Shown: positions 1 to 64,000 of the stretch, one piece after another | Layout of the letters: every line of letters begins with the position of its first letter | Position numbering within the stretch: position 1 is the stretch's first letter | Assembly (NCBI GenBank): GCA_041660005.1 | Contig: JBAZXG010000002.1 | Coordinates: 122,037-186,036, forward strand | Source: Patescibacteria group bacterium | GTDB taxonomy: Bacteria; Patescibacteriota; Patescibacteriia; GWA2-46-9 | Direction: 5' to 3' | DNA length: 64,000 nt | The notes under the pieces: model-generated | Seen by the model: only the letters and a program-made list of their open reading frames with translations | Databases searched by the model: none | What the model was told of the DNA's origin: nothing | Translations under genes and position numbers: made by a program

Positions 1-1
1 T

Positions 2-364
2 AACCAAAGTTCGCATAGTTCTCCGGATCGTAAAGGGGGTTCCGAAGAAGAGCTGTCGAACATGTTTCACACTAATAAAGATGCCGCCGTTCAAGCTGTC
101 GCCACTTTGACGACGAGTGGTGAAATTCAAGCGTTCTATGCGACGTTTGTTGAATCAATGAGACCGTATGCTGATTTAGTTGCTGAAAATTCTGGTGAGC
201 CATGGTCCGCTGAACAGGCAGCTGCTGGCTTTCTTGCGTTCGCTCTTCAAAGGCATGATATGGAAACCCGAGACCGGTGGACGTCTGTTTTGCCTGAGGA
301 TGTCGGTGCCGCGCTTAAACGGATGCCACCAAACATGCAGGGTAACAGAAAGGGTCCAGTATAG
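2..364 (+). CDS. hypothetical protein, 5'-truncated by window edge (reading frame open from nt 2)
   Basis: ORF 62..364 has no in-frame stop upstream to the window start; no recognisable motif. Confidence 0.3.
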   Translation, partial: NQSSHSSPDRKGGSEEELSNMFHTNKDAAVQAVATLTTSGEIQAFYATFVESMRPYADLVAENSGEPWSAEQAAAGFLAFALQRHDMETRDRWTSVLPEDVGAALKRMPPNMQGNRKGPV

Positions 365-428
365 TGGCTGACAAAACCAGTTACTCTGTTACGTAAATGA
401 GTTTAAGTCGGGCTCTGTCATTAAGGTC

Positions 429-890
429 TTGAGTTGCTGGTTCAGTATGAAAAAGGAGCATTTCAAACTCATACCCGCCGTTCACCTTTTCTTAATTAAG
501 GATGGAAAGATATTATTGTTGCGTAGGTTTAATACAGGGTATGAAGACGGAAACTATAGCGTGCCCGCCGGGCATATTGATGGTGAAGAAAAAGCGACGA
601 GCGCGATGACCAGAGAGGCAAAAGAAGAAGTGGGGATAGATATAAACGAAGGTCAGTTGCGTATGGCGCATGTCATGCATAGAAAATCCGACGAAGAACG
701 AATCGATTTTTTCTTTGAGGCAACACAGTGGCAAGGCGAGCCGAAAAATATGGAGACGAACAAATGTGATGACTTGAGCTGGTTTTCAATAGACCAGCTA
801 CCGTCGAATATAATCCCTTACGTTAAAGCTGGCATAGAGAACTACAGAAATAAGCTTTCATTTTCCGAATTTGGCTGGAACGAAAGATGA
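429..890 (+). CDS. NUDIX hydrolase
   Basis: Nudix box GHIDGEEKATSAMTREAKEEVGIDI (GX5EX7REUXEEXGU pattern); start may be the Met at 447. Confidence 0.75.
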   Translation: MSCWFSMKKEHFKLIPAVHLFLIKDGKILLLRRFNTGYEDGNYSVPAGHIDGEEKATSAMTREAKEEVGIDINEGQLRMAHVMHRKSDEERIDFFFEATQWQGEPKNMETNKCDDLSWFSIDQLPSNIIPYVKAGIENYRNKLSFSEFGWNER

Positions 891-988
891 GGTACTAGAT
901 TTTGCAGGAACGGCCTACTAGTCTCGTTCCACTTCAAAAACTTTTCTTTTCTAGCCATTTGCTATACGCTATTTGCGATTTGCCCTAC

Positions 989-1062
989 GGGCCTGTAGTA
1001 AAGTGGTATTACGCTGCATTCGCATTGCAGAGGCGGGGGTTCGATTCCCCCCAGGTCCACCA
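989..1062 (+). tRNA. tRNA-Ala (anticodon CGC)
   Basis: Cloverleaf folded by eye: acceptor GGGCCUG/CAGGUCC with G3:U70 Ala identity pair, D arm GUAA/UUAC, anticodon stem CUGCA/UGCAG with loop UUCGCAU, T arm GGGGG-UUCGAUU-CCCCC, encoded ACCA. Confidence 0.85.
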
Positions 1063-1237
1063 AAAATAAATTGCTGGCGCTGTGCCAGCTTATTTATTTT
1101 TGATATGGTATGAGGGAATCGAACCCGGGAAAGGGCGCTGGGAAAACTCTAGTTTTCCCATGGCGGAATTATTCAAACCGAGGGGTTTGAAAGAAGAGCG
1201 GTAGCGACGAGGGTTCTAGGTCCGATATGTCGGACCG

Positions 1238-1256
1238 GATTCCCCCAGGTCCACCA
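1238..1256 (+). repeat. direct repeat of the 3' end of tRNA-Ala (T-loop half plus acceptor strand plus ACCA), 176 bp downstream of the tRNA
   Basis: ggattcccccaggtccacca matches tRNA 3' end gattccccccaggtccacca with one C indel; an inverted tRNA T-arm-like fragment (gggaatcgaaccc) lies between at 1113-1126. Confidence 0.6.
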
Positions 1257-1430
1257 TTCGACTCGCTTCGCTCGCTCATGGCAAGCCATCCTCTGGCGAG
1301 TCGAATGCACTGAGCGTAACGAAGTGAAGCCGAAGTGCCGTCATTAAAACACCCCCAATCGAAGTGTCCTGTTGGAGCATTGCAGGGGTAAGGAGTTTTT
1401 ATCCATTCGGGTTCTCGTTATGGTGCCTAT

Positions 1431-1769
1431 ATGTCTCCAAAAGTCCTCAAATTTAGAGCACACCTCGTTCCCCTTATTCTGAGTGGGAGTAAAAAAGTTA
1501 CCTGGCGGTTATTCGATGAAAAACATTTACAGGTTGGAGATGAACTCGTGTTTCAAGACTCTGATACAGGGAAAGATTTTGCCACAGCAGAAGTTTTGGG
1601 AGTAAGAGAAAAAACATTAGGAAAAATTAGCTCTTTTGATTATCAAGGGCACGAGAAGTTTCACGATCAGGAAGACATGCTTCGGCACTACAAAGCCGCT
1701 TACGGGGAAAGGGTTGATTTGGATACAAAGGTAAAAATTGTTACCTTTAAGCTGGTTGAGAAACTCTGA
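1431..1769 (+). CDS. ASCH/PUA-like domain protein (tentative)
   Basis: 112-aa ORF with RBS-like context; resemblance to ASCH-fold small proteins is weak and by eye only. Confidence 0.4.
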   Translation: MSPKVLKFRAHLVPLILSGSKKVTWRLFDEKHLQVGDELVFQDSDTGKDFATAEVLGVREKTLGKISSFDYQGHEKFHDQEDMLRHYKAAYGERVDLDTKVKIVTFKLVEKL

Positions 1770-1790
1770 TTTAATTAAGTAGGTACTTGC

Positions 1791-2213
1791 ATGGAGAGTG
1801 AACGCAGCACATTTCCTATCGGCGTAAATGCGGTTGTTATGCGCGACAACAGCATTCTTCTCGGGTTGCGTAAAAATTCTCATGGCAGCGGAACCTGGAG
1901 TCTCCCTGGTGGGCACCTTGAGCTCGGAGAATCAGTGGTTGACGCTGTTGCGCGTGAGCTTTTGGAAGAAACAGGACTTCGACCAAGACGATTTGTGTTT
2001 TCAGCAGTTGTGAATAATGTCGATAATAGCAGGCACTATATACAGTTCGCTTTTTTAGCCGAAGAAGTGACCGGAGAGCCAGAGGTGAAAGAGCCTGACC
2101 TTTGCGAATCTTGGCAATGGTTTCCTGCGCAGCAGTTACCAGAGAACCTTTTCCCTCCCCACAAACAGCTTATTGTTTCTGCTTTGAAGGGGGACCATTA
2201 TACAGAAAGTTAA
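1791..2213 (+). CDS. NUDIX hydrolase (MutT-like)
   Basis: Nudix box LPGGHLELGESVVDAVARELLEETGL. Confidence 0.75.
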   Translation: MESERSTFPIGVNAVVMRDNSILLGLRKNSHGSGTWSLPGGHLELGESVVDAVARELLEETGLRPRRFVFSAVVNNVDNSRHYIQFAFLAEEVTGEPEVKEPDLCESWQWFPAQQLPENLFPPHKQLIVSALKGDHYTES

Positions 2214-2227
2214 AGCATATAAATTTT

Positions 2228-3325
2228 ATGGAAGAAAGAAAAAAAATTAATGTCGGTCTTATTTATGGTGGCAAGAGCGCTGAGCACGAAGTTTCACTGC
2301 GATCTGCGCGCAGTATTTATGAGGCGCTCGACAAAGACAGGTACAATGTTGTGCTCATTGGTATTAGTCACAACGGCCAGTGGTTACTTGCGAGTGAGGC
2401 AGCGCAACTTTTAACAGCCACGGCTGTCTCTGAAAAAGTCGGCACTCATGTTATTCCTGTTGAACAAGGGAACATGTCGCTTCGCGAAGTCGGCTCAGGT
2501 GAGGAACTTGGCACGCTTGATGTCGTCTTCCCTATTATTCACGGCACCGGCGGCGAAGATGGGAGCTTACAAGGACTTCTGGAATTACTGGACGTTCCTT
2601 ATGTCGGCTGTGGTGTTCTAGGTTCTGCAGTAGGTATGGATAAAGATGTTGCAAAACGTCTCATGCGTGACGCTGGCATTGCCGTTGCAAATTATGTAGC
2701 CGTGCGCGCCAATGAATCCTGGGAAGGAGAACTCGATGCCATTGCCGCGACACTGCACTACCCGTTATTTGTGAAGCCGGCAAACCTCGGATCTTCTGTT
2801 GGGGTGCAAAAAGTAAAAGATCGTAGCACTTTGAGTGCAGCGGTTGTTGAAGCGTTCACTTTTGATACCAAAGTGCTCATAGAAGAATGTATTGAGGGGC
2901 GTGAAATTGAAGTCGCTGTTCTTGGGAACGCCGATCCCAAAGCGTCACTTCCTGGTGAAATTTTGCCGCACCACGAGTTCTATTCATACGAAGCCAAATA
3001 CATTGATGAAAACGGCGCATCGCTCTCCTTGCCAGCTGCATTATCCTTCGAAGAGCAGCAAGAAGTGCAACGCGCAGCTTGTCGCGTGTTCACTACGCTC
3101 GAGCTTTATGGCATGGCTCGGGTTGATTTCTTTTTTACCAAAGATGGCCGATGGATTTGTAACGAAGCGAATACCGCGCCCGGGTTTACTTCCATAAGTA
3201 TGTATCCAAAGCTGTGGGAGCTTTCCGGTGTGCCGTTTAATGAATTGGTTGATCAGCTTATTGAGTTGGCTTTTGAGCGTAAGAAGGTGGAACGTAAACT
3301 ACGAAGGCGTTATAACAAGCGATAA
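2228..3325 (+). CDS. ddl: D-alanine--D-alanine ligase
   Basis: N-terminus INVGLIYGGKSAEHEVSLRSA, ATP-grasp core; start chosen at MEERKKINVG (the listed ORF 2102 start overlaps the upstream gene). Confidence 0.9.
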   Translation: MEERKKINVGLIYGGKSAEHEVSLRSARSIYEALDKDRYNVVLIGISHNGQWLLASEAAQLLTATAVSEKVGTHVIPVEQGNMSLREVGSGEELGTLDVVFPIIHGTGGEDGSLQGLLELLDVPYVGCGVLGSAVGMDKDVAKRLMRDAGIAVANYVAVRANESWEGELDAIAATLHYPLFVKPANLGSSVGVQKVKDRSTLSAAVVEAFTFDTKVLIEECIEGREIEVAVLGNADPKASLPGEILPHHEFYSYEAKYIDENGASLSLPAALSFEEQQEVQRAACRVFTTLELYGMARVDFFFTKDGRWICNEANTAPGFTSISMYPKLWELSGVPFNELVDQLIELAFERKKVERKLRRRYNKR

Positions 3326-3457
3326 GCAGACGAGTATTTGTTGGTAGCTCTCTTACAATTGCCAAATACAGCAGCTTTCTATAGGATAGCAATGTGAGCT
3401 GTACCTTTCGCAAACTCGCCCCAGGGGTGAGCTTTTGTTCAACTGGACTCAACGCAT

Positions 3458-4819
3458 ATGCAAAAATCGCTTAACAGAGTGCAAGATGCCTTTCTTCGGC
3501 TAGTACGCAACCGGGCGTATTCTCATGCATACAATGCTTTGAAGCAAATGCATCCTGCCGATTTGGCTCAGTTGCTTCCTTATCTACAAAAACGAGAACA
3601 GCAGTGGTTTGCCGAGAGTCTTCTCAAGACCAGGAAACTTGCTGGAGTAGTTAGTGAAATAGACGAGAATTTAGTTCTCGATTTTTTAAACCTCATTCCC
3701 GGTGAAGAATTTGTAACGGCACTCCAAGAAATTAACGCCGATGACGCCGCTGACCTTATTACGCTTTTACCTGAAGATCGGCGGCAGGTCATATTAGAGC
3801 GACTTTCCGGACCGCAGAAGAAAGCAGTAGGGAAACTTCTCGGCTACGCTCCGAACACTGCCGGAGGTATCATGAGCCCCGACTTTGTTTCGCTGCCGCA
3901 GACCTTGACTGCAGGAGAAGCAATAGAAAAGTTACGAGCGCGTGCTATTACCGGAAGCGAAGAAATTTATAACATTTACATTTGCGACGCCGAAGACCAG
4001 TTGGTCGGCGTCGTTTCTTTTAAAGACCTCGTTCTTTCACCCGTTGGTAAAACATTAGGAGACATCATGGAGCATGACCCGGTTGCGGTCAGGCCGCATG
4101 CCAACCAGGAGTTTGTGGCCGACCTTATTGCGCGCTATAACCTGCTCTCTCTGCCGGTCATTGACGAAAATCATCGGCTCGTTGGTCGCATTACGGTTGA
4201 CGACGCTATCGACGTTTTGAAAGAAGAAGCAACAGAAGATATCTACCACCTGGGAAACCTCGGCCAAGAAGATCACATCTCAACTCCTGTATTAACTTCA
4301 ACAAAGCAACGTGTACTTTGGTTGCTCATTAACCTGGCGACGGCCATCCTCGCAGCCGCTTCTATCGCAATTTTTAGCGATACCATTTCAAAGTTCGTTA
4401 TACTGGCCGCGCTCATGCCGATTGTTTCCGGCATGGGAGGTAACGCAGGAACGCAGTCGCTGACGGTTGTGGTGCGGGGGTTGGCGCTCGGCGAAGTCGA
4501 CTGGAGTTTGGCGCTTAAAGTTGTTTGGAAGGAACTATCGGTTGGGTTACTCAATGGTATCATTCTCGGCATTGTTATTGGTGTTCTTACCTTTATTTGG
4601 TATCACAACTTGGCCTTAGCATTGGTCATGACCTTGGCTATGGTTGGTAACCTTATTATTGCCGCTTTGGCCGGAGCGTTTATTCCGCTCCTTCTCAGAA
4701 AAATGCATCAAGACCCAGCCCTTGCTTCCAGTATCTTTGTGACAACCGCAACTGACGTCGGTGGCTTCGTCCTCTTCCTTGGGTTAGCCACAGTGTTTAT
4801 CCAACTCATTATTAAATAG
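3458..4819 (+). CDS. mgtE: magnesium transporter MgtE
   Basis: MgtE N-domain (DDAADLITLLPEDRRQVILERL), CBS pair, C-terminal 5-TM domain with PIVSGMGGNAGTQS. Confidence 0.9.
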   Translation: MQKSLNRVQDAFLRLVRNRAYSHAYNALKQMHPADLAQLLPYLQKREQQWFAESLLKTRKLAGVVSEIDENLVLDFLNLIPGEEFVTALQEINADDAADLITLLPEDRRQVILERLSGPQKKAVGKLLGYAPNTAGGIMSPDFVSLPQTLTAGEAIEKLRARAITGSEEIYNIYICDAEDQLVGVVSFKDLVLSPVGKTLGDIMEHDPVAVRPHANQEFVADLIARYNLLSLPVIDENHRLVGRITVDDAIDVLKEEATEDIYHLGNLGQEDHISTPVLTSTKQRVLWLLINLATAILAAASIAIFSDTISKFVILAALMPIVSGMGGNAGTQSLTVVVRGLALGEVDWSLALKVVWKELSVGLLNGIILGIVIGVLTFIWYHNLALALVMTLAMVGNLIIAALAGAFIPLLLRKMHQDPALASSIFVTTATDVGGFVLFLGLATVFIQLIIK

Positions 4820-4825
4820 TTCGAC

Positions 4826-5584
4826 ATGGACGCGCTCGTCGTGCGGGATTTGAAAAAAAGTTACAACGGTATCCCGGCCCTCGACGGGATTTCTTTTCAG
4901 ATTAATGAGGGAGAATTTTTTGGGTTTCTCGGCCCCAATGGTGCAGGTAAGACGACGACTATCGGCTGTACGGTTGGCCTAGTAACCCCAGACGGCGGGT
5001 CTGTAGAAGTTTTTGGGCATAACGTGGTTAGCGAATATCGCACTGCGCGTCGCCTCATTGGTCTTTCACCACAAGAATTTAACGTTGATATTTTCCGTCA
5101 CCCTTGGGAAACGTTAATTAATAACGCCGGCTACTTTGGCATACCGCGAAGCATCGCCAAAGAGCGCGCTGAACGGTTACTTCGCCGCCTTGGTCTTTGG
5201 GAGCATCGTTTCAAGCGTTTCCAAAGTTTGTCTGGCGGCATGAAACGCAGGGTCCTGTTGGCAAAGGCGCTTATACATGAGCCGAAACTTTTGATTCTTG
5301 ATGAGCCGACCGCTGGCGTCGACGTTGAGCTTCGGCACTGGCTTTGGAATGAGCTAAAAAGAATACAGAGTAACGGTACAACAATTTTGTTGACCACTCA
5401 CTACTTAGAGGAAGCTGAACAGCTCTGCGAACGATTGGCTATCATTACGCATGGGAAGTTGGCGCTTGTTGAAAAAACAAGTGACCTTTTGAAGCGGTAT
5501 GGTGAGAAAAAACTTGAGGAGATTTACCTGCAAATCACCGACAGCGGAGATAAAGCAGAAGACGGTAACGCACCAGCAATATGA
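4826..5584 (+). CDS. ABC transporter ATP-binding protein (ABC-2 type)
   Basis: Walker A GPNGAGKTT, signature LSGGMKRR, Walker B LLILDEPT. Confidence 0.9.
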   Translation: MDALVVRDLKKSYNGIPALDGISFQINEGEFFGFLGPNGAGKTTTIGCTVGLVTPDGGSVEVFGHNVVSEYRTARRLIGLSPQEFNVDIFRHPWETLINNAGYFGIPRSIAKERAERLLRRLGLWEHRFKRFQSLSGGMKRRVLLAKALIHEPKLLILDEPTAGVDVELRHWLWNELKRIQSNGTTILLTTHYLEEAEQLCERLAIITHGKLALVEKTSDLLKRYGEKKLEEIYLQITDSGDKAEDGNAPAI

Positions 5585-6345
5585 ACTGGGTTGGACTTGC
5601 CACGCTTTACTGGCGCGAAATTCGTCGAACCTTTCAGGTTTCGATGCAGACGATTTTCCCGCCTATCATTACGTCTCTTTTGTACATTCTCATTTTTGGG
5701 AACGTTCTAGGATCTCGTATTCAAGAAATTTTACCCGGAGTGAGTTACATTGATTTTATGATTCCGGGCCTCCTCATGATGAACGTAATCTCTGCCAGCT
5801 TTTCAAGTAGTTCGGCGGTTATTTATATTGGTAAGTTACAAAACACCACTTCAGAACTTTTAGTTGCACCACTTTCCTATTTAGAAATTGTTTTAGGGTT
5901 TGTGCTAGCGGCGACAACACGGGGTTTAATTGTTGGGATGGGCGTTTATGGCGTGGCTCTCTTTTTTACGACCGCAACCTTCGCGCATTTTTGGATGTTT
6001 CTCTATTTTGTTCTGGCGACATCACTCCTCTTTGGTGCCGTTGGGGCGATGGTGGGGCTCTGGGCAGAAACGTTTGATCACGTTAATTTACCGAATACGT
6101 TTGTTTTGCTACCCCTCTCATTTTTTGGTGGGGTGTTCCATTCTATTAGACTGCTGCCGAGCTGGATGCAGACGCTGAGTCAAGCAAATCCCGTTTTTTA
6201 CATGGTAAATGGCATTCGCGCGAGTATGATTGGTACTGCTGACGTGCCGATGTATGTATCAGCAATCGTCGTGCTACTCCTTGCTGCTGTCAGTTTGACC
6301 TTTTGCGTTCGACTTTTTCAAAAAGGATACAACTTGCGGAGTTAG
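5581..6345 (+). CDS. ABC-2 family transporter permease
   Basis: 6-TM hydrophobic profile, translationally coupled to upstream ATPase (ATGA overlap). Confidence 0.8.
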   Translation: MNWVGLATLYWREIRRTFQVSMQTIFPPIITSLLYILIFGNVLGSRIQEILPGVSYIDFMIPGLLMMNVISASFSSSSAVIYIGKLQNTTSELLVAPLSYLEIVLGFVLAATTRGLIVGMGVYGVALFFTTATFAHFWMFLYFVLATSLLFGAVGAMVGLWAETFDHVNLPNTFVLLPLSFFGGVFHSIRLLPSWMQTLSQANPVFYMVNGIRASMIGTADVPMYVSAIVVLLLAAVSLTFCVRLFQKGYNLRS

Positions 6346-6346
6346 T
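6321..6346 (+). repeat. 26-bp direct repeat, left copy (3' end of permease gene); matches 8689..8714
   Basis: aaaaggatacaacttgcggagttagt vs aaaaggatataacttgcggagttagt, one mismatch, 2368 bp apart. Confidence 0.8.
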
Positions 6347-6458
6347 GTAAAATCTTGTGGGGTTTTTGCGGCGGTGCTAAGGTACCGTCGTTTGCTTTTA
6401 GTGTCCGGGAAGATGTACTAGACAGGTCTTTACCAGAGGAATAGGAGGAAGTTGGGTC

Positions 6459-7256
6459 ATGAAAGAGTTTTTGTTGCCAATGTATCTCGTGGGTATGGGT
6501 ACAGGGAGCGGTTCGACTCTTGCGGCCATAGAATTGGCGACCAAGGAAGGCGGTCCTTTGCATGGACTCGTCAGGATGGTCCTCGCAATCGCCACCAACG
6601 CCGAGGCCGGCCTCATCAAGAGGTTGACCGATCTTGGCATGGAGGAAGGCGAGAACCTTCTGGTCATGCCGTACAAGAAGGAGAAGTCCGAACAGTGGGG
6701 TCGGGACATTCTCCGGCGGTGCCGCGCATTCGGCGCAAATCAGTTCGGACTTTTCGGCTGTGTCCCGACGGTACCAGAGTCATGCATTGAAGCACTGATT
6801 ACCGACGGCGTGCGCTGCACAAACCAACATCCTGCGTGACCGAGAGAGTTCGGTGGCGTCGGCATGATTGGGAAACGCGCAGTGGCGGCGCAGCTCCTTT
6901 TTGAGAGGATGTTGCCTCGCGGGAACGACTTCACCGCTGCTGCCGTTTGCCAAGAGTTGGATCCCGCTGTCGACGGCGGGCGCGTTCTTCACTACGAGCG
7001 CTGCCCTATCCTCGACACCGACGACGCTGAATCGCTTCAGAAGCGGCTGCTCACGATCGAGCACAAGGTGCAGATCGAAGCGCTGCGTCGAGCAGCACTC
7101 GGTGAGCTCATTCCTGTCGAGTATCCTTCGCCAGTGAAGGCGGGGGAAGAAACTCGCTGTCGCTGGGCGAAAGAGGCGGCATTTGCTTTGTACCGCGAGG
7201 GCATTCCGTACCGGAAGTCTCTTGCTCAGATCTGGGCGCAGCAAGCCGCTCTATAG
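6459..7256 (+). pseudogene. phosphoribosylglycinamide formyltransferase-like (PurN family) interrupted by an in-frame TGA at 6837-6839; GC-rich
   Basis: ORF 6459..6839 (GTGSGSTLAAIELA ... NQHPA*) and same-frame ORF 6864..7256 (LPRGNDFTAAAV...DTDDAESLQKRLLTIEHKVQIEAL) together cover the PurN/formyltransferase fold; the two halves are in the same frame, separated by one TGA. Confidence 0.6.
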
Positions 7257-7269
7257 GAGACACAAGATC

Positions 7270-8562
7270 ATGAGAATCGGAATCATTGATGGAGGTGGCC
7301 GTGGAGCCGCCATAGCGAACGCGCTTTACAACACGGGTCGCAGGACTCGTGATGTAACGCACGTTTACAACATTGGTCGCAGTGTGGTCGGCGGATACTT
7401 CGCCGGCTCGGCGCCGACGATCAACCCGAACGACGACGAGGCCATCGCGGCCTACGTCAGGAAGATGAAGATCGACATCATCATTCCGGCACGCGACGCG
7501 GAACTCTGCGCTGGTCTCGTCGATCGTCTGACGGCGCGCGGTATCACCACGGTCGGCCCAACGGCTGAGGCGGCTCAGCTTGAAGGAAGCAAGGGTTTCT
7601 TTGCCGACCTCTGTGCTACGGTCGGAATTCCTTCCCCAGCGTCGATCGTCTGTACCAGTACAGCTCGGGCATCCTCGGCTGTGCGTCTTCTACACCGTCG
7701 GTTTGGTCAACTCCCCGTTGAGAAAGCTGATGGGCTGTGGGATGGAAAGGGAGTAGTCGTTCCAGAGACCCTCGACGAGGCCGATGCAGCAATCGCGATG
7801 CTGATGGCTGGCGGCAAAGATGTCGTCATTCAAGAGCGTCTCGACGGAGTCGAGTTCTCTTTCTTTGCTCTTTCAGACGGGAAGGTTGCAGTTCCGGTCG
7901 GGTCGGCCATTGACTACAAACGCCTTCTCGACGGCAGCATTGGTCCGAATACGGGCGGCATGGGAGCGGTGTCGCCAGTTCCGTTCGTGACCAAGATTCT
8001 GGAAGATCGAGTGATGAGAGAGGTCGTGCGTCCGCTCCTGTGGGTGATGGCCCGCCGGGGTACGCCATGCCGCGGTATCATCTATTGCGGGATGATGTTG
8101 ACCAAAGAGGGGCTGAAGGTCCTCGAGGTGAACGTGCGTTTTGGTGATCCCGAGGCGCAAGGTCTCCTTCCGCGGCTCGATCAGGTAAACGGTGCGACCT
8201 TGGCTGAGCTGCTCGTCGCCACCACCAAGGATGGTGAGCTCGAAAAGCTCAGCGTCCGCCTGCGGCCGGAGGCCGCAGTCTGTGTGGTGATGGCGTCCGC
8301 GGGATACCCCGAGGCGCCGAGGGAGGGTGATCCCATCCAGGGGCTTATCACGAACGTGGAGGGCACCGAAGTCTTCCACGCCGGCACCAAGCTCGCTGAC
8401 GACAGGCGAACTTTCCTCACCGACGGTGGGCGCGTTCTCGACGTCGTCGGGTTCGCCCCGACGGTTTTCGAGGCACGTAAGCGCGCCTATGCTCGCGTCG
8501 ATACCATCAGCTGGGATGGTGAGCAGCACCGTCATGACATCGCCGAAGACATAGCCGCCTAG
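7270..8562 (+). CDS. purD: phosphoribosylamine--glycine ligase (PurD), GC-rich
   Basis: MRIGIIDGGGRG N-terminus, near-exact PurD motif AAQLEGSKGF, ATP-grasp; RBS aggaga upstream of 7270. Confidence 0.8.
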   Translation: MRIGIIDGGGRGAAIANALYNTGRRTRDVTHVYNIGRSVVGGYFAGSAPTINPNDDEAIAAYVRKMKIDIIIPARDAELCAGLVDRLTARGITTVGPTAEAAQLEGSKGFFADLCATVGIPSPASIVCTSTARASSAVRLLHRRFGQLPVEKADGLWDGKGVVVPETLDEADAAIAMLMAGGKDVVIQERLDGVEFSFFALSDGKVAVPVGSAIDYKRLLDGSIGPNTGGMGAVSPVPFVTKILEDRVMREVVRPLLWVMARRGTPCRGIIYCGMMLTKEGLKVLEVNVRFGDPEAQGLLPRLDQVNGATLAELLVATTKDGELEKLSVRLRPEAAVCVVMASAGYPEAPREGDPIQGLITNVEGTEVFHAGTKLADDRRTFLTDGGRVLDVVGFAPTVFEARKRAYARVDTISWDGEQHRHDIAEDIAA

Positions 8563-8583
8563 CTTGGCGGCGTAACACACACA

Positions 8584-8665
8584 AAGGAGGGTTCAAACAG
8601 AACACAAGGAGGGAAGGCGGCGTTGTCACAGGGCAACGCCGTTTTTCCATGAGGAATATTTTGTG
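8584..8665 (+). repeat. about 80-bp unit containing an RBS-like aaggaggg and a rho-independent terminator (cggcgttg...caacgccg + TTTTT); copy 1 of 2
   Basis: Near-identical to 9209..9290; hairpin CGGCGTTG/CAACGCCG followed by gttttt. Confidence 0.75.
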
Positions 8666-8688
8666 ACTTTTCTTAGAAAAGTTTTTAG

Positions 8689-8714
8689 AAAAGGATATAA
8701 CTTGCGGAGTTAGT
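8689..8714 (+). repeat. 26-bp direct repeat, right copy (duplicate of permease 3' end), followed by hairpin gtcaac-tttaaacg-gttgac + T7 terminator at 8719-8750
   Basis: See 6321..6346. Confidence 0.8.
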
Positions 8715-8806
8715 ACGGGATTGGTCAACTTTAAACGGTTGACTTTTTTTGCAAAAAAGAGAAGAGTAGTTTGGTTCCACACGTTCAAGACAGGGGAGGT
8801 AAACCC

Positions 8807-9151
8807 ATGGCCGATTGCATTACGGATATGCTGAAAGGACAAGACCTCGCTGGCTGCCGAATCGAGACCTGGATCAGTCTCGAGTGGCCGACAGATGCAG
8901 GGAAGAGCGAGCACGTTGAGTACTTTTCACTGGCGGACCGCAAGGTCGTTCAAGACCTTGCTACCTCTGAAGGGATCCCTCCGCATTTCAAGGAGGTGCA
9001 AGTTCTGACGGACGGATGCGGTTCCGGTCTCATTGTTGGCAGGAGTGCTCACCTGTCAGCGGGCGAGGCCGCAAGGGCAAAGATCCAACTCAACGCCAGA
9101 GCAAGACTTCGTTCCATCGATGTAATAGCACTGGGCCTTTCGACGGAGTGA
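8807..9151 (+). CDS. hypothetical protein (about 114 aa), GC-rich cassette between two copies of the 80-bp terminator unit
   Basis: ORF with RBS ggggagg 8 nt upstream of ATG 8807; no recognisable motif. Confidence 0.4.
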   Translation: MADCITDMLKGQDLAGCRIETWISLEWPTDAGKSEHVEYFSLADRKVVQDLATSEGIPPHFKEVQVLTDGCGSGLIVGRSAHLSAGEAARAKIQLNARARLRSIDVIALGLSTE

Positions 9152-9208
9152 GTACCATCGGAACGGACATCGCCGCCGGCCTTTAAGGCTAACGCAGCAA
9201 TTCGACTC

Positions 9209-9290
9209 AAGGAGGGTCAAACAGAACATGAGGAGGGAAGGCGGCGTTGTCACAGGGCAACGCCGTTTTTCCATGAGAGGAATTTTGTCC
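9209..9290 (+). repeat. 80-bp terminator-containing unit, copy 2 of 2
   Basis: Matches 8584..8665. Confidence 0.75.
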
Positions 9291-9662
9291 ATTTCTTTGT
9301 GCGGGCAAAGAAATGGACGAAAGAAAGCCCGCCCCGCATCGACGCTCCAGGTCGGCAGTCATTCCGAAACAAACACGGCGGCAATGAACTCGCCTTCAGC
9401 TCAAACAGCATTGCCGCTCAGTCGTGTTCGTTTCGTCTGTCTGTTCTCCCCGGTCGATGAGGGGGTGTTGCAGAGTCCAAATCCCATAGGATCGGCGTCA
9501 GAGCTTGCGATGGAAGTGAGTGCTCTAATCTTTTAGGAGACGGTCGTGGTAATGCGAACAGGGTCTGTGGCGTTTGCTAGTTGTTGATAATTTTTGACTT
9601 GCAGTTTTGCCTTTTGATTTTTGAATTACTACTTACCTGTGCAGCCCGAGGACGTTATGTTT
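9289..9662. repeat. R1 composite structured element, copy A (begins with hairpin ccatttctttg-tgcgggca-caaagaaatgg, ends ...cagcccgaggacgttatg)
   Basis: Shares modules with 30523..31007, 48861..49290, 60020..60356: the covarying stem module (c/a)atgaactcg(y)c...caaacagcat; the piece cccataggatcggcgtcagagcttgc (inverted relative to copy D); and gttgataatttttgacttgcagttttg shared with copy B. Confidence 0.8.
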
Positions 9663-9753
9663 GAAAATTTAAAACAATGTTTTTTAAGTGAACAAAAAAT
9701 GAGCACGACGGTTATCGTGCGTAAAGCTTATAGCGTATAACGTATAGCTTATT

Positions 9754-11280
9754 TTATTCCCATTCCGTCGTCGCTGGCGGTTTTGAGGTGATGTCGTAGA
9801 GAACGCGGGTTGCGCCTTTTACTTCGTTTGTTATGCGCCAGGAAAGACGTGCTAGAAAAGCGTGCGGTAATTGCGCCCAGTCTGCGGTCATGATGTCTGA
9901 AGAAGTGATGATGCGGACCACCACGGGATAAGCATAACAGCGTTCGTCCCCAGTAACACCGACTGTTTTTTGACTGAGCACCTGTGCAAAGTAGTGATAA
10001 AATTCATCTTCTTTTTTCACGCGGTGAATTTCTTGGCGCACAATTAAATCTGCTTCACGCACAATGCGCAATTTTTCTGGCGTAACCTCGCCCGCAATGC
10101 GTATGGCGAGACCCGGCCCCGGGAAGGGTTGTCGCCAAACGAGCGCCTTTGGTAGACCCAGTGATTCTCCAAGTTCGCGTACTTCGTCTTTGAAGAGGTC
10201 ACGTAGTGGCTCAATTAACTTCCATTTGATTCCTTTCGGAAGACCGCCCACATTGTGATGTGATTTAATAACGCGTGCTGTTTTACCGCTCGCGGCTCCT
10301 GCAGACTCAATGACATCTGAGTGAATAGTCCCTTGGGCGAGAAACGTTGGACGCGGGTGTATATTTTTGACGGCTCGATCAAACGTGCGAATAAATTCTT
10401 TGCCGATAATTTTTCTTTTCTGTTCCCCGAAGGTAACACCCTTAAGTTTACTTAGAAATTGTCGCTCTGCATTAATGTAACGGACGCGACAACCGAGTGT
10501 AGAGAGGATTGCGTGCACCTCATCTGGCTCGTTTTGCCGCATGAGTCCTTGGTTTACAAAAATCGCAGTCAACTGTTTTCCGATTGCGCGGCTGATGAGC
10601 GCTGCTGTTACTGTGGAGTCAACACCTCCAGAAACCGCAGCAACAACTGGTTCGTTGCCGACGGTACTTTGAATAGTTTTAATTTTTCGCTCCACAACAT
10701 TTTTAATGTCCCAGTCTTTTTTGCATTTGGCGACAATAAAAAGAAAGTTTTTTAGTAGCGTCATGCCGTAATCGGTGTGTTCAACTTCAGGGTGAAACTG
10801 AATGCCATAAAGCTTCTTTTTTTCGTTTGCAATTGCCGCGTCGGGAGAATTGTCGGTCGTCGCTATATGGGTGAATCCTAACGGCAGTTTAGTGACAATG
10901 TCACCGTGCGACATCCAAACACGCGAGCGCTCAGGAATATTTTTAAAAAGTGGTGTTGCTTTTTCTAGGCGGAGCGTCGCCGGACCGTATTCTCCCTTTT
11001 TTCCCCGTCCGACTTCTCCGCCGAGCTTATGCGCCATGAGTTGCATGCCGTAACAAACACCGAGAACAGGAATGCCGAGTTGGAAAAGCTGCTTGCTGTA
11101 GCTCGGCGCGCCGGTAGTGTAGACAGAATTTGGCCCACCTGAGAGCACAATAGCGCAGGCGTTTTTCAGTTTTGAAGTGGGTGTGGTAAAAGGAACGAGT
11201 GTCGCCTCTACTCCCAGCGAACGAATACGCCTACCAATGAGGTGGGAGTACTGTGAACCGAAGTCAATGACGTACACCAT
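9754..11280 (-). CDS. guaA: GMP synthase (glutamine-hydrolysing)
   Basis: N-terminal GATase MVYVIDFGSQYSHLIGRRIRSLG, ATP-PPase SGGVDSTV, C-terminal dimerisation domain. Confidence 0.92.
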   Translation of the reverse strand: MVYVIDFGSQYSHLIGRRIRSLGVEATLVPFTTPTSKLKNACAIVLSGGPNSVYTTGAPSYSKQLFQLGIPVLGVCYGMQLMAHKLGGEVGRGKKGEYGPATLRLEKATPLFKNIPERSRVWMSHGDIVTKLPLGFTHIATTDNSPDAAIANEKKKLYGIQFHPEVEHTDYGMTLLKNFLFIVAKCKKDWDIKNVVERKIKTIQSTVGNEPVVAAVSGGVDSTVTAALISRAIGKQLTAIFVNQGLMRQNEPDEVHAILSTLGCRVRYINAERQFLSKLKGVTFGEQKRKIIGKEFIRTFDRAVKNIHPRPTFLAQGTIHSDVIESAGAASGKTARVIKSHHNVGGLPKGIKWKLIEPLRDLFKDEVRELGESLGLPKALVWRQPFPGPGLAIRIAGEVTPEKLRIVREADLIVRQEIHRVKKEDEFYHYFAQVLSQKTVGVTGDERCYAYPVVVRIITSSDIMTADWAQLPHAFLARLSWRITNEVKGATRVLYDITSKPPATTEWE

Positions 11281-11298
11281 GGGGAGTTGAATGGTAAC

Positions 11299-12300
11299 TT
11301 ATTTGATAAACGTTGCAGCGAATGCGTTATCGATGCACGTTTTAATTTCTTGCTCAGAAAAAACTTTGTTGTTTTTTAGAAATTCTAATTCTTTTTCCAG
11401 GTTCGTTTCATACATTTCTGGGCCGTCAGTATTGATGGTCAATTTGACCCCAGCAGCAAACAGTGTGCGATATGCTTTTTTAAGCTCGGCAAGATTTTTA
11501 AATACCCCCACCTTAAGGTTTGAAGTGGGACAGGCTTCAAGAGCTATATTTTTTTCGGCGAGCAAGTTCATCAGTTTTGGATTGCGGTATGATTTGACCC
11601 CATGACCGATGCGCATAGGTTCAATTTTTTTCACCACAAATTCCATTTCTTTGAGAGATCCTTCCTCGCCCGTATGAATCGTAACCCCGAGCCCTTTCTT
11701 TTTTGCTTCTCTGAACAAGTCGACATACTGGCTCATTCTGAAAGTTTGTTTTTGTGGGCCAGCGATATCGATACCGATAATGCCTCGATGCTGGTATTTG
11801 AGCGTTTTTTGATAAATGATTTCGTTTTGTTCAAAGGTGAATTCACGATCGAGCATGAGAATGATGCCGGCGCGAACGGTCGGGTATTCGAGCAGTGCTC
11901 GTTCGAGCCCGCGGATGGCAGCATGAATAATGTGATCGAGATCGCGCTCGCCGTTACGGTTACGCTTCATGGGGTTGAAGCGAATTTCGTGGAGCACAAT
12001 GTTATGTGACCGATATGCTCCGCCAATCGTTTGATGCACAGCTGGCTCCATGGCTACTGGTGAAGATTGAATGAGCTCAGTCCAGTGGTATTTGGCGCGA
12101 TCAATCTCTTTCAAACTTTTATAATTGCGTTTGACGGTTACCATGTCTTCAAACTCCCAGTAGTTTTTCGTGGGAAGACGAATCCCTTGGTCATGCGCGA
12201 GCGTCCAAAGTACAGCCGCATCTACTGCGCCCCCCATGTGCGTGTGCAGTTCAGCCAAAGGAATTCTTTTTGCGGTTGGTAAATGTTGTTCGTTTGGCAT
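11299..12300 (-). CDS. add: adenosine deaminase family protein
   Basis: LAELHTHMGGAV metal-binding motif and C-terminal INTDGP motif. The start is set at MPNEQHL (12300), immediately after the guaB stop; the 128-aa upstream extension of the listed ORF overlaps guaB out of frame and is rejected. Confidence 0.7.
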   Translation of the reverse strand: MPNEQHLPTAKRIPLAELHTHMGGAVDAAVLWTLAHDQGIRLPTKNYWEFEDMVTVKRNYKSLKEIDRAKYHWTELIQSSPVAMEPAVHQTIGGAYRSHNIVLHEIRFNPMKRNRNGERDLDHIIHAAIRGLERALLEYPTVRAGIILMLDREFTFEQNEIIYQKTLKYQHRGIIGIDIAGPQKQTFRMSQYVDLFREAKKKGLGVTIHTGEEGSLKEMEFVVKKIEPMRIGHGVKSYRNPKLMNLLAEKNIALEACPTSNLKVGVFKNLAELKKAYRTLFAAGVKLTINTDGPEMYETNLEKELEFLKNNKVFSEQEIKTCIDNAFAATFIK

Positions 12301-12301
12301 A

Positions 12302-13360
12302 CTAAGCAGTATAGTTTGGCGCCTGTCGTTCGATAATAATTGAGTGTGGATGACTTTCGGCTCGTCCTGCAGGCGTGATACGTATGAAGCGGGCTTTTTT
12401 CTGGAGCTCAGGAATCGTTTTTGCGCCGCAGTACCCCATGCCAGATTTGAGACCACCGGCGATATGGAAAAGGATGTCGGAAACGCCGCCCTTGAAGGGG
12501 ACAATGCCTTCAACTCCTTCTGGCACATATTTCGCGGCACCCTTTTGCCCATAGCGGTCTGAGCTCTGGCCGTTTTGCATAGCACCCAAAGAGCCCATGC
12601 CGCGGTAGCGTTTGAATTGTTTCTTATTGATAGTAATAACATCTCCAGGTGCTTCACTTGAACCGGCGAGCATGGAGCCAAGCATGACTACCGAGGCGCC
12701 AGCGGCCAGCGCCTTGACGACATCACCAGAATAACGAATGCCGCCATCTGCGATTACTGGAATGTTTTTCTTTTTGGCGACCGCGGTGATCTCCATAATG
12801 GCCGTGAGTTGTGGAACACCCACACCAGCAACAATGCGGGTGGTGCAAATAGCACCTGGTCCGACGCCAACTTTCAGCGCATCGGCGTAGGGGAGAAATG
12901 CTTTGGCTGCTGCGGCCGTTGCAATGTTACCGATGATCAATTCAGCTCGCAGTTTTCGTCTAAAAATTTTCATGCTCTGAATAACATCTGGTTTGTGAAC
13001 ATGTGCTGCGTCAACAGCAATAACGTCAACCCCCGCTTTGTCGAGCGCGAGCGCCCGTTCGAGATCATGCGGCCCGACAGCAGCACCAACGCGTGCCTTC
13101 TTTTTTTTCACTGCCTGCACCATTGTAACCTGTTCGGCAGTTGTGCAGTTTCTGTGCAGGATTCCTAGCCCGCCGATGGCATCCAAAGCTATTGCCATCC
13201 GGCTTTCGGTGATTGTATCCATGGCTGCAGAAATAATAGGCAAAGCAAGACGCAGCTTTTTTGTAAGCCGCGTTTCAATGCTCGCCTCTCGTGGATTAAT
13301 GTTCGAGAGCTGAGGAACCAGGAGGACGTCGTCGAAGGTGATACCTAAAGGAATGTCCAT
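12302..13360 (-). CDS. guaB: IMP dehydrogenase / GMP reductase family protein (short form without CBS pair)
   Basis: TIM-barrel IMPDH motifs [23 protein letters not shown]; 352 aa. Confidence 0.8.
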
Positions 13361-13425
13361 AGTGATAATGTATGGGCGTAGTATATATGAAAACCGGCTG
13401 TTCGCACAGCCGGTTTTCGACTCGT

Positions 13426-14661
13426 TTATCCTATAGGGGACCCAGTAGCGTAGCTATTGAGATGCTCCGTCGAAACCGTAACAATTTCGGACCAGCTATA
13501 ATCAAGTGCGTTAAAGACGTCTGCCGACAGGAATAGTCGTTTCTGGTTGTCTTGCAGTAAATAGATTCCCGGGTCTTTGTCAGTTTTTATCAGATTCGCG
13601 TTCGGATAGGCGTTGATATCAAGTGCGTCAACGACGGCAACATTGCCCCATTGATTCTGTGGGTATGAAACAAACGCAGTTGGCGATGGCATGTTAATTT
13701 TTAACCACTGTCGCTCCTTACGTGTGTAGATGAAGTAAATCGTAGCGTCTTCAGGCGTGCGTACGAGACGTGATTCTGGATAACGGTCGAGCGTTGTTTG
13801 CGATACTGTTTTAATTTGGTTGTAGTGGTAGTCGTATTTCTCGAAAGCTGTTGGACTTGTGATGTAGTGTCGGTATCCGTTGGCATAAATAGCATAGACC
13901 GCAGGACTCTCCGCTGTTTTAAACAATGCTACAGCTGGTGTGTAGCCAGTAGTACTTGCACCAAGAACGGTACCGTGTGTGGTGCTGTCATTATTCGTAC
14001 CAGAGCCTGCGGGCGGCGTTGGTGCGCCAGTTAGTGGCACGTCATCAACGGAGCAGCCTGGTGGGAGAGGTGCGTAATAAAGTGAAGTTGGCGCGTCAAA
14101 CTTAAACACTGAGTACGGTCGTGATCGCTCTGCAAAGTAAATATTGAGTTCATGAACACCCTCTGTCAGAGAGACATCTTTTGTTCCATTTGCGCCCCGG
14201 TAAGAGTTGCCGAGGTTGATGAGTAAATTACCGTCGATGTAGAGCCAGGCGTCGTTGTTCGCAGTAACTTTAAACGTATACGTTCCTGTTGTCGGCACCA
14301 CGATGCCTGATCGCCAGTGGGTGGCGAAGTGAAATGGATCGCCAGCTTTGCCGGTGTTAACCGGCATAAAGTTATCGCCAAAGTTTATATTTTGGTCAAC
14401 GCGTGAAAATACAAAATAGTCCTTGCCGTACCAGTAGTTATTTGGACCTTCTTCAGTTGTGTAGGCATAGATATTTCCTTGTATACCCGGATCGCTTTCT
14501 GCCATGTTGTAGTACTGACCATAGAAACCTTTTTCGTGCTGAACAATATTTTTGTCGCAGACCGGTGTCGTTTCCGCGCGCACGGTCATACCGCTCGCGA
14601 GTGTTGCGAGGAGAGTAATGCCAATGAAAATTCGCCCGCAGGCGTTACTGCGCTTATACAT
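13426..14661 (-). CDS. secreted protein with PA14-like domain
   Basis: N-terminal signal peptide (MYKRSNACGRIFIGITLLATLASGMTVRA); central region with PA14-like beta-barrel signature (GTYTFKVTANNDAWLYIDGNLL). Confidence 0.55.
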   Translation of the reverse strand: MYKRSNACGRIFIGITLLATLASGMTVRAETTPVCDKNIVQHEKGFYGQYYNMAESDPGIQGNIYAYTTEEGPNNYWYGKDYFVFSRVDQNINFGDNFMPVNTGKAGDPFHFATHWRSGIVVPTTGTYTFKVTANNDAWLYIDGNLLINLGNSYRGANGTKDVSLTEGVHELNIYFAERSRPYSVFKFDAPTSLYYAPLPPGCSVDDVPLTGAPTPPAGSGTNNDSTTHGTVLGASTTGYTPAVALFKTAESPAVYAIYANGYRHYITSPTAFEKYDYHYNQIKTVSQTTLDRYPESRLVRTPEDATIYFIYTRKERQWLKINMPSPTAFVSYPQNQWGNVAVVDALDINAYPNANLIKTDKDPGIYLLQDNQKRLFLSADVFNALDYSWSEIVTVSTEHLNSYATGSPIG

Positions 14662-14998
14662 AGCAAAAAATTAGACGGTTCATTACGTAAAAAATTACGT
14701 AATCGAGTAAGATAGCAGGTTTCGGCCGTTCTGTCAACCGTAGCGGCGAGGACATCCCTCGTCAGTTGATACAAGGGTAAGTGTTTTAGATAAGTAATGA
14801 CGGGGTGAACTGAAGATTTCTGGTGAGGAAAATCTGAAGCAAAATTCCCTCATGGGGTAGCGCAGGAGTTTGCGCCTGAGCTATTGCAGGGGCATACCCT
14901 ATGCTCAATATTGAAATGAGCGTAAGGAGAATAAATTTTTCAGAGCGTAAACCTTTCTTCTCTAAAAAGAATGACACCACTAGCTTATTTAAGTCATT

Positions 14999-16519
14999 TT
15001 AGCTCGGTTGCTGATAATCTTTGTATTGTTCAAGCTCAGGATTTTTTGAGTTAAGAATTTTATCCGCTGTCATGCGGGATATGTTAAGCGATTGCCACTT
15101 CGAAAAATAGTGAGAGTCGCCATTGTTAGCACGGAGGTATAACTCACGAGCGAATCCTTTTCTCAAGTCCTCGTTCGGTATGTTTAACACCTTGATCGTA
15201 TCGGGTATAGCATCACTTGAGAGGCGGCTCAAGTAGTAAATATCAAGTTTCCCGGTGGTAACGAACCGCTCAATATTACGACGCGCGATAAATGCATCTG
15301 GATTAAGAAAGTTTATGGCCGCCAGAAACAAAGCAATTGCAGTGAAAACATGAAAAGCAAAAGTGTTTTCTCTTTTATCTTTATAGATTTTATAGAGCAA
15401 TAAACAAAAGATAATCGCTAACAAAATAATAAATGAATGGCTATACAATCGTAGGGTTGTAAAGCCGTAGGCTTCCTCGTAGAACGATAAGCGCATAAAA
15501 GCAGACGCCATGGTTAAAATTACCTGGATTACCAGCGCGGTGCTTAGTATCTTGAACCCCAGTGTGTGCCCAGTGTCTTTTTTCTTGGCAATGTATTTTT
15601 CAGTGGTGAGAAGCAACAACAGAGAGATCATTGCTACTGCTATAAGTTCAAAAAAGCCGCGTCGTGCATACTCGGCATAGGTAAAGCCCTGAGAAGAAAT
15701 GTTGCTTTCTCCACCAAAAAGGTACGTTAGTTGAACGACAATAAAAATGAAAAATAGAACGTTGACCGAACCAAGCAGGATAGAACTTTCTATATGTCCA
15801 ACGCTACGACCTGCACGAGTTAGTTGCGCAGCATTTTGCTCCCCCTTTTCTTCTCGAAAAGTGTAGGAATATGCGCCAATATAAACAAGGGTAGCGATCA
15901 AAACTAACACAGACCTTAAAATCGTTTCCGGCTTAATATTAATAGTGATTAAATCGGAAACGTATTTTTGAAAAATCAAATCCGCAGATGAGAAGAGCAA
16001 TACAAAAACAACCAGAACGGGGGTCGCCATTACAACGCCTCTCACAACCTGTGATAAAACTTTTTGTTCCTTAGATACTCCGGGTAGTGAGAATAAATTG
16101 GACAGTGTTTGGAGTAGTGGTCGAATAAAACTCAATGGTAGGAAAAATATCTTTATATAATCTCTCATCCAAAATGCTTTCATCTTCCCACCGAAAGACA
16201 CCTCGGCAATGAGAAGCAGCAACAACAATGAAGCGACCACGTTAAGGAATATAAGTAAGTAGCTGGAACGGACGAGAACCATTGCGCTGAAAAACATGAG
16301 TGGTATCAAAAGCCAATACACCTCTTTGCTCATCTGTTTCTTCAAGAAGTGTGCGATAGTAAAAAGCCCAACTACAATAAGAAAGATATAGAGCGGGAAG
16401 GCAATCCCCGGGACCTTGGCATAGAAAAAGTAATCAAAAAGCAAACCGAGGACCAAAGATACCCCGACTACTACTCCTGCTTTGGTTAAAGTATTATATT
16501 GTGAATTTTGTATATCCAT
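14999..16519 (-). CDS. polytopic integral membrane protein, unknown function
   Basis: 506 aa, at least 10 hydrophobic spans. Confidence 0.5.
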   Translation of the reverse strand: MDIQNSQYNTLTKAGVVVGVSLVLGLLFDYFFYAKVPGIAFPLYIFLIVVGLFTIAHFLKKQMSKEVYWLLIPLMFFSAMVLVRSSYLLIFLNVVASLLLLLLIAEVSFGGKMKAFWMRDYIKIFFLPLSFIRPLLQTLSNLFSLPGVSKEQKVLSQVVRGVVMATPVLVVFVLLFSSADLIFQKYVSDLITINIKPETILRSVLVLIATLVYIGAYSYTFREEKGEQNAAQLTRAGRSVGHIESSILLGSVNVLFFIFIVVQLTYLFGGESNISSQGFTYAEYARRGFFELIAVAMISLLLLLTTEKYIAKKKDTGHTLGFKILSTALVIQVILTMASAFMRLSFYEEAYGFTTLRLYSHSFIILLAIIFCLLLYKIYKDKRENTFAFHVFTAIALFLAAINFLNPDAFIARRNIERFVTTGKLDIYYLSRLSSDAIPDTIKVLNIPNEDLRKGFARELYLRANNGDSHYFSKWQSLNISRMTADKILNSKNPELEQYKDYQQPS

Positions 16520-16692
16520 AAAATGTAATTAACGAACATCTCACCAAGCTACCCTCAAGGGCTTTTGCTCGCTTTCGCACGGAATAATTTTTGAACGACC
16601 TTGACGGAGGGAAAATCCGCCGCCGTTCCACTATGGCGGACAGCCTTTACTCAAAATGTCTGGCGTTAGCCAGCCGTAACTTTAGTGAAGGC

Positions 16693-16769
16693 TGGTGCCC
16701 TCGGCAGGAATCGAACCTGCAACCTTATGGGTAGAAACCATACGCTCTATCCAATTGAGCTACGAGGGC
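16693..16769 (-). tRNA. tRNA-Arg (anticodon UCU)
   Basis: Minus-strand cloverleaf GCCCUCG...CGAGGGC-A-CCA, D arm GCUC-AAUUGGAUA-GAGC, anticodon stem UAUGG/CCAUA loop UUUCUAC, T arm GCAGG-UUCGAUU-CCUGC. Confidence 0.85.
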
Positions 16770-16917
16770 ATATTTAGCGAACTATTTTAACGGAACGGTC
16801 ACTGCATTGAGCCCCGATGTTGCAATCGGGGCCCCGACACGAAACCGTCGTCGGGGCTACGAGGGCGCACGGCGGGAAGTATATAGGAATAGCAGAGGAA
16901 TACCAGTCTAATGAGCT

Positions 16918-17035
16918 ATTATTTATTTTTGCCAATACCTCGTCGGCTTGCCGCGAAGATGTCATATACTGAGGCAAAAATATCCCTCGTAGCCGAGTTT
17001 GACTCGGCGAAGTGGGATTACCTAGTTTTCCCGTG
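16918..17035. repeat. R2 structured element, copy 1 (atttttgcc...cctcgtcggcttgccgcgagg...ggcaaaaat...gcgaagtgggattacct)
   Basis: Same element at 30231..30390 and 47963..48054; nested inverted repeats (9-bp outer stem, inner hairpin CCTCG(T)CGG-CTTG-CCGCGAGG). Confidence 0.8.
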
Positions 17036-17983
17036 AAACTGTTCGTGAACGTGACGCAGCTGTTGGTCGGTGAGGTGCGTGTAAATTTGCGTTGTGGTTA
17101 CTGAAGCGTGACCAAGAAGACTCTGCACTGACCGAAGATCAGCACCGTTAATAAGAAGGTCAGTGGCGAACGAGTGGCGGAGCGTATGCGGGCTCACTTT
17201 TTTTGTGATGCCGGCAACCTTGGCGTAGCGGCTGACGATGCGTTCAATACTGCGTGGTGTTAGTGGTGCGCCGCCCTCTTTGCGCTCGCGTTCCGTTTGT
17301 TTTGTCTTGGCGCGATCGTGGCGAATAAAAAGATAGGGCGAGGCGTCATGTCGCGCTTCAATATAAGAGCGAAGCAGCGCACGAGCGTCAGAAGAAAGAA
17401 ATACCACGCGCACCTTGCTACCCTTACCACGAACGCTGAATTCGGTGAGTGTATGCGCTTTGGTGTCGCGCAGGTTCACTTGGTCAATTTTTAAGTTTGC
17501 CAACTCAGAGACGCGCAGACCAGTTGAAAATGTTGATGCCAGCATCGCTTGGTCGCGTAGCATGAGAATTTTGGGCTGCTTCACGAGCGTTGGCGCGTTA
17601 AGTAGGCGTTCTAGTTCCGTGCTACTTAGAAATTCAATGGAGCGATCTGGCATTTTCATGAGTTCAATTTTCTCTGGCGCGAGACTCGTGACATCGCGCT
17701 TCGCTAGATATTTCAAAAATGAGCGCAGAGCAATGAGATGGTAATTCTGTGTATTTTTTTTAAGCGACTCACCCCGCGCATCAGTTAAACGATTCAGCCA
17801 TAGGCGATATTGCCGTATCAGCTCCGCGGATAGGTCTTTCGCATTTTTACTGCCACGTTCCTCGGCCCAGGCAACAAACCGATCAAGGTAGAAACTATAA
17901 TTGCGAATAGTCGCCGCGCTGCGGTTTCTTTCTATTTCTAAATATTCTAAAAATTCTTTGCGATAACGTTCGAGGTCGGCCAT
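17018..17983 (-). CDS. tyrosine recombinase XerC/XerD family
   Basis: C-terminal catalytic HTLRHSFATDLL...LLGHASVTTTQIYTH; N-terminal core-binding domain; start at MADLERY. Confidence 0.85.
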   Translation of the reverse strand: MADLERYRKEFLEYLEIERNRSAATIRNYSFYLDRFVAWAEERGSKNAKDLSAELIRQYRLWLNRLTDARGESLKKNTQNYHLIALRSFLKYLAKRDVTSLAPEKIELMKMPDRSIEFLSSTELERLLNAPTLVKQPKILMLRDQAMLASTFSTGLRVSELANLKIDQVNLRDTKAHTLTEFSVRGKGSKVRVVFLSSDARALLRSYIEARHDASPYLFIRHDRAKTKQTERERKEGGAPLTPRSIERIVSRYAKVAGITKKVSPHTLRHSFATDLLINGADLRSVQSLLGHASVTTTQIYTHLTDQQLRHVHEQFHGKTR

Positions 17984-18611
17984 AGCAGTATTGTACGACA
18001 CAACAGAGTGTGTGGCTACTTTACATCGAAGATGACTTTGCGTTGATGCAGTGTTGCGTCGTGAGGAAGGAATAGTGCTGCGCGACGTGGTGTTGCTATT
18101 TTTGGCTGGCACGGTCGAGGGTTACTATTCAACACGTTATTAGGTCTATATCCTTTCACTCCTGAAGTTTACTGAAGGACATCTCCACAAGAAGAGGGCA
18201 AGAAGTTTGACCGCTCGTTTTCCGTCGCACACTACCGTGACCCATAAACCAATGGTGTTCGAGCGACATCACAAGGCTAGTATCTCTCGAAGTGAAGCCA
18301 TGATCGTGTCTGCATAAGCTGGATACAAAAAGCTGTGAATATTGAGAGAAAAAGAAAAAGACCCCCCGGCGCAGAGAAAAAATTTGCGCCGAAGGGTCGA
18401 GGTGATCGAGGATCAAGTCCTCAATTCGATCGAATGAATTGTGCTGTTACTACTGCACAAACGCGGACGCTCCTCCATAGCGTTTGTCTGTGTCGCCTTC
18501 TGCAAAACTAATATCGTAATCGAGTCGGCCGTTACGGATGCGCCAGTGGGCAGCCCCATAGAAGGATAAACCGGAGCCGCCGTAGTTACGGCGGAGGCGG
18601 AAAGACCACAC

Positions 18612-19424
18612 TTACCCGACGAAGAGCAGCCCGCCCGAATAGTCGCAGTACCCAAGCTCCAGGTACGACCTGCCGCTGACACTAATCCTGCTGTCGCGCG
18701 GGCCGAAGAACAACGACCCGCCGGACCGCCACTGGAGTGCGGCCATGTCATAGAGAAGAGTCATTCTGTCCCGCGCGAGCTCAGCCGGGTACATGACCTG
18801 GCCGATCGAGCTGTCGACACCACCAGTCAGAAGGAAACCCTCGTAAAGGTCCTCCATCTGCTCGCGCTGGGCGTTTATCGACCAGCCCTGCAAGGGATTC
18901 GGGAAGTATATCCCGACGACGGGACCTCCCCTCATGCGCTCGACGAGTCGCTCGTGACGGCTGCCCTCGACAATCGAGACCTGCTCGATGAGGTCCCCTT
19001 CGATGTTCTGACAGAACTTCCGGGCGGGGAACCGGGTCTCGTAGCTGCGGCCGACCGCAGGAAGGAAGGTCTCCTTCAATGCGCGACCGTAGTCCGACAC
19101 GTCGAACTGCGGGATCACGATCGGGAGGTGCACGGCCTTGAGGATGTTGGCAATGCTCGGCGTGCTCGCGATCTGCGCAAGCAGTGCCTCACTCTTGCAC
19201 TTGAAGCCGGCTTCGCCGAGAGCGAGCAGGCTCTCACCCTCGAAGGTGGACGACAGTCGTCCCCAGGGAGCGGTGTAGTCACACGCTGCCTGATCGGGGT
19301 TGTAGGTGAAGTCCGGTGCGCAGACAGCGGCCTTGATCCTCGTAGAAACAAGGCGTTGACCATTGTCCTCGTTGAAGAATATGGCCTCTTGCTCCCGATC
19401 TTCGTCGATCATTGATGTATTCAT
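18612..19424 (-). CDS. hypothetical protein (270 aa), GC-rich island
   Basis: Intact ORF in a region of visibly higher G+C; no recognisable motif. Downstream 18113-18611 has only fragmentary ORFs. Confidence 0.4.
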   Translation of the reverse strand: MNTSMIDEDREQEAIFFNEDNGQRLVSTRIKAAVCAPDFTYNPDQAACDYTAPWGRLSSTFEGESLLALGEAGFKCKSEALLAQIASTPSIANILKAVHLPIVIPQFDVSDYGRALKETFLPAVGRSYETRFPARKFCQNIEGDLIEQVSIVEGSRHERLVERMRGGPVVGIYFPNPLQGWSINAQREQMEDLYEGFLLTGGVDSSIGQVMYPAELARDRMTLLYDMAALQWRSGGSLFFGPRDSRISVSGRSYLELGYCDYSGGLLFVG

Positions 19425-19838
19425 CTTCTTCGTTCCTCTTCTCCACTAGCCGCCCAAACAGGACGGGTTACAAACAAACCTCAAAAACGAACAGGTTGTT
19501 ACAGAACAATCAAAAAAGCTCTCCACCCGAGGGTGAAGAGCTTTCGTGCAAGTATCTAATAAAAAGCTACGCGCAAGACAACTCTCCACCCTTTCGAAGG
19601 GTGAGCAAACTAACCGTAAGAAGAGTTAGACTTGGCAATCGGTACATATTAATTAATGAAAAGTTACCACTCAACCTATTCAGCGTCAAGACGCGCGCGG
19701 TTTTCCGTTTTCTTGACATTCTCCCTCTTTTCAACTACACTCTCGCCACTACTTAGTTACTTACTATATTTAATAAGCGCGAACGCTCGGTCGGGGGAAC
19801 ACCCACTCTTGGCGTCTCGTAAGTGAAAAAACACCACT

Positions 19839-20219
19839 ATGTTAGATAAGAAAGCCAAAGACCGTATTATTAAAAAATATCGGACCCACGACTCGGACAC
19901 CGGTTCAAGTCAAGTCCAGATCGCCATTTTGACGACGGAGATTAAGGAGCTCACGGGGCATTTAAAGACGCACCGCAAAGACCACTCGTCCCGTCGCGGG
20001 CTTTTAAAAAAAGTTGGCGAACGACGTCGGTTGCTACGCTATCTCGAGCACGAAGATCCGAAAGGTTTTGAAGAGCTCGTGAAGCAATTGAAACTAAAGA
20101 TTGCCAAGCGCTACGACCAGAAGACCATTGAAGCTGCAGAGGCCGCACACGTTGCGGAGCTTGAAGCTGCAGAAGAAGCGGCAGAGGTCGGCGAAGACGA
20201 TTTGGACGATGAAGCATAG
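19839..20219 (+). CDS. rpsO: 30S ribosomal protein S15 with acidic C-terminal extension
   Basis: LTGHLKTHRKDHSSRRGLLKKVGERRRLLRYL core; extra alanine/glutamate-rich tail. Confidence 0.9.
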   Translation: MLDKKAKDRIIKKYRTHDSDTGSSQVQIAILTTEIKELTGHLKTHRKDHSSRRGLLKKVGERRRLLRYLEHEDPKGFEELVKQLKLKIAKRYDQKTIEAAEAAHVAELEAAEEAAEVGEDDLDDEA

Positions 20220-20234
20220 GGTCCCCTTGAAAGA

Positions 20235-20780
20235 ATGATTAAACATAAGGAACAAAGAGTTGGCGTGTTCATCGACGTGGCGAACATGTACCACTCAGCG
20301 AAGAACCTCCATGGTTCACGAGTAAATTTCAAAGAAGTTTTAGAAGCGGCTGTCGATGGACGACGGCTGATGCGGGCTATTGCCTACGCCATTAAATCGG
20401 ACTCTGAAGAAGAGGTCAGTTTTTTCCAGGCGCTTGATAAATCTGGCTTTGAAGTAAAAACTAAAGATCTGCAAATTTTTCCAGGCGGCGCTAAGAAGGC
20501 TGACTGGGATGTCGGCATTGCCGTGGATGCTATTACCATTGCCCTCAAGCTTGATGTCGTAGTGCTAGTGACTGGGGACGGTGACTTTATTCCTCTGGTT
20601 GAGTTTTTGCAGTTTCAAGGGTTACTGGTTGAACTGGTTTCTTTTGGTGAGACAACTTCTTCAGGGCTCAGAGCCGTAGTTGATGACGTGACCGATCTCT
20701 CGGCTGACAAAAAACGATTCCTCATGCGTTCGCGTACTACACAGGCGACGTACCAGGAAGAAAAAACAAAAAGTACGTAG
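20235..20780 (+). CDS. NYN/LabA-like (PIN-like) domain protein
   Basis: VFIDVANMYH, DWDVGIAVDA, VLVTGDGDF motifs. Confidence 0.7.
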   Translation: MIKHKEQRVGVFIDVANMYHSAKNLHGSRVNFKEVLEAAVDGRRLMRAIAYAIKSDSEEEVSFFQALDKSGFEVKTKDLQIFPGGAKKADWDVGIAVDAITIALKLDVVVLVTGDGDFIPLVEFLQFQGLLVELVSFGETTSSGLRAVVDDVTDLSADKKRFLMRSRTTQATYQEEKTKST

Positions 20781-20857
20781 GCATTATTTACTATAACGCC
20801 GCTATCGATTGTGGGTGTTACTGGTAGCTACGTCATTCTCCCTGACCAAATGTTGGA

Positions 20858-23167
20858 GTGAACGATGTACCTACCATAAGCGCCTTTCGCCAAGCGGCTG
20901 AAGGACATCTTATGGATAAAACAGCTTCAACGAACGTCGTTCGTCGAGAAATAGAGTGGGGAGGTCGCACGCTTTCTATAGAATTTGGAAAGCTTGCCCT
21001 GCAGGCAACCGCCTCAGCGACCGTGCGCTATGGTGATACCGTTGTATTGGCGACGGTCGTCATGAGCCCGAACATCAGGGACGGTATGGATTATTTTCCA
21101 CTTACCGTTGACTATGAAGAGCGGTTTTATGCCGCCGGGAAAATAAAAGGTTCGCGCTTCATTAAGCGCGAAGGTCGTCCGACGGACGAAGCCGTATTGG
21201 CAGCGCGCGTCGTTGACCGTTCAATCCGTCCGTTGTTTGACGACCGTATGCGCAACGATCTACAAATCGTTCTTACTGTGTTGTCTTTTGATGGCGAAAA
21301 CGATGCGGATATTCCGTCGCTCATCGCTTCTTCTCTCATTCTCTCACTTTCTAACATACCGTGGGCAGGACCCATTGCTGGGCTGCGCGTTGGCCGCGTG
21401 AATAATGAGTGGTTGATGAACCCTAGTTATGAAGCGCTCCAGGAGAGCGATCTCGACCTTGTGGTTGCTGGTACGCATGAGAAGGTAACCATGATTGAAG
21501 CGGGCGGCAAAGAAATCTCTGAAGATGCATTTTTTGATGCCATTACCTTTGGCCAGCAGCAGCTGAAGCCCGTTTTGGATCTCATTACCGAACTACAGCA
21601 GAGTTACGGAACACCAAAGCTATCAGTTGACGATATGCTGAAGGACGACCTGGTACTTGAAGCCGATGTCGCAGAGAAAGTTCGATCTTGGTCACAAGTC
21701 GAATTGCGCAAACGGTTCTTTGGCGACGCACAGGCAACAAAGCATGACCGCAAACAGGTGTTGAGTGACATTAAACAAGAACTTGATGCTTGGCTGATTA
21801 CCGACCAGGTTGGCAAAGAGCGTCGTCAGCTTGCTTTCGCACTCTTTGATGGGTTGGTTGAAGATGAAGTTACGCGCGCCATTCTCGATGATGATCGCCG
21901 CGTAGACGGCCGCTCGCTTACTGATATTCGTCCGCTCTCAGCCGAGGTCAACATCTTACCGCGCACGCATGGTTCTGGTTTGTTCAGCCGCGGTGAGACA
22001 CAGGTACTCTCCGTTGTAACGCTCGGCTCATCGAGCGATGAGCAGCTCTTGGACACCATGGAGACGAATAGTAAGAAGCGCTACATGCATTACTACAATT
22101 TCCCGCCGTTCTCCGTTGGTGAAGCGGGAAGAATGATGGGTCCGAAGCGCAGAGAGATCGGTCACGGCGCGCTTGCTGAAAAAGCATTAGTTCCCGTGCT
22201 GCCGCCACGCGAATCTTTCCCATACACCGTTCTCGTTACTTCTGAAGTGCTTGGTTCAAATGGTTCATCATCTATGGCATCGGTTTGCGGATCAACGCTG
22301 TCGCTCATGGACGCCGGTATTCCTATTACCGCTCCGGTTGCCGGTGTTGCCATGGGTTTGGCGTCCGACGATAAAGGACGCTACAAAATTTTGACTGACC
22401 TACAAGATCTTGAAGACGGTATTGGCGGCATGGACTTTAAAGTTGCTGGAACTGCCAAAGGTATTACGGCTGTGCAGATGGACACCAAGACGCATGGGTT
22501 AACGTCAGCCATGGTAAAAGAAACATTGACCGCAGCACGCGATGGACGCATGAGAATTTTAAAGACGATCACGGACGTTCTGGCTGCACCGCGAGCGCAA
22601 ATGTCGCAGTACGCCCCACGCATTGTGACGGTTAAGATTAGTCCTGACCGCATTCGTGATTTAATTGGTCCTGGCGGAAAAGTTATTAATGAAATCATCG
22701 ACAAGACCGGCGTCTCCATTGATGTTGAACAAGACGGGAGCGTTAAGATTTGTTCTGCTAAAGCAGACGAGCTTGACCGAGCGGTTAAGTGGGTGAAGCA
22801 ACTCACGCGAGAAGTGGAAGTTGGCGAAGTGTACGAAGGCAAAGTAACACGTCTCATGGACTTTGGTGCTTTCGTAGAAATCTTGCCGAAGAAAGATGGC
22901 CTCGTGCACATTTCTGAACTCGCACCGTACCGGGTGAACAAAGTTGGAGACGTGGTGAAGATGGGGCAAGAGGTGAAGGTGAAGGTGATAGAAATAGATG
23001 AACTGGGTCGCGTCAATCTTTCTATGAAGCAAGCTATGCCGGCTGACGCTTTTCCTCCGGCACCCGAAGTGAATGATGCTCCTTACGAACGCGGTGGCGA
23101 CGATCATCATCACCCACACGCCGGTGGACCGCGCAATAACCGCCCGCAACATCCTCCGCGCCATTAA
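20858..23167 (+). CDS. pnp: polyribonucleotide nucleotidyltransferase (PNPase)
   Basis: Two RNase PH domains, KH (IRDLIGPGGKVIN) and S1 domains; His/Pro-rich tail; start may be the Met at 20912. Confidence 0.92.
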   Translation: MNDVPTISAFRQAAEGHLMDKTASTNVVRREIEWGGRTLSIEFGKLALQATASATVRYGDTVVLATVVMSPNIRDGMDYFPLTVDYEERFYAAGKIKGSRFIKREGRPTDEAVLAARVVDRSIRPLFDDRMRNDLQIVLTVLSFDGENDADIPSLIASSLILSLSNIPWAGPIAGLRVGRVNNEWLMNPSYEALQESDLDLVVAGTHEKVTMIEAGGKEISEDAFFDAITFGQQQLKPVLDLITELQQSYGTPKLSVDDMLKDDLVLEADVAEKVRSWSQVELRKRFFGDAQATKHDRKQVLSDIKQELDAWLITDQVGKERRQLAFALFDGLVEDEVTRAILDDDRRVDGRSLTDIRPLSAEVNILPRTHGSGLFSRGETQVLSVVTLGSSSDEQLLDTMETNSKKRYMHYYNFPPFSVGEAGRMMGPKRREIGHGALAEKALVPVLPPRESFPYTVLVTSEVLGSNGSSSMASVCGSTLSLMDAGIPITAPVAGVAMGLASDDKGRYKILTDLQDLEDGIGGMDFKVAGTAKGITAVQMDTKTHGLTSAMVKETLTAARDGRMRILKTITDVLAAPRAQMSQYAPRIVTVKISPDRIRDLIGPGGKVINEIIDKTGVSIDVEQDGSVKICSAKADELDRAVKWVKQLTREVEVGEVYEGKVTRLMDFGAFVEILPKKDGLVHISELAPYRVNKVGDVVKMGQEVKVKVIEIDELGRVNLSMKQAMPADAFPPAPEVNDAPYERGGDDHHHPHAGGPRNNRPQHPPRH

Positions 23168-23229
23168 ATCAGGGAGTGAGCTTCCCCTCACTTCCAACTG
23201 TGGATAATTCTGGGTATAACCTGTTCATG

Positions 23230-23262
23230 CACTGTGGCCTTTAGGGGCCACAGTGTTGTTTT
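23230..23262 (+). terminator. rho-independent terminator after pnp
   Basis: cactgtggcc-tttag-ggccacagtg followed by ttgtttt. Confidence 0.6.
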
Positions 23263-23767
23263 CCCTTATTTATCTGTACTTTCTTATCTTGTTTTTTTGG
23301 TTATTCCGTGCTATAATTATGCACAGATCATTAACAACCAAAGTCTTTATACGAAGCAGTGCATCGAATTCATAATAATTCGGTTCATAGCTTCCCATTC
23401 TACTAAACCGTCGGCGTAAATCCCGTTGTTACGCCACAGCCAATAAAAATAAAAAGCCTCCCGTCGTTCGTAGGGAGAAAAGGTGATTGCCGGTAGCGCA
23501 ACGTCGCCCGCACAACACCACCAAGGTCGGTAGAGTGGCCGCACGTTTCATAATTACGGGGAAACGCCTTAGGGTTGCTGTACAAAAATCTTGAGAATTG
23601 CCACCGGCGGTTCTGAAGAAGGAAGGCAGCCCAAAGAGGCGCATCACGCCATTTACAAACAAGGGCGCTGTATGCGCCTCTTACTCGTTTAGGGCTCTTT
23701 TTTACTCTTGCTCCCTTTGTTGCCGACTGGTATACTGCCCTCTGCTTTGTTAATTAGCTAATGATCT

Positions 23768-24130
23768 ATGGATAGCACGCTCGCAGAAAAAATTCGTCCG
23801 ATTTTACTTGAAACAGAAAGCAAACTTTTGAAAGAGTTAGGAGAAGTTGCCGGCAAAGGAGCCGATGGCTACGAAACAAATTTTCCGGATTACGGCAGCG
23901 ACGAAGATGAGAACAGCGCCGAGGTAGCGACCTTCACCACCAACCTTTCAGTTGAGAGTGAATTAGAAAAAGCTTTGCGTGATGTGCGGGCAGCACTGAA
24001 GCGCCTTGATGATGGTACGTACGGTAAATGTAAATATTGCGGAGAGCAAATTGATGAGCGCCGTTTATTTGCGCGTCCTTCATCGAGTGCCTGCATTAGC
24101 TGCAAGCAAGAGATGAAGAATCGGTTGTAG
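23768..24130 (+). CDS. DksA/TraR family C4-type zinc-finger protein
   Basis: CKYCGEQI...CISCKQ zinc finger after coiled-coil region. Confidence 0.7.
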   Translation: MDSTLAEKIRPILLETESKLLKELGEVAGKGADGYETNFPDYGSDEDENSAEVATFTTNLSVESELEKALRDVRAALKRLDDGTYGKCKYCGEQIDERRLFARPSSSACISCKQEMKNRL

Positions 24131-24139
24131 ACCGTTAGT

Positions 24140-24604
24140 GTGCTGGGGGTTATTGTTGTCGGTGCGTTTGTCGTTCTCGATCGTTTGACGAAAGTCCTGG
24201 CTGTTCAAAACAGCACCCTGAAGGCGTCAATTATTCCACACGTTCTTTCTGTAACTTCTGCCGTCAACACCGCCGGTCCTCTGGGCCTTCCGATTTCGGG
24301 CGGTGTTTTTTTTGTGTTGTCATTTGTTGTTGCGAGTCTTCTTTTTGTTTTTGTTTTTTTTGAGGAGCGCCGTAGTAACCAAGCGTTGTTTCTCGCCATC
24401 ATTGTCGGCATTCTGTCGAACACTATCGATCGCATGCAGTACGGTTATGCCATCGATGTATTGCGCTTAGAGCCCGGTCTTGTTTTTAATATTGCCGACC
24501 TATTAATCGTAGGCGGGGTCGTCCTTCTTTTTTCACGTCTTGTGCACCAGCTTTTTACCGAGCGTCATTCATTAGACCATAGCGAACATCATTCACTCGA
24601 CTAA
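24140..24604 (+). CDS. lspA: lipoprotein signal peptidase II
   Basis: SNTIDRMQYGYAIDVL and FNIADLLIVGG motifs, 4 TM. Confidence 0.7.
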   Translation: MLGVIVVGAFVVLDRLTKVLAVQNSTLKASIIPHVLSVTSAVNTAGPLGLPISGGVFFVLSFVVASLLFVFVFFEERRSNQALFLAIIVGILSNTIDRMQYGYAIDVLRLEPGLVFNIADLLIVGGVVLLFSRLVHQLFTERHSLDHSEHHSLD

Positions 24605-24613
24605 ATTCTCCGC

Positions 24614-26137
24614 ATGCCTTCTAAAGTTTACTCAGCAGCTACCATAGGGCTCGATGCAGTAACCGTGGAGGTAGAGGCAGACATTGGACGTTCTCTGCCG
24701 AGCGTGCTCGTGGTAGGCCTTCCGGATGCGGCCGTGCAAGAATCGCGAGAACGCGTTCGTTCCGCAATCAAAAATAGTGGCCTTACCTTTCCAACGACCA
24801 AGGTAACGATTAATTTAGCACCTGGAGATCTCAAAAAAGAGGGTCCGCTTTACGATCTTCCGGTTGCACTTGCTGTACTGTTGGCGGCTCATGAGTTGCC
24901 CATGGGCGAATTTTTGACGAGCACTCTGTTTTTAGGTGAACTGGCACTCGACGGAACACTCCGCCCGGTGAGCGGCGTTCTTTCGGCGACACTCCACGCC
25001 AAGGCAGCAGGTTTCAGGACAATTGTTGTCCCAAGCGAGAACGCTTCCGAGGCTGCGCTGGTTGATGGCATACTTGTCCTTGGCGCCTCTTCACTACTTT
25101 CGGTGGTGCGTCATATTATTGGAGAAACTCAACTTATTGAAGCAGCCACAGGGGAAAGTATATTTCAGTCATTTATCGGAACGGCGTTAGATGATTTTGC
25201 CTACATTCAAGGGCAGGCCCATGCGAAGCGGGCACTAGAGGTGGCGGCGGCGGGCGGCCATAATATTCGGCTGATTGGCCCGCCAGGATCCGGCAAAACA
25301 CTTTTGGCGAGAGCACTTGTCAGTATTTTGCCGCCGATGAACAAACAGGAGATGCTTGAGGTGACCAGGATTTATAGCGTTTGTGGCATGCTTGCAGGAA
25401 AACCACTTATGGCATCGCGACCGTTTCGTAGTCCTCATCACACAACGTCGCACGTGGCGCTCGTTGGCGGAGGAAGCCAGCCGCGACCAGGAGAAATATC
25501 ACTGGCTCATCGTGGCGTTCTCTTCCTGGATGAATTTCCTGAATTTCCCCGGCACGTTCTGGAGGCACTGCGCCAACCTCTTGAGGACGGTTCTATCGTT
25601 GTTGCTCGCGCTGCTGGAACAATAACGTTTCCAGCACAGCTTATGCTCGTTGCAGCAGAAAATCCTTGTCCATGCGGTTACGCAACCGATCCAATGCATC
25701 CCTGCACTTGTTCGTCGGCAGCCCTAGTGCGCTACCAACAGAGAATCTCTGGTCCGCTCTTAGACCGGATTGATATGCACGTTCCGGTGCCGCGGCTCGG
25801 CATTGAAGAGCTGCGGGGTAGTGCGGCCGCAGAGTCTTCGGCGTCTGTGCGGGAGCGTGTTTCTGCCGCACGATTGACTCAGCTTGAGCGATTTAAAGAT
25901 ACTGAGGTGCTAACAAATGCTGAGCTCGCGAGTGAGCAAGTGCGTCAGTGGTGCATTTTGTCTCCAGCAGCTGACGAGCTCTTAATGCAGGCGACTGAGC
26001 GTCTTAAGTTGTCGGCACGAGCTTATTATCGTGTTCGCAAATTAGGGCGTACTATTGCTGACCTCGCCGGCTCAGTTGATATTGAAGTGCCACATATTGC
26101 AGAAGCCTTGCAGTACCGAGGGGATGAAGGGCACTAA
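24614..26137 (+). CDS. YifB/ComM family Mg-chelatase-like AAA+ ATPase
   Basis: N-terminal Lon-protease-like fold (ATIGLDAVTVEVEADI...), AAA+ Walker A GPPGSGKT, C-terminal domain. Confidence 0.85.
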   Translation: MPSKVYSAATIGLDAVTVEVEADIGRSLPSVLVVGLPDAAVQESRERVRSAIKNSGLTFPTTKVTINLAPGDLKKEGPLYDLPVALAVLLAAHELPMGEFLTSTLFLGELALDGTLRPVSGVLSATLHAKAAGFRTIVVPSENASEAALVDGILVLGASSLLSVVRHIIGETQLIEAATGESIFQSFIGTALDDFAYIQGQAHAKRALEVAAAGGHNIRLIGPPGSGKTLLARALVSILPPMNKQEMLEVTRIYSVCGMLAGKPLMASRPFRSPHHTTSHVALVGGGSQPRPGEISLAHRGVLFLDEFPEFPRHVLEALRQPLEDGSIVVARAAGTITFPAQLMLVAAENPCPCGYATDPMHPCTCSSAALVRYQQRISGPLLDRIDMHVPVPRLGIEELRGSAAAESSASVRERVSAARLTQLERFKDTEVLTNAELASEQVRQWCILSPAADELLMQATERLKLSARAYYRVRKLGRTIADLAGSVDIEVPHIAEALQYRGDEGH

Positions 26138-26173
26138 AGGCATGGTATACTAGCTTTGTAAACGATACACTTT

Positions 26174-28384
26174 ATGGCACGTCGCCGACCTTACACACGC
26201 TCTCGCAGTTTTTTTGGAACGTCCGCAAGCTCGCTTCTGTCTGAAGAAACCGCTGACGGATTGGTGGTGCTCTTGCTTTTGGCATTCGCCGGAGTGAGCA
26301 TTTTTTCTATTCTCCATCTGGCCGGTCCTTTTGGATCTTTTTGGCTTGGTGTTCTCAAAAATCTTTTCGGTTGGGGAATTTGGTTGTTTCCGACTTTTCT
26401 CATTTTTCTCGCTACCATCCGTATGCGTCCACCGGTCAGCCGTCCGGCCGGCGTCGTTATCTTTGGCCTGTTGTTGGCTATCCTTTCCCTCTCCTCGTTA
26501 TTTGATACTCTGATTCCGCTTGACTTTGACTTGCGCCGGCAGCTCGTCGGAGAAGGGGGAGGATACGTGGGCTTATTTTTACGTTTTCCACTGGAAACTA
26601 TTTTTGGTTTTTGGGTTAGTGTGCTGGTACTTTTTTTGCTTTTCTTAGCTTCTATTCTCCTCATTTTCGATTTACCACTAGCACGTCTTGGTCACTTGCT
26701 CATTGCACCCGTTGTGGTCGCTCGTGATTTTTTCCGTGGCCTCTTTCAAGCGTCTGGTCAAAAAAATTACAGAGAAGAAGCTACACACAACGATGCTGCG
26801 TCGTATCAGCTCAATCGATTCACAATGGGTGCGGACGAAGAGGAAGAAACAGAAGAAGAGAGTGAAGAAAAAAACAGTCAGCCAGCGGCTCCGGCAACAC
26901 TTCCAGGTCTCAGTGCTAATAGGAGCCCACGTTTTCGCCCAGTGAGTATTGATCTACCATTAACGCTCCTCGAGGAGAGTAGCGACAAGCCGACCAGTGG
27001 GGATATCAACGCCAATCGAGACCTGATTAAACTCACCCTTGAGAATTTTGGAATTTCCGTTGAAATGGCGGACATCAGCGTAGGGCCGACCGTAACCCAG
27101 TACACACTAAAGCCAGATAGTGGCGTAAAACTGTCCGCTATTACTTCGCTTTCTAATGACCTTGCCTTAGCACTTGCCGCGCATCCTATTCGTATTGAGG
27201 CGCCGATTCCAGGCCGCTCCTTGGTTGGCATTGAGGTACCAAACAAAGCGGTTGCTCGGGTTCACTTGAGAGAGATTCTGGAGTCAGAGGGTTTTCAGAA
27301 GCGAACATCAAACTTAGCACTAGCACTAGGTAAGGATGTAACGGGGCTTCCCTGGGTCGTCGACCTGGAGCGGATGCCGCACCTGCTCGTTGCCGGCTCG
27401 ACGGGTTCAGGGAAGTCAGTCGCTTTGAATGGCGTCATTCTTTCTTTGTTGTATCAAAATAATCCAGCTGACCTCAAGTTTATTCTGGTTGACCCAAAAC
27501 GTGTGGAGTTTAGCATCTACCAGCACATGCCGCATTTGCTGACGCCGATTATTACCGAAGTACCTGCCACAGTGAATGCACTGAAGTGGCTGCTCGGAGA
27601 AATGGACCGTCGGTTTACCGTGCTCGCCGCAGCCGGGTTCCGAAACATTCAAGCATATAATCAGAAGTCAGTAGAAAAAATGCCTTACATTATTTTGGTT
27701 ATCGACGAGCTGGCCGACTTAATGGTGGCCGCTGGTTCAGAAGTAGAGGCGGCCATTATTCGTTTGGCGCAAATGTCTCGGGCTGTTGGTATTCACCTAA
27801 TCTTAGCGACGCAGCGCCCTTCCGTTGATGTTATTACGGGTCTCATTAAAGCCAACATCACCGCGCGCATAGCTTTTTCGGTTGCGTCACTCACCGACTC
27901 GCGAACCATCCTTGACTCGTCTGGTGCAGAAAAACTTTTGGGACGCGGCGACCTTTTGTACGTTTCAGCCGAAGTGACAAAACCGAAGCGTTTGCAAGGA
28001 GCATTCATTGGGGATGATGAAATTAGAGAGGTGGTTAACTTTCTCAAAAACAAAGCAACGCCCGAATACGTGAATGAGATTATTGAAAAACCCGGCAGAG
28101 GACTCGGTGGTTTTGACGATGCGTCTGACGACCCACTTTACCCTGACGTAGAACATTTGGTGCTCACGAGTCGAAAGGCATCCGCTTCATTTTTACAGCG
28201 ACGGCTCAAGGTTGGCTATGCTCGGGCAGCGCGGCTGCTTGATATTCTTGAAGCAAGGGGTGTCATAGGCCCAGGAGACGGTGCTAAACCGCGAGAAGTG
28301 TTGCTCGCCTTGGACGAGCGTGATATCCTGGATAGTACAATACCATCAGAAAGTGACGATGCCGACGAAACCGAAGAATTCTAA
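26174..28384 (+). CDS. ftsK: DNA translocase FtsK
   Basis: N-terminal TM segments, linker, motor domain LLVAGSTGSGKSV, gamma domain. Confidence 0.9.
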   Translation: MARRRPYTRSRSFFGTSASSLLSEETADGLVVLLLLAFAGVSIFSILHLAGPFGSFWLGVLKNLFGWGIWLFPTFLIFLATIRMRPPVSRPAGVVIFGLLLAILSLSSLFDTLIPLDFDLRRQLVGEGGGYVGLFLRFPLETIFGFWVSVLVLFLLFLASILLIFDLPLARLGHLLIAPVVVARDFFRGLFQASGQKNYREEATHNDAASYQLNRFTMGADEEEETEEESEEKNSQPAAPATLPGLSANRSPRFRPVSIDLPLTLLEESSDKPTSGDINANRDLIKLTLENFGISVEMADISVGPTVTQYTLKPDSGVKLSAITSLSNDLALALAAHPIRIEAPIPGRSLVGIEVPNKAVARVHLREILESEGFQKRTSNLALALGKDVTGLPWVVDLERMPHLLVAGSTGSGKSVALNGVILSLLYQNNPADLKFILVDPKRVEFSIYQHMPHLLTPIITEVPATVNALKWLLGEMDRRFTVLAAAGFRNIQAYNQKSVEKMPYIILVIDELADLMVAAGSEVEAAIIRLAQMSRAVGIHLILATQRPSVDVITGLIKANITARIAFSVASLTDSRTILDSSGAEKLLGRGDLLYVSAEVTKPKRLQGAFIGDDEIREVVNFLKNKATPEYVNEIIEKPGRGLGGFDDASDDPLYPDVEHLVLTSRKASASFLQRRLKVGYARAARLLDILEARGVIGPGDGAKPREVLLALDERDILDSTIPSESDDADETEEF

Positions 28385-29120
28385 ATCCGACACAGAAAGC
28401 CGGCCGGTGCAAAGCAGCCGGGTAGTGTTTCGTCGCGTGTCTGTGGAAGACGTGAATTCAGTAGGGTCAACATTGCGTAGCGCACGCGACAGTGCCGGAC
28501 AGAGCATCAATGATTGTGCTAAAAAAATTGGTGTTCCAGAACGATATCTGCGTGCCCTTGAAGGGGAAGATATGAGTTCGCTGCCGGGGTTGGTTTATGA
28601 GAGGCATTTCATTGTACGTTACGCTCGATTGCTCGGGCTCAGTCCTGCCCCGCTGGTTACTTCCTGGTCAGATTTACGCAGGGAGAGTGTTATAGGAAAT
28701 CAATTCGTGCAAAGAGTCAGTTGGAGAGACTTAAAAAGCGGTCCCATGTTTTGGCGACGTTTTGCCGCCTCTATTTTTGTGGTTGCTCTGGCCGTTTATT
28801 TAGGTAGTGAGCTTTTCGTTATGGCAGCGCCACCGCGTCTTGAGGTACAACAGCCGATGCCAGGCACCGTGGTAACGTCGGCGGACATGATTATATCTGG
28901 TGTTGCCGCAGCTGATGCTTCAGTTTCAGTAAATGGGCAGTTGGTAGTAGCTTCAAGCAATGGATCGTTCTCCATTCCCGTAACGCTGGGTCCTGGACCA
29001 AACAGTATTCGTATTGTTGCTGAGAAACGGTATGGCCGTCCGAACGTGGTTGAGCGCCAAGTTTTTTTGGCAGTGCCGCGTGACGTAACCGGTCTTGCGC
29101 CTACTCGTCCGACACTATAA
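28356..29120 (+). CDS. RodZ-like helix-turn-helix membrane protein
   Basis: HTH_XRE-like segment (SINDCAKKIGVPERYLRALE), one TM, C-terminal domain; start at MPTKPK overlapping ftsK end. Confidence 0.5.
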   Translation, partial: TMPTKPKNSKSDTESRPVQSSRVVFRRVSVEDVNSVGSTLRSARDSAGQSINDCAKKIGVPERYLRALEGEDMSSLPGLVYERHFIVRYARLLGLSPAPLVTSWSDLRRESVIGNQFVQRVSWRDLKSGPMFWRRFAASIFVVALAVYLGSELFVMAAPPRLEVQQPMPGTVVTSADMIISGVAAADASVSVNGQLVVASSNGSFSIPVTLGPGPNSIRIVAEKRYGRPNVVERQVFLAVPRDVTGLAPTRPTL

Positions 29121-29137
29121 TTTTTTAGAATTTTCTC

Positions 29138-30196
29138 ATGGCAAAAAGCAAAGTAACAAATACTACCCCTTCTGAAGCGCGACAAAAGGCCGCGCAGAAT
29201 GCGATTGCCCAGATTCAAGAACGTTTCGGTGCCGGTTCTATTATGCGATTTGGCGAAGCTCAAGCCACAGACGTTGAAGCCGTGTCGACCGGATGCTTGT
29301 CTCTTGATTTAGCGCTTGGTGTGGGCGGGGTGCCGCGCGGGCGTATCATCGAAATTTACGGACCGGAAGCATCAGGTAAAACAACGCTGGCGCAGCATAT
29401 TGTGGCAGAGGTGCAAAAGGCGGGCGGTACGGCAGCATTTATTGACGCCGAACATGCACTTTCGCCTGAGTACGCAAAAAAAATTGGCGTTGATGTCGAC
29501 AAGTTGCTCATCTCACAGCCAGATACTGGTGAGCAGGCCTTAGAAATTTTAGAAACACTGGTTCGTTCGAATGGGGTCGATGTTATTGTTATCGACTCTG
29601 TAGCCGCGCTCGTTCCGCGAGCGGAAATTGAGGGCGAAATGGGAGATTCGCACATGGGTTTGCAAGCCCGGCTTATGAGCCAGGCGCTTCGAAAGCTTGC
29701 GGGTATTGTTTCAAAAACTAATACGGTGGTGATTTTTATCAATCAAATCCGCATGAAGATTGGTGTATTTTTTGGCAACCCTGAAACAACGACCGGTGGT
29801 ACGGCATTGAAGTTTTACTCGTCCGTACGCATTGAAGTACGCCGCGCCGCGCAGATTAAATCTGGCGAGAAGAACGTGGGTAATCGGGTTAAAGTGAAAG
29901 TGGTGAAGAATAAAGTGGCGCCGCCATTTCAGACAACCGAGTTTGATATTATGTACAACGAGGGCATTTCAGTTGCTGGGGATCTCATTGATACCGGTCT
30001 TCTTTATGGCGTTGTTGAAAAGAGCGGTAACAGTTATGCAGTTGGCGAAGAAAAGCTCGGCGTTGGACGCGAGACCGCCCGTCAATATTTGCGAGAACAT
30101 AAGGCAACCATGAAGCGCATTCGTGAGTTAGTTATGAAAAAAGTTGCCGCAGATCGAGTTGCACAAAAGCCACTACCACCCCCAGACGAGGAATAA
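29138..30196 (+). CDS. recA: recombinase RecA
   Basis: [18 protein letters not shown] Walker A and full RecA core. Confidence 0.95.
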
Positions 30197-30210
30197 TGAT
30201 GTGTGAAATT

Positions 30211-30240
30211 TCTCCGGCCTCTGGCCGGAGTTTATTTTTG
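30211..30240 (+). terminator. recA terminator (ctccggcc-tc-tggccggag + TTTATTTTT) overlapping the start of R2 copy 2
   Basis: Perfect 8-bp stem followed by T-run. Confidence 0.65.
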
Positions 30241-30390
30241 CCTAACCACCTCGTCGGCTTGCCGCGAGGTTACCGTTGCAGAAGACAAAAATATCCCGCG
30301 TAGCTCCCTGACCGTCCGTAGCCTTGCTGTGTCCCGCCGTAGTTTTATACGAGCGGGAGCGAAGGAGGTTAGCGAAGTGGGATTACCTAT
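30231..30390. repeat. R2 structured element, copy 2 (expanded by an internal insertion of about 70 bp)
   Basis: tttatttttgcctaaccacctcgtcggcttgccgcgagg ... gcgaagtgggattacct. Confidence 0.8.
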
Positions 30391-30522
30391 TCATTTGGTG
30401 CTTTCACAAACGAAGAAATAACAACCCTGAGTAGAATCGAAGGGTTACAATCTTTATTTTTCATCCTTACATACTTGAGAATGTTGGTATGACAGTTTGC
30501 TTGTTTATTATATCACTCAGTA

Positions 30523-31007
30523 AACCTCGCCCCGTCTGACGGGGCTGTGGGTTGCCTACTTTCTTACTCGCCTAAGAAAGTAGGCGGAAAGAACGGCGCC
30601 CCTGTGTCGACACTATCGTCGGCGAACGTTCCTCAGTGCGGGTGGCGACAATGAACTCGTCTTCGTCTCAAACAGCATCGTCGCTTATTCACCCGCACTT
30701 CGTCCGTTCGCTCTCCTCGGTCGGCAATGGGGTTTGGCAGAGTGAAGTGAACAATTCCTTTAGGAAACGGCCGTGGTAACGGGAGCGGCGTCTACGGTGT
30801 TTATTTGCAGTTGATAATTTTTGACTTGCAGTTTTGACTTTTGCCTTTTGATTTATAATTTCTGCTAGCCCATACAGCTCGAGGACGTTATGTTTATGTA
30901 ATGAAACTCCTACAGGATCGGCGTCGGTAATGACCGAAGAGGAACATTCAGGGCGGGATTTCTTTCACCTCTTTCCTTGTCTAAACAAAGAAAGGAGTAC
31001 GGTTTCT
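30523..31007. repeat. R1 composite structured element, copy B
   Basis: hairpin ctactttctta-ctcgcc-taagaaagtag, module gacaatgaactcgtc...caaacagcatcgtcgc, gttgataatttttgacttgcagttttg, cagctcgaggacgttatg, ctcctacaggatcggcgtc, terminal hairpin. Confidence 0.8.
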
Positions 31008-31228
31008 TGCCGTATATAAAGAAATACTATAAGGTGTCCTGGCTTGATCGTCGGTGTGGGTTGCCAAACCGCCATAGAGGTACGCTTCACCGCTCTCTGT
31101 GGGCATCTTATCACCACGATCTCGCCTGCCGGGTACCGTTCTTTCACAAAGAGGACGGTGCCCGGCGCAACATTTTTAAAACACAAAACCCCTCGAGTAC
31201 TCGAGGGGTTTTGTTTACTGTAAAAAAT

Positions 31229-31798
31229 TTAAGCGCGTTCTACGTACTCGCCTCGTTCGGTATTCACGCGAATGATGTCGCCTTCTTTTACAAAGAGAGG
31301 AACATTCAGGGTAGCACCCGTTTCAAGCTTGGCAGGTTTCAAAACGGCACCTTGAGCCGTGTCGCCCCGCGCGCCCGGTTCAGTTTCAATTACCTTGAGT
31401 TCAACTTTTTTAGGAAGCTCAAGGTTCATCGGTTTATCATTGTAGTAGAGTACATCAACCGTTTCCCCATCTTTAAGATAGTCCGACTTTCCACCAATAA
31501 GAGATTTAGGCAGAGAGAATTGTTCAAAAGTTTCTCCGTCCATAAAATGGAACTGGTCAGTTTCACGATAGAGGTAGCTCACTTTCTTGCGAGCGAGGTC
31601 GGCTGTTTCAACGCGATCCCCGGGTTTAAAACTAATTTCTAAGACCTTACCCGTGATGAGGTGTCGCATTTTTGTCTGCATCACTGGTTTACGCTGCTGC
31701 ATGCGGACAAAGTGCGCTTCCAGTACAATATACGGCTCACCTTCGTAATTGATGACGAGTCCGACTTTGATGTCGTTTAAGGTAGAAGTAGTTCCCAC
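31229..31798 (-). CDS. efp: elongation factor P
   Basis: KVGLVINYEGEPYIVLE, KPGKG-equivalent loop, three OB domains. Confidence 0.9.
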   Translation of the reverse strand: MGTTSTLNDIKVGLVINYEGEPYIVLEAHFVRMQQRKPVMQTKMRHLITGKVLEISFKPGDRVETADLARKKVSYLYRETDQFHFMDGETFEQFSLPKSLIGGKSDYLKDGETVDVLYYNDKPMNLELPKKVELKVIETEPGARGDTAQGAVLKPAKLETGATLNVPLFVKEGDIIRVNTERGEYVERA

Positions 31799-31804
31799 AG
31801 CCGT

Positions 31805-32053
31805 TTATTGATTAACGTACGGAAGAAGCGCCATAACCCGTGCGCGCTTAATCGCCATCGATAGTTTGCGCTGATGTTTGGCACAGACGCCGCTCTTTCT
31901 GCGGGGAACAATTTTTGCGTACGAAGAAGTAAACCGTTGTAGTGTGCTCGTTTCTTTGTAGTCGATGTCGGTAATGCCGTTCATGCAGAACTGGCAATGC
32001 CGATCTTGCGCCATTGATGTGCTGTTTTGAGTACGTGTGTTTCTTTGTTGCAT
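31805..32053 (-). CDS. rpsR: 30S ribosomal protein S18
   Basis: [12 protein letters not shown]...[17 protein letters not shown]. Confidence 0.9.
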
Positions 32054-32062
32054 AGTCGTTAA

Positions 32063-32512
32063 CTAAAAAGGAATATTTTCAAGTTGAATTTCGTCTTCTT
32101 CGTTTGGTGCTGATTGTACGCCCTCGTCACTGCTCGGTTGTGGTGTGCTCGGTCGGAAGGGGCCGCCGGCTGCGTCGCCAGATCGGTCTAGCATGATGAA
32201 ATTTTCAGCGACGATTTCTGTGCGACTTCGTTTGGCACCATCCTGGCCTTCCCATTCGCGGGTTTGCAATCTCCCTTCAATGTATACTTTTCTTCCTTTA
32301 CCAAGGAAACGTTCGGCAATCTCGGCTAATTTCCCCCAGGCGACGATATTGTGAAATTCAGTTCGTTCCTGCTTCTCGCCCGTAGGCGTTTTCCACGAAC
32401 GGTTTGTAGCGACACCGAACGTAGTGACATTCTGCCCAGAGGGGGTTGCTCGTGTTTCAGGATCGCGTGTCAAGTTCCCAATGATCAGAACTTTATTGAG
32501 ACTCATTGCCAT
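32063..32512 (-). CDS. ssb: single-stranded DNA-binding protein
   Basis: OB-fold LNKVLIIGNLTRDPE..., acidic C-terminal tail DEIQLENIPF. Confidence 0.9.
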   Translation of the reverse strand: MAMSLNKVLIIGNLTRDPETRATPSGQNVTTFGVATNRSWKTPTGEKQERTEFHNIVAWGKLAEIAERFLGKGRKVYIEGRLQTREWEGQDGAKRSRTEIVAENFIMLDRSGDAAGGPFRPSTPQPSSDEGVQSAPNEEDEIQLENIPF

Positions 32513-32548
32513 ACTTTTTTGTTACTAGGTAAACAAAAATGCTTATGA

Positions 32549-33004
32549 TTAAAGTTCGGCACTCTCTTCCAGAATTTTGGAGAGTTTCTGGTCAAGCTCT
32601 TCAGCGCTGATGGCTGGGCTCACCTTCTTGCTCGGCGTTGGCGTGTCAATGTGCTGCTGACGACGTGCCGCTAGGCGGTCGCGTAAGGCCTGCTCTCGGT
32701 CTAGTGTTGCCTGACTCTTAATCGGTTTTTCAATGATGAGGTGGCGCAGAATTTCTTGGGACAGTCGGAACGTATCGTTCAGTTTTGCCATTACCGCAGG
32801 GTCTGCACTAAATTCAATCAGTCGGTAGTAGCCGTAGCGCTGGTTTTGAATGGGGTAGGCCAGGCGTTTCTTTTCCATGTTGACTTCGTGCGTAATTTGG
32901 CAGTTCTGCTGTTGCAGCTGCTCAGTTACTTTTGCCACAATAGGGGCGGTTTCTTCCTCGGTCATGGTTGCCGGTAGAATGTAGACGAGTTCGTAGCGTT
33001 TCAT
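32549..33004 (-). CDS. rpsF: 30S ribosomal protein S6 (with C-terminal extension)
   Basis: MKRYELVYIL start at 33004 (the listed 209-aa ORF has a spurious upstream extension); rpsF-ssb-rpsR operon order. Confidence 0.85.
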   Translation of the reverse strand: MKRYELVYILPATMTEEETAPIVAKVTEQLQQQNCQITHEVNMEKKRLAYPIQNQRYGYYRLIEFSADPAVMAKLNDTFRLSQEILRHLIIEKPIKSQATLDREQALRDRLAARRQQHIDTPTPSKKVSPAISAEELDQKLSKILEESAEL

Positions 33005-33200
33005 GGGCTCTATAAGAAAAAAATAAAACGGCCTCGTGTCGACGCCGCTCAACCTTACTAGAGTAAGGGTGCTTCGTCGGACCCCGATGTATATCGGGGT
33101 GTCCCGATCAGTTGCCGGGACACAAAGACGTGTAAAATAATGTAGCCACACCCTACCATGGCCACTGGCGTTTTGCAAGCCCTATGTCATACTGGCCTTT

Positions 33201-34421
33201 ATGAAAACCTATCTCTTTATTTTTGGTCGGCATCCGGCACTTTCTTTGGCAGAACTCTACGCTTTTGCTGAAACAGAACAATTAACCCTAACCGTTACCG
33301 GGTTGTCGTCAGAAGTGGCAGTAGTTACCGGTATTCCTGAAGCACAAGCCGAAACACTGCTCATGCGTTTGGCGGGAACGATTAAAATTGCGGTTGTACT
33401 CGGTTCTCTCGTGCCGCCGGAGAAAAACGATGTTGTAGCCTGGACGAACCTATTGCAGCCGTTTGTAAAAAATCATCCGTTGCGTTCCTTTGGTATGAGC
33501 TATTATGGTGCAGCACAGTTGTTGCCCGGGGTAACACCACAAGAACATATCGCCTTAACTCTTAAAAAAGAATTTCGTGAGGCGTCCGGAAAAGTACGCT
33601 GGGTGAGCGGGCGAGGCAAACCATTGAGTTCGGTGCAGGTCGACAAAAATCACATGGTTGGCGAAACGGGGAGTGAATTTATTATTGCTGTAAGCAGTGC
33701 CGAAGAGGCGTATATTGCAAAAACACTTTCCGTACAGCCTTTTGAAGACTGGAGCAACCGTGATTTTGGTCGACCATCGCGTGATGCGCGCTCGGGCATG
33801 CTGCCGCCGAAGCTCGCGCGGCTCATGGTGAATTTATTAGGGCTTCCGCATGAGGGGACGCTTCTTGATCCTTTTTGCGGATCAGGCACCGTACTCATGG
33901 AGGCGCTGCTTTCTGGCTGGACTTCTGTCATCGGCTCTGACAAAAGTGCAAAAGCAGTTATGGATTCTCAAAAAAATATGGAGTGGTTAAACAATAGTCA
34001 ACGTATTGCGACTAGCGGGTGTTCTTTTTTTACTCGTTCAGTAGAGGAACTGACTGCCCTCATTCCAGAGCGTTCAGTTGCAGCTATAGTTACTGAACCA
34101 GATCTCGGACCAGCGCTTCGTGAACCGCCAACGACAGAGGAGGCGATGCGTATAGCGAAAACATTAGTGCCCCTCTACAAGCAAGCGCTTGAAACTTTTG
34201 CGCACATTCTTTCTCCGGGCGGTCGGGTTGTTATAGTGTTCCCTTGCTGGATCACTCAAGACCATGAAGAGGTGGTCTTGCCTTTAAGAGAAACCGATCT
34301 TCCCACAGGTCTTCGTGAACGGTTGCTCCTTGATTGGTCAACTACAAAGAATACTTTTATCTATCGCCGACCAGACCAATTTGTGGCGCGAAAAATTGTT
34401 TCCTTTGAAGCTGTTTTGTAG
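33201..34421 (+). CDS. THUMP-domain class I SAM-dependent RNA methyltransferase
   Basis: SAM motif LLDPFCGSGTVLMEA; N-terminal ferredoxin-like/THUMP region. Confidence 0.65.
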   Translation: MKTYLFIFGRHPALSLAELYAFAETEQLTLTVTGLSSEVAVVTGIPEAQAETLLMRLAGTIKIAVVLGSLVPPEKNDVVAWTNLLQPFVKNHPLRSFGMSYYGAAQLLPGVTPQEHIALTLKKEFREASGKVRWVSGRGKPLSSVQVDKNHMVGETGSEFIIAVSSAEEAYIAKTLSVQPFEDWSNRDFGRPSRDARSGMLPPKLARLMVNLLGLPHEGTLLDPFCGSGTVLMEALLSGWTSVIGSDKSAKAVMDSQKNMEWLNNSQRIATSGCSFFTRSVEELTALIPERSVAAIVTEPDLGPALREPPTTEEAMRIAKTLVPLYKQALETFAHILSPGGRVVIVFPCWITQDHEEVVLPLRETDLPTGLRERLLLDWSTTKNTFIYRRPDQFVARKIVSFEAVL

Positions 34422-34508
34422 GGTAATTGCTTACCCCAAAATGGTGTGCGGTGGTATAATAAACAGCACAGATTTCAACGATATATCTTACAGAAAGGGG
34501 GTGACGGT

Positions 34509-34754
34509 ATGAAAAATCTTCATTTTGTGACTTTTCTTCTCCTCGTTATTGGTGGGTTGAATTGGCTACTTTTCGGACTGTTTGGTTGGGAAATAGGAGC
34601 ACTATTGGGTGGTATGGGGGCAGTACTGTCTCGTATCATTTACGTACTTGTCGGTTTGTCGGCAATCTACGAAGTTGCGACACACAAAGCGTCTTGTAAG
34701 CAGTGCGAAACGAAAGCATCTTCATCGCAGGCGCCCATGAGTCACAGCATGTAG
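34509..34754 (+). CDS. DUF378-like small membrane protein
   Basis: Two TM helices with GGLNWLLFGLFG motif; start at MKNLHF. Confidence 0.5.
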   Translation: MKNLHFVTFLLLVIGGLNWLLFGLFGWEIGALLGGMGAVLSRIIYVLVGLSAIYEVATHKASCKQCETKASSSQAPMSHSM

Positions 34755-34900
34755 TTATTGTTGTGTGGGTATTGAACTGCCTCGACGTTATGTCGGGGCA
34801 GTTTTATTTTTGCCGAGGATAGTGAGTGGAGTACAAACAGTAATTTGTATTTCCGAACGACGCAGGCATCAAAGGGTTTAGTATCCATGTATTATGTTTT

Positions 34901-34936
34901 TTACACCATTTTGTGCGTACGCACAAAATGGTGTAA
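34901..34936. repeat. 36-bp perfect palindrome P, copy 1 (TTACACCATTTTGTGC-GTAC-GCACAAAATGGTGTAA)
   Basis: Identical sequence at 47900..47935; flanking tattatgttttt is also shared in inverted orientation. Confidence 0.9.
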
Positions 34937-35025
34937 TTTGACACTTACGTAGCTCTGCCGCGTCGCCTTTCTCAATACGCCGGTGGGCGTATTGAGGGAG
35001 CCAGGGCTTTGCCTTGAGGTAGTTG

Positions 35026-35058
35026 ATATGCAATTGGGGCGTCGTTCGTGTTCTACGA
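35026..35058. terminator. GC-rich perfect hairpin ggggcgtcgttcgt-gttctac-gaacgacgcccc just downstream of the dapA-like gene (minus strand)
   Basis: 14-bp perfect stem. Confidence 0.5.
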
Positions 35059-35098
35059 ACGACGCCCCACATCGGTTCTTCTCGGCTTTGGCTGGCCC

Positions 35099-35975
35099 CT
35101 AATCCAGCATGCCGAGTTTTCGGAGTTCACGCCCGAGCAGTTCCATCGCCCCTGTGCTCATGGGCGTGAGTGGCAGGCGAACGTAGTCGTTGCAGAGTCC
35201 CATCATGGCGAGCGCGGCCTTGATGGGGATCGGGTTGGTTTCAAGAAAGAGGGCCCTCATCAGCGGGAGCAGATGGTAGTGAGTGGCTCTCGCTCTCGGT
35301 AAGTTCCCCCGCTGCAGGTGTTCCACCATGCCGACGAACGCCTCCGGGAGGAGATTCGAGAGAACTGAGATCACTCCATGCCCCCCGACCGACATGATGG
35401 GTAAGGTCAACCAGGAAGTCCGGGCCGCAAGCCTTGATGACATCCATGGTCTTGTTGAGAGACCCAGTGGCCTCCTTGAGTCCCACCACCTCCGGGATCC
35501 GTGTGAGTTCCACCATCGTTGCTGTTTCAATCCCGACACCAGTCCGGCCGGGAATGTCGTAGGCGATGAGTGGAAAGCCGGGTACGGCTGCGGCTATTGC
35601 GCGAAAGTGCTCGATGATGCCTTGTTGTGTGGGCTTGTTGTAATAGGGGCTGATGATCAGCGCCCCGTCAGCGCCTGCGTCCTTCGCCGCCCGAGTGAGC
35701 GCAGTCGCCTCAGCGGTCGAGTTCGACCCTGTGCCGGCGATGACTCGTGCGCGCCCATTCGCTGCCTCGACGACGATTCGAATGATGCGCTCTTGCTCTT
35801 CGCGTGTGAGCGTTGCTGCTTCACCAGTCGAGCCGCACGGCACGAGTCCTGGTACACCAGCGGCGATCTGCAGCTCCACAAGTCGTCGGAGTGCTTCCTC
35901 GTCGACTGACCCGTCTTTCTTGAATGGAGTTACGAGCGCGGTCGCAACTCTAGTGATTAGATCTGTTCTTGCCAT
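35099..35975 (-). pseudogene. dapA: 4-hydroxy-tetrahydrodipicolinate synthase (DapA) with a frameshift, GC-rich
   Basis: ORF 35241..35975 encodes the N-terminal two thirds (GSTGEAATLTREEQ...VIAGTGSNSTAEA, YYNKPTQQG). ORF 35099..35539 in another frame encodes the C-terminus (LTLPIMSVGGHGVISV...ETNPIPIKAAL). Frameshift lies near 35440-35470. Confidence 0.7.
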
Positions 35976-36123
35976 GGCGTATGTCCTCCAACCTCAGTGA
36001 ACTTTTTTAAGGAGCGCTGCCGCTTCCTGTGACACAATCGTAGGGAAATCTTAAAAAACAAGGAATTTTTCATATACCTAATACATTTTTGATACAATTT
36101 GTAATATTTGATACAATATAGAT

Positions 36124-36792
36124 ATGTTAAAAGTATCTACGTCTGTTGAAAAATTAGTTCTCTCCTCAGAGGTAACGCTTTCTGCTCTCACGAGCGGTCA
36201 ACTTAATTTAACGGCTTATGCGCGTTCTATTTTGCCAGCAATTAAAGAGGAAACAAAAAAAGCAGTAAAACTAGGGAGCATTGTTACCGCTCTCTCACGG
36301 CTCTCACGAACCGTTACTCACGTCGCTCCCTTAGTGCCGCGAGTTGTACTCCTTGATGTCGCTGTTCGCCTTGGACTCTGTGAACTTGTTTATAACCGAA
36401 CCGAGGAAAACTTAATTCGACTGCGCAATATATATCATAATCAAAAACTCAGAACTGATGACGTACTCGCTATGTCAGTCGGAACCGATGAAGTAACCGT
36501 TTTTGCAACCAACGCTGCTATCTTGCATATACGTCGTTACTTTGGCAGCGAAAAACCGAAAGTGCATCTCGACGGACTCGGTAGTTTGACTGTTCGTTTT
36601 AGCAATGACTACATCAAAACGCCTAATGTCATTTTTGCTTTGGTGCGCAGTTTGGCGGTTCGGCGCATTAACATCGTCGAAATAATTTCCGCCTATACCG
36701 AACTGACGTTCATTCTTCAGGAAGCTGACCTAACGCGTGCGCTTGAAGTAGTAACGAATGATTTTCGCGATACTTCGAGCGCTCGATCTTAG
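36124..36792 (+). CDS. hypothetical protein (possible tandem ACT-like regulatory domains)
   Basis: 222-aa ORF; weak beta-alpha-beta-beta-alpha-beta periodicity; no firm motif. Confidence 0.35.
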   Translation: MLKVSTSVEKLVLSSEVTLSALTSGQLNLTAYARSILPAIKEETKKAVKLGSIVTALSRLSRTVTHVAPLVPRVVLLDVAVRLGLCELVYNRTEENLIRLRNIYHNQKLRTDDVLAMSVGTDEVTVFATNAAILHIRRYFGSEKPKVHLDGLGSLTVRFSNDYIKTPNVIFALVRSLAVRRINIVEIISAYTELTFILQEADLTRALEVVTNDFRDTSSARS

Positions 36793-37850
36793 TGTGTTGG
36801 TGCAAAGCGGAAGTGGGCAACGTCGCCATCCTGCATAGTGTACGTTTTGCCTTCAAGACGAATGAGTCCTTTTTCTTTAGCTTTTGCTTCTCCGTTAGCT
36901 TCCACAAGGTCAGACCAAGAAATAATTTCGGCGGCGATAAACCCTTTTTCAAAGTCCGTGTGAATAACACCAGCGGCCTCAGGCGCGCTGGCTCCGCGGT
37001 GAACGGTCCAAGCGCGGCTCTCCATTGGCCCAGCAGTGAAAAAGGTAATGAGATCCAGTAGTTCATAGCTTGCCTGGATGAGGCGATCTAACCCAGATCG
37101 CTCCCAACCAAGCTCTTGGAGATAGTGCTTGGCATCTTCCGGTTCTAGCTCGACAAGTTCAGATTCAATTTTTGCAGAGATAGCAATTGCGTTGCTGTCA
37201 GACACTTTTTTCACATCTTCCTCGGCAACATTTTCAACAACCAGAAGCGGCTTGGCGGTCAGGAGATTTAGTTGTTTCAGTATTTTTTTCTCTTCCTCAT
37301 TTACCTCAACTTCCCGCGTTGGTTTCTGTGCGTCAAGCGCACTGGCTAATCGACGGAGAAGATCCAATTCTTTGGCAGCTGTTTTGTCGCCGCTTGTGGC
37401 TTTGCCCTCGGTAGCTTTTATGCGCCTACTCACGGTGTCCATATCGGCAAACGCCAGCTCAATACCGATAACAGCGCGGTCGCGTGCGGGGTCAGGGGAG
37501 CCCATAACGTGCATAATATCGTCGTCTTTGAAGTTACGCACCACTTCAATAATCGCATCAACTTCCCGAATGTGAGACAAAAATTTATTCCCGAGACCCT
37601 CGCCTTGGTGCGCCCCAGCAACGAGCCCGGCGATATCAACAAACTCAATCACTGTGTGGACAATTTTTTTAGACTCGGCAACACGAGCAAGTTCTGCCAG
37701 CCGATGGTCGGGCACGGTAACCACGCCCACGTTTGGTTCAATCGTAGCGAATGGATAATTTTCAATCGTTACCTGTATTTTAGTAAGCGCCTTGAAAAGC
37801 GTTGATTTGCCAACATTGGGGAGTCCGACGATGCCAACCTTGAGCGACAT
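36789..37850 (-). CDS. ychF: ribosome-binding ATPase YchF
   Basis: MSLKVGIVGLPNVGKSTLFKALTK, TGS C-terminal domain. Confidence 0.9.
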   Translation of the reverse strand: MSLKVGIVGLPNVGKSTLFKALTKIQVTIENYPFATIEPNVGVVTVPDHRLAELARVAESKKIVHTVIEFVDIAGLVAGAHQGEGLGNKFLSHIREVDAIIEVVRNFKDDDIMHVMGSPDPARDRAVIGIELAFADMDTVSRRIKATEGKATSGDKTAAKELDLLRRLASALDAQKPTREVEVNEEEKKILKQLNLLTAKPLLVVENVAEEDVKKVSDSNAIAISAKIESELVELEPEDAKHYLQELGWERSGLDRLIQASYELLDLITFFTAGPMESRAWTVHRGASAPEAAGVIHTDFEKGFIAAEIISWSDLVEANGEAKAKEKGLIRLEGKTYTMQDGDVAHFRFAPTH

Positions 37851-37946
37851 ACGTAAAATTCATGCGAATGAATAATGTGCCCAATAGCATACAAGGTGTT
37901 GGCAGCTTTTGCTAGGGCGGCATCTTGTTATTCATGAGTGCTACTG

Positions 37947-38104
37947 GATCGCCGCACTTGCGGCAGCGTCTTATTCTTAATGAGCGCTGTTGATCGCCGC
38001 ACTTACGACAGCGTTTCGTTCTCGGTAAGTGTTGTTGACCCTGCACTTGTTCGGCAGCGTCTCGTTATCAATCGGTACTATAGGATCGCTGCACTTACGG
38101 CAGT
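37947..38104. repeat. degenerate tandem repeat, about 4 units of about 45 bp (GATCGCCGCACTTRCGRCAGCGTYT...)
   Basis: Units begin at about 37947, 37992, 38037, 38084; intergenic between ychF and the exonuclease gene. Confidence 0.7.
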
Positions 38105-38145
38105 AAAAGGGGTGTGAAGAGTGGCAGAGCTCGCGATTTTGCGCT

Positions 38146-38676
38146 ATGGTCAGATACATGACCCAAAACGATTCTCGACCACACATTGTTCTCGATATTG
38201 AAACAACCGGTTTTTATTATGCCGGCGGGGACGAGATTATTGAGCTTGCTGCCGAGCGCGTTGTCAACAGAGTAGTGGTTGATCGATTTCACGCGTTTAT
38301 TCGGCCCTCAATAGCGGTGCCACCAGCTGCGACCGCGGTGCATGGTTTGACTGATACGTTTCTTGCTGAACATGGCAGCGATGCTGCTTCAGTGTTTCAG
38401 GATTTTGCAAAGTTTGTCGAGCAAGGCATTTTGGTTGGGCATAACATTCGCAATTTTGATTTTCCATTTCTGGAGCACCACTTTTCTCGACATGGTTTGG
38501 TCATGGAAGCATTGGACTTGGTTGACACGCTGGAGCTTGCTCGTCGGCAACTCCGTTTATTAAATTACAAACTTGGAACCGTTGCGACACACTTTGGCAT
38601 TGATAATCGTGGTGCGCATCGAGCTGACCGGGATGTTGAAATTACCCGAGAAGTTTTTTTGCGATTGACAGCGTAA
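38146..38676 (+). CDS. DEDDh 3'-5' exonuclease (DNA polymerase III epsilon-like)
   Basis: Exo I VLDIETTG, Exo II HNIRNFDFPFL, Exo III HRADRD. Confidence 0.8.
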   Translation: MVRYMTQNDSRPHIVLDIETTGFYYAGGDEIIELAAERVVNRVVVDRFHAFIRPSIAVPPAATAVHGLTDTFLAEHGSDAASVFQDFAKFVEQGILVGHNIRNFDFPFLEHHFSRHGLVMEALDLVDTLELARRQLRLLNYKLGTVATHFGIDNRGAHRADRDVEITREVFLRLTA

Positions 38677-38748
38677 GGTTTCAACAATAAGATACTGACG
38701 TTTCCAAGTAGGTCTATGTGAAGAATCCCACTAGGAGGAGGACGCGCC

Positions 38749-39330
38749 ATGGGTTCACTATTGTTTGAGTTTCAGTTGGAGCCCGATTTTCTGACGCCCG
38801 AGCAGTACTTCGGCAAGCTTCGGAGCAAGAGCGGTCTAGAATCAGAGCACCGCTTATATCTAGCGGTTCTACAGGATGCACTGGAGTGTTTCCAGAAATA
38901 CCTAAACGAAAGCAAGGGAAAGCATCGCCGGCTTTTCCTGGACGCCGAAGCATGGTTTGCGAGCGAGGACGCGGAGGGACTCTTCGCTTTCGAGGTCGTT
39001 TGCGAAGCCTTGCGGATCGATGCCGAGTACATTCGTCGGGGGCTCGCTGCGTGGCGGAAATCTGCGCAGCCGCGAAACGTGCCTACTCCAAAAGAGCCGC
39101 CACCGGCTCTCGGTCCCGAGATCAGGTGCCAGCGTTGCCACTGGCGCGAACGTATGAAGCAGCGTCAGAAGCACAGCCCAGGGTACGCTACGCCGCCGAT
39201 CATCTGTACGGCCTGCAATACGTACTTTGTGCAGCTGCTCGACAGGGGCAAGGTCGTGAGCGAGGAGGGGTTTGTTCAAGAGTTCCCTTACCAGGGCCAA
39301 AGGGACACGAAGCCACGCCGCGCAACATAA
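38749..39330 (+). CDS. hypothetical protein with C-terminal Cys4 zinc ribbon (CQRC...CTAC), moderately GC-rich
   Basis: Strong RBS ggaggagg; palindromic hairpin gccgcgcaac-ataaa-gttgcgcggc immediately downstream. Confidence 0.4.
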   Translation: MGSLLFEFQLEPDFLTPEQYFGKLRSKSGLESEHRLYLAVLQDALECFQKYLNESKGKHRRLFLDAEAWFASEDAEGLFAFEVVCEALRIDAEYIRRGLAAWRKSAQPRNVPTPKEPPPALGPEIRCQRCHWRERMKQRQKHSPGYATPPIICTACNTYFVQLLDRGKVVSEEGFVQEFPYQGQRDTKPRRAT

Positions 39331-39390
39331 AGTTGCGCGGCGGCTCCCTTTTCAAGAGAATATCGGACCTGTGCTACACTGTACCCCACC

Positions 39391-41082
39391 ATGGCAGAGA
39401 AAAATCCTCAAACAATATTAAACGACGTGTTCGGCTACCAAGCATATCGTCGTGGGCAAGAAGATGTTATCGCGGCTCTACTAGACGGACGTGATGCTCT
39501 GGTCGTTATGCCAACGGGCGCCGGGAAATCACTTTGTTATCAATTGCCGTCATTGCTATTACCCAGCCTTACTATCGTTGTTTCGCCCTTGATTGCACTC
39601 ATGAAAGACCAAGTAGACGATCTTAATCGCCGCGGCATTCGGGCAACATTTATTAACAGTTCACTTTCGGTTAGTGAACTCAAAAAGCGCACCGAAGAAG
39701 TTCTTGCCGGTCAATATAATTTGCTCTATGTCGCCCCAGAGCGGTTTTATGACCAAGCGTTTGTGCAGCAACTACAAGCTCTGAAAGTTTCATTACTGGC
39801 AATTGACGAAGCGCACTGCATTTCTGAGTGGGGCCATGATTTTCGGCCGAGCTATCTGCGGTTGCATATTGTTGCTGAAGCGCTTGGTCGTCCACCGATT
39901 GTCGCGCTGACCGCCACCGCCACCCCTGACGTTCGGGACGATATTATAAAAGCACTGCAGCTTCGGAACCCTTTGGTTATGGTAACGGGTTTTGATCGGC
40001 CAAATTTGACCTACGGCGTCGTTCGCGCCACACCTTCAGAGAAAATAGGAAAAGTATTGGAATTAATTGAGCGTGTACCTGGACCAGCAATTATTTATGC
40101 AGGTACGCGTGATTCTGTTGATACGTTGCGTGAGGTTTTAGAAGTTAATGACATCAACGTGGCCGCATACCATGCGGGCATGGATAAATTAGACCGGGAA
40201 ACCTCGCAGCGGCGATTCATGACTGATGAGGCGCGTGTTATGGTGGCGACCAATGCCTTTGGCCTCGGTATCGACAAGCCGAACATTCGCTTGCTGGTGC
40301 ATTTTGATTTGCCAGGAACACTTGAGGCCTATTACCAAGAAGCTGGACGCGCCGGACGTGACGGTAAGCCAAGTTACGCCGTGCTCTTATATCATCCGTC
40401 CGACCGGTACCTTCGTGAATTTTTTATCGATGGAGAAAATCCGTCGCCGGAACTCATTCGTGAAGTGTACCGTTATTTAACACAACAGGTCGGAGAGGTT
40501 ATTCAGACAACGTACAGCGAAATTCTTGGTGCTATTGCCATGAAAGCGCCGGACCTGGCGGTGAGTACCGCCATGAAGATGCTGGAGCATGCTGGGTATA
40601 TACGACGTCCACGGGAAGGGGAGATTGAAGCGCGATTGCAGCTGTTGCAGCCAGTTGGTGACGTGGACAAAGCGGTTCTACCGCGCGCTAAAGTGCAGCG
40701 TCAAGTTTGGGAGTTACTGCGCGACCGTCACAGGGACGTACTCGAGGCAGGGTTTCGGTTTTCTGCTGAAGATCTTATTCGCAATACCGATGTTTCTCGC
40801 GAAGCTATTGGCCGTTCACTACGCGCACTAAACGACAAAGGACTTTTGGTTTATCAGCCGCCGTTCCGTGGTCAAGAAATACGGTTGCTGAACCGCGTTA
40901 GTCCTGAAGAATTGGCGCTCGACTGGGTGGCGCTCAGAGCAAAACGTCGTCGCAGCGAACAGAAGTTAGCGCTTATGGAAACCTACGCCCACACTTCAAA
41001 TTGTCGCCGATCGTATGTTTTGCGCTACCTGGGTGACAGTGCCGCGCCCGAAACTTGTGCCGCTTGTGACAACTGTCTTTAA
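39391..41082 (+). CDS. recQ: ATP-dependent DNA helicase RecQ
   Basis: Q-motif, PTGAGKSLCYQLP, DEAH (AIDEAHCISEWGHDFR), RQC zinc domain (CRRSYVLRYLGD...CDNC). Confidence 0.9.
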   Translation: MAEKNPQTILNDVFGYQAYRRGQEDVIAALLDGRDALVVMPTGAGKSLCYQLPSLLLPSLTIVVSPLIALMKDQVDDLNRRGIRATFINSSLSVSELKKRTEEVLAGQYNLLYVAPERFYDQAFVQQLQALKVSLLAIDEAHCISEWGHDFRPSYLRLHIVAEALGRPPIVALTATATPDVRDDIIKALQLRNPLVMVTGFDRPNLTYGVVRATPSEKIGKVLELIERVPGPAIIYAGTRDSVDTLREVLEVNDINVAAYHAGMDKLDRETSQRRFMTDEARVMVATNAFGLGIDKPNIRLLVHFDLPGTLEAYYQEAGRAGRDGKPSYAVLLYHPSDRYLREFFIDGENPSPELIREVYRYLTQQVGEVIQTTYSEILGAIAMKAPDLAVSTAMKMLEHAGYIRRPREGEIEARLQLLQPVGDVDKAVLPRAKVQRQVWELLRDRHRDVLEAGFRFSAEDLIRNTDVSREAIGRSLRALNDKGLLVYQPPFRGQEIRLLNRVSPEELALDWVALRAKRRRSEQKLALMETYAHTSNCRRSYVLRYLGDSAAPETCAACDNCL

Positions 41083-41087
41083 ACGTT

Positions 41088-41981
41088 ATGCATATTATTA
41101 ACGGAAGAAAAGTAGCAAAAGAAATAACTGGTCTTATTCGTCAGCGGCTCTCTCAAATGCCCGAACCTTTGTCATTTCATTGTTTGTTGGTTGGGGACGA
41201 TCCTGCGTCGCATCTTTATGTTCGGCGTAAAGAAAAAATGGCGCGTAGTTTAGGCATAACTTTTACCTTGCACCATCTTCCGGCCGATGCGTCAGTGGAG
41301 TCTATAATTAAAAAAACGAATGAGCTGAATCAACTGCAGCATGGTTACATTATTCAGCTGCCCTTGCCGCCGGCATTACGCCCTGAAACCAATGATCTCT
41401 TGCAACATATCGATCCTGCCAAGGATGCTGACGGTCTTACAGAGATTAACCGAAATCGATTTTTAGAGGATCTACCCGGTGCGTTTTTACCAACACCAGT
41501 CGCCGCAGTCATGGCTCTGGTTTGCTCCCTCGAAGATAGTGATTATTCGTACCTGCCATTTATGAAGGACGCTGCTCTTGCCGTCGTTCCTGAAATGCTG
41601 CAGCAAAAGAAAGCAGTTATTATATCGGACGGAGACGTGTTTGGCCCGACGCTCGCCGTGGCGCTCGAGCGTGCGGGTATGAGCCCGAGCGTTGTTAGAA
41701 GCGATAGTCCTACTTGTGCCGAAGCAACTGTTATAGCGGATCTCGTGGTGAGCGCTGTTGGGAAACCCGGCTTAATTAACGGAGCGATGGTGCAGATGGG
41801 TGCGGTTATTATTGATGTCGGTACAACACTCGTTCAAGGACACACCGTTGGTGATGTTGATTGGCAAAGTATTTCCAACAAAGCGTATGCGGCAACTCCA
41901 GTGCCTGGCGGCGTTGGACCGGTAACAGTAGCGATGTTGTATGCGAACCTTCTCTATCTTGCTACTAGAAAGAGTGCTTAG
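41088..41981 (+). CDS. folD: bifunctional methylenetetrahydrofolate dehydrogenase / methenyl-THF cyclohydrolase
   Basis: IINGRKVAKEI..., YVRRKEK, TPVPGGVGPVTVAML. Confidence 0.9.
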   Translation: MHIINGRKVAKEITGLIRQRLSQMPEPLSFHCLLVGDDPASHLYVRRKEKMARSLGITFTLHHLPADASVESIIKKTNELNQLQHGYIIQLPLPPALRPETNDLLQHIDPAKDADGLTEINRNRFLEDLPGAFLPTPVAAVMALVCSLEDSDYSYLPFMKDAALAVVPEMLQQKKAVIISDGDVFGPTLAVALERAGMSPSVVRSDSPTCAEATVIADLVVSAVGKPGLINGAMVQMGAVIIDVGTTLVQGHTVGDVDWQSISNKAYAATPVPGGVGPVTVAMLYANLLYLATRKSA

Positions 41982-43309
41982 CTGATTGCAAGTTCTGGGT
42001 AGAGGGGGTGTGCAGCGGTAAGTTCTTTCACTACTTTTCGTGCATCATTTTTTACCGTGTCGGATTCGGGGTTCTGCAATACCGTGGCAATTATTTTTCC
42101 AATGCGCCGCATATCGTCTTCGGTAAAGCCGCGAGTGGTTAGAGCTGGCGTACCTAGACGAATACCTGATGGATCCATTGGTTTTCTTTGATCGAAAGGA
42201 ATCATGTTTTTATTCACCGTTATGCCAACCTCATCGAGAAGTGTTTCGGCGACTTTTCCTGAAGTCGAAGTGTTAGCAAGATTAACGAGGATGAGGTGGT
42301 TATCCGTGCCGCCGGTGACGAGCGTCAGTCCGGCTTCGGTGAGTGACTCAGCGAGCGCCTTAGCATTTTTGACGATACAGTGGCCGTAGTCGATAAATGT
42401 TTTTTCTTGCGCCTCTTTTAGGGCGACCGCAATTGCTGCCGTTTGGTGATTATGTGGTCCTCCTTGGAGGCCGGGAATGATCGCTGCATCAATAAGGCCG
42501 GCCAAATCTCGCTTGGTGTTGCTGTGGTACAGGTCGTGGAAGCGGTCGGCAACTTTCGGTACAAGAATCATTGCCCCGCGCGGACCACGTAGCGTTTTGT
42601 GCGTCGTCGTCATTACGATGTCAGCATAAGGCACCGGGCTTTGATGGTCACCCGAAATAATAAGGCCGGTAATGTGTGAAATATCAGCCAAGAGGTAAGC
42701 GTTCACTTCGTCAGCAATACTACGAAAGGCAGCAAAGTCAAAAGCTCTTGGGTAAGCCGTTGCGCCACAGATGATGAGTTTGGGGTTTTCTTTTTTTGCA
42801 ATGGCGCGGATAGCATCGTAGTCTAAACGCTCTGTAGTTTTATCGACGCCGTAGCCGACTGATTTATAAAATTTTCCAGAAAAGTTAAGCGAGTAGCCGT
42901 GTGTGAGGTGCCCACCCTGAGCGAGTTCCATCCCGAGTACGGTGTCTCCGGGGTTTAGAAGCGCAAAGTAGACTGCTTGATTTGCCGGAGATCCTGAGTA
43001 GGGTTGCACGTTGGCGTGTTCAACGCCGAAGAGTTCTTTGGCGCGCGCTCGACAAAGCTCTTCAATTTGATCGATGTACTGATTGCCGCCATAGTAACGT
43101 CTGCCGGGGTAGCCCTCCGAGTACTTGTTGGTGAGTACTGAACCCAATGCTTCCATGACGGCAAGAGAGGTAAAGTTTTCGGAAGGTATCATTTCAAGGC
43201 CAGTGCGCTGGCGATTGAGTTCGTCAAAAATTAGGCTCGAAAGCGTAGGGTCCGTTGTCATCAGGTTTTTCATATAGTTCATCCTAGACGCCGTTTGCAG
43301 TACTGTCAA
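41978..43309 (-). CDS. glyA: serine hydroxymethyltransferase
   Basis: MIPSENFTS, TTHKTLRGPRG PLP lysine motif. Confidence 0.92.
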   Translation of the reverse strand: MTVLQTASRMNYMKNLMTTDPTLSSLIFDELNRQRTGLEMIPSENFTSLAVMEALGSVLTNKYSEGYPGRRYYGGNQYIDQIEELCRARAKELFGVEHANVQPYSGSPANQAVYFALLNPGDTVLGMELAQGGHLTHGYSLNFSGKFYKSVGYGVDKTTERLDYDAIRAIAKKENPKLIICGATAYPRAFDFAAFRSIADEVNAYLLADISHITGLIISGDHQSPVPYADIVMTTTHKTLRGPRGAMILVPKVADRFHDLYHSNTKRDLAGLIDAAIIPGLQGGPHNHQTAAIAVALKEAQEKTFIDYGHCIVKNAKALAESLTEAGLTLVTGGTDNHLILVNLANTSTSGKVAETLLDEVGITVNKNMIPFDQRKPMDPSGIRLGTPALTTRGFTEDDMRRIGKIIATVLQNPESDTVKNDARKVVKELTAAHPLYPELAIS

Positions 43310-43452
43310 AACAGTTCTTGGTTAGTTGCTTTCACTAACAAAGAGACTACGCCGCACGTTTCTAGCCAAGGGTTGCTTCATCGCTTTCTAACAGGTACAC
43401 TTGCTTTATTATTGCCAGTCGTTGACTGGCCCATTTTTTCAAGGGGTAACCA

Positions 43453-44841
43453 ATGAACCCAAGCATATTTCGGGAATACGATATTCGCGGGCTGGTTGAT
43501 AAAGACCTGACCCCTGAGGTGGTGCGCGACATTAGTCGAGCCTACGCAACCTATATGCAACGACGTGGTTTTGACACGGCCATTGTTGCGCGTGATAGTC
43601 GCGATTACAACGCGACCATTCAGAAGCAAACAGTTGTTGCGCTCAGAGAAGCTGGCATGAATGTGGTTGATATTGGCGTTGTGACCGTTCCAGTTTTTTA
43701 CTTTGCTCAACTGTTTTTGAAGATCACCGCTGGGGTAATGGTAACCGCCTCACACAACCCAGTTGGTTGGAGCGGTTTCAAGCAGCTTGTGGGTACGTTG
43801 CAGACTGCAACATCGGCAGAGTTAGCCGACGTGAAGTCACTTATCGAAAAGAAAGATTTCTTGAGTGGTGCGGGCACTTATGAAGAGCGTGGCGGTGTGG
43901 TCGCTGCTTATAGTAAAGACGCACTTTCTCGCGTTACCATCAAGCGACCCTTACGAGTGGTGGTTGACTGTGGTAATGAAACCGGTAGCTTAATTAATCC
44001 CGATATTTTACGGTCGGCGGGGCTTACGGTTATAGAGCAAGACACGGAGGTCGGGAAACCAGCGCCGCATGAACCAAATCCTTCAACTCTTGAAGCACTT
44101 GAGCATATACGTGAAGGCGTGCTTGCCAATCATGCGGATATTGGGATTGGCTACGATGCTGACGGTGACCGTTTTGGCGTTGTCGATGATCAGGGGGAAA
44201 TTATTTGGCCCGATCGCGTGGCCATGGTACTGGTGCGTAAAATTTTAAAGGACAACCCCGGGAGTTCGGTTGTCTTCGATGTAAAATGTACTCAGGCGCT
44301 TATCGATGAGATCGTAAAAGACGGAGGGACTCCGGTGATGTGGAAAACAGGCCATTCTTGGATTCGTCGAAAAGGCCAAGAAGTTGATGCCGCTTTTGCG
44401 GCGGAACGCAGTGGGCATTTTTATTTCCGTCGTGGGCATTGGGGGTATGATGATGGACTGTTTGTGACACTGAAGTTATTAGAAATTATTGCCGCTCAAG
44501 AGAAACCACTGCATGAGTTTATGGCTGATTTTCCACAGTACGAAACATCGCCAGTGTGGCATGCGCCATGCGCGGATGAAGTAAAGTATGCTGTTGTTGA
44601 ACGGTTGACGAAAGCGTGTAAAGAAGAATATGGCGAAGACAAAGTCATTGACGTAAATGGTGCGCGCGTGCAATTTGATGACGGATGGGGGCTGGTGCGG
44701 GCTTCGTCAAACATTCCTGCACTGGTGCTGGTGTTTGAAGGAAAAACACCCGAGGCACTTGAGAGAATTAGTAAACTTTTTGAAGCCATGCTTGGACGCT
44801 ACCCTGAAATCGCTACGCGCGACCGATGGGAAAGTGGCTAA
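43453..44841 (+). CDS. phosphoglucomutase/phosphomannomutase family protein
   Basis: Active-site TASHNP, metal-binding DADGDR, sugar-binding GESGH-like (ERSGHF). Confidence 0.85.
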   Translation: MNPSIFREYDIRGLVDKDLTPEVVRDISRAYATYMQRRGFDTAIVARDSRDYNATIQKQTVVALREAGMNVVDIGVVTVPVFYFAQLFLKITAGVMVTASHNPVGWSGFKQLVGTLQTATSAELADVKSLIEKKDFLSGAGTYEERGGVVAAYSKDALSRVTIKRPLRVVVDCGNETGSLINPDILRSAGLTVIEQDTEVGKPAPHEPNPSTLEALEHIREGVLANHADIGIGYDADGDRFGVVDDQGEIIWPDRVAMVLVRKILKDNPGSSVVFDVKCTQALIDEIVKDGGTPVMWKTGHSWIRRKGQEVDAAFAAERSGHFYFRRGHWGYDDGLFVTLKLLEIIAAQEKPLHEFMADFPQYETSPVWHAPCADEVKYAVVERLTKACKEEYGEDKVIDVNGARVQFDDGWGLVRASSNIPALVLVFEGKTPEALERISKLFEAMLGRYPEIATRDRWESG

Positions 44842-44859
44842 ATAGGGTAATGTAATATT

Positions 44860-45621
44860 ATGGCAACAACAGAACCAACATTAGAACAAATTTATTTCAT
44901 CGTACTGCCGCTCATTCGCCGAGCCGGGCAGATGCTGGTGGCGCGTCAGCGTGAGCTGTGGGGGAAGAGCGATAAGGAGCGGCACACACGTGGTCAAGAG
45001 ATCGAACAGGAGATTCGCGACTTTCTCGTCTCCACTTTGCAGCTGCTTTTCCCGAACTACGGCGTTCACGGTAAACAAGGGTCAGTGCCGCAGACTTGGC
45101 AGTGGGTAGTAACCCCACTAGACGGTAGCCGCTATTATTTCCGCGGGTTACCACTCTATACCACAGCTATTGCACTTCGGGATAAAGGTGAAATAGTTCT
45201 TGGCATCATTTATCAGCCAGTTACGGGCAATGTTTTTCATGCCTTAAAGGGCGGCGGTGCTTTTATGAATACGCATGCAATAACTGTTTCGAATCAAAAA
45301 GAGTGGGTTGGTACTTCAGCCTATGTTCCTGCCAGTAAACACTTGTTGATTGCCAATAAAGCCGGAGCGGATTGCCACAACCTTGGCGTAACGTCACTGG
45401 GGCTCTGTTATCTGGCGGCCGGTGTTTACGACGTTCTTTTGGTGCCCATTGATATGGCCGGCCTCTTTAGCCAAGCTGCGGGGCTCATTATTGCTCGTGA
45501 AGCAGGAGCAAAGCTAAGCGATGTTTCGGGCGGGGCGCTCGGGGGCGGCGGTAAACTCGATACGCTTCTTGCCGCCACACCAGGGTTGCAAAAAAAGGCA
45601 GTGCAAATTTTTAATAAGTAA
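44860..45621 (+). CDS. inositol monophosphatase family protein
   Basis: WVVTPLDGSRYY (DPLDGT-type) and IMPase fold. Confidence 0.75.
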   Translation: MATTEPTLEQIYFIVLPLIRRAGQMLVARQRELWGKSDKERHTRGQEIEQEIRDFLVSTLQLLFPNYGVHGKQGSVPQTWQWVVTPLDGSRYYFRGLPLYTTAIALRDKGEIVLGIIYQPVTGNVFHALKGGGAFMNTHAITVSNQKEWVGTSAYVPASKHLLIANKAGADCHNLGVTSLGLCYLAAGVYDVLLVPIDMAGLFSQAAGLIIAREAGAKLSDVSGGALGGGGKLDTLLAATPGLQKKAVQIFNK

Positions 45622-45628
45622 TGATTGT

Positions 45629-46423
45629 ATGATTGGCGTCTTCGACTCCGGAGTCGGAGGGCTTACGGTTCTTAAAGAAATTCATAAAGAGCTGCCGGGG
45701 TACGACACGATTTATTTTGGCGACTCGGCCCGTTACCCCTATGGTAACTTGAGTGATGCTGTACTGAAGCAGTATGCAACTGAGGATGCTCAATTTTTGG
45801 TTTCTAAAGGAGCCAAAGTTATTGTCGTTGCCTGTAACAGCGCATCGGTTGCGGCGGGAGATTTGCTTCGTACAAATTTGTCAGTGCCCGTGTTTGATGT
45901 TTCGCGTGCGCCAATAGAAAAAGCACTTCAAGTAACGAAGAATAAAAAAATTGCCGTTATCGGTACGCGCGCCACAATTGCCAGCCATAGACATGAACAA
46001 TTGTTAACCGAAGAGGATAGCTCGGTGAAGGTTTTTGCCGTGGCGACGCCACTGCTTGTTCCGCTTGTTGAGGAGCGTGCCTGGCGCTACCCGGAAGCCA
46101 TGCGCATTCTGCGTCGCTATTTGCGGCCGTTGAAAGACGCTCAAGTTGATACGCTCATCTTGGGGTGTACACACTATCCGCTTATTGAAAAACAGATTCA
46201 GCGCATTATGGGAAAGCGTGTGCATATTGTGAGTTCTGGTCGTGCCACCGCTGAAGCATTGAGGACTTATTTAGAAAACAATCAAGAGAGAGCAGTGGCG
46301 GTAAGTCAAAAAGGGCAGGAATATTATTTTGTAAGCGGGGACGTTCAGCAGTTTAAGCAGACTGCAGCCGAGTGGCTCGGTAAAAAAATTACTGCGACCT
46401 CAGCCGCGGCGCTGAATGTCTAA
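45629..46423 (+). CDS. murI: glutamate racemase
   Basis: IGVFDSGVGGLTV, ACNSAS, GCTHYP motifs; start at MIGVFDSG. Confidence 0.85.
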   Translation: MIGVFDSGVGGLTVLKEIHKELPGYDTIYFGDSARYPYGNLSDAVLKQYATEDAQFLVSKGAKVIVVACNSASVAAGDLLRTNLSVPVFDVSRAPIEKALQVTKNKKIAVIGTRATIASHRHEQLLTEEDSSVKVFAVATPLLVPLVEERAWRYPEAMRILRRYLRPLKDAQVDTLILGCTHYPLIEKQIQRIMGKRVHIVSSGRATAEALRTYLENNQERAVAVSQKGQEYYFVSGDVQQFKQTAAEWLGKKITATSAAALNV

Positions 46424-47807
46424 AGAAAACGTTATGTCGTGGCAAGGAAAACAGGTCGCCATCATTGGCTTTGGCATAGAAGGAGAAGCGGCTCTTGATT
46501 ATCTTATTAAAAATGGTGCCAAGGTTACTGTTTGCGACAAGATCGACGAGGCGGCTTTAGGAGATCGTTATACGCGCTCACGCGAAAAAGTTGAAGCGTG
46601 GCAGTTAGGCGCCGATTACCTCCATAAACTAAAAGAAGTTGATGCAGTTTTTCGAAGTCCTGGTACTCCTTTTTACAGCGTAGAAATTCAGGAAGCGCTC
46701 AAGAGTGGCGTTCAAATTACGAGCGGCACCAAAGAGTTTTTTCAAAATTGTCCGGCGCGCATTGTCGGTGTAACCGGCACCAAAGGCAAAGGGACAACCG
46801 CAACGCTCATTTATGAGATGCTCAAAGCCGCCGGTCAGCGAGCGTATCTCGTTGGTAATATTGGCAAACCAGCGCTATCTGTGTTGCCTGAACTTACCAA
46901 AGAGGACATTGTGGTGTTTGAGCTTTCTAGTTTTCAGCTGCAGGACCTTGATTCCTCGCCCTCAATCGCCGTTGTTCTTGGGGTAACGGTTGACCACCAA
47001 GATCATCATGCTTCGGTTGAAGAGTACGAAGAGTCCAAGAGTGCAATTGTCCGTTTTCAAAAGGAAGAAGATGTTACAATTACCAACATCGATTATCCGG
47101 CAAGTGAACGCATTGCCGCCGAGACAAAAGGGAGACTCGTGCCCGTGAGTACTGCTCGCCAGCTTGAGTATGGAGTGTATGTTGCTGATGGAAACATCAT
47201 GCAAAATATTGGAGGCAGCCCCATCAGTATTGTCGCTTTAAACGAAATAGGGCTGCGTGGTGCATTCAACGCTGAGAATGTGGTTGCGGCTGTGGCAGCC
47301 GGGAGCGTTTTAGGAATTGAAGAAGAAACAATTGCGGCGGTGCTTAGGATCTTCACCGGGTTGCCGCATCGCTTAGAATTTGTGCGAGACGTACGAGGTG
47401 TCATGTATTGGGATAATTCTTATGCCACAACCCCCGAGACAACGGTTGCAGCCATTCAATCCTTTAAGGAGCCGATCGTGCTTTTACTTGGTGGCTACGA
47501 AAAAGGATTTAATTATCGTGCACTTGCTGACGGCGTTGTGGCCAGTTCAGTGAAAGCTATTGTTGGCATTGGCAAGAACGCACCGCAAATGTATGAAGCA
47601 GTACAAGTTGCAGCTAGTAAGGCTGGTAAATCTGCGCCGCAGTATATTGAAGGAGGAGAAACGATGTCGAGTATGATTAGTGCTGCAAATAGCGTAGCGG
47701 TTTCGGAAGACGTCGTGTTGCTGTCTCCGGCTGCCGCCAGTTTTGATAAGTTTAAAAATGTAACTGACCGAGGAGAGCAATTCAAAAAAGTAGTAGAGAG
47801 TCTATAA
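46416..47807 (+). CDS. murD: UDP-N-acetylmuramoylalanine--D-glutamate ligase
   Basis: GVTGTKGKGTTATLI P-loop, Mur ligase middle and C domains. Confidence 0.9.
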   Translation: MSKENVMSWQGKQVAIIGFGIEGEAALDYLIKNGAKVTVCDKIDEAALGDRYTRSREKVEAWQLGADYLHKLKEVDAVFRSPGTPFYSVEIQEALKSGVQITSGTKEFFQNCPARIVGVTGTKGKGTTATLIYEMLKAAGQRAYLVGNIGKPALSVLPELTKEDIVVFELSSFQLQDLDSSPSIAVVLGVTVDHQDHHASVEEYEESKSAIVRFQKEEDVTITNIDYPASERIAAETKGRLVPVSTARQLEYGVYVADGNIMQNIGGSPISIVALNEIGLRGAFNAENVVAAVAAGSVLGIEEETIAAVLRIFTGLPHRLEFVRDVRGVMYWDNSYATTPETTVAAIQSFKEPIVLLLGGYEKGFNYRALADGVVASSVKAIVGIGKNAPQMYEAVQVAASKAGKSAPQYIEGGETMSSMISAANSVAVSEDVVLLSPAAASFDKFKNVTDRGEQFKKVVESL

Positions 47808-47899
47808 ATGGTATTAACCCCATAGAAAGTCCCGGAGCATTTTATCTGCCACCGAGCGAACTGAAAAAGGGAGTGCGACAGAGCTACGTAAGTATCAAA

Positions 47900-47935
47900 T
47901 TACACCATTTTGTGCGTACGCACAAAATGGTGTAA
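47900..47935. repeat. 36-bp perfect palindrome P, copy 2
   Basis: Identical to 34901..34936. Confidence 0.9.
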
Positions 47936-47962
47936 AAAACATAATAAGTGATATTTAACCCT

Positions 47963-48054
47963 TTATTTTTGCCAATACCTCGTCGGCTTGCCGCGAGGTT
48001 ACCATATACTGAGGCAAAAATATCCCTCGTAGCTTTAGCGAAGTGGGATTACCT
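47963..48054. repeat. R2 structured element, copy 3
   Basis: ctttatttttgccaatacctcgtcggcttgccgcgaggttaccatatactgaggcaaaaatatccctcgtagctttagcgaagtgggattacct. Confidence 0.85.
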
Positions 48055-48133
48055 ATGTATACCCCGTCCCCTTTAGGGCGGGGTAATTGACTTGCCTGCG
48101 TCGGCTCGAAGACCCGGCAGTAAAGTTTTGATC

Positions 48134-48165
48134 CCCCGGACGCGCATTGTGTGGCGCGTCCGGGG
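48134..48165. other. GC-rich hairpin ccccggacgcgc-attgtgtg-gcgcgtccgggg (member of a CCCCGRRCGCGC...GCGCGYYCGGGG hairpin family downstream of small minus-strand genes)
   Basis: 12-bp perfect stem; no clear U-tract. Confidence 0.5.
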
Positions 48166-48198
48166 TATCGGGTTCGTAGCGTTGTCGCAGGAGAAGAG

Positions 48199-48333
48199 TT
48201 ATGTGTCCTCTTCAAACAAATCGGGTTTGAACATGCCGAACAGCTCTTCTTGCAGCCAATCAGGCAACCAAACGACGATTAGCACGACACCTGCGATGAT
48301 TACGAAAGCTACAACTGCCTTGAGTCTGCCCAT
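48199..48333 (-). CDS. small membrane peptide (44 aa) MGRLKAVVAFVIIAGVVLIVVWLPDWLQEELFGMFKPDLFEEDT
   Basis: Hand-translated; RBS ggagga 7 nt upstream; one TM helix; below the 60-aa ORF-track cutoff. Confidence 0.5.
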   Translation of the reverse strand: MGRLKAVVAFVIIAGVVLIVVWLPDWLQEELFGMFKPDLFEEDT

Positions 48334-48430
48334 GGTGATCCTCCGGCAAGACGTTTTTTGTTGTTACGGATGGCGCTAGTTTACACTCATGAATAACGCG
48401 GTCAAGTAAGTTTGTTTATAAAATTTTGAA

Positions 48431-48465
48431 CCCCGAGCGCGCTTGTGCATAACGCGCGCTCGGGG
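48431..48465 (-). terminator. rho-independent terminator for the small-peptide operon (ccccgagcgcgc-loop-gcgcgctcgggg, then U-run on minus strand)
   Basis: 12-bp GC stem followed on the minus strand by ttcaaaattt. Confidence 0.65.
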
Positions 48466-48477
48466 TTCGGGTTGTAC

Positions 48478-48600
48478 CTACACTCGCCAGTAGAAGTAAG
48501 TGTAGGTAACTAGAACGGCGAGGGCTCCGAAAATCCAGCGAAGCTGGACCAATTCGCTGTGGTTTTTCGGATCCCTCCAATAGGCAATGAATTCCCTCAT
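48478..48600 (-). CDS. small membrane peptide (40 aa) MREFIAYWRDPKNHSELVQLRWIFGALAVLVTYTYFYWRV
   Basis: Hand-translated; RBS gggagg upstream; immediately followed by terminator hairpin. Confidence 0.5.
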   Translation of the reverse strand: MREFIAYWRDPKNHSELVQLRWIFGALAVLVTYTYFYWRV

Positions 48601-48636
48601 AGCATGCTTCCTCCCTCTCAAGAGTATCTACGCGTG

Positions 48637-48780
48637 CTAGTCCGCGCGGATTCTTGATACCCATTCATTCAGGAGCCATATCCCGTCGTATACAGCAAAC
48701 AGCAGAAGTACGCCGAGTATTACGAGTTCAGGAGTAATACTCGGTTGGTCGTTATGCGTGGAATCGTCGGTCGGTCTCAT
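48637..48780 (-). CDS. small membrane peptide (47 aa) MRPTDDSTHNDQPSITPELVILGVLLLFAVYDGIWLLNEWVSRIRAD
   Basis: Hand-translated; RBS ggaggg upstream; one TM helix; apparently co-transcribed with the 48478..48600 peptide. Confidence 0.5.
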   Translation of the reverse strand: MRPTDDSTHNDQPSITPELVILGVLLLFAVYDGIWLLNEWVSRIRAD

Positions 48781-48860
48781 GCAGTCCCTCCTGGTTTTTT
48801 GCACTGCTGCAGATTAAAATTAGTTTAACGTTATTAAAGACAAAATCAAGTTCAAATTGT

Positions 48861-49290
48861 CCACTTTCTTACTTGTCTAAGAAAGTGGACGGAAAGAATG
48901 ACACCCTGAGGACTCGGCTGTGGGCTTGCTTCATACAGCAGACTGCTGACCATGAACTCGTCATCCGCCCCATAGCGGATTCCTCAAACAGCATGGTCAC
49001 TAAGTGCAGTCTGCTTCCCTCGCAAGCTTTGACGCCGATCCTAAGGGATTTTGCACTCTGCTCTGCCAAACCCCTGGTGTCCGGTCGTGGCAATGAGGAC
49101 GAAGACAGGACGAAAGAAAACAAGAGCATGTGTGAGATGAACCACAAGGTGAGGCGAGTTTGCTCTTGTTCGTCCTGCTGAGGAAGGAATGCCCGACCGG
49201 AGCACCCGGGGCGGGCTTCTTTGGGTACTTTCTTGCCCGCACAAGAAAGTACCAACTAGTCGCGAGGGCACAGCCCGAGGACGTTATGAG
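48861..49290. repeat. R1 composite structured element, copy C
   Basis: hairpin ccactttctta-cttgtc-taagaaagtgg; cctgaggactcggctgtgggcttgcttc; gaccatgaactcgtc...caaacagcatggtca; gacgccgatcctaaggg; hairpin gtactttcttg-cccgca-caagaaagtac; cagcccgaggacgttatg. Confidence 0.8.
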
Positions 49291-49341
49291 TTAAAGAAAA
49301 AGAAATGAAAAATCAAATTAAAAACAGCTGTAAATTTATAT

Positions 49342-49375
49342 CCCCGGGCGCGCACTCTATAGCACGCGTCCGGGG
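49342..49375 (-). terminator. terminator-like GC hairpin downstream of the Flp pilin gene (ccccgggcgcgc...cgcgtccgggg) with AT-rich tail on the minus strand
   Basis: Same hairpin family as 48134..48165 and 48431..48465. Confidence 0.5.
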
Positions 49376-49427
49376 CGGGTCGGGTGGCGAAGTCCGCCAG
49401 CTGGCGGATTCTCCGCCGGCTGCGAGC

Positions 49428-49580
49428 TCAGTTGGTCGTCGGAACGACCGGTGCCAGTTGCTGCGAACCGACGACGCTCATGGCCACGATGGCCGCGATC
49501 GAAATCAGTGCGGCGAGCAGAGCGTACTCAGCGACCGTCGCCGCGGTCTCGTCTTTCAAGAAAGCAACAAAACGTTCCAT
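49428..49580 (-). CDS. Flp/Fap-family type IVb (Tad) pilin (50 aa) MERFVAFLKDETAATVAEYALLAALISIAAIVAMSVVGSQQLAPVVPTTN
   Basis: Hand-translated. Characteristic Flp motif FLKDE..A.EYALLAALI followed by a hydrophobic helix; RBS gaggga upstream; GC-rich. Confidence 0.65.
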   Translation of the reverse strand: MERFVAFLKDETAATVAEYALLAALISIAAIVAMSVVGSQQLAPVVPTTN

Positions 49581-49728
49581 GTTTTTCCCTCGAGGTCGAT
49601 TTCCGTACTACTGTCGTACGGATGGCTCGTAGGTTACACATACAAATATTTCATGTCAACTTTTTCGTAAATAAAAAAGAGTCGCCACACACGGGGCGAC
49701 TCTTTTTTATAAAGATTAAATTTACTTT

Positions 49729-50991
49729 TTATCCTCGGGCTTTCATCGCAGCTTCTAGCCGTTCCAGTGCCAGAATAAACGCCGCTACGCGCATGGTTGT
49801 TTTATACTTTTCTTTTCTTTCCCACACCGCGTTAAAGGCATCTTTCATAATTGGCTCCAGCTTGCTTCGCACTTCTTTTTTGGGCCAATAGTACCCTTGC
49901 CTGTTCTGCACCCATTCAAAGTACGAAACCGTAACGCCTCCAGAGTTTGCCAAAATGTCCGGAACGACAACGACTTTTTTCTTTGCCAATTTTTTGTCAG
50001 CATTTGGCGTTGTTGGCCCGTTGGCAAGCTCTAACACAACCTTAGCTTTGATGCGTGAAACATTCTTTTCTGTTATTTGGTTTTCAAGCGCTGCTGGGAT
50101 CAAAATATCGCAACTTGTTTCGAGCAGCTGTTTGTTACTGACGTGCTTATAATTTTTATTATCACAGACAGCGTCAACGCAGTAGACGCCATCAATATGA
50201 CCCAGCTCTTGCTTTCTCTTTAGGACATTTTTTGGGTCCATACCATTCTTTTTGAGATCAACAATTCCGCCGCTAGAATCAGACAAGCCGACAATCTTGA
50301 ATCCGGCTTTGTGCACCAGCTCAGCCATGTTGTAGCCGGCGTTTCCCAACCCCTGGATAATGACAGTTGTTTTTTGCGGTACTAGTTTCAATTTTTTTGC
50401 TAACTCTTCAAGCACCATAAAGCCACCGTCGGCAGTTGCTGTGTCTCGACCCTTTGATCCGCCGAGTGCTAAGGGTTTACCAGTTACAACAGCCGGCTCC
50501 AGGTGGCCAACCATTTGACTGTATTCGTCCATGATCCAACCCATAATCTCGGCAGTGGTGTTGACGTCAGGGGCAGGGACATCGCGGTCAGGTCCAAAGA
50601 CATCTTTCATGCTGCGCGTGAATGCTCTGGTCAATCGTTCTAATTCAGCGTGTGATAATGTTCTCGGGTCGACCGTAATGCCGCCCTTGCCACCACCCAT
50701 AGGAATACCAACAACCGCACATTTCATGGTCATCCACAGTGCCAGTGCTTTGACCTCATTAATATCGACTTGCTCATGATAGCGCAGGCCCCCTTTGTAT
50801 GGGCCGCGTGCGTTTGAGTGCTCAACCCGATATCCGGTAAAGAGTTTGCGTACTCCGGAGTCAAGCGTCAGCGGTATGGTTACCTCTACGATTCTCTCCG
50901 GTCGTTCGAGCTCTGAGAGTACAGTACGACTTGTCCCAGCGATAGTCCCTGCTTCACGAAGTTGCTCTAAAGCATTTTTGAATGCATTCAT
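49729..50991 (-). CDS. gdhA: NAD(P)-specific glutamate dehydrogenase
   Basis: KGGLRYH, GIPMGGGKGG, Rossmann GLGNAGY. Confidence 0.9.
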   Translation of the reverse strand: MNAFKNALEQLREAGTIAGTSRTVLSELERPERIVEVTIPLTLDSGVRKLFTGYRVEHSNARGPYKGGLRYHEQVDINEVKALALWMTMKCAVVGIPMGGGKGGITVDPRTLSHAELERLTRAFTRSMKDVFGPDRDVPAPDVNTTAEIMGWIMDEYSQMVGHLEPAVVTGKPLALGGSKGRDTATADGGFMVLEELAKKLKLVPQKTTVIIQGLGNAGYNMAELVHKAGFKIVGLSDSSGGIVDLKKNGMDPKNVLKRKQELGHIDGVYCVDAVCDNKNYKHVSNKQLLETSCDILIPAALENQITEKNVSRIKAKVVLELANGPTTPNADKKLAKKKVVVVPDILANSGGVTVSYFEWVQNRQGYYWPKKEVRSKLEPIMKDAFNAVWERKEKYKTTMRVAAFILALERLEAAMKARG

Positions 50992-51009
50992 GGTAATTGG
51001 TTAGGTATA

Positions 51010-52005
51010 TTACTTACTACTAAGGAGGCCGACGCGTTGTTTCACGGTTTTGAGAGTGCCATTGGCAACACGCTCTGCTCGTTTAGCGCCGTCATTGAGA
51101 GTGGTGAGTAGCGTCTTGCGGTTTTTGACTACACTTGCAAACTTTTTTTGGTAAGGAGCGAGCTCCCGAGCAATTGAATCTGCCAAACTGTCTTTGAGAT
51201 CGCTGTAGCGAATAGTCCCATCTGCATAAGCCGCTTTAAACGTAGTAACAGTTTTTGGATCGCTAAATTCTTCCAAGAGTAAAAAGAGGTTGCTGACGCC
51301 CGCGCTCATAGCATCTTTTTGATTGGTACCCGTATCGGTGACTGCGCGCATAATTTTTTTCTTGATAACTACCGGGTTGTCTTCGAGGAACAAACAACCA
51401 GTGGGTTCTGACTTACTCATTTTTCTTGTGGGGTCAGCAAGACTCATGAGTCGCGGAAAGCGGGTGTGCAGTGCTTGCGGCAGAACGAATGTTTCACCAT
51501 AGCGCTGGTTAAACTTGCGAGCAACGATGCGCGTCAATTCCAGATGTTGCGCTTGGTCGTCACCAACCGGAACAACTGGCGGCTGGTAGAGGAGAATATC
51601 AGCAGCCATAAGCGCAGGGTAGGTGAGAAGACCTGCGTTGATATTTTGCGCTTGACGCTTTGCTTTGTCTTTATATTGTGTCATGCGTTCGAGCTCAGCG
51701 ACGGGAACCAGAGTGTCAAAAATCCAAGCAAGCTCGGCATGTGCTGGTACAAACGACTGCACAAAGAGAACGCTTTTTTTGGGGTTCACTCCCGCAGCCA
51801 AAAAAGCTGCCGCCACTTGTAAAGTTTGATTTTCCTTCTCTTTAGGATCGAAGTTTTCAGTCAGCGAGTGTAAATCGGCAACCATGTAGAAACCTTGATG
51901 ATCAACTTGCAGCCGAACAAAATTTTTCAAAGCACCAAGGTAATTTCCAAGGTGGAGTGGTCCGGTCGGCTGTATGCCAGAGAGTGTTCGTGGTAGTGAT
52001 GCCAT
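51010..52005 (-). CDS. trpS: tryptophan--tRNA ligase
   Basis: SGIQPTGPLHLGNYLGAL (HIGH region), KMSKS. Confidence 0.9.
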   Translation of the reverse strand: MASLPRTLSGIQPTGPLHLGNYLGALKNFVRLQVDHQGFYMVADLHSLTENFDPKEKENQTLQVAAAFLAAGVNPKKSVLFVQSFVPAHAELAWIFDTLVPVAELERMTQYKDKAKRQAQNINAGLLTYPALMAADILLYQPPVVPVGDDQAQHLELTRIVARKFNQRYGETFVLPQALHTRFPRLMSLADPTRKMSKSEPTGCLFLEDNPVVIKKKIMRAVTDTGTNQKDAMSAGVSNLFLLLEEFSDPKTVTTFKAAYADGTIRYSDLKDSLADSIARELAPYQKKFASVVKNRKTLLTTLNDGAKRAERVANGTLKTVKQRVGLLSSK

Positions 52006-52007
52006 AG

Positions 52008-53495
52008 TTATGTTTTCTTAAAGATACCAAAAAGTTTACGCGAACGATTAATTTCGAGCTTGATGCGTTCTCTGGCAGTTCGGGTTTTAACAAATTGCAG
52101 CCAGTCAGGGGATGGGCGCACGCGCTTCTTGTCAGTAATGATATCAACAACGTCACCAGATTTCAGGGGTGTAGACACTGGCATCAGCTTATCATTGATG
52201 CGGCTCGCCACACAGTGATTACCCACATCAGAGTGAATATGGTAGGCAAAATCAATTGGCGTTGCTCGATCAGGGAGAGCAATGACGTCACCATTTGGTG
52301 TAAAAACAAAAATATTGTCAGGAAAAACGTCAATTTTTAAGGATTCAAGGTACTCGGTGCTGTCCTGAATTTCTTTTTGCAGTTTGACGAGCTTATTCAC
52401 CCAAGCAAATTTTGGGCTGTTGACCTTGACGCCTTCCTTGGGCTTTCCTTGTTCGGTGTAGTACCAGTGCGCAGCAACGCCGTAGTAAGATTCCTCTTCC
52501 ATTTTTTGTGTGCGAATTTGGAATTCCACAATTTCACCTTGTCCGACGAAGACAGTGGTGTGGAGTGATCGGTAGCCGTTCGGTTTTGGTTGCGCGATGT
52601 AATCTTTGATGCGTCCGCGCAGCGGTTTCCAGAGTTGGTGAATAATGCCGAGCACGGCGTAACACTCACTTTCCTCTTGCACCACCACGCGTGCAGCAAT
52701 GAGGTCGTAGATTTTAGAAATATCACGTTCGTGGCGAAGTAGTTTTTTATACAAACTGTAGAGATGCTTAGCGCGTCCTTGGATACTGATAACATGCAAG
52801 TTTGGCTGTTCCTTTAGTTTTTCTCGGAGCATCTCTATAACCTTAGCTAAGCTCTTCTCTTTACTGGGCGAGGTTGTTTCCATGAGTTGTGTTACCCAGC
52901 CACAGGCATCGGGATCAATGTATTTGAATGACAGATCTTCCAGTCTTCCTTTTGTTTCCCACATGCCAAGGCGAAGCGCAATCGGCGCAAAAATTTCCAT
53001 ACTTTCAAGCGCCACGCGTTTCTGTTTGTCGGGAGGAATGGCGTCGAGCGTTTCCAGGTTGTGAATGCGGTCAGCAAATTTGATGAGAAGCACCCGTACA
53101 TCCTTAGAGATGGCGAGAAACATTTTTCTCAAATTTTCGACATAGCGCTCTATGCCGCGATACTTTAGGGTACCGAGCTTCGTTACACCTTCAACAAGGC
53201 CAGCAATGTCATCGCCAAAGTTTTTTCGAATGTCCACAATGGTATAGGAAGTGTCCTCGGGGACGTCATGCAAGAGTCCAGCGATGATGGTGTTCAAATC
53301 TGTCCGCATGGTCGTCAGGTTCATGGCAGCGGCGAGTGCGTGCGTGATATAGGGGTCGCCATTGGTGCGGCGCTGCCCTTGGTGCGCGCGGTCGGCAAAT
53401 TCGTAGGCGAGCTTTACCATATCAAGATCAGCTCCTGGGAACAGGCGCTTGAGTATCTGCAGTAAGTTTTGGAGAGACTGGTTTGCTGGGGCCAC
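52008..53495 (-). CDS. bifunctional (p)ppGpp synthetase/hydrolase, RelA/SpoT homologue (short form)
   Basis: HD domain (HDVPEDT), synthetase domain (RIKDYIAQPKPNGYRSLHTTV), TGS-like C-terminus. Confidence 0.85.
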   Translation of the reverse strand: MAPANQSLQNLLQILKRLFPGADLDMVKLAYEFADRAHQGQRRTNGDPYITHALAAAMNLTTMRTDLNTIIAGLLHDVPEDTSYTIVDIRKNFGDDIAGLVEGVTKLGTLKYRGIERYVENLRKMFLAISKDVRVLLIKFADRIHNLETLDAIPPDKQKRVALESMEIFAPIALRLGMWETKGRLEDLSFKYIDPDACGWVTQLMETTSPSKEKSLAKVIEMLREKLKEQPNLHVISIQGRAKHLYSLYKKLLRHERDISKIYDLIAARVVVQEESECYAVLGIIHQLWKPLRGRIKDYIAQPKPNGYRSLHTTVFVGQGEIVEFQIRTQKMEEESYYGVAAHWYYTEQGKPKEGVKVNSPKFAWVNKLVKLQKEIQDSTEYLESLKIDVFPDNIFVFTPNGDVIALPDRATPIDFAYHIHSDVGNHCVASRINDKLMPVSTPLKSGDVVDIITDKKRVRPSPDWLQFVKTRTARERIKLEINRSRKLFGIFKKT

Positions 53496-53509
53496 ACTCG
53501 TAGCGTTAG

Positions 53510-55735
53510 CTAGTCTTCAGCCGCCTCTGTTTTATATGGACACTCTTTAGAGCTACAACGGACAGTACCTTTGGCACCCATAACGAGGAGCGACTTGCAG
53601 GTTGGGCAAAATTCACCTGTCGGGCGGCTCCAGAGGGCAAACGTGCAGTCCGGATAACGATTGCAAGAGTAGAATGTTTTTCCACGGCGGCTTCGCTTCT
53701 CTATTATATCCCCTTTACCGCATTCAGGGCACTTGATATTGAGCGACTTGGCAATTGACTTGATACCTTTGCATTCCGGGTAGCCGGTACAGCCCAAAAA
53801 CGGGCCAAATCGCCCGCGTTTCAGTTGCATGGGCTTTCCACACTTGTCGCATACTTCGTTGGTTGCCTCTTTCTCCGCAGCTTCTTCTGGGCTGCCTTTG
53901 ATGGGCTTGGTGTTTTTGCATTCTGGAAAACCAGTGCAGGCCAAGAATTTGCCGAACCGTCCGAGCTTGCTGATCATGGGTTTGCCGCATTTCTCGCACA
54001 CTTCATCCGTGGCTTCTTCTGAAATGTTTGACTTCAAAAGGAGCGCATCTTTTTCTTCGAGGTGCTTTTTAAACGGTACGTAAAAATCTCTAAGGATGGG
54101 AATGTACTCTTTATTACCCTCAGCAATGTCATCGAGATCTCTTTCTATGCGCGCCGTAAACTCATAGTCCACAATTTCTGGAAAATGTTCGACCAGAAGA
54201 TCATTAACAAGGTATGCAAGGTCAGTGGGGTGGAGACGTCGCTCTTGGCGTTCGACATAGCCGCGGTCGGTGATGGTAGAAATGGTCGGTGCGTAGGTGG
54301 ATGGTCGGCCAATGCCATGCTCTTCGAGCGCCTTAATGAGTGAGGCATCGGTAAAACGCGGGAGCGCTTCAGTGAAGTGCTGTTTGCCGTCAACGGCTTT
54401 TAGGGTCAGTGCGTCTCCTTTGGTAACCGAGGGTAGTTCGATGTCGCTTGTGTCCGTTGGATACACTTTCCGCCATCCATCGAAAGTAACAACAGAACCA
54501 CTGGCACGCAGTTCGTAGGGACGTTCTGTTTTTGCAGTGCTAATGTTGATGGTGGTAGTTGCAACTTCTGCCTCTGGCATTTGTGAAGCAATAGTTCGCT
54601 GCCAGATGAGTTGATAGAGCTTGCGCTGGCGTGGATCCAGGTAGGGGGCGACCACTTCCGGTGTTCGACGCGGATCGGTTGGGCGAATGGCCTCGTGCGC
54701 TTCCTGGGCATTTTTGCTTTTTGATTTGAAGCGTCGCGGCGTGGGTAGAGCGTACTGCTTACCATAGGCATCTTCTAAGAATGCGGCGGTGTCTAGTAAA
54801 AATTTTTCACCGAGGTTCATAGAGTCCGTACGCATGTAGGTGATGAGACCAACCGATCCTTCCTCGCCAATCGTGACTCCTTCGTAGAGCTGCTGGGCGA
54901 GAACCATGGTTTGTTTTGGGCTCATGCTGAGCCGTCGGCTGGCATCTTGCTGGAGAAGTGAAGTAGTGAAAGGAGTCGGTGGTTTTTTCTTGGTTTCTTT
55001 GCCAATGACGTCTGTGACCGCGTAGGTCGCCTTATTTAGTTCTGCAACGTGTTTGTCCGCGTCTTCCTTTGATTGAATGTCGAACTTCTCAAGTCGTTTG
55101 CCGTCAATGGCTGTTACGGTCGCGGTGAGTGGAGCATTATTTTTCGTGTTCAGGTCAGCTTCAATGGTCCAGTACTCCTCAGCTTTGAAAGCGTTGATTT
55201 CGCGCTCGCGTTCCACCACCATGCGCACCGCTACCGACTGCACGCGTCCGGCACTTAGTCCGCGATAAATTTTCCGCCAGAGAAACGGTGAAAGTTCGTA
55301 GCCGACCAGCCGGTCGAGCAACCGGCGTGCCTGCTGGGCGTTGACCAAGTTTTCATCGATAGCTCGCGGTTTTTTTAAGGCCTCTTCAATGGCCTCTTTG
55401 GTAATTTCATGGAAAGCGATGCGTTCAGTCGGCGTGTCTTTCAAATCCAGTGCGGCAACGAGGTGCCAGGCAATAGCTTCGCCTTCGCGATCTTCGTCGG
55501 TTGCCAGAATGACGCGTTTTGCCTTGGCTGCTTTTTTCTTTAAGGCGGTTACGTTCTTGCGCGCGCGGGTCGGGATAATGTAGTGCGCCGCAAAGTCATT
55601 TTCAGTGTCGATACCCATTTTTGATTTTGGCAGATCACGCACATGACCATAAGACGACAGCACCTCGTAGGGTTTGCCCAGAAATTTCTGAATTGTTTTG
55701 GCCTTGGTTGGCGACTCAACAATGACAAGTTCCAT
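53510..55735 (-). CDS. topA: DNA topoisomerase I with C-terminal zinc ribbons
   Basis: Toprim ELVIVESPTKAKTI, catalytic Tyr region, 4 CxxC zinc fingers; start at MELVIVESP. Confidence 0.92.
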   Translation of the reverse strand: MELVIVESPTKAKTIQKFLGKPYEVLSSYGHVRDLPKSKMGIDTENDFAAHYIIPTRARKNVTALKKKAAKAKRVILATDEDREGEAIAWHLVAALDLKDTPTERIAFHEITKEAIEEALKKPRAIDENLVNAQQARRLLDRLVGYELSPFLWRKIYRGLSAGRVQSVAVRMVVEREREINAFKAEEYWTIEADLNTKNNAPLTATVTAIDGKRLEKFDIQSKEDADKHVAELNKATYAVTDVIGKETKKKPPTPFTTSLLQQDASRRLSMSPKQTMVLAQQLYEGVTIGEEGSVGLITYMRTDSMNLGEKFLLDTAAFLEDAYGKQYALPTPRRFKSKSKNAQEAHEAIRPTDPRRTPEVVAPYLDPRQRKLYQLIWQRTIASQMPEAEVATTTINISTAKTERPYELRASGSVVTFDGWRKVYPTDTSDIELPSVTKGDALTLKAVDGKQHFTEALPRFTDASLIKALEEHGIGRPSTYAPTISTITDRGYVERQERRLHPTDLAYLVNDLLVEHFPEIVDYEFTARIERDLDDIAEGNKEYIPILRDFYVPFKKHLEEKDALLLKSNISEEATDEVCEKCGKPMISKLGRFGKFLACTGFPECKNTKPIKGSPEEAAEKEATNEVCDKCGKPMQLKRGRFGPFLGCTGYPECKGIKSIAKSLNIKCPECGKGDIIEKRSRRGKTFYSCNRYPDCTFALWSRPTGEFCPTCKSLLVMGAKGTVRCSSKECPYKTEAAED

Positions 55736-55789
55736 AGTAATATGAGAGACAATACGCGAAAGATTACCAAATGGCAAATGTGGGCACCG

Positions 55790-56887
55790 TTAGTGCGCCA
55801 GACGAATGAAATTTTTGCCGCCAATATCGCGTACAAAATCTTTCATTTCGAGCATGCTCATGGTTGAGAGAAGTTCGGTTAAAGTGAGCGCAGTGCGGTT
55901 ACAAAGTTCGTCAATATGGAGCGGCTGCTTGGTGAGCGCGGCCAGTACGGTTTGTTCTGATGTACTCAAGGTATTTATTGTCCTGGTAGGTTGTGGCTGA
56001 GTGCGTTCCAGTTGCAGCGCTTCAAGAATGTCATCAACCGAAGTAACAACGCGGGCACCAAGTTTAATGAGATCGTTGCCGCCAACACTGTTCGGTTCAA
56101 AAATGGGGCCAGGAACCGCCATCACTTCGCGGTTGTATTCAAGCGCCTGGCGAGCGGTGATGAGTGCGCCGCTTCGCTCTGGTGCTTCAATGACCAGTGT
56201 GCCCTTGGTGAGTCCGGCAATGATGCGGTTACGCGCCGGGAAGTGGTGCTTCGCCGGTCCAACGCCGGGTGGGTATTCAGAAAGAATGAGTCCGCCCGTG
56301 CGGACAATGCGACTAGCCAGGTTGCGGTGTTCGCCAGGGTAGATGTCTGCTTCGCGAATGGACGATCCAAGGACGGCAGTTGTTCGTCCGCCGACTTCGA
56401 GCGTGGCTTCGTGTACCAAGCCGTCGATGCCGCGCGCGAGTCCGCTTACAATTACGATGTTGCTCCGCGCGAGCGCCCGGGTCAGCTGCAATGTTACGGT
56501 CTTGGCGTATTGGCTGAATCGGCGAGTACCGACAATGGCGAGCGCGAGTTCGTTGGTGGTTGGCAGTGCGCCGGAGTAGAAGAGCACGACTGGCGCATCA
56601 TAAATTTCTTTGAGACGGCTTGGGTAGTTGGGGTCAGTAATAGTAATTGCTTGGATGCCAGCCGCTTCAAGTTTTGTTGCATATACTTCTGGCGGTTGCT
56701 TTTCTTGATTTATTTTGAGCTGTTCAGCTGTAACTTTGGTTAGTCCGAGCGTTTGGAGTTCGTGCGCAGGTGCTTGCCAAGCGGACGCACCGTCTGGAAA
56801 ATGATGGTAGAGTTTTCTGAGCTGTCCTGGGTCGGTTAGGTTCGCTAGGGCTATCCAATAGGTGGCGTCTTGATGCATGTTGTTCAC
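55790..56887 (-). CDS. dprA: DNA processing protein DprA (Smf)
   Basis: Rossmann-like IVSGLARGIDGLVHEA, C-terminal winged helix. Confidence 0.85.
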   Translation of the reverse strand: MNNMHQDATYWIALANLTDPGQLRKLYHHFPDGASAWQAPAHELQTLGLTKVTAEQLKINQEKQPPEVYATKLEAAGIQAITITDPNYPSRLKEIYDAPVVLFYSGALPTTNELALAIVGTRRFSQYAKTVTLQLTRALARSNIVIVSGLARGIDGLVHEATLEVGGRTTAVLGSSIREADIYPGEHRNLASRIVRTGGLILSEYPPGVGPAKHHFPARNRIIAGLTKGTLVIEAPERSGALITARQALEYNREVMAVPGPIFEPNSVGGNDLIKLGARVVTSVDDILEALQLERTQPQPTRTINTLSTSEQTVLAALTKQPLHIDELCNRTALTLTELLSTMSMLEMKDFVRDIGGKNFIRLAH

Positions 56888-56907
56888 TTCGCTACTATAG
56901 AGCTATT

Positions 56908-57120
56908 ATGATGTGTTCAAATTGCAGGATATCATTGGTCAACGGCGTTTGCCCTGGTTGTGGCTATACAGAAGAACCAATTGAGATAAAGAAAGAGCTT
57001 CGTCAAACAAGCGAAAAGCCGAGTGAACCCTCGAAGCGTACTGGCGAGGGTGCGCCGTCAATTCCTCCCATTGATCCACAAGAACCTCTCCCGTTTTTTC
57101 GAGATCACCATCGGCATTAA
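56908..57120 (+). CDS. small zinc-ribbon protein (CSNC...CPGC)
   Basis: 70-aa ORF followed by hairpin terminator aaaacaacc...ggttgtttt. Confidence 0.35.
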   Translation: MMCSNCRISLVNGVCPGCGYTEEPIEIKKELRQTSEKPSEPSKRTGEGAPSIPPIDPQEPLPFFRDHHRH

Positions 57121-58314
57121 AGAAACTGTAGCACGAGTATTGTCTTGACAGGAAGCGATTCCTGTGCTAAGTTGTGCCGTTAAGTGCGGTCTTGACCGTG
57201 CTTAATAAAAACCTAGAATTTTTTGTTCGGGTGTTCCTATCTGGGAGCGACGAACGCGCCGCCACCCCTCCTAAGCGACGCAAGTAGTCACCAAGTAGTG
57301 GTGTTGAGGCTTCTGCCAAAGACACCACTCGCTCCCAGTTAAGAGCTTCGGAACGAACGCGACAAAGCCTTAAGCTATACGCAGTACGCTATACGGTGGA
57401 CGGTAGACGACCGTAAGCGCCGTACGCTATACGTTGATGAATCGTAAAGGACAAAACAACCTCGACATGACGTCGGGGTTGTTTTGAAATAACTCTAAAG
57501 TGAACGTAGGGCGTACAGCGTAACGCGTCAATCCTGTTTTTGTACCTTTACGTATAGCTTACAGCGTATAGCGTAAATCTTTCGTGTATTTATCCCAAAG
57601 TACGTCACTGCTTCCATGTATTTATCCCGAAGTAAATTGAGGGACTAGTACGTGGTTAGTAGTAAAAGTCAAGGTGGTGAGAAGTAGGGTGGAATAAAAA
57701 GGTGACTGAAAGTGGCACGCCGGGGGACAACGTTCACGATCTTGAAACCCTGCGGCTTCGCGAAAGTAATTGTTTGTCCCCCGGCGCTGTTCGGATTGGC
57801 CTCGCCCTCGGCTAGTGACGCTTGCCCTTCGTGTGCGTCTTCTTCTCGTCGCCGAGCTTCTTCTTCGGGTGCCGCGCGCCGGTGCCCGCTTGAGCTGCCG
57901 CGATTGCCGTTGCCGTTGATTGGTGATGGACCGGATGGCCCGTCGTTTGAGCGGTCATGGCTTCTTCTTCCTTGAGGGGTTTGTGGTCCCCCTCGTGCTG
58001 TTTGGGGCCCGGGCGCCCCGTTCTTGTTGTCGTCGATGCTCGGCAGAGCTTCGACATTCGTTCGCTACCAGCCGGTTGCGAAGCTCCTATTGCGGGGCCG
58101 GGCGCCCCTCGGAGCAATTAAATGGTAATCCTAGTTTAAAAGAAGCGTCAAGAGAGTTTTCAAATATTTAAGTAACGAACAACGCCACGAGATGACGACA
58201 GTTACGTGGAGCCGATGCTCTCTTCGTAATGTCGCCACTCGCGGCGCTATTGGCAGGGTTACCCCTGCCTTCGTTCATTGGTGGCACCCGCGTTGCGGGG
58301 CCACCTTCCCTTCG

Positions 58315-58773
58315 TCAGGTGCCGGCGTGGTGGTCGCCGGCCGTCGTACCCGTATCGCCGTGGTGCATGGTGCCCGTCTGGCCCGTCGTCGGCGCGGCAG
58401 CGTCGTGGTCGGTGCTCAGGTGTTCGGCAATCTTCGGCGTCGTCGCACCGTGGTGGTCCATCTGGCCCGTGGCCGCAGCGTCGTGATGGACTGCCGTTCC
58501 TTGTTCAGCAGCGCCGACTTCTTTCTCGACCTTCGCGAGCGCGGTGCCGTGTTCGGCCTTCTGCATGGTGCCGTCGGTCTTGACGGTCGGGGTTGCCGGC
58601 GTCGGCGCGGTCACGGTCTTCGAGATTGCCGTGGTTCCGTGCGTGTCGGCGTAGCTCACCTGGCTGCTGGTGACGTAGAACGCGAAGGCTCCCAGTCCCG
58701 TCAGTACACCAACAACGAGATAGGTTCCCCAGCGCGGGGTCTTGGGTGGATGTTCGGAATGAACGTTCTTCAT
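58315..58773 (-). CDS. membrane-anchored His-rich secreted protein (possible metal-binding), GC-rich island
   Basis: N-terminal TM anchor (WGTYLVVGVLTGLGAFAFYV), Thr/Ala-rich linker, repeated HH motifs (AVHHDAA, MDHHGATT, TMHHGDTG, GDHHAGT); RBS ggaggg. Confidence 0.5.
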   Translation of the reverse strand: MKNVHSEHPPKTPRWGTYLVVGVLTGLGAFAFYVTSSQVSYADTHGTTAISKTVTAPTPATPTVKTDGTMQKAEHGTALAKVEKEVGAAEQGTAVHHDAAATGQMDHHGATTPKIAEHLSTDHDAAAPTTGQTGTMHHGDTGTTAGDHHAGT

Positions 58774-58888
58774 GATGCCCTCCTATGGGCTTGTTCCGGC
58801 TTTGTTAGCCGGCGGTCGTGTCAAACCAGCGGACTTGCTGGTAGACCGGCTGACGATACAATAATACCTTTCGTTTGTCAAACAAAAT

Positions 58889-59812
58889 TCAAACAATTGT
58901 CAACCATTTTGTATATTTAGAGTCTCCCGCATGAACAATCTTTCGGTAGCTCTCCTGAAATTTTAAAGTGAGTGCGCCAGCTTTTCCGTTACCGATTTTC
59001 TGGTTATCGACTTGTGAGACAGGCGTGATCTCAACAGCCGTGCCGCAGAAGAACACCTCATCTGCTTTTTTTAATTCAGCAAGCGTAATATTTTTTTCTA
59101 TAACCTTGATGCCGCTCTTCCGCGCCAGGGAAAATATTGTGTCGCGGGTGATGCCTGGAAGCACACTGGCAGCGTGAGGTGTGTAGAGTCGTCCCTTTTT
59201 CACCATGAAAATATTTTCAACCGGCCCTTCGGTAACATATCCTTTGGCGTCAAGTAAAATCGCTTCGTCATAGCCAAATTTTTTCGCTTCTAAAGTAGCG
59301 AGAATGGAAGTTGCATAATAACCAGATACTTTGGTATTGAAAACAATAGAAGCTGGATCTCGCCAGCGAATTGATGAGCAGTGAACGCGAATCGCTTTGG
59401 TTTCAAAATGTTGCGGCCATGACCAGGTGGCAAGTGCCACATGCACCGGACAGCCGACTGGCGCCATGCCCATGCGGCTTCCGTAATAAGCGAGTGGTCG
59501 CAAATATCCTTCGCTCAGTTTATTTTTTTTGACGAGTGTTCGTGCAACGTCGGTCAATTGCGCTGTGGTGTAAGGAAGATGCATTCCCATGGCGCGCGCG
59601 GAGCGGAAGAATCGCGCCAGGTGGTCAGAGAGGCGAAAAACAGCAGTACCGTTTTTCGTTTTGTAAAAACGAATGCCCTCATACACTGCGCTGCCATAGT
59701 GGAGACTGTGCGTGAGAATGGGTACATTCGCTTTTGCCATTGGTACGTAGCGTCCATCCACCCAGACAATGCTGGCTTTTGGTGCAACGCTGCGGGAAAG
59801 TTTTTTTTGCAT
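58889..59812 (-). CDS. ilvE: branched-chain amino acid aminotransferase
   Basis: Fold-type IV PLP enzyme; EGYLRP, catalytic Lys region. Confidence 0.85.
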   Translation of the reverse strand: MQKKLSRSVAPKASIVWVDGRYVPMAKANVPILTHSLHYGSAVYEGIRFYKTKNGTAVFRLSDHLARFFRSARAMGMHLPYTTAQLTDVARTLVKKNKLSEGYLRPLAYYGSRMGMAPVGCPVHVALATWSWPQHFETKAIRVHCSSIRWRDPASIVFNTKVSGYYATSILATLEAKKFGYDEAILLDAKGYVTEGPVENIFMVKKGRLYTPHAASVLPGITRDTIFSLARKSGIKVIEKNITLAELKKADEVFFCGTAVEITPVSQVDNQKIGNGKAGALTLKFQESYRKIVHAGDSKYTKWLTIV

Positions 59813-60019
59813 GGGGAGAATAATATATTTTTCTTCTTCTATATTATAGCACCTTAAATTTGTCCTGCGATGCAGGACTGTAATTTGTTCGTTTTCGTCT
59901 TCTTAAGCTGCTAACGTCCTCGGTCCGCCGAGGTGGACCTCGCGACTGTTTGTTACTCTTTTGCGCACCCAAAATTTATTAACAAGAGCAAGTCCGCCAG
60001 AGGCGGATCCGCCTTTGGC

Positions 60020-60356
60020 GGAAAAAGGGTGCCCTGAGGACTCGGCTGTGGGCTTGCTTCGTGCAGCAGGCTGCTGACCATGAACTTGTCGCTTCGCTCC
60101 GCAAACAGCATGGTCATTAAATGCAGCCTGTTTCCCTTGCAAGCTCTGACGCCGATCCTATGGGATGAGCACTTTGCTAAACCCCATTGCCGACCGCGGA
60201 AAGCGAACGGACGAAGTGTGGGTGGTTAAGCGACGGTGTTGTTTGAAGCGGAGCAAGTTCATCGTCGCCATCCACACTGAGGAACGTTCGCCGACGAGAG
60301 TGTCGGCACAGGGCGGGCTTTCTTTCGTCTATTTCTTTGCCCGCACAAAGAAATAG
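60020..60356. repeat. R1 composite structured element, copy D (left half like copy C; right half is the reverse complement of the copy-B module)
   Basis: cctgaggactcggctgtgggcttgcttc; gaccatgaacttgtc...caaacagcatggtca; gacgccgatcctatggg; inverted B-like segment; terminal hairpin ctatttctttg-cccgca-caaagaaatag. Confidence 0.8.
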
Positions 60357-60418
60357 ACAACTTAATTTGTATTTGCGATTTCGCAAAAAATGTGCTAAAA
60401 TAAAAAAACTATCATTCT

Positions 60419-61921
60419 ATGCAACCAAAGAGAAACGAGGACTCATCACAAGCGGTGCGCCTTTTTCAGACCAAGAAGAGTGAATACTGGGTCCGCTCGG
60501 GCCAAGCAAATGCTATCTCACTTTTTAAAAAAGCGGCTCGGCTCGTTCCTGCCTATCGTCATTTTTTAAAAAAACATCGGGTGAACCCTTCCAAGATTCG
60601 CACCTGGAACGATTTTCAACACCTGCCGACCATTGATAGGAAGAACTACCTTACGCAGTATCCGCTGGAAAATTTAGTTTGGCCGACAGCGTTTGATTCA
60701 GGAACCGTGTTATCGGCTACTTCAGGTTCTTCGGGTGCGCCATTCTATTTTCCACGCAGCGCAGCTGTTGACGCACATTCTTCTGCCTATCATCGATGGT
60801 TTCTGTCACACCGATCAGCGGGCAAACGTGATCGCACACTCGTCATCGACTGCTTTGGTATGGGTGTATGGATCGGCGGCATAATTACCTATCAAGCATT
60901 TCGGAATATCGCCGACGAGGGTTATCCGCTTACCATTATTACCCCTGGCGTCAACAAGAAGCAGATTTTTGAATCGCTGGTGAATGTCGCTCCAAAGTTT
61001 TCAACGGTTGTTCTTTGCGGTTATCCGCCGTTTCTGAAAGATGTCATTGACCAGGCGGCAGACAATGGCGTGCGTTGGTCGACACTCAATCTCAAGTTTC
61101 TTTTTGCGGCTGAACCGTTCTCGGAAAAGTTTCGACAGTACGTCGTGGAGAAAACGAATGTGCACAATCACTACACCGACACCACCAACGTTTACGGCAG
61201 CGCCGACCTTGGCACCATGGCGCTCGAAACGCCGCTTACTATTTTGATGCGTGAAATTGCACTCGGGGACAAGAATATCTATCAGCGCTTTTTTCAAAAA
61301 GTTGACCGCTTGCCGACGTTGGCTCAGTTCAACCCACAGGCGGTTCAGTTTGAAGCGCCGGAGGGGAACGTCCTCTGCACGGGCAATAGCAGCTTGCCGC
61401 TCATTCGTTATGCCATTGGTGACAACGGTGCGGTGGCCAGTTTTGACGAAGCAGCTGATGTGTTTACGCATGACAAAATTAATTTGCGCCAAGCGGCGCG
61501 TCGTGCCGATATTAGCAAAACGCTTGCTGAGCTACCTTTTGTGTACATTTACGAACGCTCAGACCTTTCGACGAAGCTCTACGGCGCAACCATTTACCCC
61601 GAACATTTGAAAGATGCGTTACGTGAATCGCCACTGGATCGCTCACTCACCGGCAATTTTACTTTGCGGACAAAATATGACCGACACGAAAACGAATACC
61701 TCGAGGTTAACATCGAGCTCCGCCCGAAGATTAAAGCCAGCCGTACATTGAAAGGGCTCCTTGTAGAAAAAATTACGGCTGCGTTTATGGAGAAAAATGC
61801 GGAGTACAGGAATAACATGCATGTCATGCCCGAACGCATGCGACCGCATTTGGTGTTTTGGCAGCATGAGCACCCGCTCCATTTCAGCCGCGGGGCAAAA
61901 CATAAGTGGGCAAAGCACTAA
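60419..61921 (+). CDS. adenylate-forming enzyme, phenylacetate-CoA ligase / coenzyme F390 synthetase (PaaK/CapK) family
   Basis: ATSGSSGAPFYFP (P-loop equivalent), YGSADLG, LPLIRYAIGD hinge motif. Confidence 0.7.
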   Translation: MQPKRNEDSSQAVRLFQTKKSEYWVRSGQANAISLFKKAARLVPAYRHFLKKHRVNPSKIRTWNDFQHLPTIDRKNYLTQYPLENLVWPTAFDSGTVLSATSGSSGAPFYFPRSAAVDAHSSAYHRWFLSHRSAGKRDRTLVIDCFGMGVWIGGIITYQAFRNIADEGYPLTIITPGVNKKQIFESLVNVAPKFSTVVLCGYPPFLKDVIDQAADNGVRWSTLNLKFLFAAEPFSEKFRQYVVEKTNVHNHYTDTTNVYGSADLGTMALETPLTILMREIALGDKNIYQRFFQKVDRLPTLAQFNPQAVQFEAPEGNVLCTGNSSLPLIRYAIGDNGAVASFDEAADVFTHDKINLRQAARRADISKTLAELPFVYIYERSDLSTKLYGATIYPEHLKDALRESPLDRSLTGNFTLRTKYDRHENEYLEVNIELRPKIKASRTLKGLLVEKITAAFMEKNAEYRNNMHVMPERMRPHLVFWQHEHPLHFSRGAKHKWAKH

Positions 61922-63135
61922 TTTATTCCATTGTAACCATGACGCAAGAACTAAGTTCGGTATTGAGCACGTTAGCGGGTGAGCGGTCACCATCAAAGCC
62001 CCAACTTTTTAATTTGGCTGAAGAAAATGACCGAGCCCAGGTTTCAGCGCTTCTTCAAGGCAACAAAATTCAGCAGGTGGTTGATGATTATCGTGAACAG
62101 CTTGTCGAACTCTACCAAATAGAGCATCCGGCAAACGTCTACGCGCCGACATTCGTCGCCGAGCTTGAAGCACACCTCGCAGCGCTGGAAAAAGAAGCGC
62201 CATTATGGTCTCGCGGTCGTTGGGCGTTTTTTCCATGGATTGGGACTATCGTGCACGTGCTTGAGGAAGCGCCGTTTCAAACTGTTCGTACTGCTCGCAA
62301 TCGAAATTTAATTACCGAAGCGGAACAGAAAAAGTTTTATAACACCGTTGTGGGTATCGCCGGGCTAAGCGTGGGGAATAGTGTGGCGCTTGCTATTGTG
62401 CTCCAGGGTGGAGCCAGGCATATTCGCCTAGCTGATCATGACGCCTTGGCGCTTTCCAACACGAACCGCGTGCGAGCTGGAGTAGCGGATCTTGGTTTGC
62501 CGAAAGTGGAAATGACCGCGCGGCAAATTTATCTCTTGAATCCTTACGCAACCGTCGAGCTGTTTCCCGACGGGATTACCAAAGACAACATTGCAGCATT
62601 TTTTGAAGGACCGCCGAAGCTCGATGTCGTCATCGACGAGGTTGATAATTTGGCGGTTAAATATCTTATTCGCGAGCAGGCAAAAAAACACCGATTGCCA
62701 ATTGTCATGGCGGCTGACAACGGCGACAACGCCGTGGTGGATATTGAGCGCTATGACCAAAATCCTGATCTGGCGTTTTTTCAGGGACGGCTCGGGGATG
62801 TTACCTATGAGGAGTTGCTGTCGCTTGATAAATTTGGTATCGGCAAAATGATTACCAAACATGTCGGGCCAGAAAATGTTACCGAGCGCATGCAGCAGTC
62901 TTTGCTGGAGATGGGTAAGACCATTGTCTCTTGGCCGCAGTTGGGCGGCGCGGCGCTTTTGAATGGTGCAGCCGTTGCCTATGCCGTGCGCAAAATTATC
63001 ATTGACGAGCCACTTGAGGACAACCGGGCGCTCATATCTTTGGACGAGAAATTAATACCGACGTACAATAGTGAAGCCGAGCAGGCGAAGCGTGCATCTG
63101 TTGCGGCAACGTTCCGAAAAATTTTTGGCCTTTAG
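61906..63135 (+). CDS. ThiF/MoeB (E1-like) family protein with N-terminal extension
   Basis: VGIAGLSVGNSVALAIVLQGGARHIRLADHDALALSNTNR nucleotide-binding motif; start may be at 61939. Confidence 0.7.
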   Translation: MGKALIYSIVTMTQELSSVLSTLAGERSPSKPQLFNLAEENDRAQVSALLQGNKIQQVVDDYREQLVELYQIEHPANVYAPTFVAELEAHLAALEKEAPLWSRGRWAFFPWIGTIVHVLEEAPFQTVRTARNRNLITEAEQKKFYNTVVGIAGLSVGNSVALAIVLQGGARHIRLADHDALALSNTNRVRAGVADLGLPKVEMTARQIYLLNPYATVELFPDGITKDNIAAFFEGPPKLDVVIDEVDNLAVKYLIREQAKKHRLPIVMAADNGDNAVVDIERYDQNPDLAFFQGRLGDVTYEELLSLDKFGIGKMITKHVGPENVTERMQQSLLEMGKTIVSWPQLGGAALLNGAAVAYAVRKIIIDEPLEDNRALISLDEKLIPTYNSEAEQAKRASVAATFRKIFGL

Positions 63136-63163
63136 TTAAACTACCCACTTACCGTTTGTCGCT

Positions 63164-64000
63164 ATGGTTCTTGAAGGGAAGATGCGCCAACTCATTACTG
63201 CCGCCACCTTGGCGCCGTCGGGCGAGAATTGTCAGCCCTGGCGTTTTGTGATTAACGGCAATGAATTGCAGCTTTTTAACGTGCCCGAACGAGATGATTC
63301 GCTCTATAACTTTCGTCAGCGCGGGTCATTGGTTGCCCATGGGGCATTACTTGAAAATTTTACAATTGCAGCGAAAGCGCTTGGTTTTAACGCAGACATT
63401 CGGCTTTTCCCTGATGCGCAAAATGAGAATTTAGTTGCCGCCATTCATCTCGAGAACGCTGAACCTGTGGCTGATCCACTCTATGCGGCGATAACCGCGC
63501 GGAGCACGAATCGCAAACCATACGCGAACGAGTCGCTTACTACTAGTGAACGAGAGTCTATTAATGCCGCTGGGGTTTCTACGAGCTGTCGGTTCGTCTT
63601 AATTGAACAGAAAGAATCCATTAGCACGTGGGCCACGGCAGCGAGCGCTAACGAGCGCGTTATGTTTGAGCATCACGGCCTCCATGATTTTTTCTTTTCG
63701 CATCTTAATTGGACAGACGCAGAGGAACAGGAACGACGGCACGGGTTTTACATAAAAACGCTTGAACTCCAACCACCGCAAGTCATCGGCATGAAAATTG
63801 CTAAGCACTGGGCTGTGGCTTCAGTTTTGAACCGCTTGGGTCTTTCTAAACAGGTTGCTGCGGACAATATAAAGTCCAACTCCGCTGCTGCGGCAATTGG
63901 TGGCGTGGTGATTCACGGTGAGCGACCGCAAGATTTTGTTGAGGCCGGTCGCATTGTTGAGCGTGTCTGGCTGACCGTTACGAATTTAGGATTGAGTCTG
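63164..64000 (+). CDS. nitroreductase-family (FMN-dependent) two-domain protein, 3'-truncated by window edge
   Basis: Hand-translated MVLEGKMRQLITAATLAPSGENCQPWRF (nitroreductase SxxNxQPW motif); frame open to end of window. Confidence 0.65.
   Translation, partial: MVLEGKMRQLITAATLAPSGENCQPWRFVINGNELQLFNVPERDDSLYNFRQRGSLVAHGALLENFTIAAKALGFNADIRLFPDAQNENLVAAIHLENAEPVADPLYAAITARSTNRKPYANESLTTSERESINAAGVSTSCRFVLIEQKESISTWATAASANERVMFEHHGLHDFFFSHLNWTDAEEQERRHGFYIKTLELQPPQVIGMKIAKHWAVASVLNRLGLSKQVAADNIKSNSAAAAIGGVVIHGERPQDFVEAGRIVERVWLTVTNLGLSL

Follow-up and report, generated by a model that had tools for sequence, protein, structure and literature searches.

The window analysed here, a stretch of 64,000 nucleotides, comes from a MAG of the Patescibacteria, close kin of Candidatus Uhrbacteria. 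On its minus strand lies a gene for 4-hydroxy-tetrahydrodipicolinate synthase (dapA), read in two frames, which faces the gene of a DUF378 membrane protein on its 3' side and stands head-to-head with the gene of a 222-residue ACT protein on its 5' side. The DUF378-dapA spacer contains a perfect palindrome, hereafter P, within a longer repeat. The features of the locus are collected in Table 1.

Table 1. Features of the dapA locus and of the distant P-element copy, in window coordinates.
Feature	Position	Strand	Remarks
UPF0020/Trm11-like methyltransferase	33201..34421	+	Backbone gene, syntenic
DUF378 membrane protein	34509..34754	+	Backbone gene, convergent left neighbour of dapA
DUF378 intrinsic terminator	34774..34804	+	Hairpin and T-tract; first hairpin of the relative's spacer matches in position and partly in sequence
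Intergenic repeat, 121 nt	34890..35010		Contains P and a hairpin with 11-bp arms (34971-34996); inverted-repeat pair I1
Palindrome P, 36 bp	34901..34936		Perfect
dapA 3' stem-loop	35035..35069	-	15-bp arms (35035-35049, 35055-35069), 5-nt loop
dapA pseudogene (4-hydroxy-tetrahydrodipicolinate synthase)	35099..35975	-	Complete from ATG to stop except for one internal deletion
dapA 3' part	35099..35413	-	Shifted frame, WLTLPIMSVGGHGVISV ... KLGMLD, then stop
Deletion junction	35413..35414		~20 nt gone (xVxSGDD codons minus one base)
dapA 5' part	35414..35975	-	Original frame, residues 1-187, ends ...ACGPDF
Divergent promoter region	35976..36123		AT-rich, between dapA and the ACT-protein gene
222-residue ACT protein	36124..36792	+	N-terminal four-helix domain and tandem ACT, aspartokinase regulatory (beta) subunit-like; head-to-head with dapA
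Second P-element copy	47826..47946		Inverted, downstream of murD, not beside a GC-rich block

An earlier note on this DNA had described a DapA-like gene spread over two frames of the minus strand, and the profile searches bear this out for 35975..35099. The query was the protein joined in silico across the lesion; this repaired product of 292 residues scored 318.5 bits with TIGR00674 (cutoff 206.15), whereas every other model of the DHDPS family stayed under its own cutoff, HpaI-NOT-DapA reaching 261 (cutoff 396.7) and NanA and KdgD scoring far lower than theirs require. Full-length DapAs are 57-61% identical to the repaired protein. As in other members of DapA/DHDPS (TIGR00674, PF00701), the (beta/alpha)8 aldolase sequence can be recognised throughout, with the motifs GSTGE, PYYNKP, Y(N/D)IPGRT and G(L/I)KEATG conserved. 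In alignment A1, which comprises nine full-length homologs and the truncated ORF of the window, the columns of K167, T50, Y111/Y112, Y139 and R144 are invariant over all 10 rows; we take their E. coli DapA counterparts to be the Schiff-base K161 and the catalytic T44, Y107, Y133 and R138. Judged from these scores and residues, the gene is a true DapA. It starts with an ATG at 35975, and 8 nt 5' of this codon is a ribosome-binding site, GGAGGA. Within the 64-kb window, neither asd, lysC, dapB, dapF or lysA nor any other gene of the DAP pathway was found; a search for lysine riboswitches and other Rfam families at 34700-36200 gave only a chance miRNA match on P (E = 0.11), and a literature search on dapA or diaminopimelate in Patescibacteria/CPR brought up no relevant paper.

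The frame split had been placed near 35440-35470. It does not lie there: the alignment, a tblastn search and the end of a Logan contig all put the break at 35413|35414. In the tblastn search, the DapA of a relative matched the window in two segments in different frames. Compared with all nine full-length homologs of alignment A1, six to seven residues are missing between DF(LV) and (W)LTLPIM, and the conserved (L/Y/F)SGDD loop after strand 7, present as xSGDDx in 9/9 of these homologs, is absent. Hence, unlike a normal DHDPS, the window gene has no xVxSGDD segment and is out of frame past residue 187. The first frame stops after 244 codons, the last 57 residues being a nonsense tail, and no further stop occurs in either frame. 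The rest of the gene is unharmed, with the ATG, ribosome-binding site, Schiff-base lysine motif, other catalytic residues, stop and 3' hairpin all in place. The alignments show the break as one lesion, a ~20-nt deletion that removes the active-site loop and shifts the frame at the same time. With ~20 nt and seven conserved codons lost, the lesion is too large for a homopolymer slip, which the earlier note had raised as a possible cause, or for any other single-base error. The NCBI annotation, in which the four loci with tags 02130 to 02145 carry only three consecutive protein accessions, fits a pseudogene call for dapA. Because there is only a single lesion, we infer that the inactivation was recent.

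Both parts of the gene are free of stops and the ribosome-binding site is kept, as would be expected if programmed frameshifting joined the two frames into one functional protein or if they yielded two polypeptides that work together. Nevertheless, no slippery heptamer is present at CTTCCTGGTTGACC, the norm is an intact one-frame gene, as in the relative, and a product read through the break would still be defective for loss of the seven conserved codons that include the SGDD loop. With ~20 nt missing, we reject programmed frameshifting, and the two-frame reading as a whole appears extremely improbable.

The disruption might instead be unfixed or not real, in which case the organism, or most cells of its population, would carry an intact dapA and the deletion would be a minority allele or a wrong path taken by the assembler. 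A Logan contig of run SRR18595301 (L010) matches 4379 nt of the locus, the 5' part of dapA included, with 100% identity and ends exactly at 35414, the inferred junction. No repeat within the window explains a branch of the graph there (none of 12 nt or longer recurs near the junction), and the junction is contained in one assembly only, a 238-kb contig common to JGI and NCBI. That an independent assembly breaks at this point suggests that the reads contain a second allele and that loss of dapA may be polymorphic; an intact allele may exist and may even dominate. On the other hand, a clean loss of 20 nt in unique coding sequence is atypical of read or assembler error, nothing was recovered of a second path, and the protein collection holds no intact near-identical DapA, the best match besides the window's own ORF being 61%. 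Moreover, a second Logan contig (L011) stops in the middle of P, at 34919, where the break is technical (36-bp palindrome and repeat), so such breaks do not always mark alleles. We give an unfixed or artefactual disruption a minor but appreciable chance.

The divergent neighbour of dapA is intact. The ACT_7 model matches 21 of the 25 members of its family, and a profile of the family matched the C. glutamicum aspartokinase beta subunit weakly (E 0.059). The AlphaFold model of the 222-residue protein (pLDDT 89.7) contains a beta-alpha-beta-beta-alpha-beta unit repeated twice, and the top 50 Foldseek matches of this model in the PDB were all aspartokinases or their beta subunits (E ~4e-8). The protein is thus predicted to have the tandem-ACT fold of aspartokinase beta, with two ACT domains in that arrangement. 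The predicted likeness to C. glutamicum LysC-beta (2dtj/3ab2/3ab4) and M. tuberculosis AK-beta (3s1t/4go5) extends over residues ~75-215, with a TM score of ~0.7 relative to the beta subunits. However, the identity is only 12-18%, the protein has an additional N-terminal four-helix domain and no kinase domain, and no catalytic subunit is encoded near its gene. The gene sits beside a gene of the lysine pathway, dapA.

The dapA/ACT-gene pair recurs at loci L001, L007 and L013, also in surroundings that are otherwise different, giving four genomes with the window included; a related-locus search of the genome contigs with the 222-residue protein gave no matches. The motif ACATwTTTG..ACwwTTTGTwA.A..TGwTAC in the promoter region is conserved in the four genomes. 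The two genes appear to constitute a small, conserved, divergently transcribed module.

An intact dapA, on the minus strand and encoding 297 residues, is found in Candidatus Uhrbacteria CG10 (GCA_002793855.1), in the same position and orientation as the window gene. The order in that genome is UPF0020, DUF378, DHDPS, a 221-residue protein, YchF, RNase T, a 138-residue protein, RecQ, FolD, SHMT, PGM, an inositol-phosphatase-family gene, a racemase and MurD, which is the order of window positions 33201-47807. Over 26174-46411 (~20 kb), 21 proteins are collinear with the relative at identities of 36-89%, or 57-89% if one hypothetical protein (36%) is set aside; the values at the locus are 54-60% for DapA, 57% for UPF0020 and 64% for the ACT protein. 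The relative's DapA (P0018) is the nearest positional ortholog. By gene order, the window dapA is the positional ortholog of this intact gene and so would be ancestral rather than an inserted foreign cassette. Since the nearest sequenced relative has its intact copy at this very position, ordinary decay is favoured over fresh import. The earlier note's description of a decaying foreign cassette therefore holds for the disrupted gene, whereas its foreign part is contradicted by the identical position of the intact dapA and the collinearity of ~20 kb.

The phylogeny of DapA leans in the same direction, with moderate neighbour-joining support. The window and Uhrbacteria proteins were sisters in neighbour-joining trees, with a bootstrap of 65% for 123 sequences, a set that took in three non-DapA proteins, and of 46% for 224 sequences, from which these were excluded; the L007 DapA fell outside the pair. 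Among 223 sequences, rare residues in common with the window DapA were most numerous in two other Patescibacterial DapAs (11 and 8, against a median of 1), and a one-residue insertion common to the window DapA and P0018 occurs elsewhere in only one other sequence. By overall identity, some DapAs of Binatia and Deltaproteobacteria (61-62%) are closer to the window protein than that of Uhrbacteria (59%). The rare-residue test favours a Patescibacterial lineage for the gene.

The composition of the gene is atypical, as had been claimed. G+C at 35001-36000 is 0.595 versus ~0.48 nearby, and the comparison with the backbone, here 44 genes, gave an in-frame GC3 of 0.68 for dapA versus 0.471±0.038, an excess of 4.7 sd with amino-acid composition allowed for. 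Amino-acid composition is not the source of this excess, since backbone codon usage predicts 0.494. A comparable GC3 (0.67) is found in the purD island, and other GC-rich ORFs of the window belong to the same class. These values would suit a foreign origin, either a recent import from a GC-rich donor or a swap of the resident dapA for a homolog of higher G+C, with a GC-richer, L013-like Patescibacterium as one conceivable source; the imported gene would now be decaying. The best database matches to DapA are non-Patescibacterial (60-62% identity), and relatives of higher genomic G+C carry the same gene pair (L013, 0.55). Four-fold sites of the window and the relative are saturated (26-38% identity), so under simple vertical descent the GC3 should resemble that of the backbone, and something else must account for the excess; it must be younger than the split of the two genomes or actively maintained, and an un-ameliorated relic of one ancient transfer is ruled out.

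Nonetheless, three other genomes, with backbones from 0.42 to 0.55 G+C, have intact dapA copies whose GC3 also lies above the backbone (L001, +2.5 sd; L007, +4.6 sd; likewise L013). The excess thus looks gene-specific rather than the trace of a single event. The dapA of Uhrbacteria CG10 has a G+C of 0.55, compared with 0.60 in the window. As high G+C is also a property of the relatives' intact dapA, it cannot serve to date an acquisition here. Foreign origin is further opposed by the agreement with the relative in position, strand, promoter region and arrangement of the 3' hairpins, and by the rare residues and indel in common with Patescibacterial DapAs. No integrase, transposase, tRNA or flanking direct repeats were found at the edges of the GC-rich block (34.9-36.1 kb), and among 5.8 billion proteins no donor was closer than ~62% identity. 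We therefore hold a foreign origin to be unlikely.

A further point against it concerns P, which had been taken as the left bound of the GC-rich block. The palindrome itself is as described, 36 bp long and perfect at 34901-34936, with exactly one further copy in the window (47900-47935) where 0 are expected by chance. It belongs to a 121-nt repeat whose two copies, 34890-35010 and 47826-47946, are 81% complementary, the strongly conserved core being ~34872-34960. The rise in G+C starts at ~34950, within the right-hand part of this repeat, so P is no clean boundary. Moreover, the DUF378-dapA spacer of the relative measures 120 nt with two hairpins, whereas that of the window measures 345 nt, the surplus including the P repeat; being 225 nt shorter, the relative's spacer has no room for the element. 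A role of P as island boundary or att site was rejected, as it stands on one side only, its other copy does not adjoin a GC-rich block and the spacer of the relative is too short to hold it. P is shown to be part of an unrelated repeat, which lies between two convergent genes and is flanked by the 3' hairpin of each. Searches for P elsewhere, with 32-nt and 24-nt cores in metagenome contigs and the 24-nt core in genome contigs, gave no match. REP/MITE-like palindromic intergenic repeats occur in bacteria, and P resembles them as a short, perfect palindromic core in a repeat of 90-120 nt, with both copies between convergent genes. It differs in being known in two copies only, and no terminal inverted repeats or target-site duplication were identified for the element.

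A perfect GC hairpin does lie downstream of dapA, although not with the 14-bp arms at 35026-35058 first reported: its arms are 15 bp long and occupy 35035-35049 and 35055-35069. It is very stable (dG -34.9 kcal/mol, z = -5.0), begins 30 nt downstream of the dapA stop and, in the intrinsic terminator scan, had no U-tract/T-tract, so it is not a canonical terminator. An analogous hairpin occupies the same relative position 3' of dapA in the relative. The stem-loop probably serves dapA as a 3'-end or terminator hairpin.

In our judgement, the window dapA is probably an ancestral gene that has become a pseudogene recently and by ordinary decay, a positional ortholog within a dapA/ACT module, lost by a ~20-nt deletion. 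The gene would have been inherited together with the ACT gene at the position that the Uhrbacteria copy occupies; a single deletion at 35413|35414 would then have taken out the SGDD loop, shifted the frame and knocked out dapA. The loss may belong to the reductive evolution of a host-dependent lineage, and the sampled population may still contain both alleles. A more speculative extension, which we put forward as doubtful, is that the dapA of the module keeps a GC-rich codon signature whatever the G+C of the genome (0.42-0.55), perhaps through recurrent replacement from relatives of higher G+C or through gene-specific selection, and that the window catches a still-polymorphic loss of dapA from the dapA/ACT module of one Patescibacteria clade.

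High G+C and a nearby palindrome had suggested a decaying island, and a single relative shows an ancestral gene being lost. A gene-specific GC excess across such different genomes is a warning against calling horizontal transfer from composition only in these lineages. For the Patescibacteria, the locus offers a dated example of reductive evolution, with one lesion and the partner gene still intact, and it points to a lysine-pathway-related dapA/ACT module retained by some reduced genomes. If reads confirm two alleles, gene loss would be seen while still segregating.

Biosynthetic pseudogenes of the single-lesion type are familiar from reductive evolution in Mycobacterium leprae, Rickettsia and insect symbionts. 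The window dapA resembles them in being a metabolic gene with an intact counterpart in a relative, disabled by a small frameshifting deletion between intact flanking genes. Such pseudogenes usually drift to A+T and carry several lesions, whereas the window dapA has a single lesion and a high G+C, and may be polymorphic.

A dapA-like gene split into two frames, as the earlier note had recognized, lies on the minus strand (Table). When the frames are joined in silico, a 292-aa protein results that scores 318.5 bits against the NCBIfam equivalog TIGR00674 (cutoff 206.15); no sister family of the DHDPS superfamily exceeded its own cutoff for this protein. With the intact DapA of the nearest sequenced relative, Candidatus Uhrbacteria CG10 (GCA_002793855.1), as the tblastn query, residues 1-188 aligned with 35975-35409 and residues 193-297 with 35416-35102 in the other frame. 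The junction falls at 35413/35414, not near 35440-35470 as first read. An xSGDDx block, present in nine of nine full-length homologs in the alignment, is missing between ...CGPDF(LV) and (W)LTLPIMSVGG. The minus-strand DNA at the break reads GAC TTC C/TG GTT GAC C (slash, junction), and the simplest reconstruction from this sequence is a loss of 20 nt between 35414 and 35413, corresponding to the xVxSGDD codons minus one base. Neither part contains further stops or shifts, and the ATG, the GGAGGA ribosome-binding site, the GLKEATG Schiff-base lysine motif, GSTGE, PYYNKP and YDIPGRT are all undamaged; thus, the lesion is one deletion. A homopolymer slip, which the earlier note had wanted checked, is ruled out by the loss of ~20 nt including a conserved block. 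Read-through of the frame break would not restore an active enzyme, since the SGDD block is gone. By exact look-up, the proteins flanking dapA lie on a 238,274-bp contig of an NCBI MAG, which JGI has as well. Four locus tags (WC817_02130 to 02145) cover the dapA stretch with only three consecutive protein accessions, a mismatch that would fit the annotation of dapA as a pseudogene.

The deletion junction is contained in a single assembly. From run SRR18595301, the independent Logan assembly has two contigs, each 100% identical to the window. The first covers 31185-34919 and stops at the exact centre of P, a palindrome to the left of dapA; this break is technically expected where a palindrome of 36 bp also occurs as a repeat. 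The second runs from 35414 onward (35414-39792 in the fetched locus), its end being the exact inferred deletion junction. No repeated 12-mer or longer was found near the junction to account for this break. Its best explanation is that the assembly graph branches here, a second variant in the reads starting at this base. That variant may be an undeleted dapA allele; a near-identical intact DapA was absent from a collection of 5.8 billion proteins. Accordingly, the deletion is taken as real, but possibly not fixed.

The right-hand neighbour of dapA encodes a 222-aa protein whose closest homolog (64% identity) is from Candidatus Uhrbacteria bacterium CG10_big_fil_rev_8_21_14_0_10. An 80.7-kb contig of this relative carries, in order, UPF0020 methyltransferase, DUF378, DHDPS (minus strand, 297 aa, intact), a 221-aa protein, YchF, RNase T, a 138-aa protein, RecQ, FolD, SHMT, PGM, an inositol-phosphatase-family gene, racemase and MurD; the order from UPF0020 to MurD is the same at 33201-47807 of the window. 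Twenty-one proteins are collinear over 26174-46411, with identities of 36-89% (57-89% without one 36% hypothetical). DapA, at 54-60% identity to the Uhrbacteria copy, lies at the low end, near UPF0020 (57%) and the 222-aa protein (64%). Since an intact dapA occupies the same place among collinear genes, the position of the window gene is ancestral, and it was not inserted into this genome as a cassette. Another ORF, with a GC of 0.57 and a GC3 of 0.67, likewise combines an odd composition with an ancestral position; it is syntenic, yet shares only 36% identity with the 138-aa protein of the relative. Two tandem units, 76% identical, lie between ychF and the RNase T-like gene, in their spacer.

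Among 5.8 billion proteins, no homolog of the window DapA was closer than about 61% identity, the best matches being from Binatia, Deltaproteobacteria, Myxococcota and bacterium HR30, with the Uhrbacteria protein at 57-59%. Neighbour-joining trees pair the window and Uhrbacteria DapAs, albeit weakly (bootstrap 65% with 123 sequences, 46% with 224). When residues found in at most 5% of the other sequences were compared between the window DapA and 223 sequences, the top partners were those of L007, another genome's locus (11 shared), and the Uhrbacteria relative (8), the two other Patescibacterial DapAs in the set; the median was 1. The window and Uhrbacteria proteins also have in common a one-residue insertion seen in only one other sequence. 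Together with synteny, these shared residues and the insertion favour a single Patescibacterial DapA lineage.

The elevated G+C of the block was borne out, at 0.595 over 35001-36000 against about 0.48 in the surroundings; it climbs from about 34950 and drops to 0.22-0.33 in the promoter region (36000-36150). In-frame GC3 of dapA is 0.68, compared with a mean of 0.471 (sd 0.038) for 44 backbone genes and 0.494 expected from its amino acids and backbone codon usage, an excess of +4.7 sd, which puts dapA in one class with purD (0.672) and several GC-rich ORFs that match no family. In every genome in which dapA adjoins the 222-aa protein gene, dapA is GC-richer than its own genome: GC 0.55 and GC3 0.58 versus 0.476±0.044 (+2.5 sd) in the Uhrbacteria relative, GC 0.53 and GC3 0.587 versus 0.325 (+4.6 sd) in L007, and GC3 0.71 for the dapA fragment of L013, a further such locus, with 0.61 for its neighbour. 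When codons for identical residues are compared between the window and the Uhrbacteria relative (11 backbone genes and dapA), their four-fold degenerate sites agree in only 26-38% of cases, so synonymous sites are saturated; therefore, the GC excess cannot be the leftover of one old transfer. Either gene-specific maintenance or repeated replacement within the clade from GC-richer members could produce it, and under either cause the high G+C cannot be taken to show that dapA entered this genome recently from an unrelated donor. Other GC-rich genes in L007, a low-GC relative (backbone GC3 about 0.33; 3878-4099 and 7622-8553), are a 73-aa ORF, a sigma-70 region-4 protein and a 158-aa ORF, and mosaic composition seems common in these genomes. 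Another GC-rich window block (about 0.58) contains two ORFs, neither with a Pfam match.

The palindrome P, which the earlier note had placed correctly, is perfect, has a single other copy and forms the core of a longer repeat. Both repeat copies lie between convergent genes; the second follows murD and has no GC-rich block beside it. The DUF378-dapA spacer of the relative is 120 nt long with two hairpins only, whereas that of the window (345 nt) contains the DUF378 terminator, the P repeat and the dapA 3' hairpin, in this order. P is therefore a small repeat inserted where the 3' ends of two genes meet, and it does not delimit the GC-rich block. The proposal that dapA belongs to a decaying cassette of foreign origin with P as its border is not supported. 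P was not found in metagenome and genome collections, and Rfam gave nothing relevant in its region. The 3' hairpin, 30 nt past the dapA stop and lacking a U-tract, is real, although its arms and place differ from the 14 bp at 35026-35058 first reported. A composite intergenic repeat of ~100-150 nt has three copies, one directly beside the second P copy and another between tRNA-Arg and an integrase gene.

Coordinates of dapA, its partner gene, repeats and GC-rich features
Feature	Position	Strand	Remarks
dapA-like gene, two frames	35975..35099	minus	ORF reading and profile match
222-aa ACT protein family	window 36124-36792; L001 (Uhrbacteria relative) 10001-10666; L007 5354-6016; L013 519-1181		paired head-to-head with dapA
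P, 36-mer	34901-34936; 47900-47935
P repeat	34890-35010; 47826-47946		inverted orientation, 81%; nearly identical at about 34872-34960
DUF378 terminator	34774-34804		matches hairpin of relative's spacer
dapA 3' hairpin	35035-35069		15-bp arms, 5-nt loop, dG -34.9 kcal/mol, z = -5.0
Composite repeat (D1, D11)	16922-17025; 30233-30390; 47962-48056
Tandem 45-nt units	37947-38036
Syntenic GC-rich ORF	38749-39330
GC-rich block	57500-58920		ORFs 57812-58117 (minus), 58192-58920 (plus)
purN-fragment/purD island	about 6.4-8.7 kb		purD 7183-8562
33-nt direct repeats	6314-6346; 8682-8714		91% identical
75-nt direct repeats	8590-8664; 9214-9288
~300-450-nt repeat family	9285-9666; 30557-30925; 48904-49305; 59893-60360		both orientations
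tRNA-Arg(TCT)/integrase region	16693-19424		integrase 17018-18112; ORF 18612-19424

The GC-rich purN-fragment/purD island, in which purD (GC3 0.67) has GARS N/A/C domains, is bracketed by the 33-nt direct repeats; unlike the dapA case, these border repeats could mark an insertion. The 75-nt pair lies just to its right. A four-copy repeat family, with segments 72-93% identical, contains conserved GC-rich hairpins such as TACTTTCTTGCCCGCACAAGAAAGTA; this candidate repeat element or RNA gene had no Rfam match at the gathering threshold. The region with tRNA-Arg, a phage-integrase-family (XerC/D-like) gene and an ORF without a Pfam match (GC 0.61, GC3 0.785, +7.6 sd) looks like a classic integrated element.

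The 222-aa protein alone had no significant Pfam match, while ACT_7 matched 21 of 25 family members (best E 1.9e-6), and the family profile weakly matched the C. glutamicum aspartokinase beta subunit (E 0.059). Its AlphaFold model (mean pLDDT 89.7) begins with four helices at the N-terminus, after which come two beta-alpha-beta-beta-alpha-beta units, and all 50 top Foldseek PDB matches were aspartokinases or regulatory beta subunits (E about 4e-8; TM about 0.7 relative to beta chains). This unannotated family is thus predicted with high confidence to combine an N-terminal four-helix domain with an aspartokinase-beta-like tandem ACT domain. The head-to-head pair recurs in four Patescibacterial genomes, including the window: in L007 the partner is 49% identical and every other neighbour differs, and in L013 its identity is 51%, and translation of the fragment next to it yields a DapA N-terminus. 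More distant homologs adjoin a GNAT acetyltransferase or unrelated genes. All four genomes share a conserved motif in the spacer that precedes the ACT gene. The recurrent pair and this motif suggest that dapA is no isolated stray, but part of a small module with a putative lysine-pathway function; the 64-kb window contains no other DAP-pathway genes.

We consider it likely that an Uhrbacteria-like Patescibacterium carried this dapA as an ancestral, syntenic gene, which one 20-nt deletion recently disabled in the course of ordinary reductive evolution. Its inactivation belongs to a well-known kind of event; what stands out is the possible deletion polymorphism, the dapA/ACT-protein module, and the GC-richness of dapA independent of its genome.

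Follow-up and report, generated by a model that had tools for sequence, protein, structure and literature searches.

Among the described systems, the closest to the repeat reported here are the REP, REPIN and BIME sequences of the Proteobacteria, which are mobilised by RAYT transposases of the Y1 type (Bertels & Rainey, PMC3337134, PMC3116915). The features that define a REP or a REPIN were taken in part from these two references. Regarding the Patescibacteria, we found no REP- or MITE-type repeats in the literature, and nothing relevant on palindromic repeats of the CPR. The genomes of Patescibacteria (CPR) are of small size and, according to the general view, compact with little mobile DNA. 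Nevertheless, the 64-kb stretch of a Patescibacteria metagenome-assembled genome (MAG) analysed here, which we call the window, carries several structured intergenic repeat families that its nearest syntenic relatives lack, and some of its spacers are 4- to 25-fold larger. One of these families is built around a palindrome and is the subject of this work.

The preliminary description of the window had reported a perfect palindrome of 36 bp present twice, and both copies were confirmed at their coordinates (Table 1), with 0 mismatches. No further copy of TTACACCATTTTGTGCGTACGCACAAAATGGTGTAA was found within the window when up to 3 mismatches were tolerated, and with the same tolerance 100 dinucleotide shuffles gave 0 chance matches to the 36-mer. 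As RNA or single-stranded DNA it forms a 16-bp stem with a GUAC loop. The RNA fold of the 77 nt around copy 1 (34889-34965) reached -29.8 kcal/mol (z = -5.5), the equivalent segment at copy 2 reached -26.1 kcal/mol, and the DNA fold of 34895-34942 gave -16.7 kcal/mol (z = -6.7). At the centre, TGTGCGTACGCACA, pyrimidines and purines can be read to alternate over 14 nt, with T4 and A4 tracts on either side. No avoidance of CGTACG or GTAC, which would hint at restriction-modification, was seen. A small ORF across the palindrome was rejected (15-21 codons, without a ribosome-binding site and not common to the third copy described below), and the translated palindrome, compared with a protein database in search of spurious ORFs, had no match.

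Furthermore, a contig from a different sequencing run (Logan contig L031, run SRR18595301) equals the window up to position 34919, which is precisely the midpoint of copy 1. At a palindrome a de Bruijn assembly should break off, as this contig does, and the identity of the contig through the left arm indicates that the sequence of copy 1 is real and no artefact of the MAG. Short-read contigs of this run break in or near the repeats; besides L031, there is another one (L002) that ends 21 nt before copy 2. We consider the palindrome to be a real and non-random feature.

A flank shared in inverted orientation had also been mentioned before; it is real and actually larger than first described. The arms of the inverted repeat (34890-35010 and 47826-47946) are 121 nt long and 81% complementary, blastn matched 34871-34986 with 47964-47849 (87%), and the 18 nt on the other side (34871-34889) are around 72% alike between the copies. 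Copies 1 and 2 are mutually inverted, at a distance of 13 kb. The identity is concentrated in a core of 72 nt, where only 2 of the 72 positions from 34890 to 34961 differ, vs 21 of the 49 positions from 34962 to 35010; the drop after 34961 is sharp, and the probability of so clean a core at the divergence of the outer part is around 5e-15. The core is also more uniform than the other repeat families of the window, whose copies are 69-94% identical and have hairpins with compensatory changes.

Regarding the ends of the element, the identity decays stepwise, at 36, then 72 and then 140 nt, and there is no one sharp element boundary. Therefore, gene conversion or selection fits as well as transposition. 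The 140-nt unit has no clear terminal inverted repeats. Both blocks are flanked by imperfect direct repeats of around 17 nt (CGAACGACGC..CATC at 34858 and 35056; TAAA..CCCC at 47805 and 48118), but these are too diverged to be called target-site duplications. The element also carries CGTAGCTC.

Table 1. Coordinates of the palindrome, of the longer repeat around it and of the neighbouring structures in the window
Feature	Position	Strand	Description
Palindrome, copy 1	34901..34936		TTACACCATTTTGTGCGTACGCACAAAATGGTGTAA; 36 bp, perfect, 18-nt arms without spacer
Palindrome, copy 2	47900..47935		Same 36 bp as copy 1
Near-identical 72-nt core, copy 1	34890..34961	+	Palindrome flanked by TATTATGTTTT and, on the opposite side, TTTGACACTTACGTAGCTCTGCCGC
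Near-identical 72-nt core, copy 2	47875..47946	-	Inverted; 2/72 mismatches (97% identical) vs copy 1
Full detectable homology, copy 1	34871..35010	+	Around 140 nt; from repeat search, blastn and alignment
Full detectable homology, copy 2	47826..47964	-	Within the block of around 316 nt that the relatives lack
Canonical intrinsic terminator of the DUF378 gene	34774..34812	+	14-bp stem with 7 G-C pairs and a T-run; copy 1 is 97 nt downstream
15-bp G+C-rich hairpin	35035..35069	-	On the dapA side of the repeat, 30 nt past the dapA stop
D1 repeat beside copy 2	47962..48093	+	Abuts the outer end of copy 2
Hairpin	48134..48165		CCCCGGACGCGC...GCGCGTCCGGGG; 327 nt after the murD stop

Copy 1 lies between a DUF378 gene (plus strand, ending at 34754) and dapA (minus strand, ending at 35099), 147 nt after the stop codon of the former and 163 nt beyond the 3'-end of the latter. 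Copy 2 is found 93 nt after the stop codon of murD (47807), and rightwards of it follow the D1 repeat, the last hairpin of Table 1, three minus-strand genes for small membrane peptides, a 400-nt repeat, a Flp-pilin gene and gdh. Both copies are intergenic and lie between convergent 3'-ends (DUF378/dapA and murD/the minus-strand small-peptide genes). The 13 kb between them contain ychF, an RNase T-like exonuclease gene, recQ, folD, glyA, a phosphoglucosamine or phosphoglucomutase gene, an inositol monophosphatase gene, murI and murD. The ORFs of the 64 kb were scanned with Pfam and NCBIfam, which gave neither a transposase (Y1/RAYT or other) nor a recognisable DNA-binding regulator. The window encodes a single recombinase, XerC/XerD-like (17018-18112), 17 kb away, as well as FtsK (26174-28384) and a DksA-type zinc-finger protein.

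Some features of the neighbouring genes are recorded here in their own right. The dapA gene (35099-35975, minus strand) has a G+C content of 59.5%, vs around 49%, and a small deletion inside it, near 35410, breaks it into two frames (...PDFLV / LTLPIMSVGGHGVISVL). This frame break is also the exact end of Logan contig L020, which comes from another run; the gene may have been acquired and be decaying, strains may be polymorphic here, or the assembly may contain a local error. The three small-peptide genes (48199-48333, 48478-48606 and 48637-48777, all on the minus strand) encode hydrophobic peptides of around 42-47 aa, each with a GGAGG ribosome-binding site and its own hairpin, and the Flp/Fap pilin gene between murD and gdh (49428-49580, minus strand) encodes 50 aa. 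The relatives have one or two small-peptide genes at the murD-gdh position, and, judging from the NCBI accession numbers, only two proteins were apparently called by PGAP at this place in this genome. In the divergent spacer between ychF and the RNase T-like gene, a unit of 45 nt occurs twice in tandem (37947-38036, 76% identical).

MurD of the window matches a protein of a Patescibacteria group bacterium MAG with 100% identity, and the closest other MurD is 61% identical and comes from Candidatus Uhrbacteria. The relatives that we compared are distant, namely contigs L023-L027 (MurD 55%) and L028 (MurD 61%). Gene order and orientation are common to them and the window (methyltransferase, DUF378, ychF ... 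recQ, folD, glyA ... murI, murD, small peptide(s), gdh, trpS, relA, topA, dprA), and therefore the 13-kb block is not inverted with respect to the ancestral arrangement. The preliminary description had proposed to look for the palindrome in relatives: it is absent from these two nearest sets in 21 kb of synteny, and so are D1 and the 400-nt repeat. From the murD stop to the homologous hairpin there are around 13 nt in the relatives vs 327 nt in the window, and alignment with L028 and L023 showed that the approximately 316 nt inserted after this stop consist of the palindrome element, D1 and around 65 nt more. On the other side, the DUF378-ychF spacer of L023 has 53 nt with one terminator and no dapA, whereas the same interval of the window holds the terminator, the palindrome element, a hairpin, dapA and an ORF of 222 aa. 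Thus, as expected of a MITE, a small non-coding unit is present in the window and absent from the homologous sites of the distant relatives L023-L028. Since their syntenic spacers lack the repeat, it is DNA added in the lineage of the window, although at this distance (MurD 55-61%) the "insertion" could also be ordinary spacer turnover.

These comparisons also bear on the surroundings of the palindrome. Each copy had been described as sitting at the entry to a GC-rich block, which is only loosely true: copy 1 is near the GC-rich dapA but separated from it by the distance given above, and copy 2 adjoins D1 and a small-peptide locus that the relatives also have. A role as island boundary keeps one point in its favour, that dapA is missing at this spot in one relative, but it is weak, because the small-peptide locus beside copy 2 is ancestral.

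A third copy was found on a JGI metagenome contig of 1,307 bp (L009). It is identical at 35 of the 36 positions, the lone change being central (CGTACG to CGCACG), and here the palindrome is longer, reaching to TTTT...AAAA. Its flanks show no relation to the window flanks, but a copy of D1 lies 30 nt away; the palindrome sits 3' of the only confident ORF of the contig, the terminator of this ORF and D1, and the contig ends 143 nt further on. The ORF clusters with MFA5954107.1 (WC817_01040, on a contig of 244,965 bp), while MurD and Gdh of the window are MFA5954325.1 and MFA5954328.1 (on a contig of 238,274 bp). Because these three proteins fall in one accession block, the third copy would belong to the same MAG, and we conclude from this single block that L009 probably carries a third, paralogous copy from the same genome or species. 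The copy number is at least 3, two in the 64-kb window and one on L009. The unit common to all three is a palindrome of 36-40 bp, and the larger unit of 72-140 nt is present in two of them, in inverted orientation. Both arms are invariant in the three copies and the sole substitution affects the central hexamer. Furthermore, all three lie in non-coding spacers 3' of genes.

A scan of the 185,579 species genomes of GTDB, which do not include the source genome, with a pattern of 13-nt arms and a gap of 0-12 nt gave no related copy and one unrelated hairpin in a Bacteroidaceae. In the JGI metagenomes 15 loci matched, but only L009 is related. Five of the loci (L013-L017, from soil and peat contigs) have ACCATTTTGTG-N6-CACAAAATGGT inside a conserved ORF, with the arms kept and the centre varying, which is a coding coincidence that mimics a conserved binding site; the flanks of the remaining loci are unrelated. 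The viral contigs of IMG/VR gave no related copy and 2 unrelated hairpins; four composition-matched control palindromes had 0, 0, 0 and 1 matches there, and therefore the 2 matches are close to background. A blastn search against plasmids and phages found no match to the palindrome. Apart from this, three JGI contigs from different samples (L004, at 1075-1185, L007 and L010) share a near-perfect palindrome of around 80 nt (…CAACCTGGAAGTTGGCAATTATAACCATTTTGTGTGCG(T/A)CGCACACAAAATGGTTATAATTGCCAACTTCCAGGTTG…) that is unrelated to the window save for a chance 11-mer.

The copies of the palindrome stand in a mosaic with other structured repeats, in a BIME-like cluster. The D1 repeat is structured, around 100-130 nt long, and occurs at 16922-17035, 30233-30390 and 47962-48093 in the window and at 977-1095 on L009. 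In D1 an outer stem, ATTTTTGCC/GGCAAAAAT, encloses an invariant core, CCTCGTCGGCTTGCCGCGAGG; the stem covaries on L009 (GTC/GAC). D1 always starts at a T-run, and two of these T-runs are the tails of intrinsic terminators. It matched nothing in Rfam and its core is absent from the viral contigs. A degenerate D1 beside copy 1 was ruled out by alignment. One copy lies directly after the XerC/XerD-like recombinase gene; D1 contains CCCTCGTAGC, the start of the 5' acceptor and D-arm of the adjacent tRNA-Arg(TCT) (16693-16769, minus strand), and there is a second GCCCTCGTAGC at 16857-16868 (minus strand), around 90 nt upstream of this tRNA. With recombinase, D1, tRNA fragment and tRNA side by side, this region looks like either the border of an integrated element or a repeat derived from a tRNA, and D1 may be a second mobile module.

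The other family consists of non-coding repeats of around 350-450 nt, at 9285-9662, 30554-30895, 48857-49295 and 59893-60360 (inverted), which are 73-89% identical and partly mosaic. These repeats open with a hairpin with a 13-bp stem and a 6-nt loop (for example GTCCATTTCTTTG-TGCGGG-CAAAGAAATGGAC), whose arms differ by compensatory changes, and each of them ends near CCGAGGACGTTATG. They belong to no Rfam family and are absent from the relatives; they could be an unrecognised structured RNA or a mobile element.

Regarding the palindrome, our preferred interpretation, which we put forward tentatively and with somewhat less than even confidence, is that it forms the core of a REP/MITE-like family of non-coding hairpin repeats, lineage-specific, of three copies or more, probably all within one Uhrbacteria-related genome of the Patescibacteria. 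The sequence is repeated, has a sharply bounded and near-identical core, occupies extragenic 3' positions, is absent from relatives and has no features of a terminator or operator. From this we infer that the element is mobile and that a cognate protein exists. The copies occupy gene-free spacers 3' of genes, where insertions would be harmless, and are additions to compact ancestral spacers. The element would spread or stay uniform as DNA, by transposition-like insertion or by gene conversion, and its hairpin, in single-stranded DNA or as a cruciform, would be recognised by a putative protein encoded elsewhere in the genome, for which the handling of REPs and REPINs by RAYT transposases may serve as a model. 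Once inserted, it would be carried passively, and a read-through transcript would contain the 16-bp stem. Gene conversion of an older duplication explains the stepped identity equally well. As the palindrome keeps its sequence while the other hairpin family drifts, either sequence-specific recognition or a very recent spread is likely. A function as recombinase or DNA-binding site, or as RNA hairpin, is possible and would be compatible with the repeat reading.

As explanations in their own right, these functions are unlikely. The palindrome could be a DNA site for a dimeric or tetrameric protein, with a few functional copies instead of selfish DNA. The candidates would be a site-specific recombinase, a nucleoid or partition-type protein or a telomere-resolvase-like enzyme, and the geometry would be that of 15-nt arms with a 6-bp centre, as in lox, FRT and dif-type cores, or 17-2-17, as in serine-recombinase sites. 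The invariant arms with the only substitution in the central hexamer agree with such a site, which the preliminary description had also considered, and so do the lack of the compensatory drift that the other hairpin family shows, the alternating pyrimidine/purine centre with its T4/A4 flanks, and the XerC/XerD-like recombinase and FtsK encoded in the window. However, no gene of a recombinase or of a recognisable DNA-binding regulator is adjacent, and the site is absent from the relatives and from the GTDB species genomes, which do not include the source genome. A symmetric pair at 13 kb around essential genes would invite deletion or inversion, yet the orientation is ancestral. A candidate invertible segment would be these 13 kb, which the inverted repeats flank; they have the same orientation as in relatives, contain housekeeping genes and have no recombinase next to them.

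Several specific sites of this kind were rejected. The arms of dif have the consensus ..ATAA / TTATG... The palindrome is no dif or Xer site, as it has several copies and arms unlike the consensus, and the cumulative GC skew is monotonic over the window; its steady rise means that there is no replication terminus here. CIRCE, CRP/FNR, Rex, NrdR, parS, cop-box and LexA-type motifs do not fit in spacing or sequence. The operator that had been proposed is disfavoured as well: the copies lie between convergent 3'-ends and not in promoter regions, no regulator was recognised and the spacers of the relatives lack the site. The HTH regulator to be looked for nearby was not recognised either, the only HTH domain in the window being HTH_25 in a protein of 279 aa with Glucodextran_B.

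An RNA hairpin in the 3' UTR is likewise improbable, whether as a back-up or insulating terminator, as a barrier to 3'-exonucleases or as an RNase III substrate. Both window copies are downstream of transcription units and the L009 copy comes after an ORF, a terminator and D1; the 16-bp stem is very stable, and in both window copies the UUU-tailed orientation faces the 3'-end of the convergent gene (dapA, murD). Nevertheless, the hairpin has tails of UUUGA in one direction and AAAAAAC in the other, thus without a U-tract, and the L009 copy is U4-stem-A4 whichever way it is read. The stem is rich in A and U and was not called by the terminator scan, so the bidirectional terminator of the earlier description is disfavoured; the genuine bidirectional terminators of the window (31183-31214 and 49671-49710) have G+C-rich stems with A and T runs. 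Furthermore, canonical terminators already precede copy 1 and the L009 copy, and structure alone would permit compensatory drift, of which none is seen. Rfam gave nothing above noise around the palindrome, only matches to miRNA hairpins and to HEARO, and its gathering thresholds were reached in the window by two tRNAs only. A HEARO/IscB omega-RNA was rejected as noise (17 bits vs a threshold of 83 bits, E = 0.82).

It is also rather doubtful that the palindrome is the recognition hairpin of a putative DNA-processing enzyme (a transposase or recombinase) that would insert the palindrome element and D1 just downstream of terminators in Patescibacteria. If this were true, a phylum with reduced genomes would have a "spacer-filling" system, either REP/RAYT-like or driven by an integrase, and we found no such system for this phylum in the literature.

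A symmetric outward promoter, giving short antisense transcripts into the 3'-ends of dapA and murD, is very unlikely. Its -35-like element would be TTTACA in one arm and its -10-like element CAAAAT in the opposite arm, at a distance of 18 nt; the promoter scan marked 34900-34929 (plus strand) and 47936-47907 (minus strand) with 9 of 12 matches, and the 25 nt at the 5'-end of the would-be transcript are conserved between the window copies. However, this is a weak match, which shuffled sequence produces at least as often (0.8-1.8 expected per region), L009 does not share the downstream sequence, and the window copies have no common conserved structure or terminator downstream. Finally, although the window comes from a MAG and perfect palindromes and inverted repeats are classic places of mis-joins, a fold-back or chimeric join can be dismissed almost entirely, given that the assembly of a different run has the same left flank and left arm at copy 1, that L009 reads through a 35/36 copy with unique flanks, and that the gene order of the relatives matches across both copies.

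Returning to the repeat reading, what it means depends on mobility. If the element is mobile, it could serve in strain typing, would account for assembly breaks and possibly for inversions in CPR MAGs, and would point towards the mobilising enzyme; as a mere relic with three copies, it would be a curiosity. In both cases, annotation of the palindrome as operator, terminator or island boundary is to be avoided.

Compared with the known families, the palindrome resembles bidirectional intrinsic terminators in being a palindromic hairpin between convergent genes, but it has neither the G+C-rich stem nor the A/U tracts and lies beyond a canonical terminator. With the sites of recombinases and telomere resolvases (dif 11-6-11, loxP/FRT 13-8-13, hix 12-2-12, telRL of phage N15) it shares two long inverted arms and a short centre, and telRL also has a centre of alternating pyrimidines and purines with A/T-tract flanks. 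Unlike these sites, it has no adjacent enzyme, it is present in several copies around essential genes and there is no sign of rearrangement; in the case of dif there is neither similarity to the consensus nor a switch of the GC skew.

The likeness to MITEs (Correia/NEMIS of Neisseria, RUP/BOX of pneumococci, ERIC) is closer, since the repeat is non-coding, 100-150 nt long, intergenic and found in both orientations, is able to fold into long hairpins and can end up in 3' UTRs. Nevertheless, the palindrome is internal and not terminal, the identity decays stepwise instead of stopping at defined element ends, and we found neither clear terminal inverted repeats nor a clean target-site duplication nor a parent IS.

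[quoted passage not shown] On the other hand, REPs are imperfect palindromes rich in G+C, and this one is perfect and AU-rich. The palindrome ends in TTAC and GTAA and has no GTAG-type 5' tetranucleotide, and its 17-nt half (TTACACCATTTTGTGCG) is not self-complementary, unlike the halves of a REPIN doublet. Moreover, no RAYT (Y1_Tnp) gene is present among the scanned ORFs of the window, and at least 3 copies are known (window and L009) vs tens to hundreds for REPs. Thus, lacking the GTAG motif, the REP doublet, a RAYT in the window and clear terminal inverted repeats, the element is best filed under the interspersed extragenic palindromic repeats in general, outside any named family.

Follow-up and report, generated by a model that had tools for sequence, protein, structure and literature searches.

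An orphan Flp-family prepilin homolog and three putative single-pass microproteins in a repeat-laden murD-gdhA spacer of a Patescibacteria genome

In this work, we describe a 1.9-kb spacer of a Patescibacteria MAG, rich in repeats and bounded, according to Pfam, by murD and the Glu/Leu/Phe/Val dehydrogenase gene gdhA, which contains on its minus strand four small open reading frames, P1 to P4. By its sequence, P4 is a true Flp_Fap homolog, most likely acquired horizontally, which would now be either a small membrane protein that is cleaved poorly or not at all, or a relic. Taken together, the data favour, by a little more than an even chance, a reading in which the spacer is a repeat-laden island, P4 is a horizontally acquired gene whose product is unprocessed or a relic, and P1-P3 are lineage-specific single-pass microproteins.

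The four ORFs had been proposed in an earlier note on this DNA, and their boundaries proved exact: P1, 44 aa, at 48199-48333; P2, 40 aa, at 48478-48600; P3, 47 aa, at 48637-48780; and P4, 50 aa, at 49428-49580. A GGAGG-type ribosome binding site had been proposed for each, and GGAGG, AGGAGG or GAGGG does precede the ATG by 6-9 nt in all four (minus strand; P1, GGAGG at 48340-48344, 6 nt; P2, GGAGG at 48610-48614, 9 nt; P3, AGGAGG at 48787-48792, 6 nt; P4, GAGGG at 49587-49591, 6 nt). GenBank already annotates P1 (MFA5954326.1, hypothetical protein WC817_02200) and P4 (MFA5954327.1), and P2 and P3 are unannotated, being called by none of the NCBI, JGI and Logan pipelines. The description of the whole locus as GC-rich has to be abandoned: P1-P3 have a GC content of 47-50%, against 49.5% for the window, i.e. 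the entire 64-kb stretch analyzed, and the GC-rich parts are limited to P4 (59%), the hairpins described below (76%) and the segment 49376-49427 (75%).

P4 matches the Pfam Flp_Fap profile (PF04964) over residues 7-42 with 38.4 bits, above the cut-off of 32.2 (E 1.1e-9); NCBIfam gave no match. Its nearest relatives are Flp pilins, 75% identical, and the solved structures of two Tad pilins, 8U1K and 8U2B, are matched by the Flp profile from the first residue of their mature chains, ATAIEY. These results uphold the original assignment to the Flp family, which is also that of GenBank, where the protein is named "Flp family type IVb pilin". A leader of 13 residues, ending in KDET-, is followed by xTxxEY and then by the helix ALLAALISIAAIVAMSVVG, about 20 residues long and hydrophobic (highest Kyte-Doolittle mean over 17 residues, 2.75), so that in size and helix P4 resembles a short prepilin (about 50-80 aa).

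The cleavage region departs from the family. The glycine at position -1 of the G/XXXXEY motif is recognised by the A24 prepilin peptidase (PMC5430801), and it is present in 23 of 24 P4 homologs and in all nine flp copies of tad operons. P4 reads DETA-ATVAEY, and the canonical G/XXXXEY is lost: the missing glycine, already remarked upon from the sequence, is a real feature, and it is accompanied by three more changes in an otherwise invariant motif, G-ATAIEY-G in the relatives and A-ATVAEY-A in P4. Glycine -1 is replaced by alanine, AI by VA and the glycine following EY by a further alanine, each of the four positions differing by two nucleotide substitutions, while EY is kept. GATAIEYG is retained in nine out of nine true flp copies examined, where P4 has AATVAEYA; alanine at -1 was found in one other natural Flp homolog, P0025. 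The last 12 codons of P4 encode residues unrelated to Flp, two prolines among them, and a frameshift hiding a normal Flp C-terminus was discarded, as no other frame encodes one.

The first 38 codons resemble those of the relatives with a nucleotide identity of about 83%; for the flp gene heading a tad operon on a 62%-GC contig (Ga0196963_10000001), the identity is 82.6% over 109 nt. Within codons 1-38, 10 synonymous and 8 nonsynonymous codon changes were counted, and can be assigned to neither lineage. GC3 is 0.71 in P4, against about 0.45 in the host. The closest relatives head complete tad operons in GC-rich bacteria, their flp being followed by genes for an A24 peptidase, RcpC, a secretin, TadE, TadZ, CpaF and TadB/C. 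In contrast, tad, cpa and pil genes are absent from the about 55 ORFs of the 64-kb window, as is any A24 prepilin peptidase, and P4 is an orphan because this region encodes no Tad or pilus protein and no such peptidase. The implied role of a working Flp/Tad pilin finds no support in this region. An assembly chimera was ruled out, since the same gdhA-P4 junction, extending to the hairpin downstream of P4, is found in an independent Logan assembly. P4 was most likely acquired from the head of the tad operon of a GC-rich bacterium, with only the first 38 or so donor codons surviving and local signals driving its expression. Since P4 has lost the -1 glycine and three other invariant residues, and no Tad machinery is encoded within 64 kb, we infer that it is made as a single-pass protein of the inner membrane, cleaved poorly or not at all, or is a decaying relic, and is not the major subunit of a Tad pilus.

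It is unlikely, in our judgement, that P4 is instead a functional Tad (Flp) major pilin, or is fed into a type IV pilus machinery of the organism itself, with the assembly genes and an A24 peptidase tolerant of alanine lying outside the 64 kb, although the window covers about a quarter of the 238,274-nt contig. The reading frame is intact and has its own ribosome binding site, with a promoter possible before it and a hairpin resembling a terminator after it, the Pfam score exceeds the cut-off, and the putative mature pilin retains Glu5, Tyr6 and the hydrophobic helix. In type IV pilins, moreover, alanine at -1 permits partial cleavage, and P0025 carries the same residue. However, in all relatives examined flp lies directly upstream of the peptidase and tad genes, whereas P4 stands isolated among housekeeping genes; the doubly substituted motif positions include the very glycine used for recognition; the C-terminal third bears no relation to Flp; and a literature search found no paper that connects the Candidate Phyla Radiation with pili of the Flp or Tad type.

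The coding status of P1-P3 has to be argued from intrinsic signals: codon usage, ATG starts, ribosome binding sites and the presence in each of a single transmembrane helix all suggest that they are real single-pass microproteins. The transmembrane helix is N-terminal in P1, whose C-tail is acidic, C-terminal in P2 and central in P3; including P4, each ORF has one hydrophobic helix, with maximum 17-residue Kyte-Doolittle means of 1.6-3.3. By codon usage the proposed frame scores best of the six for all four ORFs, and compared with 205 stop-free spurious ORFs the scores fall within the top 1% (P1), 5.4% (P2) and 2% (P3), P4 lying above all of them (0%). Strong ribosome binding sites, shared by all four, are found in about 5 of about 50 host genes (about 10%). 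Just seven ORFs of 20-90 aa in the whole window have their start codon 4-10 nt after a full GGAGG, and three of these are P1-P3, which share a strand and lie within 600 nt of it. Of the small ORFs located in intergenic gaps, P1-P4 alone combine a strong site, an ATG and a hydrophobic helix.

Three related GC-rich hairpins had been described after the ORFs, and were indeed found after P1, P2 and P4. They are formed on the minus strand by the CCCCGRRCGCGC motif, were identified by motif and folding, and occur in this locus only (motif at 48134-48165, 48431-48465 and 49342-49375). The motif has 8 matches, two of them elsewhere with one mismatch each, against 1.5 expected, and none of 100 shuffled sequences reached 8. 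H1 (48134..48165), after P1, has a 12-bp stem; H2 (48428..48468), after P2, has a 15-bp stem and is followed by UUCAAAAUUUUAU; H3 (49342..49375) lies downstream of P4 and is preceded by a second hairpin (49383-49417, minus strand). Transcripts bearing these hairpins are predicted to fold with energies of -34 to -54 kcal/mol (z -4.5 to -7.6). The hairpins belong to a homologous module of about 55 nt; a search for homology extending over the entire units was negative, the hairpin module being all that they have in common. H1-H3 feature no U-tracts, and presumably act as terminators or 3'-end stabilisers. In this they are unlike the intrinsic terminator of gdhA (49671..49710, minus strand), which is of the canonical A-tract/U-tract type and shields P4 from read-through.

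Promoter-like sites can be recognised upstream of three of the ORFs, all on the minus strand. The site of P1 (TTGACC-16 nt-TAAACT, 48378..48405; 9 of 12 matches) is the only one to pass the promoter scan, and the regional total of sites is not above that of shuffled sequences. Possible promoters of P3 (TTGATT-16-TAAACT, 48822-48849) and of P4 (TTGACA-17 nt-TAACCT, 49631..49659) were also noted, the latter by reading the sequence, with a weak -10 element and a score below the scan threshold. A 5'-leader motif, GCCATCCGTA, common to P1 and P4, was not above chance. P2 starts 36 nt past the stop codon of P3 and is probably co-transcribed with it; on reading the sequence, fusion of the two products by stop-codon read-through was rejected, as two TAG stops lie in between. 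The spacer would be organised in three short transcription units, all on the minus strand: P4 and P1 each form a unit of their own, and P3 shares one with P2. Translation would start in every unit from a Shine-Dalgarno site of a kind that most host genes lack, and the GC-rich stem-loop module of about 55 nt recurs at the end of all three.

No relatives could be assigned to P1-P3. Searches against Pfam, NCBIfam, PHROG and PADLOC gave no family match for any of the three, homolog searches with P1 and P3 found none, and the proposal that they could be pilin-like thus receives no support. An exact-sequence look-up of P1 in assemblies returned nothing; a protein search with P1, P2 and P3 concatenated, equally without a match, is unreliable, as it also missed the database entry of P1 itself. 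These negative results, the failure of three pipelines to call P2 and P3, the density of repeats in the region and the codon score of P2, which one in about twenty spurious ORFs would equal, speak for the view that P1-P3, or at least P2 and P3, are chance ORFs preceded by incidental GGAGG sequences, in a spacer made of non-coding repeats, hairpins and perhaps small RNAs. We consider this improbable, to about the same degree as a working P4 pilin. ATG starts preceded at 6-9 nt by a full GGAGG are rare in this genome, and here three ORFs of one strand have them; their frames score within the range of real genes; each contains exactly one hydrophobic segment of transmembrane length; the hairpins lie directly past stop codons; and no Rfam family matches the spacer.

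With their small size (40-47 aa), one transmembrane helix each and charged tails, encoded in small separate units whose RNA structures are very stable, P1-P3 are reminiscent of type I toxins. They might be toxin-like membrane peptides checked by antisense RNAs, or holin- or bacteriocin-like peptides damaging membranes, a view to which we give little credence. A consensus scan, admittedly weak, found no promoter-like site on the opposite strand of the locus, and no unusual structure was predicted in the 5' leaders (P1, z -0.05; P3, +0.6; P4, -2.0). In addition, toxin and holin families of PADLOC, PHROG and Pfam gave no match, no phage, modification or export genes are found near the locus among the window ORFs, and P1-P3, as read from their sequences, have no double-glycine leader.

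Least probable of all, and of little weight, is that the units are mobile gene cassettes, integron- or CALIN-like or spread by REP-type palindromes, the GC-rich palindromic module serving as a recombination site: a palindromic module, homologous between the units and absent from the rest of the window, does follow each of these equally oriented small ORFs, which have ribosome binding sites atypical of the host and include one demonstrably foreign gene, P4, and a tyrosine recombinase (17018-18112) adjoins an R2 repeat 94% identical to that of the locus, but this recombinase lies 30 kb away and is putative as an integron integrase, the module exists in three copies only, P1-P3 are host-like in GC content and codon usage, and the units appear, unlike integron cassettes, to carry their own promoters. 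Reading of the sequence, rather than use of an attC covariance model, showed the hairpins to be near-perfect palindromes of 12-15 bp, with no RYYYAAC/GTTRRRY cores, bulged bases or variable centre of attC, and the array has promoter-like sites before its units and no adjacent integrase.

The remainder of the spacer is occupied by repeats. The three reported by the earlier note, palindrome P, an R2 copy and R1 copy C, are all present where it had placed them. The non-coding gap between murD and P1 (47900..48084) contains P, a perfect palindrome of 36 nt (47900-47935), R2 copy 3 (47962-48033) and a small hairpin (48063-48084). R1 copy C (48857..49255) is a foldback repeat composed of a pair of R1-core units in inverted orientation, one on the minus strand (49013-49255) and the other on the plus strand (48857-49099), each of which opens with a 14-bp hairpin. 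Its end motif, AGTCGCGAGG..CCCGAGGACGTTATG (49256..49295, plus strand), lies on the side of the R1 body opposite to that found in copies A, B and D. Strong base-pair covariation was observed; copy C is a structured repeat with no relation to the P4 and P3 units between which it is inserted. R1, whose arms each measure about 230 nt, could be a family of structured RNAs not described before. A conserved ORF within R1 was discarded, since the 128-aa ORF of copy C is not kept, as judged by sequence reading, in the other copies, and a weak match to HEARO, covering P and R2 and scoring 17 bits where 83 are required, was treated as noise. In the whole window two tRNAs are the only Rfam matches reaching the gathering threshold, and extending the search to E values up to 10 over 47750-49750 produced no credible match to the hairpins, R1, R2 or P. 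The R1 core motif was not found in a scan of viral sequences.

MurD-anchored scans of genome and metagenome contigs revealed no genome of a close relative, the sole return of the metagenome scan being one overlapping contig of 715 nt. A GdhA-anchored scan yielded 80 loci, the best in an Uhrbacteria MAG with 69% identity, none of which shows similarity to P1-P4 or to the spacer. The peptides and the spacer were likewise without a match in the viral contigs and plasmids searched.

Several known systems resemble parts of this locus. P4 shares with Flp/Fap type IVb (Tad) prepilins (PF04964; Caulobacter PilA, 8U1K; 8U2B/8UCR) the leader, the EY motif, the helix and the HMM match, and differs in its motif substitutions and C-terminal 12 residues, in a gene not adjoining peptidase or tad genes, and in its occurrence in a Patescibacteria genome. 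A precedent for Flp homologs which cannot be processed in the standard way is offered by the trimmed Flp2 of Bdellovibrio, where Flp-domain proteins without the peptidase glycine keep EY and a hydrophobic stretch (PMC5430801). Flp2, however, starts at MxxEY and is encoded inside TAD loci, whereas P4 has a full leader, a Gly to Ala change and no TAD locus nearby.

Small single-pass membrane proteins of bacteria include AcrZ, MgrB, CydX and KdpF. P1-P3 resemble them in having 40-47 aa, one transmembrane helix and short charged tails, no homology being claimed; unlike them, they have no similarity to described families, and no partner complex is encoded nearby. Similarly, the hairpin modules are comparable to REP-type palindromes and to terminators without U-tracts, as GC-rich, near-perfect palindromes which follow stop codons and form a sequence family. 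In contrast to REP palindromes, they number three at one locus, and no RAYT-type transposase is found among the window ORFs scanned.

The locus is a modest curiosity rather than a new system, and no long-standing question is opened by it, the Flp identity of P4 being already in GenBank and P1-P3 offering no functional handle. A bolder view, which we advance as speculation of low probability, is that an ultra-small symbiont of the Patescibacteria took over two-thirds of a Tad pilin gene, from its 5' side, out of a GC-rich bacterium that was possibly its host, changed the peptidase motif and expresses the gene along with three ORFan membrane microproteins from a cassette-like island. With a palindromic 3' module and an atypical, Shine-Dalgarno-led translation common to its units, this would be a small mobile or fast-evolving locus serving the cell surface or host contact. 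With P2 and P3, two membrane microproteins would come to light that carry no annotation, and the three peptides P1-P3 together would represent small-ORF content that is missed or uncharacterised in CPR genomes. If P4 is expressed, it would clearly exemplify how a Patescibacteria cell took up the gene for a surface filament from a GC-rich bacterium to which it is unrelated, and afterwards modified the processing site; its acquisition would bear on how reduced symbionts gain components of their envelope.

The small-ORF locus occupies the 1.9 kb spacer between the convergent murD (46416-47807, plus strand) and gdhA (Glu/Leu/Phe/Val dehydrogenase; 49729-50991, minus strand) genes, both identified by Pfam, and is the longest stretch of the window without a long ORF. 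The source genome is a Patescibacteria (CPR) MAG, in which the locus lies on a contig of 238,274 nt; the nearest genome, as judged by GdhA, is a Candidatus Uhrbacteria MAG (69% identity), and genome searches found no close relative. Pfam-matched long ORFs of the window are all housekeeping or non-pilus genes, including ddl, mgtE, guaA, guaB, recA, ssb, pnp, ftsK, topA, dprA, relA, trpS, glyA and folD; about 10 long ORFs match no family. Two adjacent ORFs upstream of purD (6459-6839 and 6864-7256), with no Pfam match, together look by eye like a split purN-type formyltransferase, around a short gap region of 62% GC, and may represent a frameshift or a pseudogene. The sole JGI metagenome contig retrieved with MurD (L083, Ga0172379_10055187) shares 715 nt with positions 45938-46652, 99.9% identical, and then diverges, which may reflect a strain rearrangement or an assembly chimera.

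Four minus-strand ORFs were found exactly where the earlier note had placed them: P1 (48199-48333, 44 aa), P2 (48478-48600, 40 aa), P3 (48637-48780, 47 aa) and P4 (49428-49580, 50 aa). The strong ribosome binding sites (RBS) attributed to them are also there, all four having an ATG with GGAGG, AGGAGG or GAGGG 6-9 nt upstream. A full GGAGG followed by a start codon after 4-10 nt is found for only 7 of the window's ORFs of 20-90 aa; three of these are P1-P3, clustered within 600 nt of a single strand, and the remaining four start within long ORFs or are 24 aa long. Such RBS-led start signals are well beyond chance. Among intergenic small ORFs with an RBS, only P1, P3, P4 and, more weakly, P2 also feature a hydrophobic segment of transmembrane length. 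A Shine-Dalgarno sequence precedes about 5 of 50 housekeeping genes of the window (SD-bearing genes start at 6459, 7270, 8807, 35975 and 38749), most having none before clear ATG starts; initiation in this organism seems to be mostly SD-independent.

A codon log-odds score, trained on 33 long genes of the window, was best of six in the proposed frame for each of P1-P4, with values in the range of real 47-codon windows. Ranked against 205 spurious stop-free ORFs of comparable length taken from within real genes, the four fall in the top 1% (P1), 5.4% (P2), 2% (P3) and 0% (P4). Intrinsic evidence for coding is positive. Promoter evidence is weak: TTGACC-16-TAAACT upstream of P1 is the only site at the locus passing a promoter scan, whose total is not above that of shuffles, and the putative promoters of P3 (TTGATT-16-TAAACT) and P4 (TTGACA-17-TAACCT) were read by eye. 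P3 and P2, in the same frame, separated by 36 nt and two TAG stops, probably form one operon.

P1 corresponds to GenBank MFA5954326.1, "hypothetical protein WC817_02200"; P2 and P3 are absent from a 15-billion-protein collection, and are therefore unannotated. No Pfam, NCBIfam, PHROG or PADLOC family matches P1-P3, nor was any match found in GdhA-anchored loci, flp loci, viral contigs or plasmids. Among 1.84 billion representative proteins P1 finds only itself, and P3 has no word triplet in common with anything among 5.8 billion clusters. By the positive-inside rule, P1 is predicted to have its N-terminus inside and an acidic C-tail outside, and P3 an acidic N-terminus outside; a C-terminal transmembrane helix is predicted for P2. 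Type I toxin, bacteriocin or holin, and integron-cassette readings each lack their defining features. The description that suits P1-P3 best is that of lineage-specific single-pass membrane microproteins; they are plausible but unproven ORFan microprotein genes, two of them (P2 and P3) unannotated.

The locus had been described as GC-rich; this holds for P4 (59%, GC3 0.71), the hairpins (76%) and the P4 3' region (75%), but not for P1-P3, which at 47-50% are close to the window's 49.5%. The same kind of GC-rich hairpin does recur: the motif CCCCGRRCGCGC forms three hairpins, confined to the locus, downstream of P1, P2 and P4 (48134-48165, 48431-48465 and 49342-49375). Its matches number 8 against 1.5 expected, a count reached in 0 of 100 shuffles; two lie outside the locus, each with one mismatch. 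Each hairpin lies within a homologous module about 55 nt long (ACCCGA..stem-loop-stem..T.AAA.TTTA), and predicted folds of the transcripts that carry these hairpins have energies of -34 to -54 kcal/mol (z from -4.5 to -7.6).

Repeats P, R2 and R1 copy C were confirmed at the locus. Structured cores of R1 lie at 9285-9517 and 30552-30786 on the plus strand and at 49013-49255 (copy C) and 60130-60360 on the minus strand. Alignment of the four copies defines a common 5' core of about 230 nt, for which RNAalifold predicts 53 pairs, 25 of them with compensatory changes; the paired fraction of cells is 92.8%, and about 40% with slid partners, and covariation as high as that observed arose in none of 500 shuffles. 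On one strand, which in copy C is the minus strand, several G-U pairs do not vary. A covariance model built from this alignment detects a second, weaker, inverted unit beside three copies, at 48857-49099 (plus strand, 63.5 bits, overlapping the copy C core), 59993-60209 (plus) and 30819-31000 (minus); this makes R1 a foldback pair of structured units. Copies A, B and D differ from copy C in the orientation of the R1 body relative to the conserved end motif AGTCGCGAGG..CCGAGGACGTTA, the body being inverted in copy C. R1 matches no Rfam family, adjoins housekeeping genes and, as copy C, parts the P4 unit from the P3-P2 unit; no functional link between copy C and the P1-P4 peptides was found. R1 may represent an ncRNA not yet described, or else a mobile repeat rich in hairpins.

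R2, a 72-nt repeat (16922-16993, 30233-30304, 47962-48033), has two nested conserved stems without covariation; its first copy, 94% identical to that of the locus, is flanked by a tRNA gene (16696-16769) on one side and a tyrosine recombinase gene (17018-18112) on the other. P, the 36-nt perfect palindrome TTACACCATTTTGTGCGTACGCACAAAATGGTGTAA (47900-47935 at the locus), forms the identical centre of two 121-nt inverted repeats that are 81% complementary, one directly after murD (47826-47946) and the other near dapA (34890-35010). Just upstream of R1 copy A sits a 75-nt direct repeat (8590-8664 and 9214-9288, 91% identical), containing AAGGAGGG and, after it, a canonical U-tract terminator hairpin. 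The independent Logan assembly of SRR18595301 (L001, L002) breaks at 47879, in the P/inverted-repeat region, and at 49263, within R1 copy C, consistent with multi-copy genomic repeats.

The Flp identification of P4 is right, and already in GenBank (MFA5954327.1): its Pfam Flp_Fap score of 38.4 bits exceeds the cut-off of 32.2. Its best 25 database relatives are Flp proteins, 64-77% identical over 78-80% of P4, the named ones from Candidatus Limnocylindrales, and a profile of these relatives aligns with the solved Tad pilins 8U1K and 8U2B, starting at the first mature residue, ATAIEY. In the relatives whose genomic context was retrieved, 1-4 flp copies stand at the head of a complete operon (A24 peptidase, RcpC, secretin, TadE, Tad, TadZ-like ParA, CpaF, TadB/C) in contigs of 60-62% GC. 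At the DNA level, P4 shares 82.6% identity over 109 nt with one of these tad-operon flp genes, in a match that begins 5 nt ahead of the ATG and reaches about codon 35; amino-acid similarity stops near codon 38, and no similarity was found beyond these limits on either side. No alternative frame restores a normal Flp C-terminus, so a concealing frameshift is rejected, and a binning or assembly chimera is rejected, the Logan assembly reproducing relA-trpS-gdhA-P4 and the P4 hairpin.

Differences in the similar part are mostly synonymous, except at the processing motif. Beyond the glycine already reported missing at the cleavage position (G13A), A16V, I17A and G20A are changed, by two nucleotides each, at residues kept in all nine tad-operon flp copies examined and in nearly all homologs. 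The prepilin peptidase recognises this glycine (PMC5430801); standard processing and polymerisation of P4 are unlikely. A functional pilin served by machinery located elsewhere in the genome would fit the Flp match, but we consider it improbable: the motif is altered, and the 64-kb window is devoid of Tad families, A24 peptidases, T2SSE ATPase motifs and other pilin motifs. P4 is not expressed by read-through, since gdhA carries a canonical A/U-tract terminator of its own (49671-49710, by RNA folding). P4 would be a horizontally acquired flp fragment, driven by local expression signals; its pilin function is doubtful, and most likely it is a relic or a single-pass membrane protein that stays uncleaved.

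Follow-up and report, generated by a model that had tools for sequence, protein, structure and literature searches.

RsaE and RoxS of the Firmicutes are trans-acting small RNAs (sRNAs) that occlude ribosome-binding sites by means of C-rich or CU-rich loops. Organisms of the Candidate Phyla Radiation (CPR) have tiny genomes with few recognisable regulators, and to our knowledge RNA-based regulation is almost unknown in this group. Intergenic palindromic repeats at the 3′ ends of genes are encountered as REP/BIME-type elements and MITEs, and His-rich proteins that bind or store metals include Hpn of Helicobacter, as well as SilE and PcoE with their His/Met motifs. The parS sites of pSM19035 are composed of 7-10 consecutive non-palindromic 7-bp repeats, of which at least four must be contiguous for function (PMC9499535). 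TIGR arrays, known from phages and CPR bacteria alike, have units of 36 nt with two alternating repeats of 8-12 nt and spacers of 9 nt; they comprise 5-15 units and adjoin a Tas gene encoding a Nop domain (PMC12045711). Genomic islands and horizontal transfer have been documented in the Patescibacteria (PMC12455944).

The locus described here lies within a 64-kb window (the whole stretch of DNA that was analysed) of a chromosome that belongs to the Patescibacteria and is Uhrbacteria-like. The first-pass annotation of this DNA had described a GC-rich block encoding a His-rich membrane-anchored protein, preceded by clustered CGTATAGC motifs that were viewed as possible iterons, operator-like sites or ends of an element. 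That interpretation is to be revised because, on the reading that we favour by a modest degree, three independent and mutually unrelated features adjoin one another, namely a conserved sRNA gene, a lineage-specific heptad repeat and a probably imported GC-rich islet. The foreign composition, the anchored His-rich protein and the enrichment of the motif were borne out, the link between motif and block, the iterons and the element ends were not, and the sRNA gene at 57145-57490 had been overlooked in the inventory of the interval.

Two of the genomes used for comparison, L001 (Ca. Uhrbacteria) and L002, were found again in a metagenome scan as L082 and L081, respectively. The gene order of the window (topA, dprA, a Zn-ribbon ORF, the RNA, the GC-rich block, ilvE, a 500-aa gene and a ThiF gene) is kept in L001, where DprA is 63% and IlvE 72% identical to the proteins of the window. 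The right-hand side of the locus contains the following features:

58889-59812, minus strand: ilvE-like gene
~59893-60360: repeat R1 copy D

As had been annotated, R1 copy D lies beyond ilvE, and the spacer between ilvE and the 500-aa gene measures 607 bp with this copy versus 123 bp in L001. BLAST comparison with all relative loci compared found no R1 homologs outside its own organism.

A conserved small RNA gene upstream of dprA

The segment at 57145-57490 is a previously uncatalogued, conserved and structured RNA gene, which in five or more lineages of Patescibacteria lies upstream of dprA in divergent orientation. It can be aligned over 232 nt with 83% identity between the window and L001, and part of it is also present in L002. 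A covariance model built from three sequences detects two further copies, in L005 and L010, with E ~1e-13, both again divergently upstream of dprA. In all five genomes the model scores 113-152 bits on the RNA strand versus 18-35 bits on the reverse strand; in the strand comparison itself the figures are 113-138 versus 18-33 bits. The family thus defined has five firm members and one weak member (L060, 26 bits), and it is conserved across lineages in which DprA is only ~41% identical.

The fold consists of three helices with a long closing stem and contains a complex, well-conserved GAA/AGUA internal loop. Counted on the model-fitted alignment of the core, which comprises only five sequences, 93.5% of the cells are paired and double changes are seen in 30 of the 43 pairs; none of 500 shuffles matched the observed pairing, and slid controls reached 34-44%. 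The compensatory changes across lineages and the strand specificity are those of a structured non-coding RNA in the generic sense. A search of the window with Rfam 15 yielded only two tRNAs at gathering thresholds, and no match overlapping the sRNA within 57000-58900 had an E value below ~4. The copies of L005 and L010 gave nothing in Rfam apart from a 23.6-bit fragment of ARRPOF, for which the gathering score is 127. A viral scan for the sRNA produced zero matches, and a metagenome scan with a loop-based pattern recovered the genomes of L001 and L002 alone.

The anatomy of the gene in the window is as follows:

57145-57173, plus strand: sigma-70-type promoter read from the sequence (TTGACA at 57145-57150, a 17-nt spacer, TAAGTT at 57168-57173)
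57180-57490, plus strand: predicted transcript of ~310 nt, from the promoter-to-terminator anatomy
57226-57358, plus strand: conserved structured core, in which a long closing stem encloses two hairpins
57263-57274, plus strand: apical loop CACCCCUCCUAA, from the family alignment
57356-57451, plus strand: strain-specific insertion of ~96 nt between RNA core and terminator, carrying the left-arm heptad units
57452-57490, plus strand: intrinsic terminator, an inverted repeat with a 15-bp stem and a 5-nt loop, then UUGUUUUG

This arrangement suggests that the sRNA gene is independently transcribed. A stretch of 44 nt spanning the promoter is identical between the window and L001, and a perfect TTGACA is found at a comparable distance in all five members of the family. 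The predicted transcript, the ends of which are placed from consensus motifs, consists of a 5′ hairpin, the structured core, a strain-specific 3′ extension and the terminator, and it folds at -118 kcal/mol (z = -6.0). In alignments the ~96-nt insertion is missing from L001 and L002, where the transcript would measure ~205 nt and ~185-205 nt, respectively. The stem sequence of the terminator is common to the window and the L001 terminator GTCGGGGTT.

The GC-rich islet and its His-rich proteins

The GC content of the window is ~48%, and the first-pass annotation was right to single out 57.7-58.8 kb as GC-rich: 57.7-58.75 kb has 60-73% overall, with local values of 0.57-0.68 over 57700-58100 and 0.61-0.73 over 58200-58750 that are separated by an AT-rich dip at 58100-58250 (0.43-0.48). 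Both His-rich ORFs that it had proposed were also recovered at their positions, among the following features:

57718-57786, no strand assigned: GC-rich hairpin, an inverted repeat with 13-bp perfect arms (GCCGGGGGACAA / TTGTCCCCCGGC)
57812-57958, minus strand: 48-aa His-/Lys-rich ORF with no membrane anchor (longest ORF form 57812-58117, 101 aa)
58122-58151, minus strand: promoter-like site of the 48-aa unit in the AT-rich dip (TTGACG, 18 nt, TACCAT), from a promoter scan
58183-58197, minus strand: terminator-like hairpin downstream of the 152-aa gene, from a terminator scan
58315-58773, minus strand: gene of the 152-aa protein (GC1/2/3 of 0.63/0.55/0.78)
58778-58785, minus strand: Shine-Dalgarno sequence UAGGAGGG belonging to the 152-aa gene, perfectly complementary to the sRNA loop over 8 nt
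58853-58881, minus strand: promoter-like site of the 152-aa gene (TTGACA, 17 nt, TATCGT; 10/12 matches), from a promoter scan

The minus strand of the islet, at 57.7-58.85 kb, appears to carry two self-contained units, both equipped with an AT-rich promoter and a terminator of their own. The promoter-like site of the 152-aa gene stands immediately after the ilvE stop codon, and a TTGACAAA box occupies the equivalent promoter position in L082. The hairpin at 57718-57786 is likely the terminator of a minus-strand unit and delimits the GC-rich block at its conserved left edge; the ACGCCGGGGG...CCCCGGCG hairpin is also found in L001/L082, where a T run follows it. Aligning the 48-aa unit to its equivalent segment in L082 is informative for this hairpin only. 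Plus-strand ORFs across the block (87, 83 and 242 aa) were dismissed as non-coding, since GC3 in them is no higher than GC1 and GC2.

The 152-aa protein, labelled hypothetical from a Patescibacteria MAG at NCBI, has a short basic N-terminus, one membrane helix and a disordered tail rich in Thr, Ala, Gly and His. The N-terminal anchor that had been noted agrees with AF2, which places a helix at residues 15-45 and gives pLDDT < 50 for the remainder. The tail carries five HH/HD motifs (VHHD, DHHG, DHD, MHHG and DHHA), and His accounts for 14 of the 152 residues. A search for homologs among 5.8e9 clusters and a full phmmer search of 1.84e9 representatives each returned the protein itself only, and there is no match in Pfam, NCBIfam, PHROGs or the PDB. 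The idea that metal-binding motifs might be recognised did not hold at the level of profiles, with no significant match to known metal-binding families in Pfam, NCBIfam or the PDB, and the HH, DHH and MHH motifs are at most suggestive. Most plausibly, the His/Asp/Met-rich tail would be extracytoplasmic and bind divalent metal at the cell surface. The only database match of the 101-aa form of the 48-aa unit is itself; this ORF is also present on a second contig, L181, which is 100% identical and therefore offers no population variation. Coordinate arithmetic places all four DNA similarities between the 48-aa ORF and the 152-aa gene in the same reading frame, and the shorter ORF is an anchorless fragment, paralogous in frame to the His-rich repeat unit found in the 152-aa protein.

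The two His-rich genes of the window were probably imported horizontally. Their atypical composition, which the first-pass annotation had proposed to check, is clear from GC3 values of 0.78 (152-aa gene) and 0.76 (48-aa ORF) against 0.43-0.54 in backbone genes. Expression-driven codon bias was rejected as the source of these values because GC3 is also ~0.5 in the ribosomal protein genes (0.54 for S15 and 0.52 for S18). The sister genome, L001/L082, carries a different GC-rich cargo at the same site between the sRNA and ilvE. This cargo includes a 168-aa gene whose only homolog, P0004 (49% identical), belongs to a non-CPR bacterium and sits on a contig of 63.6% GC beside a PAS kinase, PhoD and DUF1329. 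The 64% GC, non-CPR source of this single homolog suggests that the site between the sRNA and ilvE may be a hotspot of gene acquisition and transfer. Searches for a homolog in a donor lineage found one for the 168-aa gene of the sister and none for the two ORFs of the window, and neither an integrase nor a tRNA was found at the islet borders.

That the His-rich genes are instead native, fast-evolving and possibly of de novo origin, with their GC content kept by selection or by local mutational bias, is a real but minor possibility. No homolog was found in any of the databases searched, the product is of low complexity and disordered, and the deeply diverged L082 has a positional counterpart with like architecture, orientation, promoter position and composition, although the similarity between the two proteins is marginal (E = 0.015). 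This counterpart contains an in-frame TGA within the anchor region. The gene beside ilvE is GC-rich in both deeply diverged genomes (GC3 of 0.78 in the window and 0.89 in L082), which makes an old shared transfer awkward because drift towards the composition of the host would be expected. However, no native cause is known for a GC3 of 0.78-0.89 beside ribosomal-protein values of ~0.5, the adjacent gene of the sister islet has its homolog in a high-GC foreign genome, and further GC3-rich genes of the window (a purD-like gene and a 270-aa ORF) point to repeated import.

Proposed action of the small RNA and readings of the heptad repeats

The CCCUCCUAA part of the apical loop of the sRNA is the same in all members of the family and forms the complement of the Shine-Dalgarno-type sequence UUAGGAGGG, and the stem below the loop shows double changes in seven of its seven pairs. 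The loop thus resembles an anti-Shine-Dalgarno sequence, and the sRNA may pair in trans with Shine-Dalgarno regions through this invariant hairpin loop; alternatively, the loop may serve protein binding. Candidate targets include the neighbouring 152-aa gene, where CCCUCCUA of the loop matches the UAGGAGGG Shine-Dalgarno sequence at 58778-58785. The UAGGAGGG 8-mer occurs twice in the window, the second copy being the antisense of the sRNA loop itself, and the chance expectation for one 8-mer is ~2 per 128 kb; the complementarity is nonspecific in that any CCUCC loop fits most ribosome-binding sites. A more far-reaching proposal, possible but doubtful, holds that the RNA at 57226-57358 founds a Patescibacteria-wide class whose CCCUCCUAA loop mimics the 3′ end of 16S rRNA and works as a Shine-Dalgarno decoy or regulator or as a protein dock, with the heptad platform recruiting a factor and the His-rich gene as a direct target.

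It is unlikely that the conserved RNA is a cis-acting, riboswitch-like leader with the following hairpin as its expression platform. The complex, well-conserved fold with its GAA/AGUA internal loop would suit a leader, as would the downstream context in two genomes: in L005 a ribosome-binding site and a small membrane-protein ORF follow on the same strand within ~35 nt, and in L002 a 237-aa membrane protein is encoded downstream on the same strand. Yet no same-strand gene follows the RNA in the window, L001 or L010, where the next genes are convergent, Rfam holds no riboswitch match, and an alternative pairing is not obvious because the terminator does not overlap the closing stem of the core.

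The CGTATAGC motif occurs eight times in the window on either strand, at 961(-), 9741(+), 34149(+), 57374(-), 57388(-), 57426(-), 57551(+) and 57565(+), versus an expectation of 0.96. This is an ~8-fold enrichment that none of 100 shuffles reached, and five of the eight copies fall inside 57374-57572. The first-pass annotation had thus located the three direct and two inverted copies exactly, and it was also correct about the recurrence of the motif near 9715-9752 and 961-968. The copy at 34149(+) was missing from its list. The copies are not independent events, as TRF detects period-7 arrays at 57374-57395 and 57551-57575. They consist of CGTATAG heptads in degenerate form (0-4 mismatches in each), arranged in ~28-nt units (CGTATAGCNTACNGCGTATAGCNTAA), of which only five were seen in 64 kb. 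These units and a neighbouring pair of direct repeats are placed as follows:

57368-57395 and 57413-57433: left-arm heptad units, with the CGTATAG orientation on the minus strand
57497-57580, plus strand: right-arm module, a direct repeat in which AAAGTGAAC precedes the heptad units 57505-57532 and 57551-57578 (heptad listing)
57579-57634, plus strand: pair of 24-nt direct repeats CTTYCRTGTATTTATCCCRAAGTA with 88% identity, 32 nt apart
9720-9752, plus strand: fifth heptad unit, flanked by the R1 copy A 3′ end and the stop codon of guaA

The fifth unit reads CGTAAAG, CTTATAG, CGTATAA and CGTATAG, and alignment with 9650-9790 shows that the right-arm module is paralogous to 9685-9752. The sRNA terminator is enclosed by two inverted pairs of units, which make up a long palindrome with this terminator in the middle; left and right arms fold into one hairpin of ~250 nt at ~57350-57600 (-106 kcal/mol, z = -6.2). 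BLAST found the heptad arms missing from L001, L002 and every other relative locus compared. The heptad units are therefore a repeat peculiar to this lineage rather than ends of the GC-rich block, as the syntenic relative is devoid of all of them. L001/L082 has a GC-rich block with zero copies of CGTATAGC, so that motif and block are independent. The motif clusters, moreover, both lie on one side of the block and do not bracket it, contrary to what had been proposed for element ends.

The heptad units are read as a small lineage-specific intergenic palindromic repeat that would be REP- or MITE-like in behaviour. In the lineage of the window only, two units would have been added on each side of the sRNA terminator in inverted orientation, turning the terminator into the tip of the ~250-nt hairpin, with the fifth unit placed at another RNA or gene 3′ end. 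The likeliest effect of the palindrome would be structural, as a reinforced bidirectional terminator or an insulator that separates the convergent sRNA and His-rich units.

Two other explanations of the heptads are improbable. The first holds that the arrays are operator- or centromere-like DNA sites bound cooperatively by a small dimeric protein, on the Omega/ParB model of pSM19035. The 7-bp units are contiguous in runs of about four degenerate heptads at 57368-57395, 57505-57532, 57551-57578 and 9720-9752, which matches the minimum for parS (PMC9499535), the blocks occur in both orientations, and the ~8-fold enrichment is also in keeping with such sites. The units are degenerate, however, and the arrays stand at 3′ ends and terminators, none of them over a promoter. 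The 130 small ORFs of the 64-kb window gave matches to nine unrelated Pfam families and none to RHH, Omega or ParB; a search of this window for a cognate RHH/ParB (and ParA) gene near the arrays, and for promoter overlap, gave neither. Of the earlier suggestion of operator-like sites, the DNA-site part could still stand, and the binding protein that it calls for has no match among these ORFs. Heptamer arrays of arbitrary sequence are, in addition, common: CGTATAG arrays in viral contigs (11 matches) were discarded as base rate because two compositionally matched control heptamers yielded 4 and at least 80.

The second takes the motif clusters as the terminal inverted repeats of a ~250-bp MITE-like element inserted at the sRNA 3′ end, with 9720-9752 as a solo end. 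Inverted arms of 25-60 nt that are 70-80% complementary, their absence from syntenic relatives, a second copy of the right-arm module elsewhere in the window and the presence of another lineage-specific repeat insertion (R1 copy D, with its lengthened spacer) are all features of the kind expected. Against this, the central terminator stem is the same as that of L001, and therefore the arms were added round a pre-existing hairpin and did not arrive as one element. A target-site duplication is not evident, a nearby transposase was not found, the window holds a single full two-armed palindromic copy, and the GC-rich block lies outside the arms. Iterons of a replication origin or plasmid, as once proposed, were rejected, since the cumulative GC skew climbs across this region with no lasting inflection, the adjacent genes (topA, dprA, the Zn-ribbon ORF and ilvE) include none for replication, and the repeats are missing from the syntenic relative; a TIGR array was rejected on its 7-nt period without spacers and the lack of a Nop domain in the flanking genes.

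Comparison with described systems

The locus is a well-delimited new instance of known phenomena and introduces no new principle. The sRNA beside dprA is a concrete and testable candidate regulator that is fit for inclusion in RNA family databases. The locus is also a miniature of how streamlined genomes change, with a fixed site gaining GC-rich foreign or orphan genes for surface proteins and with lineage-specific repeats remodelling a terminator. Should the anchored His-rich protein bind metal, it would bear on ion scavenging at the cell surface of episymbionts.

The islet resembles the genomic islands of Patescibacteria (PMC12455944) in being an insert of deviant composition in a streamlined CPR genome with cargo that varies between relatives, and in that at least one cargo gene of the sister genome has a non-CPR relative. 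It differs in its small size (~1.1 kb, two ORFs), in having no integrase, tRNA or flanking repeats, and in that its cargo in the window is wholly orphan. Like Hpn and SilE/PcoE, the 152-aa protein is a disordered chain high in His with clustered HH, DHH and MHH motifs. Unlike them, it is membrane-anchored with a Thr/Ala/Pro-rich linker and has no detectable homology to them.

The heptads share with the Omega sites of pSM19035 their non-palindromic 7-bp units, in runs of about four and in both orientations (PMC9499535), yet the consensus is CGTATAG here and WATCACW there, and the present units are chromosomal and off promoters, with no RHH/ParA gene found in the window. Like TIGR arrays, they are short repeats of a CPR genome with a terminator at their end (PMC12045711). 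The closer likeness in behaviour is to REP/BIME elements and MITEs, as the heptad family is short, lineage-specific, situated where units converge or past stop codons, and able to form imperfect hairpins; it departs from these in being built of degenerate 7-nt sub-repeats, in numbering five units in 64 kb and in being symmetric round an existing terminator.

The sRNA has no sequence or Rfam relationship to RsaE/RoxS, and unlike these it presents one CCCUCCUAA loop inside a larger three-helix fold and is encoded beside dprA in Patescibacteria. What it has in common with RsaE/RoxS-type sRNAs is an independent promoter-to-terminator unit of ~200-300 nt and a hairpin loop that exposes a conserved pyrimidine-rich complement of the Shine-Dalgarno sequence.

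A putative small RNA family beside dprA

The locus is flanked by the genes listed here; past the ilvE-like gene come a 500-aa ORF and a gene of the ThiF family.

53510-55777, minus strand: topA
55790-56887, minus strand: dprA
56908-57120, plus strand: 70-aa Zn-ribbon ORF
58889-59812, minus strand: class IV aminotransferase (ilvE-like)

Gene order is the same in L001, the locus of the nearest species representative (Candidatus Uhrbacteria; DprA 63% and IlvE 72% identical), of which L082 is a metagenomic copy without gaps. The small Zn-ribbon ORF (CxxC...CPGC, disordered tail), located between dprA and a small RNA, is conserved in three genomes (window 56908-57120, plus strand; L001 9719-10063, minus; L002, a second relative, 1769-2155, minus) and matches no Pfam or PHROG family.

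The small RNA family is the most valuable result of this analysis. Positions 57123-57353 are 83% identical to L001, with 44 identical nucleotides that contain a canonical promoter sequence (TTGACA at 57145-57150, a 17-nt spacer, TAAGTT), and the central part is also common to L002. A common fold is predicted in all three, with a long closing stem (CUGGGAGCG / CGCUCCCAG), a first hairpin whose loop, (G/C)ACCCCUCCUAA, is constant and whose stem differs wholly between genomes, and another hairpin in which three pairs have changed in a compensatory way. With a covariance model trained on these three sequences, two far more distant copies were recovered, one at 59.7 bits in L005 (Parcubacteria group) and one at 57.6 bits in L010, each divergently upstream of dprA and each with a TTGACA promoter; the locus L060 gave a weak sixth match (26 bits) with the same loop. 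In the five-sequence alignment 93.5% of cells are paired and 30 of 43 pairs have changed on both sides, counts that are biased in the model's favour because the alignment was fitted to it; none of 500 shuffles reached the observed level, and slid-partner pairing amounted to 34-44% of cells. The model scores 113-138 bits on the forward strand versus 18-33 bits on the reverse. Invariant residues comprise the loop A-CCCUCCUAA, an AGUA facing a GAA-type internal loop, and CUG/CAG closing pairs. No Rfam 15 family matches the RNA in the window or in L005 and L010, and literature searches yielded no publication about small RNAs in either Patescibacteria or Saccharibacteria.

Because four of the five copies end at an intrinsic terminator and have no close same-strand gene downstream, the conserved RNA is here called a putative stand-alone small RNA. 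Action as a cis-leader is a live rival, favoured by L005, where a small membrane-protein ORF comes directly after the RNA. The loop of the putative small RNA is complementary to Shine-Dalgarno sequences, and the 8-mer UAGGAGGG occurs at just two places in the window, as the loop antisense and as the ribosome-binding site of the neighbouring 152-aa His-rich gene, a match within chance expectation that may be taken as suggestive.

The GC-rich islet and its origin

The GC-rich block, the His-rich ORF and the possible second small one reported by the first-pass annotation are all borne out, the ORFs (152 and 48 aa, both minus strand) by the ORF listing and the block by a GC content of 0.57-0.68 over 57700-58100 and 0.61-0.73 over 58200-58750, separated by an AT-rich dip, in a backbone of about 0.48. 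This islet consists of two compact predicted minus-strand transcription units with an AT-rich promoter region between them.

58881-58853, minus strand: Unit A, predicted promoter (10/12 matches)
about 80 nt, minus strand: Unit A, leader
ATG at 58773, minus strand: Unit A, UAGGAGGG, then the start codon and the 152-aa ORF
58197-58183, minus strand: Unit A, terminator-like site, with 3' hairpins
58151-58122, minus strand: Unit B, predicted promoter
minus strand: Unit B, GC-rich leader with two GGGGC(G)CCCGG(G)CCCC hairpins
57958-57812, minus strand: Unit B, 48-aa ORF
57786-57718, minus strand: Unit B, hairpin with 13-bp arms, conserved in L001

Codon-position GC is 0.63/0.55/0.78 in the 152-aa ORF and GC3 is 0.76 in the 48-aa ORF; backbone GC3 is 0.43-0.54, ribosomal protein S15 and S18 genes included, and the codon-position pattern is absent from overlapping plus-strand ORFs in the islet. 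The 152-aa protein, on record solely as a hypothetical protein from a Patescibacteria MAG, begins with a short basic N-terminus and is predicted to form a single confident helix (residues 15-45; pLDDT <50 elsewhere). Its composition is weighted towards Thr (28 residues), Ala (22), Gly (17) and His (14), and among its motifs are VHHD, MDHHG, DHD, TMHHGD and GDHHA. By the positive-inside rule its tail should be extracytoplasmic. Since the two ORFs resemble each other at the DNA level in four places (D4, D5, D9, D10), always in frame, as in VHHQSTAT of the 48-aa ORF against VHHDAAAT of the 152-aa protein, the 48-aa ORF is an anchorless paralogous fragment. Neither ORF has a homolog in 5.8e9 clusters, nor has the 152-aa protein one in 1.84e9 representatives by exhaustive phmmer; the profile and structure-sequence libraries searched gave no significant match to the His-rich ORFs (solved-structure sequences being compared with the 152-aa protein only).

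In L082 a GC-rich segment likewise lies between the conserved hairpin and ilvE, with content different from that of the window. Adjoining ilvE is a 110-aa Thr/Ala/His-rich ORF in the same orientation (GC3 0.89), preceded by a TTGACAAA box at a position similar to the window's and marginally similar to the 152-aa protein (14/25 residues, E = 0.015). This positional counterpart of the 152-aa ORF (L082 3795-4200, minus strand) has an in-frame TGA just ahead of the hydrophobic anchor segment (…HRKKKGR*TLRIVDALAVVMFVGF…) and a good ribosome-binding site, but no evident ATG, GTG or TTG start after it; pseudogene, assembly error or recoding could account for this. Beyond the 110-aa ORF is a predicted secreted, Cys-containing protein of 168 aa (GC3 0.72), whose only homolog outside its own cluster, the protein P0004 (49% identity), is encoded on a contig of 63.6% GC beside PAS sensor kinase, PhoD and DUF1329 genes, a context that is not CPR. 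This supports a hotspot taking up DNA from high-GC neighbours, consistent with the islands and transfers reported in Patescibacteria (PMC12455944). For the window's two His-rich ORFs we infer import from composition only. The very high GC3 of the gene adjoining ilvE is kept in two deeply diverged genomes, possibly through independent acquisitions, ongoing exchange or selection.

The window (57646-57657) and L001/L082 (L082 about 2682-2693) share a conserved 12-nt block, ACTAGTACGTGG, amid purine-rich intergenic sequence that does not align otherwise. The block belongs in L001 to the near-palindrome ATGTACTAGTACGT and may be a protein-binding site.

Further genes of high GC and GC3 stand out from the 48% GC backbone, which suggests that high-GC DNA was imported repeatedly, across the genome.

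6459-8562: Formyl_trans_N fragment and purD-like 459-aa ORF, GC3 0.66-0.67
18612-19424: 270-aa ORF without Pfam match, GC3 0.78
35099-35975, minus strand: DHDPS (dapA-like) gene, GC-rich and GC3-rich
38749-39330: 193-aa ORF, GC3 0.66

The dapA-like gene looks split: of the 289 positions in the DHDPS profile, ORF 35241-35975 spans no more than 3-183, and the overlapping ORF 35099-35539, in a different frame, resembles the C-terminal part (GVISV...NPIPIK). Either the gene is a frameshifted pseudogene or the sequence has an error.

Other repeats in the window

The family R1 is present four times, in both orientations (9285-9665, 30557-30895, 48904-49295 and 59893-60360; about 340-470 nt, 72-93% identity), with a common 3' end motif, CCGAGGACGTTA; it matches none of the fetched relatives and nothing in Rfam. 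Copy D is an insertion, since the spacer it occupies between ilvE and the 500-aa ORF measures 607 bp in the window versus 123 bp in syntenic L001.

Two identical copies of a perfect 36-nt palindrome, TTACACCATTTTGTGCGTACGCACAAAATGGTGTAA (34901-34936 and 47900-47935), are 13 kb apart within 121-nt inverted repeats (34890-35010 / 47826-47946). A 75-nt direct repeat (8590-8664 and 9214-9288, 91% identity), has AGGAGGG followed by a GC hairpin and T run (GGCGGCGTTGTCACAGGGCAACGCCGTTTTT) in each copy, and the copies look like small terminator-bearing modules flanking ORF 8771-9151. A 72-nt family containing CCTCGTCGGCTTGCCGCGAGG has three copies (16922-16993, 30233-30304 and 47962-48033; 69-94% identity), one immediately upstream of tRNA-Arg, and 37947-38072 is a tandem repeat (45 nt, 2.8 copies, 73% matches).

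Heptad repeats around the terminator

The CGTATAGC motifs were accurately placed by the first-pass annotation and are enriched, with eight matches or complements in the window against 0.96 expected, a number attained in none of 100 shuffles; five of the eight fall within 57374-57572. The observation is real, whereas the proposed link to the GC-rich block is not: the motifs are not its ends, because both clusters lie on the same side, and the sister genome has the block without the motif, which is found in neither L001 nor L002. Read in register as degenerate CGTATAG heptads, they form about five copies of a ~28-nt unit rather than eight independent sites.

57551: CGTATAG CTTACAG CGTATAG CGTAAAT
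57505: CGTAGGG CGTACAG CGTAACG CGTCAAT
from 57395, minus strand: CGTATAG CGTACTG CGTATAG CTTAAGG
from 57433, minus strand: CGTATAG CGTACGG ...
9720: CGTAAAG CTTATAG CGTATAA CGTATAG

The two left units are within a 96-nt segment (57356-57451), missing from L001 and L002, that follows the RNA core and precedes the terminator. The terminator stem is common to the window and L001. The two right units are just past the terminator, where the window is ~95 nt longer than L001. Arms and terminator together form one predicted hairpin (about 57350-57600, -106 kcal/mol, z = -6.2). A paralog of the right-arm module with its leading AAGTGAAC lies at 9685-9752, where R1 copy A has its 3' end on one side and guaA its stop codon on the other, and the arms match no fetched locus outside this organism. 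The heptads are a lineage-specific repeat that remodelled the terminator between convergent transcription units; like the orphan His-rich genes, the heptad palindrome is an addition specific to this lineage, and we infer the functions of both.

Ahead of two heptad modules stands the 8-mer AAGTGAAC, which has 10 copies window-wide on both strands, against ~2 expected for a random 8-mer. An independent metagenome contig (L181, 1,061 bp), 100% identical to window 57492-58552, breaks at 57492, beside the centre of the long palindrome, as fits an inverted repeat disrupting assembly.

Of the roles first proposed for the motifs, that of operator-like sites stands to the extent that protein binding is possible: the heptads fit it and are comparable to operators of the Omega/pSM19035 type, for which at least four contiguous 7-bp repeats are needed (PMC9499535), but the 130 small ORFs of the window include no match to the RHH, ParB or Omega families, and the arrays are not at promoters. 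Scans of viral contigs gave 11 CGTATAG arrays, which carry no information, since the hits for control heptamers of matched composition numbered 4 and at least 80. In phage contigs (L083-L093, L098-L177) intergenic tandem arrays of perfect heptamers of several sequences are common, and many follow a stop codon and precede the next start. Origin-type iterons, also proposed at first, are excluded by GC skew and gene context. Nor are the heptads TIGR arrays, a kind known from CPR bacteria: those have an architecture of 36-nt units and a Nop-domain partner (PMC12045711).
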